Shown here piece by piece: positions 1 to 64,000 of a stretch of 64,000 nucleotides of DNA. Made by a program: the position numbers and the translations under genes. Numbering within the stretch: the stretch's first letter is position 1; each line of letters begins with the position of its first letter. Origin of the DNA: Iphione sp. A-MEVVRFRX5. Taxonomy: Eukaryota. Location: contig OZ320318.1 of the NCBI GenBank assembly GCA_976226885.1, forward strand, positions 77,252,001-77,316,000, given 5' to 3'. Below the pieces are notes generated by a model. The model saw only the letters and a program-made list of their open reading frames with translations, made no database searches and was not told the origin of the DNA.

Positions 1-1414
1 AACACACAACTGAAATATAAATATAACAGAAGCACAGTTAGCAATGCTTAGACTCTAATCTTTGGAAACAACAGCCATCTCAAGTCATCTCAATGAACTG
101 ACAAAGCTGACCATCCCCCATTTTAAAGAAATAAGTAGAGGATGGTGTACACCAAGGTTAAGAAAAGACCCGTTATTACAAATTCAGTTTAGAAAGGACA
201 TGGCACTAACCAGCAAAGAGACAGCTCTACCTAAACCAAGCTCATGACATACATGGCCACCATGGTAAGAGGGCTGGAAATCAAGTCATGCAGTATTTCA
301 ACTCACTAGGGCACGATGATGTTTAGTGACCATCCTTGCTTTGGACTGCAGTGTTTCAATCGTGAAGTGAGGCAACAGGGAAAATTCAGATGGATTAAAA
401 CCGGTCACAAGAGAACTGACTAAAGGGCCTCTCTGTGAAAGATATACGTAATAATAGAATAGACCTGCTTTCATTAGAGTCTATGGGGAAAAACATAGAA
501 CTTCAAATCTACGTCTGATGTTATGATTTGACATATTTTGAATATTTGGGAAATGGCTGATTGTTTTACTGTACAAAAATGCCTCATACAGTCTCATTCA
601 TGTTTGCATATTCCATACCACTAAGCACGCACAGTAACATGATAAGCTATGAATTGAATATGGTTTAATTTTGTTCTGAATTCAATTTGCCGTTATACAT
701 GTTGGCATTGCTCTAAATTAGCCTGGATTCGATTGAAATTGACGGTATTTCTTCTTGGCCAGTGGGTTCTTTTTCTACTATTTGAGAAAGTTTAAATACA
801 TGGCGCTATCAAGCGCACAGACATGGAGTCACCTCAGCCTTTGGACAATCAGTATATTAAACCTAGGGACTCTGAACAAAATCTGTTTGTCCGGAAACCC
901 GAACAACCCCAAATTGTGGCCAGTCGTAACTTTTTATTTTCATTTTGTTTTGTGATAAAACTCTCCAGAAGGAATAAAGATAGAGATGTGCAGGCTACTA
1001 TACACCATTATATTCCTTAGGTTACCATCTTTCAGTTGATGTAAGTTTCATTAAAATCCAAGCACTAGAAATAATACTGCCATATACATTTGTTGCAGTC
1101 AGTATGCATTAACATTAATTAAACCACCCCTGCAACCCATTTCCATGTTCCTATCATCCCCCGAGTCCATTATATGCAGAAATCTCTAATTGCTGGCCCT
1201 CAGACTTTACCTAATACAAAAAAAATTAAATACCATATACTTACCGACCCTGTATATTTTCAGCTTGTTACCGGCAAAACAGGCCTTTTTTGGCCTACCT
1301 TCCTTGCCCAAGACATGGCATTAAATGAATGAATATGTTGCATGTCTCATATTGCTAGATAACACTGAATTCGTTCTGTCATTCTCTTCGAGGATTTCCG
1401 TCTGTTTGGAAACA

Positions 1415-1417
<3 letters not shown>

Positions 1418-1459
<42 letters not shown>

Positions 1460-1520
1460 CTCTCACAATCTCTCTCTCTTTCTCTCACTATCTCTCCATC
1501 TGTCTCGCTCTCTTTCTCTT
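1418..1520. repeat. (CT)n microsatellite with degenerate tail
   Basis: Pure CT run 1418-1455 followed by an imperfect CT-rich tail; explains the spurious ER/SL-repeat ORFs. Confidence 0.95.
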
Positions 1521-4500
1521 GCACGCTTCTGCTGGATAATTATTTATGACATTCGCTGTTCTTCTTGTCGTCAGAGACTCCCTATTACTTATTGAGGGTT
1601 CCATCTTGCCGTACGTCTCGTCACATTCACATCAAACACTTCCCGCCTAAAACACAAAACTGTCGTCTGCTCTTCTCAAAGCGGATAGCAGCGCAGCACC
1701 TTAAAGGCGAACGGAAGGTTTTGAGAGAAATTAAACCAGACGTATCGGCGTCGGCAGACATTAATGAGTTTCACAGTAAATGTATCTGATTTAGCTTCTT
1801 ATATTGAAATTATTAATGTTTCATGGCAATCTTTTGCTTATTCACCTTTCTTTATCCATTCCGGCGATCGGGTAACGGTTATTGGATTAGGATAAAAGGA
1901 TGAGTACTGTGTTCGTCCGATGTTGTTGTGTAATGGAGATGAAATACAAGACGATGTAGTTTGGTTTATGTCATTGCAATTAGCTTGCAGCTGTTGTTCA
2001 ATGTTGCCTTGCAGTGTACGCGTAGTTTGTAAAACAAAGATGAACAGCGAGCAATGGACCACTCATCATAAAATAGAGCTGCTTTCCTATAAACGCTTAA
2101 AATACCCTTTTATGCCGGAAAAGCCCCTTGCCCTGCATTAGTACCTCCCGATGCCATATACAGCATTAAGTAGAATTTCCAAGCACTGCCTCATGTAAGT
2201 TGTTTTTGGACTTCATCACCCAATCGACACATTGAAGTAACGTTCATCCTTGTGATGTGGAGACCTAAAATCTATTTGTGTAGTCTTTGGAAGGGAATAT
2301 TTTAGCTTCGCGATCTATTGACTGCAGAAAAGGTAGGGCATCGATGGATCGGAGTATTCAAAAGTAACAAAAAGATGGAGAAATAGCAGACGGAGGAAAC
2401 CAAGAGGGCGAAGGTTGGTCAAAAGGAGGCGCTGTTTGAAAAAGCGATCTCCTGTTACAAAACACGTTACATTGACACCTTTCAGTCAATTTAAAGCGTG
2501 CCGAAGGGAGGGCAAGTGACTGTGAAGGTTCAAGAGCTGTCTTCGCTGGGATCTGAGGTCATGTCAATGTGGGCATTATGATGATACAGAGACTGCCGCA
2601 CTAAAATGTCTGTTCCACAGGGGTCATTCAACCATGAAATAGAAACTTCGCTTGTAGCATTTAGCTCTTCTTATATAGGGGCACTTATGACCCCATATTG
2701 CCGTCACCATACGCTTGTACTGAGCCTTAATCAATTGCCCTATCGTATTACGTTGCCTTTCTATATGAACGCCCCAATGTCTTTTATTTACATGGTCTCT
2801 CTTTTCTCCGTTTACGGCCAGTTATAATATATGTGCTTTTCTTGGTACATCCTCTGTCTCTTTCAAATTCAATCTCTCCCCCTTCCCCTTATACGTTCCC
2901 TATATATGTCTCTCGTCTGTAAAATGTTTATAACAGATTCACGTACGTGTAGTTCGTTGCAGTTATTTATACTCACACAAATATATGCATAAACATGACA
3001 CGTGTAAGAAGTTTGGGTAATGCTTCAGGCTTCAGTGTATAAAAAAAATAGTACGTTCCCCTCGGAAAGTGTACTGGTGTACTTCTTGCCGTCCTCAGAT
3101 AAAGTTACTGATGGTATGAAAGCTCCCACCCTTCGCGAGTAGTAGCAGTTAGAACGGCATTTTAAGCTACGTATGCTCAATTTTTTAAAATTCATAGTCA
3201 GGGATGATTATGTCCACTTCCACACAGCATTGTCGGTATTTTTAGGTAGCTCATATTTTTTGTATTGTTTAAACCAAATTCCCAAATATGAACAGCCTGC
3301 TGTGAGACTGACCATAAATAGACCTTTTCCAGGGATTCTGTTGATTATTCTTCTTTATCAAGTTACAATTTTTCATTAAAGAACTCGCTGCTCAGTGTGG
3401 GTTGTCTTGGGAGCTCCACTCCTGCCTACCTTATATCTGGCTATAATGAGCGAGGGATGGACACGAGACAGAAAAGAAAACCCAATCACCTACACGAAAA
3501 CCCGCACGTAGTGTGCGACGAGTCGTGGGGGAGTCGCTGGGTAATGGCAGACAGGCGTCAATAATTGCCGTCAATAGAGTGAGGAGGTTGGCGTCTTTGA
3601 GGACGTGATTATACTCACTGTTTACACAACCATCACCATAATGCAAGCATCCCCCCAGCACCATTACTCTCTCAGACTGGGTGAAAGGTCTCCCCCCGCC
3701 TACTGCAAGTATTGACGCCTGTGGTGGTCCCTACAACCGTACTCACCCCCCCCCCCTTTCGCAACCTCTTTCCGTTTCCCAGAGAACGCACACATTTTTT
3801 CCCCAAACGTTTTGGGTTACAGATCAAACGCACAGGCTCAAAGAGGCGGCTTCTTTGGATATCAGCCTGTTTTTCCTCATGTATGCCTGTAATTATGATA
3901 ACAAATATTTCATATTTATCGAAGACGAAGCGACGGGTGATCGTCTCAAATGGGTAGAGACATGCACCCTTCGCATGTGGGCTGGAAGATAGTGTTGTTC
4001 ATCCACATAGGCCAGATATGGTAGAGAAAGACCCATCTAAATGGCGTTTGACCAGACGGCTAAAAATACGGTTGCTATGCTAAGTTTTACATTGTTTTCT
4101 GGCATTGTCAAAAAGTCTATCATGTCGTCTCAAAAGACAACAAAATTAATTATGTGCGTCTGTATTGGTCACATCTAATGTCAAAATCCATACCTGACAG
4201 TAGAATTACTAAATGAGGAGCACATCAGCAGATCCTAATATCAATCGACCCATCGATGGATAGAACAACATTTACAAAAATGCCACAGGATTGACACATT
4301 TTCATTGATGAATGGTTTTTTATGACAGAAAATGTGAAAGATATGGTGTTGTAGCAGTGTCTAGCAAAAGCTCAGCCTGATAGGGTTAAGCATTATGCTA
4401 ATTTCTAATGGTTATACCGCTTAGATACTATCAAGCTTCTCTTGCCATTGATTGCTAGAACCACTAAAATACTACATTCCTGAACATTGAAACGTTTTCT

Positions 4501-6699
4501 CAAGCCAAGACGTGTCCAAGTGTTGTACAGAGACACTCCAGCCATCAGAGACATGCGAGGGTGGACAATGTTCAGGCCCCCAAGTGATGTATAGTTAATA
4601 CCGACCCTGTCGTATTCTACACCCTGGTGTTTTTACGACCTGCTTGTAACATGATATCGTCTCCATCTCTTCAGTGTGTGCTCCATGCAGGGACGGCTCT
4701 CCCGTTTAGCTCTGTCTGTTCACTCGTCAGTCGTGGAGGAACGAAGCTTTTAGACACGAGCCTTTATTTAGTGTACTCTCTGAAGTCCTTACTTTTACAG
4801 GCTAGCAGACACAGCCTAAACGTGTAGGAAGATCGAGTGGATAGTTCTGAAATGATATAATTATCCGCACTAGCTGTTTGAAATGATGTTCAAGTTCAAA
4901 CACCATAATAACAAAATGGATCTGTTAGAAACCGATGCAATACACTATAAACTTGAAGACTACTACACTGCAAACATATCTTGAAAAAGGTAATCTAAGT
5001 AAGTTATGATTAAAGTCGAAATTGACGAATCTGCAACCGTTGCTAATAACGTTATGCCCAAATTATGCAACACCTTGCCTCCTTCATAATACGGTAGCTC
5101 CTAAAATTGTTGATAGCATTTCTGGTGGTCTGCATCTGAACTCAGAAAAAGCCTGCTGTCTAGCTAGCCTGCTGTACAATGTCACAAGGGACTAACAATT
5201 GTATTTAACGTAGTTTGGCTGAGGCCTAGGCGAACGAATAATTTTTTATTCGCAGGGGTCCATCCACATGCGCACTACAGAGTGGAGAAAGGAAGCAGGT
5301 CTAGTAGTATAAGCAAATGTGAAATTGCTTCGGGCAAGGTATATTTAAGCTTACACCTACCATCAACAGTGGTCCTCAGAATCTACATGCTAATATACAG
5401 ACAAACATACCGGTTTTAACCCTTCTCTGATCCAGAGTGTTTCACCTGTAGGTTATATGATTATAAATCTCAAGAAGGAAGTTCATTTCCCTATATTTAT
5501 TTCATGAAGGCACTTTGGGATGGACGTGGCGAAACGTAAATCTTGCACGATTAACGAGTACAGACTAGCAAGAAAGTAAGTTACACGATGTGGCGTTATG
5601 CAAACCATAAGGGCTTTTGTGTTCCCTGCTTCTCGTAGATGGATTTATCAATGCTGAAATTAGATAAGTGTGCTGATGAAAGCGCCACCAACGTTGTATA
5701 GTGATCATTAAATTTCTATACATCTTTCTAATCAACGCATTCAACTGAATAAATGATGGATGTGTGGTATGGAAGGGTGATTGATTGTAGAGAATCAGTT
5801 GAGGTATAGTTAATTGTGCACAGTAAGGCAGCTAGACTTATTCCCATTGTTATCACCGCCCCCGAAAAAAATAATTTGCATACCAGGGGAAATTATGAAT
5901 TATTGAATCCACTTTAGCCTTCAGATATGATTTATTTCATCTACTACACATCACTGGAACAATCAGAGGCGCTGTGCCTTAATAATGAATGCGGGGAGTA
6001 ATGGTGTGCTTGTGTTCGGCTAATCACAAGAAACTACAGGATATATGGGCTGTTTCGGTATTGAATAGTTGGGAGTGGGAAGTAATGGAAGCGGCAGATG
6101 TCATGATCTATTATGGGACTCGTGCCTGGCTCGTAGTCGTGGTCTGGGGGCGGTGGATAATTGCTTCATTTCCTAAGTTGATAACATCCAGATGCCGCGC
6201 GAAAGTGGCCTCTCCGTGCGAAGAAAGATATGGACTCGATCGGTTCACGTGTGGACGTCACACGTCACATACATAGGGAGGAGCCCTGCCAAATGCATCT
6301 CTGAAAGTAGTCTGACTAGGGTGTAAGACAAAAAAGCGGCTTTATGTATTATGCATGTTATATTCAAATGAGATGGATAAATACATTAAGAACCATCCCG
6401 AATGTCTCTCAGAGGTATGCTCAGTAGACTCCAGGAGAATAATTCATGAACGCTCCTTTTGGGTGCACACCCTGCTGCAATGGATGGGACTAATATCAAG
6501 GCTATTGAAAGCGTTATGTGTGAACTGCAGCATCGCTGCCGTGTTCAGATATCTGTTTATAGAGAATGATTATAAAAGAACGCATCATTTAGCCTCGTAA
6601 GCATGAAGATGATCCATCACACGGAAGATAATATGGTGGTAATTCAGATTCATTATGATTCAAACCCGATTTATAATTGTTGCAGGAAAGATTTTTGCA

Positions 6700-7950
6700 A
6701 GTGGTTCTTCATATGTTATCATTCAAAAGCATGTCCAAGAAACGAAGACATTTCTTTGTGATGGTCATGTATGATTCCATCGATCCCATCATCCGTCAAT
6801 ATATAAGCTAACCTTTATTGTCCCAATATCGGGCTATTTTCAGATAGCAATCATCAATGCTATTGACCAGATAATCACTTCACACATCAGATATACATAG
6901 TCTGTGCAGCATCAGCTGCCCAATATTAGCAGCCCATGATTAGCGTCCTGATATAGGGCTAATGACAGCCTGTTATATACGCAATTGCTCTCCAATATTA
7001 TGTTGGTAATTCAAAGCACTGCTCACATAATTTGTATTACCTATCTTGACGTATTGATGGTTTTAATATCAGGAGGTTTACATCAAAATACGAGAAACTG
7101 TACCGTAAAACTACTGCCGTGCTGCACTACCTGTCTGAGCTGATGTTTTTTCGATAAGCCTCTCCCCCCCCTCCCTTTCCTGTTACACACCAACAAGCAG
7201 GAGGTTGGTGCTGAAGGAGGATTAATTAGCTCGTCCACCCGCCAGCCATGAGACAGTGGTAGGTGCCATCAATCCCAACAGCCAGCCACCTGTATACCTA
7301 GCCTCCATCAACATTCGTCTAACCCACGGCCGTCCACAATCCAAGCCATCCGGCATGGTACTTAGACTCGGCCTCCTTAATTTACAGTAGGAACCACAGG
7401 GAAAACCTGGGATACTGCCATTTGACTTTGATGAAAGAACCTATTTCTAATATTAATGTATATAAAACGAGAGGAAATAGTGCCTCGATATTGAAAACAT
7501 GCTGTCCTTAGGTCTAGGAAAAGTAACTGCTTCGTGATTAGATCGCTAAAGTATATAACGCTTTTCTAATAACTCTGGAAGAGAAGAACAAATGCAATCT
7601 CATTAAAACGATTTGAGTGATATGAACCAGTTTTTGGCACGCTCGGTAAGGCACTCCTGCCATACTCAACGCTGACCAGCCCGTTGACAAGTGAAGTGGC
7701 TTAAAAAGCAAATGGAATACGCTTATACCATGGGATTTAAAGAGTATCGGGCGGACTTGCTATATTTGGCCACAGGAAGATTGACACAATTAATTAGGCG
7801 GCAGGCCTTTCGAGACAGAGCAGGAAGTAAATGGCCACTCCAGCCTGATATTCATTCTGAAATACGCCACTTTCCCCATGTGACACTTGGGCACCCCCAT
7901 GGATTTCAGTTCCTGAAAAAAGAAACAAATTGATCGGCCCATACCACATG
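6700..7950 (+). mobile_element. Highly decayed Ty3/Gypsy pol fossil (RT + RNase H)
   Basis: Motif remnants appear in the expected order across stops and frameshifts. SGYFQI at 6829-6846 (cf. DLxSGYWQI), YLD at 7042-7050 (cf. YLDD), WKRRTNAISLKRFE*YEPVF (cf. W..eq.AF..LK..L...PVL), IWPQED*HN*LGGRPFETEQ at 7764-7823 (cf. IWAVxKFxxYLxGRxFxxxTDH), KWPLQPDIHSEIRH (cf. RWxLxLQxYxFxIxH). Matched by eye only. Confidence 0.5.
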
Positions 7951-8199
7951 ACGAAGTGGGCACTCCAACTTCAGTGGTTGCCTCTTGCATGCAAGTCCAG
8001 TCCAGTGGAAGTAGGACCCCTACCAAACGTTGGAAAGACAAATGTCTTGCACGAGGGGCAGTCTTCAACAGTGGCCTGAAGGGGTAATGAATTATAAACG
8101 TTAGCTGACTAAATTCCACTATGTCTACATTCATGGACTACTTGGAGATCCTTCATTGTTATGTGTTGGTTTAAGGGAAAGGTGGGTAACGGGTGAGTG

Positions 8200-8670
8200 A
8201 AAATAGCGTTATGTGTGCTGTGTGCTGCAGTATTGCTACCTCTGGCAATAATATAATTATAATTATGTTGTGTATTTGTTCACTTCCCGTAAAACACCAT
8301 TGATCTATGCATTGCTATTAGTGGTCTAGCACAGCGCGTTATTTCCCTTTCTGATCTTTTCTAATCTGCAAATGACTGATATAGTCTGTCTTTGCTATGT
8401 GATTTGTATGGCCACGCATGTCAATAGTTTATATTGTGTCTTACAGCATTTTGTCACTTCCTGGAGAACACCCTCATTCTATGTATTGCTTTAAGTGGTC
8501 TACCTAGAGGCAGTATTTCTCCTCTCGTGTATTTACGGGTTGAGTAAAGGGATCATTGTAAGGTGGGGCCGGAGTACGTTGTTAGGCATAATGTGTGCTG
8601 CTATATGGCTACGCATGTCTATGATATATGCTGTGTATTGCCATATTTGTTCGCTTCCTTTCACACACAT
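8200..8670. repeat. Diverged tandem repeat, about 180-195 bp period, about 2.5 copies
   Basis: Recurring blocks TTTGT(T)CACTTCC...AACACC...CTATG(C/T)ATTGCT...AGTGGTCTA (about 8275 and 8451, partial about 8643) and TATGGC(C/T)ACGCATGTC (about 8407 and 8604). Confidence 0.5.
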
Positions 8671-9979
8671 TCCATCCTTGTACTACCCCTCAGACTCCCA
8701 ACCCACGGACTGCCCCCTTCTCAATCTGACTCATGGACGTGCTCTCTCCCCTCTCTCCTTCAAGAATGGTCTAAACACCCAACAACCTATAAAAGCACGT
8801 CACCTACCTAGCCCCCACCCCCGCCTTCCACCCATCCATAGGCCGACCCACCCGTCCAACCAGTCATATACACTGCCGGCCGTCCAGCCGCTCTTAACCC
8901 GTTGTCCTTTACACTGTCCGCGGCGGCAGTCCGGTCCTCGCGTCGGTCGATATTTCCCATTGACCCTTCCGACCCCTAGCGTTGGCTGCCCCCTGTCTAT
9001 ATTGTTCATATCCCACTGGTTGTCGTCCCTCCCCTAGCTACCCCCCCCCACGCTCCTGCTCCTGCTTCTGCTCCTCCTGCTCCTCCTCCAATATAATGTC
9101 TTATGACGCCCAAGGAACTCCACTCCCCTCCTCCTAAGCCTATCCGCTCTCTTTCGCGGAGCGGCCCCTGGCGGTAGCAGCCCGCATTGACACCAAGGGA
9201 CCAACACAAGCTGTGGCGACACAGCCGTCGAACGGCGAGTCCCTCGCCGTCGCCTAGTCCGGGTATTTGTGGGGCCGCGGGGGGGGGGGGAGACAGGTCA
9301 AGGGTCAAGATCGTGGAGGTCACCGATCACCACGCTCTGGTCCCTAGTCGGCTGTGTGGACACGGGCATGGGGCATGCGCATCAAAGGGGGACGGATGGA
9401 TCGGGGGTCGGGGCGGTTGGGGGGGGTTGAGTTATGCAGGAGGGTTTGGCGACGGGCTCCACGGATGTAGGAGGCTTAAAGCAAGGGCACCTATATCACC
9501 GCCCACAGAGATCAATAACCAGGCGCCACGTGCACCCTCTGGTGGCCAAGGGAAGTGGGCAGGAGGCTTGTCTGGGTATTTCAATATGGCTGATTTGATG
9601 CCGTAGTACTCAACGATTAAACCCGACTGCTGGACCAGCAGAACAGGACTATATAATTGAGACGGGGGAACGTAGTGTCACTTATGAACATATAATATAT
9701 GCGTCCTGTTCACATACGTGTGTGAACGGAAGTGTGTATTGTGTAGATAATATTACAGTATTGCATTAATGAATGTTTTTGACCTGTGCCTTTATTTCAG
9801 AACTGTTATAAACACGCTGCCGAATAAACCACTTTCCGTCGCGCCAAAAGGAAACACCATGTAAATCCTTATCTGCTATGCACCTAATGTAGTCCAAACC
9901 TCAGCCTTTCCCCGTATCGCATCTGAAGGCTCGATCTTGCCGCCAATCGGACTTTCTGGCCGCTGGCTTGGACGAATTG

Positions 9980-11100
9980 ATAACAGGGCCGCCTGGTTCT
10001 GCCTCGCCGGGTGCCTAGCAACCGTATCAAGAGGCCCTTTCAGAAGATGGCTGCTGGCCTGGTTTTCAGGAGGCCAGGGCTGAGTACGCTGGATTCGGTA
10101 CCACATTGACAGAGAGAGTTTTGTACGACTGTTTGTCATACCGAAACCGTCTCTTCGTGTTATATCACGATCGAGTGCAAAGCTAAGCTGTACTACAGTA
10201 ACTAAATTTTATCCTAATATGGAACCGATCCCTGTATCTATCCCTGTAGATACACCCTTAAAGGGACACGTTTTGTTGTCCGCGACTTATATAAAATTGA
10301 GGCAATTATTAACGTTTCTTAAGATCAAAGTCTTGTCTCTGGCAACAGCATAGATCTCAGATGTATGTTTTTAGGGCTTTAGAACTTGTCTTGTTTGTAA
10401 CAGTACAATTCAGGCTTCTTAATTATACTCAATACGAAACCAAGACTCCTGTTGGCTTCGGATGAATCTACGAATCTGATGGAACTATTGGTTAATAAAA
10501 ACCAATATAAACGAAACTGATGCATTAATTTAAGTAAATAGTCCGAAAAGTTAAATGCCGACACACTTGAGAAACTCCTTCTTGATTAATGAGTTCATGA
10601 TGGGATTGACATTTTTGGTGACCTAGAATATGAGCGAACGGTAGAAACTAAGTTAATATCCTGCCATTAAGTCAAATGTTTTTTCTATACTATCATTGAT
10701 GATACATCTTCATTGTCTTATCATTTTCAAGTTTATTGCCTTCGTTCCCGAATGCTACAGGAATAAATGAAAGCTACAACGGATATTTACTCAACCATTC
10801 TCTTTTATAAAATGTGGACGGTCATTAACGGGACCAATGTGCTTCAAGACCATACGCTACACGCGTGACAGAAAGAAACAGAAAAAAATATTTCGAGCAA
10901 GAGAACCAAGCTAATGACATCTCTACAAGCATCTCTACAAGCATCGCAAGAGCCTCATAAGGAAAAAAGCAAAGAATAGTAAATTAATTCTGACAAGAAG
11001 CGGCCTGCATTCTAGACGCAGTGGAGAAATTAGTCCCGGGAATAGAGTCTATGCTCTCTACTACCCTCAAGGAAAATGGGGAGGGGGTTAGCTTTAAGAA
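9980..11100 (+). mobile_element. Possible decayed Gypsy integrase fossil (continuation of the 6700-7950 pol)
   Basis: Weak remnants in order: RLVLP, WPGFQEARAEY, MEPIPV, CYRN, GRSLTGP, SPGNRVYALYYPQGKW. Spacings are shortened and frames broken. Confidence 0.3.
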
Positions 11101-13216
11101 ATTTTCCTGCCTCAACGAAACAGCAAGGAGAAATATACGCGGAGGATCACCTCTGTGATCACATGACCATTATCCAGGTCTTGAGATGCGTGCTCGCTGA
11201 AGGCCTTTAACAAGGGGGCTACTTGAGCACTCGGTGGTTAGGGAAGGAGCAGTTAAAGGACGACGGGCCGAATGAAAGAGCACTGCAATAGAAGGGGAAG
11301 GTCGAGTGGCTGGACAACCCGCAAGAGGTCCACGCGGGGCCTGAGAACAATATCTCCTTCACGTATACGTGTACTCAAATGCTCGGGCCAAGTACTCTTA
11401 GCCTCTCAGATCTTTTTAGATGGCTCTTCCTTTTTTCACGGGATCTCTCCAGCCATTGTGTACAGATGTAGATACAATTATGGGCACGGATATGCTCATT
11501 ATAGTATAAAATTAATTATGTGTGTGTATTTAAGTTCATTCTCTTGCCTCCCACCGGTGGGTTTGATCGATTGTTTTGACTTTGACCATCTCTATTGATC
11601 CCTCAGGATGTCGCCCACCGTTTTCACATGTACACGTTTGACGTTGGTGTAGCGGTGATTGAACACTTACATATGAAAGCAAGAAGAGAGTTACAAGCAA
11701 TTAAATTGAAAATGGCATAAGAATGGATGTTTTCTGTTTCTGGCTGTGCGTCTCTTTAACTCAATATCCGTCCCTGAATTCGGACGTTCTGCTCGTTTGG
11801 TAGAGTGACTGAGCTGTTCCCTCCTGCCAGGGATTAGTTAGATCTCTCTCCCTAATTAGGTTAAATGACATTTGTCCAAACGGCTTCTCCTCAGTTACCA
11901 CGCTAAGTGATGGAAGCGCGTTCGTAAAAGCCTCTGATTGATTGGTAAATCCTAGTTGATAGCACTTTCGTAAAATCCTCGGATCAACGGTTAAATCCTA
12001 CAGGATGTCATGTAGCTTGCTGTTTTGCAAACTTGAAAAGACAGAACTGAGTGATATTATGTGTGACATTACGTGTGTCGATTATCGGCATGTGTATTCT
12101 AATAATTCAGCAGATTACAGCCAAGACTTGTGTCACTCACCATAATACAGTGGACGTCAACACATGGTAGCCAAGAGGTGTGTGACTCTAAAGTAGTCGA
12201 CGTTCTCTATGAAAACAACTGTTTGTTTTTCATCTCAACTGGTCTTTATGAAATGGAGTATCTGAAGAGATGCAGGATCTTTAACAGGATTTCCACAGTA
12301 TTGCAGAGCCTTCATATTTCAAGGGAGATAACATGCAGTGCAATCAATATGTGCATTTCCTCATAGAATACAAAGGAGTCCTAATCGTGTGTGTATTCGT
12401 TGGGGAGAAGGAACCGGGGTCCCAATGAACGACTTGCACACGCCATCCCGATTACATTAAATATCGGCCTCTACATAGTGCAAAACGGTCATCCACTGGG
12501 GTTGACTAAAACCCACTGTGGGGCATTTTCTAGAAGGAAGCGCCTTCTCTTGTCCCCTCAGCTGAATCGCTGTGCCGTCACGATACAGCATCCCCCGTTG
12601 ATTAGAAGGCAAAGGAAGCAACTCGGAAATGATGGGAATTGGGGAAGTGGTTGCCTGCGCCGCTTTGTATCCGCCACCCTAAGTCATTTAAGGCTTCATT
12701 GGACCCCGGAGGAAGCCATATCCAAATAGCACTACTCCGTACCCTCCAGAGCCCTCATTGCTTTGGCCCCCTGCATAGATGGAGGCAGGGACCTCTGTCT
12801 CCTTGTCTACCGGTGGTTCTTGATGCTTATCGTAAACTGACGAGTTGGTGTGCAGAGGGCACAGTCATCAGGAAATCGTCATTAAACCAGCACCTAATGG
12901 AAAAAAAGTGATATCGTGTGAGCTCTCGACTTTTCTCGTAAATGATAATGTTAGGGTCACTCTACATTCCGCAAGGAAACGCTAACTTCTCGTTCTAGGA
13001 GGAATACTACCATCAGGCGAGCTTGCATTCAGTCCACACCAAGCAAAGCCTTGTACCCCAACAAGACATGGATACATCTTTCTTTTATACATATCTTTAT
13101 TTCCTTGCCAAACTAAAATGCTTATAATAGTGACGATATTAATTTTTTGATATTCCTGTAAAGGGAAACTACAGGTCACCCGTCCCTCCCATGCACACCG
13201 CGGAACACGCCGGCAG

Positions 13217-13270
13217 CACACACACACACGCACACACGCACACACACATACGCGTGCGCGCGCGGGCGCG
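13217..13270. repeat. (CA)n/(CG)n microsatellite
   Basis: Interrupted CA run 13217-13248 followed by CG dinucleotides. Confidence 0.9.
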
Positions 13271-13749
13271 TGGATTCCAGAGGAAAAGCATCTAGTTTCT
13301 ACTTGGCGACCATCTGGAGAGGGCTGTAATGTTCTGCTTTGATTGACACAACCGCAGACGGAGAGATAGGCATCAGTCTGGTTAGGCCGCAGCTAAATAA
13401 TTACTTCACCTCCCACTTGAGTAGTCGTTAGTACTCATCAGTCGGGCGAGGAACTAACTTTTATCACATCCATCAGGTCACTGTGGGACTCCATATTGGT
13501 TTAGGAGAGGACGCCCGTACTAGACTGAACTCAGGGTAAATACATATACATGTATAGTGGTGCAGTGGTGAATATCTCTCAGCAAAGGCTGGCCATGATA
13601 AATATAATTGAGAATTAGCCATATCATAAGACAAGGTTAAGTACCATTCAGAATATTTACGTAGATGCAACAGTTAGTATGTACATGCCAGATTGTCTAC
13701 CCGTTTTGATAGTTTATTGTTGGGAAAATCAACCCTGATAATATTATGT

Positions 13750-14600
13750 ATGTAGAGAGACAGAGAGATAGAGATATAATCAGAACATAGTGCCCTTCCA
13801 TAACTTGAAAGTAAGGAACTCCTCCCACTATAATTCTGTATACCAAGAAGTAGACTGGGAAGTACATATTTAAAGGGAGGCTTGTAGCACTGCTCCGTGA
13901 AAAGGATTCATTCAGAAGATATTACTCAAGAATCTGCATTTTTATTGTTTTTCCTCTAACATCATACTGAAGTATGAAGTGTAGTATGTAACCTTGGCAG
14001 CCAACCGGCAGGACCTCAGGCTCCTGTCGACGGGGTATTAAGAAATGGTTGACATACAATTCGATACTATAGACTACTATGAAGCCAGTTAGTCAGCACA
14101 AGAAATTCATCAAATTCTTTTATACAAAGCTAATTTTAGTGGTACAGCAGCCACTTGCAATTTACAACAATTTTAATTCAATCTCTTCTGGGATATATAT
14201 GAAGGTCTGTACGTATGTATCGTTACTTTGCCGTAGCTACAAATATTGGTACGAATCTGTATGTCTGATCATATAACATGTAGGTGTTCACCTATTTAAT
14301 GGTACAATCCATGCTTTGGCTAGGTATTCTCAACGCATATGATTTTGCCATTTTTCTGACCAAACTGTAAGTTATCAGAAATCAAATCTGTCTTAAGGCA
14401 CGGACGGCATTCGCCATCAGTTATGTATCCTGAGAAAACCTGTTTCATTTGTGTATCCGATAATGATTAGGTATTTGTACCTGGAATATGAGGAAAGCAT
14501 TCCATTGTATGCTGACTACATAAGTGTAACATTTGTATAGGATGTAGTGCCCTCCATATTCTTGTGCCTAAACGAATATTGCCGCATGAAAGGTGCATAT
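13750..14600 (-). mobile_element. Decayed LINE reverse-transcriptase fossil
   Basis: Minus-strand remnants in RT order: PNHYRI (cf. PxNYRxI), ISDNLQFG (cf. QxGF), GEHLHVI*SD (cf. GxxVxxxFLD), CAD*LA (cf. YADD). Many stops. Confidence 0.3.
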
Positions 14601-27669: not shown

Positions 27670-28849
27670 TGAACTAACGGAGATCTGCACAAGGCGCAGA
27701 ACAAGGCGCATGAAATTATATTGTTACCGTGGAAGCCACGGAGACCCGGTCACACTGGGAGCTAATTAAACGAATCTCATTGACTCATGTTAATTGTCTT
27801 CATCCGAAGCCGTAGGCCCCTGGTCGGGGAATTAGTGTTACCCTGGCCGAAACTAATCAGATTCCTGTGGTAGACAATATCAAATAACCTCAGGGACTTC
27901 GAATATTTCTTGCCCATTTGTTGTATCGGTTATAGGATGGGTATGACAGTGGATTTGAAATGGAACGATTCAGTGCCAAATAGTGAAATAAGTAGGTAAT
28001 AATTAAATAATTAAGTAATCAGATATTAATCATTAGATATTACCGAAATGGTTTCCAATCACAATATGTGCCCTGGCGAAATGGCTCTTAATTAATATCT
28101 GTGTAGATATAATGTGTAGTTGTCAGTAGGTGAGCAGCTTGACCCATGGACTCATGATGTACCCTGCCAGGGCTGGTAATGGGTACATTAGCCAAATACC
28201 GCACATATGCTGATTTAACATGCGGAGAATGCATGTGTATGAGCCTGAAACTTATACGTAGCCTTTAGATTAACCCAGCTGTCATGTCTGCACCATTTAA
28301 GCCTGCAGCGCAGTACATAGGATCCCTGCTTACCTAGACCTGGACAACGTTTTCATTAGTTGCCTCCCGCTTTTAGGATTGAAGGATTGAAGGATTTTCA
28401 TTCAACATTCTCCGATGTACATTTCAGAGCTTTCAGTTGTTAAAGTGCGAAATACAAGGTGTGCAGGAAGGTAATAAGACACATTGAGCAAAGAAGATTC
28501 GAATTACACGAGAAGCATTTAAAGGTATGACTATACAAGTTCCTGGTTACCATTATCTTGTCTGATCAACGCATTTAGCTAGCGTCTGGATATATGCATA
28601 GAACATAAACGAGATTGACTAGATAAACACACGGGGATACTTGTCTAAGCCTAATAGCTTTCTGACAAACACATCCTGGCTACCTTGTTGACAGTTATGA
28701 AACACTCATGCATTTAGACTAGACCATACATCTTACTCGTTGCTGGCATACTAAGTGCGCTTAGGAATACTTAAAGAAATGTGACTAACCCTCTACTGCG
28801 ACATCATATCAGGTACCAAAAGATTACATGAGGCAAGTGCTGCCTTGCT

Positions 28850-30150
28850 AAAGTTAATTGATACTGACATCACTGTACATATCATCCAAGAGCCCGACAA
28901 ACTCCTGTGTAGCTATCGATACATAAAGTCTCAAGTGATGATCAAGTCATAAGAAGTGACCCAGCTCAAAACTCCCAATGGCAAGGCCAAGGAGGGACAA
29001 AGTCAGTGATGAGAGGGAAGTAGGTTGTTAGACACAGCTGTTAGACGTGACATGAGCTAGAGGTGGAGAGAGCTTTAAAGCCACAGTCCGAGTTGGAGTA
29101 GTTAGTGTCTTTCTAGGAGGTAGGCATGCCAATTCACATTCACTGTGCAAGACTAGCATGTATCTGCCCCCTCACCGCACCTGCCAGAGTAGCACAGTCC
29201 TTTATGGAACGGGGAAAAGTTGTTCCAATACTGTGCTCCCCTGTACCGTAGGGACAGGGCAAACGTTGTGCTATGGGGTTTCTCCTTAGGTTTTCGTCAC
29301 CCCTCCTGGTCATGGACCGCTTGTCCAGTTGTAGCTATCCAAGACTGATCTGCGCTTTACGTTACAATATGACAGGTCCATATCTGGGTTACTTTCTTTT
29401 ACGTAAACCCTCAACCTATTTTGACCTCCTAAGATACATCCATTCACCGAGTATGTGAACGTGTATCTCTTGACTGAATGTTATTGAAACTTTACTAATG
29501 AGCATCTGCATAAGGCCCAGTTTCCATACCTGTGGAGATGTGCGGGAGACTGCAGGAGCCTTCCGTGTGGATTGATATATGATTATTTTTTCCCGCAGTC
29601 TCCTGCAGTCCCCCAAACAGGGGTGTTCCATACCTGTGGCAAACGCACAGGAATTAAGTGGGAAAAGTCACTCAAAAATGGCTTTCTCGGATTCAAATGG
29701 AGGTGAATATATTAGAATACCTCCTTGGGATTATCTAATATTTGACAGTTAGGTGGTTTTAGGCTGGGAATGATTTGAACTTAAGATAGACATATCATTC
29801 AAATTGAATATTTGGCCTACGATTCATCTCGACTTTAAGAAGACTCTCTTTTACTTCCTCATAATACTTAAATTAACCAACTCCAAATATGCAAAGGCTA
29901 AGTCTAAATACTTCACATTAATCAATGGAGTACAGCGAAATTCTATACTAAAATATCAATAGAATATACATGTAATAGGATTACAATCTGCCACCAGATG
30001 ACTAACCTGCCATTCTGGTAGAAGTAAAGCTATGCGTACATTAGATACCCCATAAAAGTGCACCATTCACCACCAATATAACATTGCAACGGGTATAGAG
30101 TGTCATGACGATTAAAAGGGGACTTTACACTCGACAAAGGCCATCTGAGG
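28850..30150 (+). mobile_element. Decayed CR1/L2-type LINE ORF2 fossil
   Basis: Remnants in order: KLLCSYRYIKSQ...LKTPNG (cf. KxFxxYIKSK...LxxxxG), LGMI...HIIQI (cf. LGVxxxxxLxWxxHI), YFTLI/MEYSEIL (cf. YxTLVRPxLEY), LQSATR (cf. QxxAAR). Many stops and deletions. Confidence 0.4.
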
Positions 30151-30579
30151 TAGAAGTTGATGATCTGTTTACCGTTCTGAAAATACGGCCGCTGATAAGC
30201 CGTATATGGGAGGCTGATTTAGAGGAAGGATCCTATGAACGCTAAGGCCTCCCCTGTAGGCCACTATATATCTCCGACAGAGGTCACCCCTCCGGTGACC
30301 CGGTGGCGCTCATGACCTTTTCTCCTTTAAATTTAGATCCAAGATACTTTTCACCGCCAGTGAAACATTATACACTTTCTTCCTGCTCTTTTTCCATACG
30401 ATGTTCTTGGGCTATGTTTCGTAAAGGCTCGTTCTCGTGCATATTTTAACAACAGTAATTCCCCTTCAGTTCTCCGAGGTTGCTGCTTCAAGCGTCAGTT
30501 ACCTGTTCCCTTCACCTCTTTTTCCTGCCCATTTAACAAAATAGATGTATCCACATTACATTATCATTTACCTAAAAGA

Positions 30580-31450
30580 AAGATTGTTTCTTAATCTAAC
30601 TGCGACCGGGTTCCGTGGAGACCGTTTGAATCCTCCATTTGTTATATATACAGGAGGCAGATTGTTAAAGTGAAGTCGGCTTCTTGTTGTGGAGTTCATC
30701 TTTTAACTCCTGCTGTCGAGTAGTAGGTCATTCAAGCTAGCGTCTTGGAGAGAAAATGAATTAATTTCACCTGACAAGGAAGGCGCAGAAATATGAGCTC
30801 GGTTTATCAACAGTGTTAGTGGACAGTATTATGGCATTGTACTATTCATTTGGGATGGGGCATGCGTGTATAGATGTATATGTGTATATGTGGACCCAGG
30901 AACCAGCCTCGTATCCGTACTATATGTATATTTGTATGTACATGTATATTTATGTACGTGTATATACTTTGAAAGTAGGTTAGTTTTATCCCTGACCATC
31001 CTCCCATACAACATTGTCATATGGCGTCAATTTTTAGCTTGATTCTGATACTCCTCACTACCAGTTGAATGACACAGGATATTATATTCCACGTGAGGGC
31101 TGTAGAGGTTGTGCTGTGTGAAGGTAATGTGGGAAACATGCTCCACGCCAGTAGTCACGTACTTTGTTAATCACCCAAGAGGACCTTTCCATTTAAAACC
31201 CCCCAGCAACCTGTAATCTGAGGTACTCTTAGCACAGTTAGGCCTGAGCTGTGGACCTGGCGCTATTGAGAAAACCAGTTTACAATCTCTTGCATTGAAG
31301 CCTTATACATCACGTTAAAACCATTTCCAAGTTCCATCTTTGATGTTGCTGTGTGCCTTAGAGGCCAATGTGGAAAGCGTTTGTCGATCTAAGAATCATT
31401 TCCGTTTTAATGGATCTATTCAGCATCTGATATCAAAGCATTCTTTCGCC
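30580..31450 (-). mobile_element. Decayed CR1/L2-type LINE 3' fossil, tail-to-tail with the previous one
   Basis: Minus-strand remnants: FLD..NAFHI (cf. FLDxxKAFDxV), GKVLLG (cf. QGSVLGP), NNLPPVYIT...FKR (cf. WNxLPxxVV...FK). Confidence 0.35.
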
Positions 31451-32984
31451 GTCGGTCTTTGGTTTCCGTCCTTTGTACTAGTCTTACCTTTGTTAGTGTG
31501 ATTCGTTTGCTTTTATATAAATACGTTTTATTCTATCATTCTAATATAAGCTGCTTATTTCACCAGTTACGTTTAAATTTTAAAGGTTTGTAGATGGCAA
31601 GGTGATGGTTAGTGTTGTAATAATATAATGTACATGTAGTTTATGTACAAAAGGTTTAAGGATTAAGGCAACTGTAGTGCACAGGGGACATGTGGTATTC
31701 CGGTACCTTGCTGAAGAAGCCTAGCTTAAGATTTGAGAGATTTAAGGATATTTAGCCTTTTATGTGATTTCCCCTATCTATAGATCTATAGCGAAATATC
31801 GGTATATTTCCTGATTGTATGACAAAGTATTTATTTTTTGCTAGTATTATACCACAAGTCAAAACAATCCATCTGTCTGAAATTTGATTTCAACTTCATT
31901 GGAAATTTGACTTACTTCGTCTGGCATTTCATCACGAAAACTGCCAACAAATCGTCGGGCATAATTTCAGCGGATATGTGATAAGGATCTCTCCCGGATA
32001 TAGAGACCTCCCACATGATAGGACCTTATCAGATGATGGGGATGCAACATGTTTGAAACTTGAACTGCTTCATGATATAGCACCGGTCCAGGGAGAAAGT
32101 GTCACCAAATCTGGGAATCTCTGAAAGGGATGATTGCTTCACTGTTAGACGCTATCTTACTGTTAGTGCCAGTTGCACAGTAAAGTGCTGCTAGATTTCG
32201 TATGGCAGATTCTATAATAATGGTAATGTACTGGCAGCATATCGAGCCAGTACTATAAATGTACTGTTTTTGTTACTGCAGACTCTGCGTAAAGGTAACA
32301 TAATAGATAATTCATACATCCTTTAGGCCTCAGTCATTATATATTTCTCTAACGTTAGATATAAATAATCAGATCATAGCAACCGCCTTAAAATCTATAG
32401 ATTGTATGTGAAAGATGTGCGTTATACATCATGCTCAGTAGCTTTGAACTCAGCTTTGAAGCTGTGAACCATACTGCTCTGGTCCTTGACCTGTTGATGG
32501 CTTTCGGGGAACCACATGTGGTTCGAATACTAATTGTTACTCAGTGACTTGCAGGTCTCACCTTTGGAAAGGTTTCAGTGGAGATTTCAACCAATTGAGT
32601 CCTGTTCTCTCTCAACTGTTGGTATCCATGCTTCTGCCCATCGTACCGTCAAATCTACCTGCAATATGTGCAGGGTTCGCACAACCTGCTAATCTACAAA
32701 TTGCTCCCATGCTTTAAATATATTTTTCTGTCTTTGGAAATTTAAAACATTAGTTGCCTCCCTGTTTGGCCTCCTCTGTTATATGGTGTTTAAATGGGTC
32801 TCCACTATACATAAATAAATGGTGGTCATGCTTTAAGTGAGATGGAACACCTTGTTAGTGACCGTACGTGACACATTGCTTGTCAGAAACTAAGTTGACT
32901 TTGCCTAATCGATCCCTATCTCTAAATATTTCAAATGCAACATCTAACACCTATTGCATCTAAAGCATAGTATTACATCAGGGT

Positions 32985-33200
32985 GGGGAGTTAGCTCAGT
33001 TGCTAAGAGTGCTGACTAGCACTTGTCCACACACTGAGAGGTCACAGGTTTAATCCCAGGTCTGGGACTCTTGATCACGACCAGACAGATTTACTTTAGC
33101 CTCAACCCATAGTGGTCTACACATCATAACAAAGCTGTGGCTGTATATGCTTATGTTCCCTATGCAAAAATACCCCAGAAATCTACTCGAAATAAGAGTA
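32985..33200 (+). mobile_element. tRNA-derived SINE (pol III head), degenerate
   Basis: A-box-like TAGCTCAGTTGCTAAG at 32992 and B-box-like GGTTTAATCCC at about 33047, with tRNA-like spacing. No intact cloverleaf; non-tRNA body follows. The 3' end is approximate. Confidence 0.6.
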
Positions 33201-34192
33201 GGGGAGTAGGGTGTAAAAATGGCCCGTTCACTTATCCATCAAAATATAACTTAATTAATCAATTTGAAAAGGGGTTTATGTGCCAAGGGTAGTGGTTTTT
33301 CGAAGGAAATCTTCCTAATTTTGTAATTATCCGCCTGGACGGTGACTTTTTTTTCACGAAAAGGAGCTTTTATCATTTTTAAAGTGCTGGAATGCTGATT
33401 GGTTGTCATTTTTATAAAAATAAGATTTTTTTGCTAAGCATAATTTTAATCTCATGCACCTAAGTTTAGAAACGCAAGCTCTAAAAAACCCTCATTACCG
33501 GTAATTGATTCTTCAGCGGGTTGTGTTTATGAAAATGTTCATTAAAGGAGCAGATGTTGTACATACCTATTAAACGGAACATCCTCTTCTGCCGCAGCAG
33601 CTACATGTCGACGTGGAACGGATTATGTGGTCAAAGGAGGACGTAAATGTATATCTTAATATAAACATCTCAAACGTTAATAATGCCTTTCTACACTAGG
33701 TGTCCCTCGCTAAAATCTATGCCATACATTTACTACCGTATTCATTTCAGAGCCCCGGAACAAGACCTGCGTGCAAGTGTACATTACGTGAAGGAAAATT
33801 ACAGCCATTGGTGTAATAGATAGTGGCACGATCATGATTTAAGTTGCAGCTCGCACCGTCTCGTCTGTGATGTGGTAGGGCCAGGTGGTCATCGAAACAA
33901 TGCGTCTTGTGTAACCCTAGTGGGTTCTTCCGACATGGAGACAAATTTAGCAATTTGGCTTTTTTTTACTCATTGGGGAAGGAGAAAAAGTGTGGCGCAT
34001 CTATTACCTGTTACTCTGTTGTGTCCACTAGGGTGTGGACGATTTTATTTTCTATGTGGATGTGCACGTTTATTCCAGGTGTAATGCAACGGGATTGCAT
34101 TGTTATAACAATAACTGACTAAATCAGCACATAATTATATGTATTAACACAAATAAAATAGATCGACATTTTCTTACAAGATAGTACTCTAA

Positions 34193-34211
34193 TAGCCGAT
34201 TGTTAGTGTAC
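34193..34211 (+). repeat. Left TIR of Harbinger
   Basis: TAGCCGATTGTTAGTGTAC, preceded by TAA. Confidence 0.9.
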
Positions 34212-35619
34212 AGGTTAAAGTTAAAACCGGGATTAACTAACCCGGGGGTTAAGTCCGCTGTCCGCTAGGTTAACTGAACCGGCTAACCGTGTTAGCGGAG
34301 ATTCAACTAAACCGCTCAGAATTTTATGTGTACTTTGGGATTGCTGGGAAACGGGAAAGCATTTTACGGAATAAAGTTTATTATTTGATTTTTGTGTCAT
34401 ATGTGTTCATGTTTTACTTGAAATAATGTAATTTAGTAAATATTGACATACTTTTGGCCTCTCGAATTTGTTAACATCACTACTTTATTTCTTATCTGAC
34501 GTCACCTGTAGTTGGTTACCATAGTTACTCGCGGGAAAGCACCGGCGCCCAGGGCTCAACCGCTGGCGCGGCATGACCGCAAGTGTGAAATATCATAGCA
34601 TGCTGGCCATATTGACAATAATATTGACTATTTAGTTGCCTTGACGTAATTCAAGGAAGGTACAACAATTTTGGACATTGTCTCAACACAATGGAGCAGC
34701 TGCAGTTATTACAGAAGCAAGTTCACGCGGGGACATCCGGATGAAGGAGCATGTATGCGAGGTTGTATTGTTCCTAGGTTTTCATTACATTTTTTTCCTT
34801 AGCTTCAAGTCATTGTAAAGCCCTTCAAACTTGCAAAACGACAACTTCATTGTCACTAGCAAATGAAGTAAGTAACGCTCAGAAAATATGCCAAAATGTA
34901 CTACCCTCATTCGGTACTCCTAGTTTGAATCTCTTATGGCGGATGTTTTGAGGCTATATCCGCCTTTACTGGACAATGGGCCGTAACATGGCTGTGAAGT
35001 TTTTTCTTAGCAAGCCAGATTGTTCTATCAACATACGACGTATTTTCCTCAGCTTTTTTCATTTGGTATCTGTACAAAGTTATGGATAGAAACACCTTTT
35101 GGTTGCCTCTGCTTCCTACGTACAACTTATTTTACCGGTAAGTATGAGAGGTTAATTATAATCACTCTATTGTATGTTATTTTGTGTATTTGTCTTTTTT
35201 GTAATATGCATCAATATTGTCAACATCTCGAAATAACCCGATCGGCCTTTGCCAGCGTTTGATGTGTATGTGGTGTGTATCCGCTGGTTGGTTGAAAGTA
35301 GGTCAAAGGCGGAAGTAGCGGGATGATTAAAGTGTGTCAGCTCGACAGAGCACTCCCGTACGGGTCAGAATAAATGATGACTTTGGGACTGTAGTATTTG
35401 TGGCGACTACTTAATTTAATGAGCGGAGGCTAAAACAATCCCTTTTTTTGGTCCTGTGCTATTTCTTTTCAAATACCGATAAACAGTCATCTGCGTGAGA
35501 CAACAGAATGTGCGAGTGAAAGCGATAATAGGTGCAGTTCATTTTCTAGTCCCGATCGTAAGTGGGTCTGCTTGGAGTTCAAAGGCCACATTTAGCTATT
35601 AGCTTAGATTTCTACCGAA

Positions 35620-38548
35620 ATGGGCAAGCAGAAACGGAAAAGGGAAGATTCTATTTCCGAAGATGAAGAGGGGCAGTCTGCATCTGCCAAACATTCACAC
35701 AACTACCGGGAAAAGCATAAGGCGTCCGATCCCAATTTTATGAGGGATGAAGCACGCAAGCGGTGGCAGCGGCGGATACTACAAAATTACGGTGAGTTAA
35801 CTATTTCGGTCCTTGATGCATCTCGTTATTAAATGTATATTTGTGGATTTGTCCGCGGTTAACAATATATTCAATGTATAAGTTTCCGCTAGTGATGGAT
35901 ATTTTTTTTTGTCATTTTTAATTTTTTTTGCGTGCCAAACCATTAGACTCCTTCTCGATTTTTCACATGAGCGTTCCAAAATTTTTTTTTTTTTTGTTTT
36001 TGTCCGTAACCTTTATGTGCTCAAATCATATTACTAATGTTTATTAAGTTTTTTAACGGGCTGGTACATAATGCAAGTAGTATTAGATTATTGCCGGAAG
36101 TATTTAAAAAATGACCATATGTAATTTTGCAAAGTCTCACTTAATGATGTCTATATTTTGGTGGTATTAATTTTAGATAGGAAATTTCCCCTTGTAATTT
36201 GTTGTACGTCTAAGAGCCTTTCAATCCTTGGGTCGTTGATGTTGGAATTATCTCATTATTTATGTGGAGAAACCTGTTCCGCTAAGCTAAAAGTAATCGT
36301 TGGATAAACATCCAACTAGTTCAGTAAGTGAAGTAAGGGAATGCGGTCATGAATTACACATTTGTAAAGCATGCAGGGAACTTTATGTTCTGTTCAATTG
36401 TTCGCAAGTGCTCTTCTCTATTCAGTAGTATTGTGTTATTACCAATGTTCCCAAAAGAACGGATGCATGAAAACATTTACCATTCTTTATACAGCTGATG
36501 GCAAGGAAATAACGAAACCCCAACGTCGCGACCTGGACGAAGCGGAATATTCAAATCGGGTCGCCTTCTACAATAGCATCGTCAGTAGAGTCGGCTACAA
36601 ATATCGCGAAGCACAAAACCAGCACGTGGTTTTCTTGTCAGATGATGAGGTGGAAGATAAAGGTAGTCCAGAACAGTCGGTGTTGGGGTCACCTGTTAAG
36701 GAAAAAGTGCAATCTCCTGACCTTGGACATCACGATGAAACGCCTAACCCAACACAAGCTGACAGGAAACAACACTTTTATGAATCCGCTGATTTGTCAG
36801 GTACTGCATCAGAAGCTGGTTCTGTCGCTGCAATACAAGCTGTTGGGCAGGACTTGGAAGAATATGAGTCGAATTCCTCCCGTTCTACACGTGGACATAA
36901 GGTACAGCCGAATAAGTCAGCTGTTGGAACTAGGCATCATAAACGCCAAAGGACTGATAGACACGGACAAAATATTCATCAAATCTCTGAACATGACTAT
37001 GACAGTCACGGACAATCTAGAGGATCTAGAGGATCAACCCACCTCCGTGAAGAATTGGAACATGTAACGTATGGTGGAGCTAGTCGTGGTGAGTTTAATG
37101 CCTTTTTCCATTTGTTAATTATTCCTTGCAGTAAATTATATCGAGAGACTTGTCTTAACGTGACCAAGTTGTATGTAATAACTGCAGTTACGTACGTAGG
37201 ACGAACTGACTGTATACATTGTAGCATATTGGATTTTTTTTTTTTCCACTCACTGATTTTGAATAAATCGAGTCTGGGCATTAGTTGTAATGCAAGCAAT
37301 GTTAAAAAAGGCCACTTGTTTCCTTCACTTTTGGTCACAGTGTAAATTAATGAATGATTTACATATGGATGTCTATTCTACATATTGGCCGGACGTTTGT
37401 ATCTTTTTGTATGGATTGTCTTCTTTTATATAGAATGGAAAAGTTCTACATTTCAGTCCTGCGTCTAGAACGTATTTGACTGTGTTTGTGATGTCGTTCC
37501 TCATTTGTTTCCTTTTGTAGACCGCGTTGTTGACTTGTGTGTCAGGCACCTATTACACCACGACACTGCGATAAAAGATCAGGATAACACAATACGTGAA
37601 CTGACGGATAAAATAGGGGAACTATCCGTGTCTACTGCTGAAGTTCATGCTTCACTTGATGCCCTTTCAGTTGAGCGTGAGGCACGCATGAATGATGTAG
37701 AGAAATTAGATACCCGAATGCAAAGACTCACGGTTGGTTCTCAAGAGTTAGCAGCAGTGAGAGAAGCGGTGCGGACTGAGGTTGAGGACCGGAGGCAGGC
37801 TATTTTCCTAGTTGGAGAAGTCGTCAAAGTCCGCATCAGTAAATGTGAAGACAAGATTTCGGCGGCAGTCAGTAAGTTCAACAGAGAATCCCCATGTACT
37901 GGAACTGGCTGCATTGAACGCATACAGAAGTTTGAGGAAGACATTGACCAAAGAATGAATGGTTTGAGAGATTTTCTAACTCAAGAATTGGACTCGATGA
38001 AGCAAATGATAGAGAATGGAATGGCCGGCATGGAAAGGAATATCTCTGATATGCTTGAACACTTCATTTCTTCAAGGTCAAAACTAGATTGCCGTGGCAA
38101 TGAGCAGCTAAATGTTGTAAAGGTTGAAACAACAGATGAAGATGTCATCCACTTGGGTGACATACAAGGGACTGCGGCGACGGCCGAAGCCGAAAGTGTG
38201 GACGATACACTAAAACTGACATCACCACATTGCGGACTGACTGAAAATACCGGAACTATGTCAGGCAGTTTGTCTGAAAAGACTAACGTACCTGATGTTT
38301 CTACTGCGAGAGTTCAAAGCATTTCTAAAGTCATCAGGGAGGATGATTTACCTGCCGGTATCAATATGTTGGACAGTGACATTCAGGAAGAAGTCAAACT
38401 TCACTGTCACCCTGAAATATTCACAGATTCTGATGCCGGACATATATTGGCGGTTACTTCTTGTGTTGAAGCGAGTAATGACGAAGTAGGGAGAGAGGGC
38501 AGTGCATCTTGCTCGGCGTTGACGTCAACGGACGGTAATGTTGTCTAA
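35620..38548 (+). CDS. Harbinger cargo gene X: predicted 597-aa protein, basic N-terminus, disordered middle, long coiled coil; function unknown
   Basis: Exons 35620-35791, 36495-37088, 37521-38548. Both donors are G|GTGAGT, acceptors are TTTATACAG and CCTTTTGTAG, and both introns are phase 1. The total of 1794 nt is open from ATG to TAA. Confidence 0.8.
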
Positions 38549-38685
38549 TTGATGTGAGGCATATAACTACAGTATATAGCAGATGTTATCCATAGTGATG
38601 GTTTTATAATCGACATATAGACTTTATTTTGCTATCTCTCATGCACATGAATAATTTATATTCATGAGCAAACGTTGATTCATAC

Positions 38686-39023
38686 GGACTTATAGTTTCA
38701 AGGCATATTTCAGACTTAGTACATTGTACATGTTACTCCAGCATAGATCCTTTTCATTTCCTGGTAAATTGCGGTACTACTTCGTTGTATTTGTTGCTAT
38801 CGAAGAGAAGTAATTTTTTTTTTCAGTAAATATCAGGCTCATGGATGATTTATATGCATGATCAAATGGTGATTCATTAGGACTTATAGGCATATTTCAG
38901 AGTTAGTGCATCACACATGGTACTCAAGCCTAGATCCTTCTCATTTAATGATACATAGAGCTTCTACTTCGTTGTTTTTGTTGCTATCCCAGAAAATTAC
39001 TTTTTTTTCAGTAAATATAAGGC
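38686..39023. repeat. Imperfect tandem duplication, about 190 bp period
   Basis: GGACTTATAG...GGCATATTTCAGA...TAGATCCTT...TACTTCGTTGT...TTTCAGTAAATAT at 38686-38838 and 38880-39023. Confidence 0.8.
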
Positions 39024-39515
39024 ATCAAACTATGCTAGAACTTATTTTTTTCGCAAAATTTTGTGCAGGAGATCTAATATGTACGTGCAGAATGGATAGA
39101 AAAAACAAGGGGAATTTTCAGGTCCATTATCTTTTATTTAATCATACAGTCCTTGGGTGAGGATATCTGCAAGAATGAAAAGGATACTAATTATTGGTTG
39201 GCATTCATTTTCGTTATTTCATGTGGACTGGTAAAAAAAAAATGCATATCTGGTTCCCTCCAATATTAAAGTATTATTCTGACATGTCTGCACATATGTC
39301 TTTGTCATATTGAATTTTCAACAATCAACATTTGCATGTTTGCAGATTTGGTATGTAAGTTTCACTAATATTTTGGCTTAGCTCAAAAAAAATTCTTGCA
39401 ACATATAACCTTTAGAAGTAATGCAACAAAGTAATGTAATTTTTCTTGAACACAGTAACCAATGCTTGAGATGAATATGAACATTCAACTGGTAAAAAGA
39501 ACACGAAAATCAAAC

Positions 39516-41033
39516 TTAAACTGCATCTTTGTACTGACCGACAGCAAGAACAGTCTCCCAGACCATGACACACTGTTAATTGATACATGCAAGTTTGGTT
39601 TCAGTACCCAGGTAATGAGAAAATATATGTATATACGCAAGGTGATTGTAAGTAATACATGTAAAAAGTTGGTTAATGAGTGAGCATTGCATACTTACTC
39701 CATTGCAGACCGGAGCAGGTGGGATCTGCGAAAAAAAGGTGTTTAAATACATTTAAGTAATCATCGGATAAATAAATAAATACACAATCCATTTACACCT
39801 TTGATTGCCAGCATAGCTCGCGGTCTTTGACAAACATTTTCCCCTATGGATATTGAACTTAGCACCATTATTGTGGATAGTATATTATAATGTGGGAAGC
39901 AAATGTCATGTATTAATCTGAACTAGCTTGGAAGATGCTTAAGACAATTTAATTTGAAACTAACCGCTAGATCTTGACATGAGTCTGCAGGCAGCAGAGC
40001 AGGTCCATCCAATATGGTCACTGTGCTTGGTGCTGCCCAGTGGCACAGGATGCAGCGGTAGACACGAACTAAGTAGCAGATAAAATCATAAAATCAAACA
40101 TAGGCATGTAGGTAGATGGACATTTATATGTTTGATTGAAGTGCAAGTGATTATTTTGAAAGAAGATTAAATTGTCATATTTACTTTTATAGACCCATGT
40201 CAGCACCTCTCCGCCAAGTCGGTTTTCCTGCAACAAATTACGAAAGAAGATAATGTTGGTCTGCGTGGTGTGTGTGTATGCGTTCTCAACATATTTCACG
40301 TAACTATGACGGCATATTTCCTAACATTACGAAAACAGAAAATTGTCCGTGTGCGTGGTGTGTGTGTATGCGTTCTCAACATATGTCACGTAACTATGAC
40401 AGCATATTTGCTAACATTACGAAAACAGAAAATTGTCCGTGTGCGTGGTGTGTGTGTATGCGTTCTCAACATATGTCACGTAACTATGACGGCATATAAT
40501 TACCGTCAACACCCGCTGAGCTACCGGAAGCAAAGCCATATTAATTAGCAGCTAGCAAGAACACACGAGACCATAGTTGGGAAAACTTGAACGACTGAGC
40601 GCGCCCACACTGGGCATCGACATAAATACTAAGCAGGAGGCGCCACCTGACGCTACCTCTCCGAATTATACGTGCGTATCCCTAACATACGCTAGGCATT
40701 TCCTAACATTACGAAAACAGAAAATTGTCCGTGACGGCATATTTCCTAACATTACGAAAATAGAAAATTGTCCGTGTTCGTTGTGTGTGTGTATGCGTTC
40801 TCAACTATGATGGCATATTTCATAAAAGTTTGGATGGCTTAGTAAGATGCGATCTAGTACCGCGCCATACTAGATTCGCGGTGCAGTTCCGATCTGACAC
40901 AGAAACCTGCTAGAAAATGACTTTCATACTGCAACTACAGACATAAAACATATGCACATGATTCCCTCACTCATCTTACACACACTGGCACCAATGATTT
41001 GTGGTGTAGAAGGCTTAAACTCACCTGATCCAT
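39516..41033 (-). CDS. Harbinger cargo gene Z: predicted 79-aa protein with CxxC...CxxC (zinc-ribbon-like)
   Basis: Exons 41033-41025, 40227-40185, 40068-39965, 39725-39699, 39572-39516. Donors are GTGAGT, GTAAAT, GTTAGT, GTAAGT; acceptors are TTGCAG, CTTAG, TTTTCGCAG, AACAG. The 240 nt are open: MDQENRLGGEVLTWVYKIRVYRCILCHWAAPSTVTILDGPALLPADSCQDLAIPPAPVCNGCVMVWETVLAVGQYKDAV*. Confidence 0.5.
40263..40815. repeat. 90-bp tandem repeat (about 2.6 copies, 40263-40497) plus rearranged partial copies (40698-40815)
   Basis: GCGTGGTGTGTGTGTATGCGTTCTCAAC units start at 40263, 40353, 40443. CCTAACATTACGAAAA(C/T)AGAAAATTGTCCGTG recurs twice more near 40703 and 40746. Confidence 0.9.
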
Positions 41034-42540
41034 GCTTTTCTCTCAAGTGATTACTCTCTTGTCAAAAGGGTTGAAGCCAGAGGAAGTACAGGCAAGGTAC
41101 CAGTACAAACCACTGATGCAAAAACCTTCTCCAAACGTCTCATTTCTTGGTACTTTGTTGTGTAAAATCTAGATATGAATTTAGAAAAGATTATTTCTTG
41201 ACAAGAGTGACATTCCAAAAATGACCTACCAAAATTAGTTCTCCGCAGGACCCCTAGGGGTCGTTTCATCTATTGTTTTGGCTACGCACACATGGAAAGG
41301 CCTTCACGCACCACGCACCGTGTCGTGCGTGGACACCCCACTGTCTCCAAAAGTTGTCGGATGTATGGAAAGACCGCCATAGTATGACGCACCACGGACA
41401 CGGATCCGTGTCCGGGCAGACCGGACAATGTTGGGTTTTGACCACGCAACGTGGTCCGGGTGCGTGTAATACGCATATATGGGTATGCTATACTGAAATA
41501 CAGTGAACTCAGGTATCACGCACAGACGAGAAATACATTATTTAATCTTTTTATTTGAAATTTACTTGCAATTAACAAAAAAATGGGAAGGTAATGACGG
41601 CTAAGGCGTATGTTCGCGGTTATACGCCCGGGCATCCGCCATTATACGAAATCTGCACTAATTGACAAGTGTGCATATGGACTTAGGTCCGAACAAGCCT
41701 TCATACAGACTTCTTATTCACATGTAATAATTTGACAGTATCCCGGCATAGGAGTATAATAACACACGATACAGCTTGAGCATCAGGACATGATTGTTTT
41801 GGTTATGTATACAGTTCTTAAATTATATACATATAAGTAGACTGTACTTCAAATATTTCCAGATATTCGATTCAGATGAGACAGACACCTGGAGACAGAG
41901 AGTGAGCCCTACATTCAAGGAGAATGTACATGTTGCTTGCTGTAGGATAGAGCACCTATGGCATCCAGACCCTAAGCGAAGAAATAGATGACCGCAAATG
42001 AACAAATGCCCTTTTCAGGGCACTTTACTCTCTTGAGAGTTTATGATCAGATTAACACGCTTTGAATTGAATGGTATATGGAATTTCCATATGTGAATAA
42101 AAAAATTTTAATGAGTGTTCCTTGTATGTGTGAAGACTAAAAGGAACAATGGTACAGTTTCATTAATTAATTGAAATATTTGAAATGAAGGAAACCCTCC
42201 TACGAAAGTCGAAACTTGCAGCATTTCACTAACTGTTTATTTTAGTTAATAATAGGCAGCATTATAAATGCATACTGCTATCAATTTTCATTGCATTAAT
42301 CCGCCTGGTGGATAAATGACATTTACCTTCATTTATTCATCCGGACATTATGATTAAATAACCAATAGACAATTGACTTGATCACAATTAAAATTCCACA
42401 GCTATGGTCTGGTATGAGTTATAAAAAAAAAACAGTATGCAACGAAAAAAGTAATATCACTGGCGCTTAACTTGCAATCACGTGTACGAGACATTACACG
42501 AGATCTGTCATAGTGCAATCGACATCAGTGTCAGGGCAAG

Positions 42541-45500
42541 ATGAACGTTCCCGGGACAAGTAGAGAGGTGGCGGTCATGGATGCTGAAGATTCCCAACGT
42601 CAAGAGAACTGGAGCCTAGATGAGATGCGGAAGCTGCTGCAGATGGTGTACGACAGGGGTGTGAAGCCGAGCAGTCCCAAAGACACGTATGAGGAAAGAC
42701 GGAAAAAGAACGCCGCATGGCAAGAGCTTGCGGACGAGTTCAATAAGTAAGTATTAAGACATTTTTATGTAATGTAATACGACTACAAATGCTGGTTGTG
42801 ATCAAACACTTTCACAAGTTTCTTTGTATATGGCGGCAAACCCCGAAATGGTAGTTCCACCTTGTGTTAATGGTTAGCAACTATAAAACGGTCGAAACGC
42901 CATCTAGTGCAACATGATGGATGTCGTCTGCATTCGCGGCGTGAATGACAGTTTACTGAGAATTCCCGGAGTAGCACATTAACATAAAGCTTACATGGCA
43001 ACTGATACAGGAGAAAGGCACACATATCATTGGATTCCACCTTGGGATACACCACCCTGGAGAGAAGCGGACAAAAATCTACTTTTGCAATTGGCAATTG
43101 AATACAGGCTGAAGGTCTTAGACCGCCGCCAAATGCGATCACGCGCGGACAATGACCGCCACTATCACAGATGGTTGCTGGCATTTAGAGCCTTCAACAG
43201 GTAACCAATGCAATGATACTCTTTACATGTTTCTTTCGAATACTACTCATCATTATAAGAAAAAAATAACATCCATCAGGCGTCATTTATTCAGATTTTG
43301 GCTAGTTTCAATGTATTGTTCCAGAATTGCCCACCCGAGGCGCTGTATGGCTCATTTTGGATTCAAGATGATCGAAGTTTGCATTGAGGGTAATAAATCC
43401 TTTGCGGATATTCCTATTGATAATTTCTAACAGTAGAAAACAGAACGGAACTCGTTAAACAACTGTAATAAAAATGCCTAACAACATTTTACCACGAAAT
43501 GTGGTTGGCAGACAATCCAATAAGACTGGCACACCATCTGGCGGATTATCAAGTAGTTATTGCTTCACACAGCTATCAAGAAAGGAACAACTAATGAAAG
43601 CCATGCATAACATTCATACTGTTTTTTTTTAGTACCTTGCAGTGTAAGAACCATTTAACTGAACTTACTGCAATTCTTATTCACTAACAGCTGGATATGC
43701 GGATGCTCTTAATTGACCATGTGAGACGCACCAAGGACATCCAATGATTTGTGGCGATGAAGATGAAGATATTCTCCAGCGGCCAATAAATAGATTTCTC
43801 CTAAATACCTATTTTCGATGTCACACCTGTATTAGAAATAAAAGCAGTTACAATCATACTAGTGCACCTGTGTCTATTTATTTCAACCTAGCGCAAATTT
43901 CAAAAATGAATCTAAATGAATCAGCTAACGGATATAAGTACAACAACTGAACATATGAAAGAGAAATTGAACTCATATTAATTTCCTATGAAGGAACACT
44001 TATTTGAATTTGTCTATTAATTACACAGTAGTACATTGGTAAGAGTACATCCAATCGGAGGTATTGCCAGTCTTTGATAATTAGAATCATTTTATAATAC
44101 GTTTAAATTGGACATTCCTCCCATTTGGAAATATTTATTGTATTCAATGTCTTTTCTTTACAAGGGGTGCCATGCTCCACAGAGGCGTAAAACAGATCAG
44201 GCAAAAGATGAAGAACTTGGGAACGAAAGGTGAATTTTCCACTTGAGCACCATGTCCAGAAAAGGTCGAATAACTGGCAAGACGGCATGGCTGGACTGAT
44301 TTTTATTCGTTTTTGGTAACTCTCGAAAGACAATTAAGTGGGGCTATTAGACATTATGAAAGCAATTTGATAGCAAATACCTGATATGTTTATTGCAATA
44401 TGTCCAGGGTTTCATGCGACTTTACAATCATTTTGACAGTTCGTAAGTATACCGACAACGTAAATGCCACCGGAGGAGGACCTGCACCACCACCACCCCC
44501 AACGGATGTCCGAATGTACATTGAGTTATTCACAGACAACGGAGGACCGGAAGGGGAACTGACGGACTCCATTCAAGTAGAGATAGGTGGGAAGTATTCT
44601 TTTACGTGAGTTATAAAGAAAAATCTATATACCACTTCCTAAGATAGCTAGGTACCTATACTACATGGTTATTTACATGTCTAGTATTCATGGGATAGAC
44701 ATTAACAAGAAAACTTCCGCTTGTTTTATTGAATAGAAGAACCTGACGTGGACGAAATATACGATCTGCCTGGCGAGGCGTGGCCTGAATGGGGTCCGGA
44801 TCAGCCGGCTATTGCAGAGACGGATGTCGAGAGGTTTTTAGTTAAAACCACAAAAAGCCATGTGCAACGAACGAGCACACCCCTCAAGATCACAGACGGC
44901 ACCACACGTCCAACTCTGCCAGCGACGGTGTCAAGGCCACCATCGTCAGCGCAAGAAAACCAGGTCCATACCACGTGTCCACAGCGCAGTCTGGAGCCTA
45001 TACCATCCACATCCAACATGAGCAACGAGCGGACCTTGGTCGCCTCTTCTGCTGCCAATTCCGAGACATGTATACAACCAGATGCTGCCCCACGCAAACG
45101 GAAGAGGAAGCAATCTAGCCAGGCAGAACCCCCAAGTGAGATATTGCATAATCTAAAATGTACATACTAAATCGACTGGAACACCACTGTGTGGACTAAT
45201 TACTGTAGGCAGTCTAAATGCTATGCTCTATTAACTCCATTAAATTAAACATGAACCATTTCTTTCAGAATTAGAATTATATAAATAGTACATTTGTTTC
45301 AAATACAGTCACATCATCCAAAGGTCTTGAGAACAAGGTCCAGCCAGAGTCAACTTTCACTGTGGGACACAATCACAGTAACAGTGCCAGAGGACAAATT
45401 GAAAATTGTCAGCAACTTTTTTCGTATTTATATGTCCGCCAATACAGTCGTGCCTTTGTTGTCCTTAACAAAAGACCTCACATAATACCAACATTTTTCT

Positions 45501-45832
45501 TCAACCACACAGGGCGTCGCATCAGTACAGAGACGTACGAGGAGAAGGCAAGGTTGCGGCAACTGGATATATCTAATGTGGAGGCAGAACTCAAGTACAT
45601 ACAAGAGAAAAATGACTTTCTTAAAGAAGAGCATAAAATGCAGATGGCTCTAATCAAGGCACAACACGACGCTGCTGTATCCGCGCAAGAACAGAGGAAT
45701 CTGGAGCATAAAGGGCTCATGACCGCGCTGACGAATGTCAGTAATTGCTTTATTGCTTTGAAGGAGGCGCTGGTCCCGAAGAAGGTAACAAAAGAAAATG
45801 TATCCACATATTCATGTAGTAGCAAGATGTAA
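42541..45832 (+). CDS. Harbinger Myb/SANT-like DNA-binding protein, 378 aa, with two candidate first exons
   Basis: First exon 42541-42746 (NWSLDEMRKLLQM...AAWQELADEFNK) or 42995-43200. It then continues through 44165-44229 (RGVKQIRQKMKNL, helix 3), 44440-44586 (TGGGP motif typical of Harbinger Myb partners), 44737-45135 and 45513-45832 (C-terminal coiled coil). Phases are consistent; total 1137 nt. Confidence 0.85.
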
Positions 45833-46671
45833 GGGCTAAAGAAAATTATTACACTGTCCATTACATGGGGATATAATTACCAAATGCAATTTTAGAAAAT
45901 GTATTTCTAGTAGTGGTGTTTTCATTCCAATATTTCTCAATTGCATGGGACATGCCCTTTAGCCCCGAGTAAAACAATGGAGAAATTCACTATGGCTTGT
46001 TGTCAGGAAATCTTCACATTACTTCTTTGTAGATTATTAATATAGTTGTTAAGATGAATTAAGAAGAAAACTAGATTGTGGGATGTTTCCTGGCGTGAAC
46101 TCTCACCAGAGAGTCTGAATTCTACAGTGCATTATATTTAATAGGACAAAATTAATACTGCAAAAAAATCATACGATATTCCTAAGGTGACTTTTTCCGT
46201 TCAAGTATTTTTTCAATGGCGGACAATGATATTTTTGAATTAATCCTCGCGAGAACATTTTGTTTCTTTTGTCATTTTGGTATTAAAAAGTGTCTTTCAA
46301 TTAACTGAATGCCTTCTAGAGTTGTCTATGTTCATGTCAAAGCAAAACGCATACTAGCTGATATTTTGACAAAGGAGAGGATTACGATGAACAGACATAG
46401 AAACGAAGTTTTCATAGTCAAGAGTCATATGCCCATAGCAGTATACTTTAATAAATAAGGAAAACAAATTATGTAAGGTTGATTGTAAAATGTGAAGAGT
46501 TGTTTATTTGATTCCTCTGCAAGAAACGTTTACCATATAATGAATAGCTACATAGAATGATTGAAGTTATATTTTTATAATTGCCTGTGCCCTTAATTTT
46601 AATAATCTCAATTACGTAAAACAATAATAATTGGAGATTAAATTGCACAGGTTAAAGGATTGTTTGACCGC

Positions 46672-48796
46672 TTACAGCGACTCTGCCACACGGTCGCGCA
46701 AAATGTTCCTGCGGTCATTCCGAGCAGCGCCGTCCTGATGGAATGCAATGGCGCGCCGGCGCATGTCCGGAATGATCACTTCGTTGGGATCGGGGTCAGG
46801 CTCCCCGATCCTCCGCGCAATGTTGTGCAGTACAACGGCGGCCACGACGAGTGTACATGTCCGCTGGGGTGATGTTCTGCAGCCGTAGTGGAGTAGTCTG
46901 AAACGACTTTTGATGACCCCGAAGGTGTTCTCCACCAACACACGTGTCGACTTCAATCGTCGATTGAATTCTTCTTGTTTTGGTGTCTTGGGCTTCCTAT
47001 AGGGAGTCAGTAACCTGTCGGTGCACACGTACCCGCTGTCCCCCAGGAGGTTACTTGGCCGAGGCACTATGTTGGAGATAATAAACAAATTAAACATGAT
47101 GGACATAATTTATTGAAAAAGGACTTCGCAACAAACGGACATAGTCAATTATGCATCCATATATTAGGAACAAATATAAGAGGACAAGATTGATAAATGT
47201 CTGTAGGCAAAAGAGGCTCAGAAAGCTAAAACTTATTAACTGTGGTACATACGTGAATCGAGGTAGACACGGTTCAAGTCAGAATTCCTGAAGATACGCG
47301 CATCATGCACACTTCCTGCCCAATGTGCGGTACATTCACGGACTACAAAGTGGCTGTCACATACCATCTGCAATTTGGTTGCAACATGAGTAATTAATAA
47401 TTAATATTCAAAGGCATAGTAAGTGTCGGCCACAACATGCTAGAGTAATGTCAAAAGCACAAATGGTTATAGGTAATGTCTGATATGAATTGTCCATTTT
47501 ACATTTTGTTCCCTTTGTTCGACATTGTCCATTTTAAATGCATATGACAAGCAAAATTGGTTATAGTTTGCCGGAAAAAAATTGAAAAATTTAGAGGCTC
47601 ACCTGCACGTTAATGGAATGGTTGCCGTGCCTGTTGTAGAAATTGGCTGTCGTGTCCGTCAGAATAGGGTAGTCGAGGTCAATATGGGTGCAGTCTATTA
47701 GACCTACTACGTTGGGCATCCCTGCGAAAGTAAAAGTATACCATATTTATGACAACAAGGTAAAACATCAAGCAAGAAATAAATGTTGACAATAGTTATA
47801 TTACTTTAACTCACATCAATACACCTTTCCAATACAACACAATCATACATAAACACACATCTTAACAGCAAAGAAAATATCTAGCATTTCTACTCAAATA
47901 CATTGGAAAATAGGTTGAATATCTAATAAATCACCACTACATTTTTAGATATGTATTTCATGGCTTGGGTACAAGCCTTTCAAAAAATTCTCCCTCTTTC
48001 AGATATAGCATGGCATTAGTTCACTATAGACTGAATGTGTGCCTCTTGCACCCCAATGATATGGTATAAGTAACTCGGACTTGGCGGGAATTTCATTTGT
48101 CTATTATATCCGCTAGAGGCGTCACTAGTAAATTAAAGAGAGGGATTCGGTGGTGTAACACAAGGCGGCGGTAGTATGCTGTGACGTTATTCCGTCAAAT
48201 GTCCGCCATGCAACGTACGTTACTCACGGGCAATCCTCAGGAAATCCGCCTTCACTTCTGGGATTTCTCTAAGCTTTGGCATTTGAATGAAGTGCTTGGC
48301 TTGCAAGGCTATCATATGGGCGACCTTGTGGATGATACGGCAAACCGTAGACACATCCACCCTGACGGTGTCGCCGATGACACGGTGCTCTGCCCCTACA
48401 GATACATACATCCCAATGGTTACGGAGGTAAGCCACATTTAAAAAATTGAATTACATTGAAAATTTTTCAATTCGTGTGATTTTCTTTATCTATAATTGA
48501 TACTCATAACAGAAATATATCATAAAAAACTCACCACAAGCCAAAAATCGAAGGAAAATGCACATTTGGATAAGTGCGGGTACCGGGCGACCGCAATTAT
48601 TTTCCTTCATTAGCAGACGCAGGAAGGTGGCCACCAGCAACAGAATGGTTTGCGGTCGAAAACGAAATCTTTTGAGCACCTTCTCCTCCCTATACATTAG
48701 CAGAGGGTTCAAGGGGTCTGATAAATGCCTCAGCGTGTAGTCTTCTTCGTCTTCTGTACGCCTACGAGTTCGTCTGCTCAAACGTCGGGCAGCCAT
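46672..48796 (-). CDS. PIF/Harbinger DDE transposase, 352 aa, apparently intact
   Basis: Exons 48796-48535, 48395-48228, 47721-47603, 47367-47253, 47066-46672; all GT-AG, 1059 nt open. Family motifs present: GLIDCTHI, NRHGNHSINVQ, VCD, WAGSVHDARIF, LLGDSGY, VENTFGVIKSRF, LHN. Confidence 0.95.
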
Positions 48797-48940
48797 TTTT
48801 AAGCGTTTTAAGTATTTAAACCTACTAGGGAGCCAGGGTTAGTTTAACCGGTTTAACTTTACAAAGCGGACATTCTTGCAAACGGGTTTAGCGGATATGC
48901 CTAGCGGTTTTAACTTAAGCGGATTAAGTCATCGTTTTAA

Positions 48941-48959
48941 GTGCGCCAACAATCGGCTA
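48941..48959 (-). repeat. Right TIR of Harbinger
   Basis: GTGCGCCAACAATCGGCTA, followed by TAA. Confidence 0.9.
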
Positions 48960-50689
48960 TAAATATATACAAGTCTCAACAATGTGTCCACCTTTGGTTT
49001 TTAATCAAATCGACTGCAATAGGCCTCATACCTTCTAGCTGACAAGCTGCAAAGTCATCAACCCAGGCATATATTGTTATATGAACACCTTGTTCACACT
49101 GCACTCTTTATAAAATATAATACATCCGGGCTATTTGGAAAGTATTTTAGCGAAGAAAACAAGCCTGTGTAATGCTTCCCAGCTTGATGTCCTCACAAAT
49201 CCTTTCTTTGCAAAATGATTTCACTGTCTACCTGATTGTATTCTTGATGAATCATGTACATCTCGTGTACCTAAAAGATACTGACCACATTCTTGATCTG
49301 ACCCGAATAATAAGTATTTTACAGATAGAATATCTGAAGAAAAACAGCTTTCGCTGACCCTTTGGCCGTCTACCCGGGGCGACCACGTATAGTGAACCTG
49401 CACGGTATTACAGATATACAGCATAAATTCGTTAACCTGGCGGGAATGTTTGCATATATAGCCTCGAAAAGACAGTGTAGATTTGTGCGCGTGCCTGTAG
49501 ACGCGCCTAAGTAACGGGAAGCTCACGTCTAATTGAAAGCACACTCACGGCGAACCCTATTCCTGATGCCTGAGGAGACGCCGGCCGCCGTCTGTCCTAA
49601 ACACTGACCGCTAGGAGGCGTCCCGTCCCACCACTTAAGAAGTCCGTCAAGCCCAGGGCTCGGGTACGGAGTAGCCCACCCTGCCTAATCCTGATGAACG
49701 GCCCGAGTGATGGCGAATGGCGGCCGCCCCCATAATGCCTCTCTCCTCGATGGTCACGTGGTCAGCTGGTTCACCTGACTCCGCCAGGTGGCGTCAGTGT
49801 GCCCGGGTGGGTATGAGGATAGGTCCCTGCGGGCTCGTGATATACGAGGCCCGCCGACGGAGATGGGGGTTTCTCTACACGTCCGGCCTGACAGCTAGGC
49901 CCATATGCAGTGTATATAGGGATATTCTCATCTGAGGATTGTATCAGATTTTAGACTTGGCTCCAGCTATAAAAACATGAAAGGACCCGGACTTAAACCA
50001 GCCGTGTCTCATAACTACCGAGATGCTTTTCAGAGATTAAAGGAATATTGCATTGTTGTCACCATCTGCAATTTCGAGCCACGCATCCAGTCACTGTATC
50101 AGACATATGCTCGATATATACATTTAGAAATGACGAAAGAAACCTGCGCCCACTCCCCCTGTAAGACAAATGGACGATAAAGACCTCTGCTGAGAGAGAA
50201 GAGAAATAAATTGTTTCATATTATTTCATTCTGACGTGAAGCCATAATTACAGTTGTGCATATTTTGCTGCTTACGAGGAGCGCTAAATTGAAAAATAGA
50301 AAAATGGGGAAGGCATACATTTACTGCATTTAAGGTTCTGCAGATTATAAGAATGGATGTACCTCACTCTATTAGACTTAACCATATATTAAACTCATAA
50401 TCACTAAGGGATTGGTCAAGAGGTACGCAGCACCCCTAGGCCATGAAACTGGCCAGAGTAGGAGCAGTTTCATTACAAAGACTTCAAAAAGCAAGCAAGA
50501 AATTTAGAGGAACGCCTTAGCATCCTTATTGGGTGCTGTGATTCATTCTTCACTTCGGTATTCGATAAAGTGTCAGTTTCCTGTTTCCCTCAAAGGCGGG
50601 GTTTCGTGCGATCTCGATCTGGTTTTGTGTGCACTTTACACAATGATAGAACCTGCGGTAAGACAGGGAAAGGGAAACATAGAGCGAGC

Positions 50690-50975
50690 GACATACGGAG
50701 ACGGCGAAAATGAGAAAAAGTGAGAGCAAGAGGGAGGGAGCAGAAAGGAAGAAAGAAGCAACAAAAGAAAGACGGGAGAAGAGAGAGAAAAGGAGGGATG
50801 CTGTCCAGCTTCCAAACACCTTTCCTCTCTCTGTCCTCTCTTCTTCAACTTCGTACCATCCCGCCCTCTCCTGCCCCCCCCCCATCTCTCTCCTCCCCCC
50901 ATCTCTCTCTTGCCCCCCTCTGTCTGTCTGTCTGTCTGCCTGTTTGTTTGTCTGTCTGTCTGTCTGTCTGTCTCT
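50690..50975. repeat. GA-rich then CT-rich low complexity with (TGTC)n microsatellite
   Basis: (TGTC)n/(TGTT)n at 50920-50973; source of several overlapping spurious ORFs. Confidence 0.9.
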
Positions 50976-50999
50976 CTCCACCCTGCGTCGGGAAAGTTC

Positions 51000-52400
51000 G
51001 ACCACAGTCTCCCACCATCGTGTTCACACTGACAGCGCGTAGGCAGAACACACAGTTAGATTTCCTTTACAATGGACATAAATTTACATGAGAAACCCTT
51101 AGAAATGTGCATCAAAGGGCTAGAAATTTCCAAGAAGGCAAACACGTCTGCGGTGGGTAGTTTGATGACTTTATGGCTCAAAAGAGGCCTTATGTGAAAA
51201 CGGCGGTGGCCCAGCAAGTCGAGGTGTTTCGCTCTTATCATAACCATCGCACGGTACTGTAATTTTGTAAATTGGTCCATTTTTTAAGAAGCGCATCCAT
51301 TGCATTCACAAATCCATATACTAAACTTGCTACCCTGGCTAAGGACTTCCCTTCATAAGTGAACAGTGGGGATACATTTAGTTTCTTTCCGTCTGTTTGT
51401 GAACTACTGTATGTGCAACGCCTCGGACACATGATGCCATCAAGTTCATTATGCATGGATTACACGAGAGTTACAAATCAGAATTCAGTGTTTAAAGGGA
51501 CAATTTTAAATCATATATGATTTAGCTTGAACCAATTCGACTAAAGAATCCTTACCATGTAGTTCACATCGAATTTATAAAATCGAGTTTATAAAATGGG
51601 AACACTCTTAGCTTATGTAGTGGATTTTCTTCACCCGGACACCTTCTGATCAGGGAGTCTTACAAACTCAACATTTCACAGAAAGAACCAGATCTAAAAA
51701 CCATATTAAAATGCTCCTCCTATCATGGACTTCTGTTTTTGACAGTTTTTGATTTGTCCTTTCCTGTTCGAATAAGATAGAGTTCACTATACATGTAATT
51801 AACATAATTTCTTGGACTACGAGACAACCTTTAAATTTTACACAGAGTTTAGACGATCCTTACATTCTACAAGAAATCAAAGTTGAGCATATGAGATGAA
51901 GAGACTATGGAAGTTTCTCCAAAATGAAAATCTGAATGTATTGGATCAAGATGCACCCTTTAATCATATATGGAATTGAAGTTGAATCTTTTGGACTACC
52001 CTTAGATTTTACATAAATGTCCAGTCAAAAGTCAAATCCCCCTAGATTTGACGTCGACGTCCCTCAGGTATATACAGGGAGTTCGTACTGAAGCTGTCTT
52101 GGACACCGAAACAATACTTGGATTCTACGTGGAATTTATTTTGGTATAACAGAGGAGACTTACCTCAGATTTGACATTGAATTGATGGATTTGAACATTT
52201 TATCCAGCATCAGTTCAGTAATATGTGTTTCTCCCGTTGAAATGACAAGCATAATACTACGTGTGTCAATTTCTGTGCAGCAATATTTCATAGGATATTT
52301 ATTTTCGCTGGGGGACAAGGGTCTGTCTTTAAAATCCAGAGAGCTCTTCACACCTATCCGGCGTCAGAGATTTGTCGATTATCATCGATTCTTGGTCCCA
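51000..52400 (-). mobile_element. Decayed LINE ORF2 fossil (endonuclease to start of RT)
   Basis: Remnants: DTRSIM...HITELML (cf. NxRSL...ITETWL), SRGI (cf. GGGV), and downstream SPLMHISKG...CKFMSIV (cf. PxxKxG...NYRPIS). Weak, by-eye matches. Confidence 0.3.
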
Positions 52401-52760
52401 TGTCCCTCGAGAGGACTTCGTGAATAACTGAAACTGTTACATTTGTTTCACGTTGATTCATATGTTCACTTTTAGGCACTGAGACTGCAAGCCCATCGTT
52501 TGTTACCCACTGTCTCCTGTGAACTCTCTCTATTCTACCCTCATTCTACTTCTTCGTAAGGCTTCTCACCTTTAGCTGTGTCTACATTAGGACCTTGAGG
52601 CTTTCACGTGTTATATTCATCGAAACGCACGCTACACCAGATGAATCCGCCTCCTGTGTCGGATGGGAGAGCCTGAACTCAGACACATGTGTCGCCGTCT
52701 GGAGGAATGCTGAGAAACTACGGCATCTTACTTTCAGGATCTCTTATTCATCAATGGAGG

Positions 52761-52963
52761 CTTATTGTGTGAAACGTTAAGGTATCCTTTTTTGAGATTG
52801 CAATAGTGTGAAATACTGAATGAATTCTAACAGCACATGGAAAATGAAATATTGCAGGTGACTTATTGTGTAAAACGTTAAGGTATTCTTTTTATAGAGA
52901 TTGTAATAGTGTGAAATACTGAATAAATTCTAACAGAACATGGAAAATGAAATATTGCAGGTG
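52761..52963. repeat. 101-bp tandem duplication (2 copies)
   Basis: CTTATTGTGT(G/A)AAACGTTAAGGTAT...GAAATATTGCAGGTGA starts at 52761 and 52862. Confidence 0.9.
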
Positions 52964-54821
52964 ATCGCTTGAATGCATAACTGTTTGAGTTTGTAACTAG
53001 AAACTGCCAATGTTTCAGTCAAAATCAAATGAGATGCATGTATACAGATGTACGAAAAATAATGATAAAGAAACGTAGCATACCATGTAATATACTTTCT
53101 TTAAATTTGACATTAGAAACAGCCATAGTTTCAGTCAAATGTTAAGAATGAATGAAGAAAAATCTTCAAGGCTTTGAATATTGTGGGCTCGGATTTACTG
53201 CATGCATCGTACCCATACTTTCTGAAAACTTGGCGTCCACGAATTTCATCATTGCAAAGAGTTTTGAGTATCAGGGCTAATTTTCAGGGCTATATTTCCA
53301 TCTTTATCTGAATGAATCTATGTATTCAAGTTTCGAGAGATGCCTGTTACCCAATTGGAGTTTATGTCGCTGTTTACGTGTGATACTCCTCTATATCTAT
53401 TACAAGGAATTACGTTAGGGCGTCGTTTTTCGATACGGAAATGTATAGGTATCACATCCACCTTTCAGACAGGACCCTTATTAATTCTAGCTTCCCACGT
53501 CCGTCTGTGCGCTCTCCCGCGTGTATGTGAAATAACAATCTCTTACTCAATCAGAGCAACAAGTATATATATGCATATGCAGTCGATCTCAGCTTTCTTT
53601 GTTCCTGTCTTTCCTCCTCCTTCGCATCTCTTGTCTTTCTCCCTCCATCACCCCTCGTTTTCTTCCTGGCACGTCAGACTCCCTGCTTTTTCCCCCTGAA
53701 CCTTTGTCCACCATGCGTATATATTACACAGATATCTATTTCGATAACATCTGTTTATCAGGAGAACACTGAAGTAGCTCATAAAGGACAATGCATATAA
53801 AGATGTAGACGATAGAAAACCACACATTCGATTCTAGTGTGTCATTCATAGCCACAGTAAGTGACGTTGCACGATTATTTCTGGTATCAAGATAGGCCGA
53901 TGAGAGAAAATGGTTAATAAAGAAAGTAAGCTTTCTATACAGATATATCTGGTCAGTTTTTTTTGGGCATCGTTCTTTAAATAGAGATGAAGAACTGATG
54001 AGATGGCATGAATTACGATCCAATCACGCAACAGTACCCTTTTTATGGAATCTGGCGTCGTGCTTCATATCAACAACGGTAGTTACCGCAAAACCTTCGT
54101 AAATGTGTATAGTACTGAAAGTAGAGAGGGAGCCCACCTGCCACCTGGTGGAGAATACTTTACTTTCAATCTTCTATGGACGCAATGCTGGGTACAGGCG
54201 GCGCTACCGTAGGCACAGTCAGGTCTCAGGCTTGACTGAAGATGGTTTATTGGTATTGTTCACTACTGACCAAACACCAAAACATTTTTCTTTTGGGTGG
54301 AGAAAACCATGTAGACCCTCTAGCCAGTTGTCTTCATCTCACGATTGAACTTGTTGTTGTCAAGTGTACTCAAGTATTCCGTACCTTTTTACTCAGATAT
54401 AATATTTATCAGAATTCTTCGAGGTGCCACCCTCCCTTAATACGTTCTTTCGAGCACATATCGTCTTATGTAAATTCTTCATGTACAACCATCACCATCT
54501 ATCCTAGTATCACTGCAATCAATGATTTGCAATGTATGTATGAATTTCTGTAGTTGCTGTAATTCATCTTTGGCTGACCAAGTTCCTTTTGTTTACCGGC
54601 TATGTCTATACTAACTAACATATTTATCTTTCTCTGATATATGCTAGAATGACCAACACGGATACAGGTTGGGAGCTTGCATACAAATAGAAGACCTTTA
54701 TTAAAAAATTTTCGAGACGACTGTTGGTTCGATACGTCATATATTCTGTTGGCATGGTATTGCGTAGCTACATGCTCCAAGTTGCTAGGAGAGTCAACAA
54801 TCATATATACTTATAAATATA

Positions 54822-55412
54822 CTATTTATAATACATATATGCTAGAATGACCAACACGGATACAGGTTGGGAGCTTGCATACAAATAGAAGACCTCCAAA
54901 GCTCCAAATAGAAGACACCTGAAGGCCAGTAACATAGCTAGCCAAAGGACATAGTCAAACTGATCAGATAAATTGAAACATCTAGATAGCAATAACATCT
55001 CCTTAATACCGACTGCAAGGGCTTTCTTAGGTGGTCTGTTCCTAGTACGCTTGATACCCCGTAAAAGCTCGTTAATATGAAAATTTCTTTCAAAATCCAC
55101 AAACATCTGAGCTTGTTTAGAATAATACACTACTGTTGACATATAATTCTTGATGGATGAGAAACACAACGACCTAGCTAAGAAGGTCAGGAACATGCAC
55201 ATTTGAAAAACACTACATGGCAAGGTTGCATAACCATGTTCACCACAAAAACGACTATATATGTTCCATTGAGACTTCCTGGTCTTCTTCGTATTCTCCG
55301 CTGACGCCTGCTCCATCAGATGGTTCATCTCTCTCTTCAGCACCCTTGTCTTTTCTGCAAACAGATTGAATGACATTGCTACAACAGCACATCTTAGACC
55401 ACCTTGTAACAC
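54822..55412 (-). pseudogene. Tyrosine recombinase, truncated just before the first catalytic Arg
   Basis: The N-terminal SAM-like part is present (ASAENTKKTRKSQWNIYSRFC...SSIKNYMS...LLRGIKR), then LLAFRCLL. The frame then runs into repeat B1 and no R-H-R-H/W-Y residues follow. The ORF overlaps the RNase H 3' end. Confidence 0.85.
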
Positions 55413-57367
55413 ATAAGATGTTAAACATTTTTAGATCATATGATCTAGATAACGCATCTGCGATCACATTCTCTTTACTCTTAATGTATTCCACTCTTAC
55501 ATAGATATTGTATAGACACATTGTCCGGAAGATTTCTCTTAACCAGAACATGCATGTTACATTTTTACTGCGTCCAGTTTTCAACATGTAAAAAACACAC
55601 ATATTGTCAGTAACAATTTTTACACAAGAGTCCCGATACTGAATGCCCCAACGTTTTAGGGCCAAAACTACAGGCCATAACTCATATACATTATACATTT
55701 ATATGTGCATCATAAGAGTCAGTTGTCGGTTTCTTCTCAATGTGTTCTACCATTCTGTCCAGTGGGCATTGAACATTCTCCCATTTGCCAACAAACCAGT
55801 CTTTCTCACAATGTGCACCAAACATAAGCATTGACGAGTCAGTTGTGATAGTCGTTGACACTACTTCATCATGGATTATTTTCCTTTTACCATTGAATAC
55901 CTTCACAAAACTGGACCACCATGTTAAGTCCTCTTTGACAATGTCTGGAACCGCTTTACACTCTCTATAACCACAAAAACTATTGCAGAAGTTGTAGATC
56001 CTCCTTGTATATGTACGTCCTCCTCTCACAATGGTTGCGCTGTGTGCGAGCAGTCCTGCGAGTCTTTCCACGTCTTTCTTCTTTATTTCTCCTCTTTCAA
56101 GTGTCTCGTTCACCCTCGCTTTGGTTTCCTCTACTTTTTCATATGGCAACCTGAGCTCCATGTCTTTTGAGCTAATCTCAATACCTAAGAAGGTACACAC
56201 CTGGCTAGGTTCCTTTAGCTTCGACATAGAAACCTCAAAACCTATACCTTCCATTACATCAATCATTACTTCGCAATAAAATTTACAACTCTGTTAATCA
56301 TGGCCAACCAATATGAAATCATCCAGGTAGTTAACGCAGAAACCTGCACAACGGTACATGAACTCATATTTGATAAAATCTGAAATCACTGAAAAAATAT
56401 AAGGAGCACATTTCAGACCGAAACATAACGTGTTGTTAACATAGTAGGATTCTTTTTCAGAGTTCTCCCATGTGAAACCTTGAAATTTCCTATGTTCGGG
56501 GTACACTTGAACGCTCCTATACGCATTTTTCAAATCTACCACTACCATAAACTCATCACCATCGATATGCTTGCCAACATCGTCTACTGAGTTGTAACTG
56601 AAGGTTTTATGGGTAGACTTCATAAAATTGTTTATACCACTTTCTTTAGGCATAGAACAATCCGTGATGGGCCTAAGCGACCCATCCGCTTTAAACACAC
56701 CTCCTAGAGCATTTACACATTGGGGTTTTTCTTCAACAACACTTACAAAACCACTCTCAATTTCACTAGAAAGTTTAGACTCCATCTGAATCTTAAATTC
56801 TTCAGTCAAAATTGAGTTATAATTTTTACAGTGGTATGATGTGTTACAGTCTTCATCAACGATTCTGAACCCTTCCGTTAGGCCTGACCACAATAATAAT
56901 TTTTTCTCTATGTCAAGTGGGCTCCTAGACAAGGGCCAAGCACATCTACATTGTTTCAATTTACAATCAGTTCCACCAAGAGCATATCTGCAATGACAGG
57001 AGTTGTTTAAACAACTGATATACACTGGGATAATACTCCCTTTCTCAGGTGATCTGAGGCAAACCACACACTCCTCAGCTTGATTATGACTTACAACGAC
57101 CATGAATTCCTGCAACCAAGAATTTTTAAAGTCATTACGATACCTTGTCAAGTCCATACTGTCCCGCATGACAGGACTGTCTGCAACGTCAGACGTGTCT
57201 CCCGAAGAGACAACAGGGGCACTGGCCGATTCACTCTCACTTTCAGCAGCATCATTCAACCTCTCCTCCTCGGCCAGATCAGTTGATAAGACAAATCTAT
57301 CCTCTAACTCAATTACCGACACTATTTGACTAATCCTAGAGAGGTTGTCAGCTGATGATCCGCACCG
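55255..57367 (-). pseudogene. pol: Ngaro pol (Cys-rich N-terminus, RT, RNase H), disrupted
   Basis: RT motifs: LRPITDCS, VVDLKNAYR, LCFGLKCAPYIF, NYLDDF. RNase H motifs: TTDSS, HINVYEL, VTDN, ENVIADALSR. There is an in-frame TAA at 56296-56294 and a 7-bp duplication (ATACATT x2, 55686-55699) that causes a frameshift. Confidence 0.92.
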
Positions 57368-58225
57368 TCACTGGTTCTTTGACGTCACCTTCGTCTTTGC
57401 TGCACCGTCGCCGTCTGGTGTTTTCTTTGAGAAACACTCAAAAGCCTTGTGTCCAGCGATGGAACAATTCAGACATGCATGACGATATCCACAGGGGTTG
57501 TTCTCACATTCCCCTGTGTTGTACTTGTAACATATACGCTCGGATCTCCTATTCTTCCTTGTAGTCTTCTCCCTGGAGACACCCTTCGTGGCATCCACCC
57601 CCATATGCTTATGAATTGCCTCGGTGTCTCCATAGCAGAACGCACTCGTCCCCTTCTTACTCGCCTTCTTCCTCATGTCGGAGTCATAACCAATAAGAGA
57701 TTTCACATTGTATACCTTCGTTGCTGCTTTTGACGAGATAAATGAAAGGTGGTCAATATACGGACCAATGTCTTTGCCCTTAGAAAATAAGCGCTTCATC
57801 AATCCTAGAGACCCAACCATCAACTGCTCGTAACTTGAGACCTCTTCATCATCGATATACTTCGAGATGTCAAACTTTCGCAGCCTCTTACCGTCCTTCC
57901 TCCTTTTCCTTCTCGTCTTCTTCTTCAACTCTTCCTTCTCGTCAATGTCAGAGTCTGAAGAACTTGCACTGCTACTTGAACTCGAAGAATCCTGGGAAAC
58001 ACCATCGAGATCTGTACGATCCTTCTTCTTTGCTTCAGCTTTCCCCGCAACCATCAGCTCGATGAGCGACTCCATTCTGCTGAGCCTTTCGTCAACGCTG
58101 CTTGATTCCTCTTTTCTCTTCTCCTGATCTTCATCATTGGAACCAGGCTGCTTTATCGTCTCTTTACAATTTTTCCCCACCGGTGGGGGGTGATTAACGT
58201 GGCACTTTTTACAGAATTTGCCCAT
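57368..58225 (-). CDS. gag: Ngaro Gag-like ORF1, intact
   Basis: ATG at 58225. N-terminal C-x2-C-x3-H-x7-C knuckle, Ser-rich and basic linker, C-terminal CCCH plus CCHC zinc fingers (CYKYNTGECENNPCGYRHACLNCSIAGHKAFEC). Confidence 0.88.
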   Translation of the reverse strand: MGKFCKKCHVNHPPPVGKNCKETIKQPGSNDEDQEKRKEESSSVDERLSRMESLIELMVAGKAEAKKKDRTDLDGVSQDSSSSSSSASSSDSDIDEKEELKKKTRRKRRKDGKRLRKFDISKYIDDEEVSSYEQLMVGSLGLMKRLFSKGKDIGPYIDHLSFISSKAATKVYNVKSLIGYDSDMRKKASKKGTSAFCYGDTEAIHKHMGVDATKGVSREKTTRKNRRSERICYKYNTGECENNPCGYRHACLNCSIAGHKAFECFSKKTPDGDGAAKTKVTSKNQ

Positions 58226-59379
58226 CTTCAACGCTAACCGGTCTGCTCAACTCAAAATTTTCGAGACGACTGTTGGTTCGATACGTCATATATTCTGTTG
58301 GCATGGTATTGCGTAGCTACATGCTCCAAGTTGCTAGGAGAGTCAACAATCATATATACTTATAAATATACTATTTATAATACATATATATTGTGGTTTC
58401 TATATTTTCTTTCTTTGCTGCAGGAATATAGGTTATTCCATAGGTAGTTCGTTTTTATTCCTCTGTAGTCTCTATGTGCATGTACTTTCTTTCTGTGGGT
58501 CTGGAATGGAAAATTTATAGTTGGCTATATTTTTTTCTATATGTAGTTACGACCGTCTCTAAGTGGAACTGTCAAGGGCGCAGAGAGTCCTTGAGCCTTT
58601 TCAATCACGGAAACCTGAGTATGCTCAAAGAATTCTCCTAATTGACTCTCCTGGGAATACCACCAATCGTCAAGCCCCTTGAAGTCTGACGGAATGTCTT
58701 TGATAAGTATATCATATGAAGAAATTAACGGTTTATCCGTCGTAGAGTTTCCCGCCAATATTTCACAGTGGATGTAATTTTCTTGCAAGGGACCATAAGC
58801 AACTGCATAGGTTTGAGGAGCCTCTGATATATTATGGTAACAATGAACCAATTGGTATATTTATAGAGACCTTAAGGGACTTTCAGGAGCTTCTCATAAA
58901 TTACGGTGAAATGAACAAATTGGTTCAAAGTAAGCGTGGCCTATACATTTGACCATATTATCCTCTGTGTTTAAGAAGTAATGATCAGTAGGATTACTGT
59001 CAATTAGACGCCAACAAGGGAGCCAAGGAAAGCGACCAAGACGTGTGAGGCAGTGTGAATTCAACCCCCTCCCCGGGGGGGTGCTGGACACATCTCTTTA
59101 CCTTGACTTGGCCTAACAATCGACTCTAATATATCGTTTTTTACCGCTTTGGCTAGCCGCTATGCTAGAGGGCTCAGCTGCAGATTCCGCTCTATTGAGT
59201 TTCCTAGAGAGAGCCCCTCTGACGAGTAAAAAGGATCAGCCGCCCATGGTACCCTGACATGACTGCCAAGTACGCGAGGAAATAAATGACCCACCGAAGA
59301 AATCCGGGGAGAAGAACAGCAGTGATTTTAAGACGTTCGCCTTTCGAATGTGAATTTTATACTCCTCTAGTGCAGCCTG

Positions 59380-59760
59380 CCACCGACATGAGAGGATTAT
59401 CTTCTTAAATCAGCTAAAAATATCAAACAAGAACGCAGGAGGACGACCTTGAAGGTATGCAATCGTAGCTGTCGCTAGGATTGCTTTGTCAGATGAAATC
59501 CTATGGTCGTTCATTTGTAAGCCAGAGTGATAAAAATATAATTCATAAAATTTCCATTGGCTCATGATAACATTAATAAGGGAGAAGATTGACAGGGTTT
59601 ATGGCGCATATTGGATACATGTTATTAAGTCCTAAAAATTCATGAGGACTACCTTAGAGGGAAAACATAAATCAGGGTTGAGAATTAGCCGGAAGAGAGA
59701 AATGACATAACTAGGAGATATATGTAATGTCGAGAAAGAAAACGGATACAGGGGAACACA
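59380..59760 (+). mobile_element. Decayed RTE-type LINE 3' end
   Basis: Remnants in order: SDEILW (cf. TNEEVL), AHIGYM (cf. GHIxRM), LEGKHKSGLRISRKREMT*LGDI (cf. LEGKxxGxRxRGRxRxxWxxDI). Confidence 0.4.
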
Positions 59761-59905
59761 TGTGAACTCATATGTGAGTGACAAGGACACAGAGGAGACA
59801 CAGAGTAGAATGCCGGGGGGGGGGGCGTTAATAGCGATCTAAGGTGAGACGTACATTTGTGAAGGAGTTGGGGGGAAATAGGGATCCAGGGGTCACATAA
59901 TAATG

Positions 59906-60074
59906 NNNNNNNNNNNNNNNNNNNNNNNNNNNNNNNNNNNNNNNNNNNNNNNNNNNNNNNNNNNNNNNNNNNNNNNNNNNNNNNNNNNNNNNNNNNNNNN
60001 NNNNNNNNNNNNNNNNNNNNNNNNNNNNNNNNNNNNNNNNNNNNNNNNNNNNNNNNNNNNNNNNNNNNNNNNNN
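59906..60074. other. Assembly gap (169 N)
   Basis: Run of N. Confidence 1.
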
Positions 60075-62738
60075 GGACAGAGAGAAAGCTAAGGATATTT
60101 ATGCTCTCATTGGATAAAAGGCAGTAATAAGGGAACCAGAAATATTGATTCCAAACGGTTTTGAGTAGTATGAGGAGGAAGGGAATACAAGAATGTTTGA
60201 TTGGTAGGCGCGTATAGAAGATTATATTCTTGGTTTCCGGTACGTCCTTCCATAGTGCACAGAGAAATTTAGGAATAGTTTAGTATTTTCTCGATGGAAT
60301 AGTTATAGAGGAATACACATGGGTTAACTTTCTTGCTCTTCGGTATATATGCAAAAACTGCAGGGAATAATCATTTTGGAGTAGTGGCCTTCATGTACAT
60401 CTCTCACATTTTCACATTCTCGTTCAAAGTCCTAGTTTCCATGAAAATTCAATGGTATATATGAGCTCCAACATAGATTTTAAGAATATTTTCTGCTGGG
60501 GAAAGTTTTAGTGTGATAAATACTATACTTTATAAATTCCTTTCTGTACCTTCAAATCACACTTAAGAAATTCAAAGATTCGCATTGGCGGTTGATTTCC
60601 ATACGTAGAATTCACCTTCCTTTAAGCTAACGTGACATTTATGCAGTTCCCCAGCAGAAACGATGGTGCAACTGACATCTCAAGACGGATGATATGCATG
60701 TTTAAAATAATCAATCGGGCTGTGAATAATTTATAAACGGTTGGAGGTGTACGGCAGTGGAAAGCGTGGATAATCTGACAACATCTTATCAAATACCACC
60801 ATGCATCACCTTCATCGTCGTCGCCCTCGTCGTGGGTCCTATTCCTCTCCATGGACCATCGATTATTATTTGCCTTCGCTCATGTCATATAAATACGCTT
60901 AACAAAGTCTGCGGTATTTCCATCATAGCGCAGCCATAGCCTTGTCCTATAGGAGCATCTTTCGACCAGCTTCTGAAACGCCAACACATCAGACGAAGCG
61001 CACAGCATATGTTTCCTTTCATCTCTTTATTTGGTATGGTGACTTTCACATGTACACATATGAAAGTTATGCTGACGCATCTGCAATGTTTTTCCATGAG
61101 CTTTGAGCCTGTTTGTGAGTTAACCTGTCCCAAACTGATAGAGAGAAATGCAAACGCATCTAACACATGCGAATATATCTGTTGACTGTATAGGCCTGCC
61201 CATAAACTGACTGTTGTGGTCAGCTGCTACGGTGTAGACAACACACACACGTGAAAGCCGCTGATGTGGCGTGCGACTCATTGGATAATGCCTTACAAAA
61301 GAAGTGTGTTGTGAGTTTAGGCCCTATTTCTCTAGACATCTCTATTTGCAGCTTTATGTGAATAACTGGTTGCTGACCGCATCATTATACTAGCACCGTT
61401 AAAAAAGTAGCAGATCGCCGAAGAAGGTCTTTTTTATTTTTCCCTACTAGTTTGTTCCAAATACTACATACTGCAACGTCCTTCCTCGTACGTAGGAGGA
61501 TGGGTACAGAGGTGGGAGTTGCGGACCTTTACTTAAGGTAAAGACACTTAAAGTAAACACCCTTACTACAACGAAAAGTCAGGCAACATCAAAGCAAAAT
61601 GCATCAATTAGAGAACAGTAAGGCCCCATTCTCCATAAACACATGCAAACAGTGTCGATCGTTGAAACTTTCAACATCTTGTTACATTCACCAAGGGTAC
61701 CAGGCAGCTGGACAGATCTGACCCCGTCTATCTTCGATCCCTAGGTTAATACATGGCTCCTGACGAAATGCCTTCATTTTGAAATGTAAGAATGCTGGAT
61801 GACCTGTTAAATGAAGTCTCTGGCTCCCCAAATCACGACCGGAGACTTGAATTTCTTAACACGCACTGCTCCATACCATTCAATACACATACATGTATAC
61901 AGTTTGAAGCACTGTGTCGAAGGAGGCACTACTTATGTTCAAAAAGTACTTAGGTTTGGCATAATGGGTTCATTTTTCTGTCCCCTACGTTATTAACTAT
62001 GCACCACGGGTTGGGAGTAGTTTCGATCCCATAAATGGTTCTGCAGGGGCAAAGGGCGTTGCCGTGTTTTTCTTATTTTTCCCCTTCACCTAATATCGAC
62101 TTGGTGAGTGTTCGCCCATATCAAAGTGACAGTTTCTATACCCACGTCCGCCACACGCGCCAGGCTCGTCTTGACAGGCATATGCTTTTCCTTTAATTCT
62201 GTCATTTCTCCGTGCGCTCTGGGGCTTCTGCTAGGATGAACAGGTCGGGCACATTGTCATCCTCAAATGGACATTACTCAATGCGACTTGACCTTTTTTA
62301 TAGAGTGCCGGACGCTTTGCGTCGATAGGGCACTCAATATTGTGTCCAAGTATGTAAATTAGATCGCCGACTGCCAGCCAATGTCAGCGTCATATGGAAT
62401 GTGAGATGAATTCGGGGGGGGGGCATCCTTGGAACTGACGGCAGCGCCATCTCTCGATATTCAAAGCGAGGCCATCCCTCCTTGAGTTATGTCAGGGAGA
62501 GTCACGTGACCACTGCATGTTACACAAAACTCCCGGTACAATGGTTTATCACTGTGGAAGTCCTCAACGTAATTCATAGGAGACAGGCATACACCCATAT
62601 GTTAAGTTCACGACGAGAAGGATCATATGATATGAGGTAACAAATAATACTGGAACCATAGGAAATATAGTCTCGTGGCTCGAGCAGTCCGACAGCCCCT
62701 CACTTGCCACCTGCCCCACAGCGATACCTACACCAACC

Positions 62739-62760
62739 CACACACACACACACACGCACA
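62739..62760. repeat. (CA)n microsatellite
   Basis: Direct reading. Confidence 0.9.
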
Positions 62761-64000
62761 GAGGAAATGAAAACCACTGCGAGTTTACATTGGGAAAGAT
62801 AGAACAGAGACATGCCTACCGATGCGTTGTACTCAATCTCACTAAAAGCTCATACCATACCAGAAGAAATGCAAGTATTTTATAGCTATGTAAGCCTTAG
62901 GAAAACAGACACACACCGATACACTGTAGCGTAGCTAGTGCGCTCGAGGGCCAGTCCTCTTCCATGTTTATTGTTGAACAGCATAACAGATGAATAACTT
63001 GTGCAAATAAAAGAGGGAAGATTATTTAGTCGGGATGGAACATGTTGCCCACCATTACTGGTTTTAGAGTTCTGATTAATTGCTGCCATGTGGCTTGCTT
63101 TTAGAATCATATTTTGAGTGAGAAGAAGGCATAACATTACTGAACATACTACCAGACTGATTTTGGATAGGAGAGGTCCATTTGTCCTTTCTGCCAGTCT
63201 GGTCTTAAACAAGGAAGGTTACGCAGTACATTACGCTAGGTTGGCGTTAAACAAGAGAGGTTATTACCCCGGTTTGGTGTCAGGTATTACAGGTTTCTCA
63301 GTACATTGCACAAAACTTGGGTTAAATAAAACGCTACTTAAAGAAGACTTTACCTTTCATATTTCCCATATAAAACGTGACGATAATATACAAGTAATGA
63401 TTCACAAATGCAAATCAAAGAACTGATCAATGCTCGCGTATGCATGGCGCCTTTTACGCAATCCGCATAACAGCTAATAACCAGACTAATGCCCCATCAC
63501 TCTGCGCTCATAGCCGCATGCCGTGGCCACCGTCAGTCGGCGCATCTCGCCACGTTAAGGCGGCATCTGGGCAACTAAGTGACACTCGAGTCTAGAGCAA
63601 GTTAATGTCAGTGGCGCCCCCGAGAGGCCAGCATCACTGACACCTCCTGGCGGCGACTGTCGGATCTGCTACTAACTGAGCGGCTCTTGGCTGAATTAGG
63701 TCGAGACGAGTGGGTTTGAGCCGTGCCGATATGTGGCCTCGCCGCCCTTTCCGCATCGATAAACGTCGCTCCTCACTTGTGGAACGCGGCGTCCAATTGT
63801 CTATCCTTGTTTGTGGGGTGTCCAACTGTACTGAGCTGGACAGCCCTTTGCCCCCGAAATGGAAATGGACCGGAGCACTCTTGACTGACTGCATATGAAG
63901 TTTTCACTAAATGCTAAATAGGCGGGAAAGGGCACCGCAACTTTCTACGCAGCGAAGGAAAGCAAAAGGTAACATCTTGGAGAAAAGTTTTAAAGAATGG

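What the first reader, a model, noticed from the sequence alone, without database searches (positions are those of the whole stretch)
34193..48959. Giant four-gene PIF/Harbinger transposon
Seen: matching TIRs and TAA duplications enclose 14.8 kb with four spliced genes in alternating orientation: X (+), Z (-), Myb (+), transposase (-). All four models are open with canonical splice sites. Known: typical Harbingers are a few kb and encode only a transposase and a Myb/SANT protein; a few lineages carry an additional ORF. Inferred: a young, probably autonomous element with an expanded, conserved cargo (possible anti-silencing or regulatory accessory proteins). This is the best candidate for an undescribed system in the window.
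Basis: partly seen in the sequence, partly recalled or inferred. Interest (0 to 1): 0.9.

Follow-up and report, generated by a model that had tools for sequence, protein, structure and literature searches.

The report
Oversized Harbinger transposon with orphan third gene
This is a real, intact-looking 14.8-kb PIF/Harbinger DNA transposon that carries, besides its transposase and Myb-like partner, one well-supported extra gene for a coiled-coil protein with no relatives anywhere; the proposed fourth gene is no better than chance, and only this one copy could be examined.

Summary
The ends are real. A 19-nt terminal inverted repeat (first 12 nt perfect) occurs only at 34193 and 48959. TAA flanks both ends, and both ends share subterminal motifs found nowhere inside.

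Three spliced genes are solid:
- A 360-aa DDE_Tnp_4 transposase with an intact D-D-E triad.
- A 378-aa Myb/SANT-like partner.
- X, a 597-aa protein in three exons with strong splice sites.

X has a basic N-terminus, disordered stretches and about 190 residues of long helices. It has no homologue in 1.84 billion representative proteins, in word-indexed searches, in Pfam or in the metagenome and viral collections searched. "Conserved cargo" is therefore unsupported.

Gene Z (79 aa, four small exons) is reproducible, but equally long open spliced models arise in 100 of 100 shuffles. I do not count it.

No nested TIR, LTR or transposon domain surrounds X. The nearest retrievable relative is an oyster Harbinger (39% identical transposase). 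It is a compact 3.3-kb, two-gene element.

No second copy, empty site or transcript could be examined, so mobility of the unit and any role for X are inferred.

The scan has noted third-gene Harbingers on other pieces of this genome. One was followed up (s1-334797) and is also an orphan nuclear coiled-coil gene. I could not check those notes.

The parts
34190..34192 (.). Left target-site duplication TAA
   Evidence: Read directly. Low information, because TAA is the family's preferred target.
34193..34211 (+). Left terminal inverted repeat (19 nt; first 12 nt identical to the right TIR)
   Evidence: (pair I18) and 9: 2 matches in the window against 0.03 expected.
34193..34330 (+). Left subterminal region with repeated TCCGCT, GTTAA and AACCG motifs (likely binding sites for the Myb-like protein)
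   Evidence: 8-mers shared by the two ends cluster only at the ends. TCCGCT occurs 6 times in the two ends, 52-fold enriched.
35620..38548 (+). Gene X: exons 35620-35791, 36495-37088 and 37521-38548. It encodes 597 aa: a basic N-terminus, disordered regions, about 190 aa of long helices and a disordered tail.
   Evidence: open; GTGAGT donors; phase 1 at both introns. (site scores). (shuffle maxima 174/239 aa). (helices, heptad periodicity, disorder). (no relatives).
38639..39023 (+). Tandem duplication of about 195 bp (78% identical), just 3' of X
39516..41033 (-). Proposed gene Z (exons 41033-40982, 40068-39965, 39725-39699, 39572-39516; 79 aa). Not supported as a gene.
   Evidence: model reproduced. 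(first donor score -8). (100 of 100 shuffles give chains as long or longer). (composition is coding-like, but the test does not resolve reading frame). (no domain).
40237..40809 (.). 90-bp tandem array (2.9 copies at 40237-40497, plus partial copies at 40698-40809). It lies inside Z's proposed first intron.
42541..45832 (+). Myb/SANT-like partner gene: exons 42541-42746, 44165-44229, 44440-44586, 44737-45135 and 45513-45832. It encodes 378 aa with a helical C-terminal region rich in charged residues.
   Evidence: open, GT-AG. (exon 1 matches Myb_DNA-bind_5 positions 1-49 of 78, E 0.003, and Myb_DNA-bind_4, E 0.009).
42995..43200 (+). Possible alternative first exon of the Myb gene. It has the same length (206 nt) and splice phase as exon 1, and shares W at residue 60 and a final F-N-K/R.
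   Evidence: the alternative model is open. (no Pfam hit and no significant BLASTP similarity to exon 1). Unresolved.
46672..48796 (-). Transposase gene: exons 48796-48511, 48395-48228, 47721-47603, 47367-47253 and 47066-46672. It encodes 360 aa. The catalytic D (IDCTH), D (GDSGY) and E (VENTF) are present.
   Evidence: DDE_Tnp_4: E 2.5e-18 for the last exon, 1.5e-5 and 0.0024 for exons 4 and 3; weak HTH_Tnp_4. (open model). (nearest relatives are HARBI1-like, 39-47% identical).
48810..48959 (-). Right subterminal motif region, including the right TIR (48941-48959)
48960..48962 (.). Right target-site duplication TAA
   Evidence: Read directly.

Best explanation
The interval 34193-48959 is one full-length PIF/Harbinger cut-and-paste DNA transposon. 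Its working core is canonical. A DDE transposase is transcribed inward from the right end, and a convergent Myb/SANT-like partner gene lies beside it. By analogy with characterised Harbingers, the partner binds the repeated subterminal motifs (TCCGCT, GTTAA, AACCG) and brings the transposase to the 19-nt TIRs. The transposase then excises the element and reinserts it at TAA, duplicating those three bases.

About 8 kb lie between the left end and the Myb gene. They hold a genuine third gene, X, and about 4 kb of repeat-containing non-coding DNA. X encodes a probably nuclear protein made mostly of disordered segments and a long coiled coil. It is most likely lineage-specific cargo, either picked up at the DNA level or evolved in place, and it travels with the element. 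If X acts in transposition, the likeliest role is as an oligomerising scaffold or adaptor rather than an enzyme.

Shown: the ends, the three gene models, the domains, and the lack of relatives of X. Inferred: that the 14.8 kb moves as one unit, that the Myb-like protein binds the subterminal motifs, and any function of X. Z is not counted as a gene.
For: - The TIR pair is unique in the window and correctly inverted.
- Both ends share about 150 bp of the same motifs, and these cluster nowhere else, so there is no internal end of the same family.
- The transposase has a DDE_Tnp_4 domain, an intact triad and an open 5-exon model.
- The Myb-like partner is convergent with the transposase, as in the oyster relative L001.
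- X is 597 aa over 3 exons with consensus GTGAGT donors and good acceptors. Shuffled sequence gives at most 174 aa at equal site quality and 239 aa at lax quality.
- No inverted repeat inside 34330-42540 exceeds shuffles (27.6 bits against up to 29.5). There are no long direct repeats other than two tandem arrays, and no transposon domain in the ORFs there.
- All three reading frames, about 1,335 codons, are uninterrupted. This argues for recent activity or for selection.
Against: - Only one copy could be seen: there is none elsewhere in the window and none in the metagenome or viral collections.
- The TAA duplication does not prove a single insertion event.
- X starts 1.4 kb from the left TIR, and 4 kb without a supported gene separate it from the Myb gene. 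This layout would also fit host DNA trapped between ends.
- X has no homologue at all, so neither conservation nor selection is demonstrated.
- The nearest relative found lacks any such cargo.
Confidence: 0.6

Rival explanations
1. Composite or accidental pairing. A canonical two-gene Harbinger of about 6.5 kb lost its true left end, or two family members inserted near each other and lost their inner ends. The TIR at 34193 would then belong to another copy, and X plus the spacer would be host DNA lying, or trapped, between them. Such a macro-transposon may or may not move.
For: TAA on both sides is expected for any two independent Harbinger insertions. X is an orphan with no link to transposons. 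The 38.6-42.5 kb stretch has no supported gene. The closest relative is compact, at 3.3 kb.
Against: There is no internal TIR at up to 3 mismatches and no internal cluster of the subterminal motifs. This reading therefore needs clean loss of two inner ends. The outer ends are in the correct inverted orientation and have matching subterminal architecture.
Confidence: 0.2
2. One reading: a four-gene element in which both X and Z are conserved accessory genes, for example anti-silencing factors.
For: Z's model is open with GT-AG sites. Its exon composition resembles that of the real genes, with only 1.1% of null samples scoring as high. Notes from the same scan report many Harbingers with extra genes in this genome (unchecked).
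Against: Chains as long as Z arise in 100 of 100 shuffles, and longer alternative chains exist on both strands of the same region. Z's first donor scores -8. The composition test does not resolve reading frame. No homologues of X exist, so there is no evidence of conservation.
Confidence: 0.1
3. X belongs to a different mobile element nested inside the Harbinger.
For: Nested insertions are the commonest way transposons grow. Tandem repeats flank the 3' side of X.
Against: No TIR or LTR pair lies around X above chance. There is no repeat of this DNA elsewhere in the window. No transposase, integrase or RT domain lies in any ORF between 34.2 and 42.5 kb.
Confidence: 0.05

Closest known systems
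Canonical animal PIF/Harbinger elements. Examples are the two-gene elements surveyed in PMC4482050 and the oyster (Saccostrea cucullata) element fetched here as L001, about 9826-13166.
   Same: DDE_Tnp_4 transposase with introns, a convergent Myb_DNA-bind_5 partner gene, short TIRs with subterminal repeats, and a 3-bp target duplication.
   Different: The oyster relative is about 3.3 kb with only two genes and a CTG duplication. This element is 14.8 kb, has a TAA duplication, and carries a third gene plus about 4 kb of spacer. The transposases are only 39% identical.
Harbinger-superfamily lineages with extra genes: HarbingerS with a SET methyltransferase in oomycetes, TET/JBP-carrying PHISTA elements of rust fungi, and ISL2EU with a YqaJ protein (PMC12730594, PMC4482050).
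   Same: A gene additional to the transposase lies inside the TIRs of a Harbinger-type element, so the idea of a three-protein Harbinger has precedent.
   Different: Most of those extra genes have recognisable enzymatic domains and recur across families and species. PHISTA also carries a further protein whose family the paper does not name. X has no recognisable domain or relative, and it sits in an animal-type element that keeps its Myb partner.
Gene capture (transduplication) by DNA transposons: Turmoil-1, a PIF/Harbinger element of C. elegans (PMC2572040), and Pack-MULE/Pack-TYPE elements (PMC6431247, PMC8903248).
   Same: Non-transposon coding sequence carried between the TIRs of a cut-and-paste element.
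   Different: Those cases carry fragments of identifiable host genes, often in non-autonomous elements. X is a complete, intron-containing, apparently intact gene with no identifiable parent, in an element that keeps both transposition genes.
Other third-gene Harbingers noted by this scan in the same genome (for example s1-334797, followed up as an orphan nuclear coiled-coil gene).
   Same: Same genome, same superfamily, and an orphan extra gene predicted to encode a nuclear coiled-coil protein.
   Different: There the extra gene sits inside an intron of the Myb/MADF gene. Here it lies between the left end and the Myb gene. No sequence similarity could be checked.

Membership tests
PIF/Harbinger superfamily | Transposase with a DDE_Tnp_4 (PF13359) catalytic domain | tested here: met
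   The last exon scores E 2.5e-18, 66.6 bits, against a cutoff of 24.8. Exon 4 scores 25.1 bits and exon 3 scores 18 bits.
PIF/Harbinger superfamily | Catalytic D-D-E residues present and the reading frame intact | tested here: met
   The spliced 360-aa model has no stops and contains IDCTH, GDSGY and VENTF. I assigned the triad to these motifs by eye from my own knowledge of the family.
PIF/Harbinger superfamily | 3-bp target-site duplication of the TWA type | tested here: met
   TAA lies on both sides.
PIF/Harbinger superfamily | Short terminal inverted repeats | tested here: met
   16 of 19 nt match and the first 12 are perfect. The pair is unique in the window.
PIF/Harbinger superfamily | Second gene encoding a Myb/SANT-like DNA-binding protein | tested here: inconclusive
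   Exon 1 alone matches Myb_DNA-bind_5 positions 1-49 of 78 at E 0.003, 17.9 bits, below the 21.7 cutoff. The third helix lies in exon 2, and the spliced protein could not be submitted by reference. The position and orientation match the Myb_DNA-bind_5 gene of relative L001.
PIF/Harbinger superfamily | Mobility: multiple copies, empty sites, insertion polymorphism | not testable with these tools
There is no copy in the window or in public collections.
Transduplicated host gene (Pack-type cargo) | An identifiable parental host gene homologous to the cargo | tested here: not met
   No homologue of X exon 3 was found among 1.84e9 representatives. Word-indexed searches of exons 2 and 3 found none either. 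There is no paralogue in the window. A parent in this genome itself could not be searched for.
Nested transposable element | Own TIR/LTR and TSD around X, or a transposon enzyme domain | tested here: not met
Coiled-coil protein (X) | Long helices with heptad periodicity | tested here: met
   AF2 (single sequence) predicts helices at exon-3 residues 2-122 and 128-188, with block-mean pLDDT 67-89. The 3.5-residue hydrophobic periodicity peaks over X residues about 240-445. No PDB fold match reaches E <= 0.001.

The most novel reading that the evidence does not exclude
Harbinger transposons of this animal lineage are regularly three-component elements. Besides the transposase and the Myb partner, they maintain a fast-evolving, orphan nuclear coiled-coil protein, of which X is one. 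This protein would take part in transposition or in evading host silencing. That would explain why many independent Harbinger copies in this genome are reported to carry an extra gene.
Probability: 0.2. Interest if true: 0.65.

Novelty: new variant of a known kind. Interest (0 to 1): 0.42.

Why it matters
In the papers I read, Harbingers are described as a two-protein system. Extra genes were reported there for fungi, oomycetes and the ISL2EU group, plus one case of captured gene fragments in C. elegans. An animal Harbinger that keeps an intact third gene and reaches about 15 kb would show that this superfamily tolerates and transmits sizeable cargo in animals. If the third gene recurs across copies, as unchecked notes on this genome suggest, it offers a testable case of a transposon-borne accessory protein of unknown type. 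As it stands, this is one copy with one orphan gene, so the value is moderate. It is mainly a pointer to a genome-wide survey.

Tried and rejected
**Homologues of X**
- Word-indexed search of exon 3 and of exon 2: nothing.
- Exhaustive phmmer of exon 3 against 1.84e9 representatives: zero hits at E <= 0.001.
- ESM Atlas: only generic coiled-coil or disordered look-alikes below 0.9.
- Pfam: nothing above noise.
- Foldseek against the PDB on the AF2 model: nothing at E <= 0.001.

**Other copies**
- Self-BLAST of the element against the window: none.
- X exon 3 against metagenome and viral contigs: none.
- TIR plus subterminal pattern against metagenome contigs: none.
- The scan's own index by sequence: blank.

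**Nested-element hypothesis**
- Rejected: no inverted repeats above shuffles, no LTR-like direct repeats, and no domains.
- The longest listed inverted pair (35439/41552; 37 nt, 70% complementary, T-rich) has no target duplication, and I treat it as chance.

**Other checks**
- tRNA or SINE and Rfam signals in the spacer: none.
- Codon-usage likelihood test for Z: uninformative about frame. Real genes score as well out of frame, so I use it only as a composition hint.
- Similarity between the two candidate Myb first exons: not significant by BLASTP.
- I did not submit spliced proteins to Pfam or the homology tools, because that would have meant typing long sequences.
Full report
**Observation**

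The left junction reads ...GTACTC TAA TAGCCGATTGTTAGTGTAC... and the right junction reads ...GTGCGCCAACAATCGGCTA TAA ATATAT.... The 19-nt pattern occurs exactly twice in the 64-kb window at up to three mismatches, once on each strand, against 0.03 matches expected from shuffles (also pair I18). The element therefore spans 34193-48959 (14,767 bp) and is flanked by TAA.

The TAA match is weak evidence for a single insertion event, because this superfamily targets TAA/TWA. The subterminal sequence is more telling. About 150 bp inside each end share short motifs such as AAGTTAAAACCG, CCGCTAGG, TCCGCT and AACTAACCC. The 8-mers common to both ends pile up only at the two ends: 18 and 19 hits in the terminal bins, and at most 3 in any other 250-bp bin. 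TCCGCT occurs six times in the two ends, a 52-fold enrichment. There is thus no hidden internal end of the same family.

**The canonical genes**

On the minus strand, five exon blocks run from 48796 to 46672. They splice through GT-AG sites into an open 360-codon frame.
- The last exon matches DDE_Tnp_4 at E 2.5e-18. Exons 4 and 3 match the preceding parts of the same model, and exon 2 gives a weak HTH_Tnp_4 hit.
- The motifs IDCTH, GDSGY and VENTF are present. I take these to hold the catalytic D, D and E, from my own knowledge of the family.
- The nearest proteins in a 5.8-billion-protein collection are HARBI1-like fragments, only 39-47% identical. The single named one comes from the oyster Saccostrea cucullata. 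This genome itself is therefore not in the searchable collections.

On the plus strand, five exons from 42541 to 45832 give an open 378-codon frame.
- Exon 1 matches the first 49 of 78 positions of Myb_DNA-bind_5 (E 0.003) and also Myb_DNA-bind_4 (E 0.009).
- Exon 2 supplies what looks like the third helix.
- The score is below Pfam's cutoff because only part of the domain lies in one exon, so I rate this feature inconclusive on the numbers and convincing in context.

The two genes converge tail to tail. The same arrangement is seen in the oyster relative and is reported for Ectocarpus Harbingers (PMC12477816).

**Gene X**

The exons 35620-35791, 36495-37088 and 37521-38548 join in phase 1 at both introns. 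The donors are ACG|gtgagt and GTG|gtgagt, and both acceptors are pyrimidine-rich. The result is an open 597-codon frame.

I wrote a dynamic-programming search for the longest spliced open frame. At equal site quality it gives at most 174 aa in 100 dinucleotide shuffles of the region, and at most 239 aa in 60 shuffles with very lax sites. X is therefore a real coding gene, or was one very recently.

The protein has these features:
- Lysine/arginine-rich stretches at the N-terminus and around residue 205, which are plausible nuclear localisation signals.
- Long segments predicted to be disordered.
- Two long helices covering about 190 residues, with block-mean pLDDT of 67-89 and a clear 3.5-residue hydrophobic periodicity over residues about 240-445.

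It has no Pfam domain and no fold match in the PDB. No sequence relative was found in any search:
- The word-indexed search of exon 3 and of exon 2.
- An exhaustive phmmer of exon 3 against 1.84 billion cluster representatives, which gave zero hits at E <= 0.001.
- The ESM Atlas.
- Metagenome and viral contigs.
- The rest of the window.

X is thus an orphan.

**Gene Z**

Its first donor, TGT|gtgtaa, scores -8 on a generic metazoan donor matrix, and its last acceptor has a poor pyrimidine tract.

At Z's own thresholds the same 1.7-kb region yields a 190-aa chain on the same strand and a 239-aa chain on the opposite strand. All 100 shuffles yield at least 79 aa, with a median of 176 aa. Even when donors must score at least 1.9, 61% of shuffles reach 79 aa. 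Being open with canonical splice sites is therefore no evidence here.

A codon-composition score places Z among the real genes, with only 1.1% of null samples scoring as high. However, the same score cannot tell frame from out-of-frame in the true genes, so it reflects base composition only. Z's first intron would contain a 90-bp tandem array. I put Z at roughly one chance in ten of being real.

**Is X part of the element?**

- There is no inverted-repeat pair above chance within 34330-42540. The best scores 27.6 bits, while shuffles reach 29.5.
- The only direct repeats are two tandem arrays.
- No ORF in 38.6-42.5 kb has a domain.
- None of this DNA recurs in the window.

A nested transposon is therefore unlikely.

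The main rival is a composite. In that reading the left TIR comes from another family member, and X plus the spacer are host DNA between two ends. It needs clean loss of two inner ends, but I cannot exclude it with one copy.

The layout tells how the element departs from its relatives. The transposase starts 163 bp inside the right end. The oyster relative, the only one I could examine, is about 3.3 kb long. It is bounded by CAGGCA...TGCCTG ends and a CTG duplication, and holds just the two convergent genes, each lying within a few hundred bp of its end. Here, 8.3 kb have been added between the left end and the Myb gene.

**Mechanism**

Cut-and-paste transposition by the DDE transposase follows from family membership. 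Binding of the Myb-like protein to subterminal repeats, and its recruitment of the transposase, is inferred from work on reconstructed Harbinger3_DR and on rice Ping/Pong. I am citing that work from memory, not from a paper read here. PMC2836001 states that two element-encoded proteins are required.

X most probably rides along as cargo. If it has a function, its architecture (nuclear signals, disorder, coiled coil) points to a scaffold or adaptor rather than an enzyme. An anti-silencing role is possible but untested.

About 1,335 uninterrupted codons across three genes suggest a recent insertion or selection. This is an inference.

**Comparison and novelty**

A survey of 380 PHIS families describes two ORFs as the rule (PMC4482050). 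Extra genes are documented in several cases:
- HarbingerS, with a SET domain, in oomycetes.
- PHISTA, with TET/JBP plus a third protein, in rust fungi.
- ISL2EU, with a YqaJ protein (PMC12730594, PMC4482050).
- Turmoil-1 of C. elegans, which captured fragments of two host genes (PMC2572040).

Giant cargo-bearing DNA transposons are reviewed for other superfamilies (PMC6431247, PMC12477816). My searches found no paper describing an animal Harbinger with an intact orphan third gene. Repbase could not be consulted.

I therefore class this as a new variant of a known kind.

**Earlier notes of this scan**

More than ten first-reader notes on other pieces of this genome report Harbingers with a third gene. 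One was followed up (s1-334797) and described an orphan nuclear coiled-coil gene inside a MADF intron, again from a single copy. I could not test any of these notes. They are a lead that the phenomenon may be general in this genome. They raise the value of a genome-wide survey and do not change the evidence for this locus.

Noticed in passing
window 54705-58389 (-): A retroelement is bracketed by 136-bp direct repeats that are 100% identical (54705-54840 and 58254-58389). ORF 56297-57322 carries RVT_1 (E 2e-11). The identical repeats suggest a very young copy.
   Followed up: partly
window 42995-43200 (+): A second ATG-initiated exon lies in intron 1 of the Myb gene. It has exactly the same length (206 nt) and splice phase as exon 1. 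It shares W at residue 60 and a terminal F-N-K/R, but has no significant BLASTP or Pfam similarity. It may be an alternative first exon.
   Followed up: partly
window 40237-40809: A 90-bp tandem array (2.9 copies, 93% matches) with further partial copies lies in the non-coding spacer of the element. It creates spurious ORFs of 81 and 125 aa (stop to stop).
   Followed up: partly
window 38639-39023: Two tandem units of about 195 bp, 78% identical, lie immediately downstream of the X stop codon.
   Followed up: no
window 41250-41540: A short G+C-rich patch has open frames of 72-82 aa in several frames on both strands and no Pfam match. Its origin is unknown.
   Followed up: partly
L001 about 9826-13166 (Saccostrea cucullata contig JAVVLV010021490.1): A compact Harbinger of about 3.3 kb with CAGGCA...TGCCTG ends, an apparent CTG target duplication, subterminal CTTAGGA repeats and two convergent genes (DDE_Tnp_4 and Myb_DNA-bind_5). 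An unannotated 230-aa gene lies 3 kb outside it.
   Followed up: partly
window 59906-60074: A run of 169 N (assembly gap or masked stretch). I left it untouched.
   Followed up: no
window 52761-52964 and 25697-25973: Further short tandem duplications: units of about 101 bp at 92% identity, and units of about 75 bp at 78% identity.
   Followed up: no
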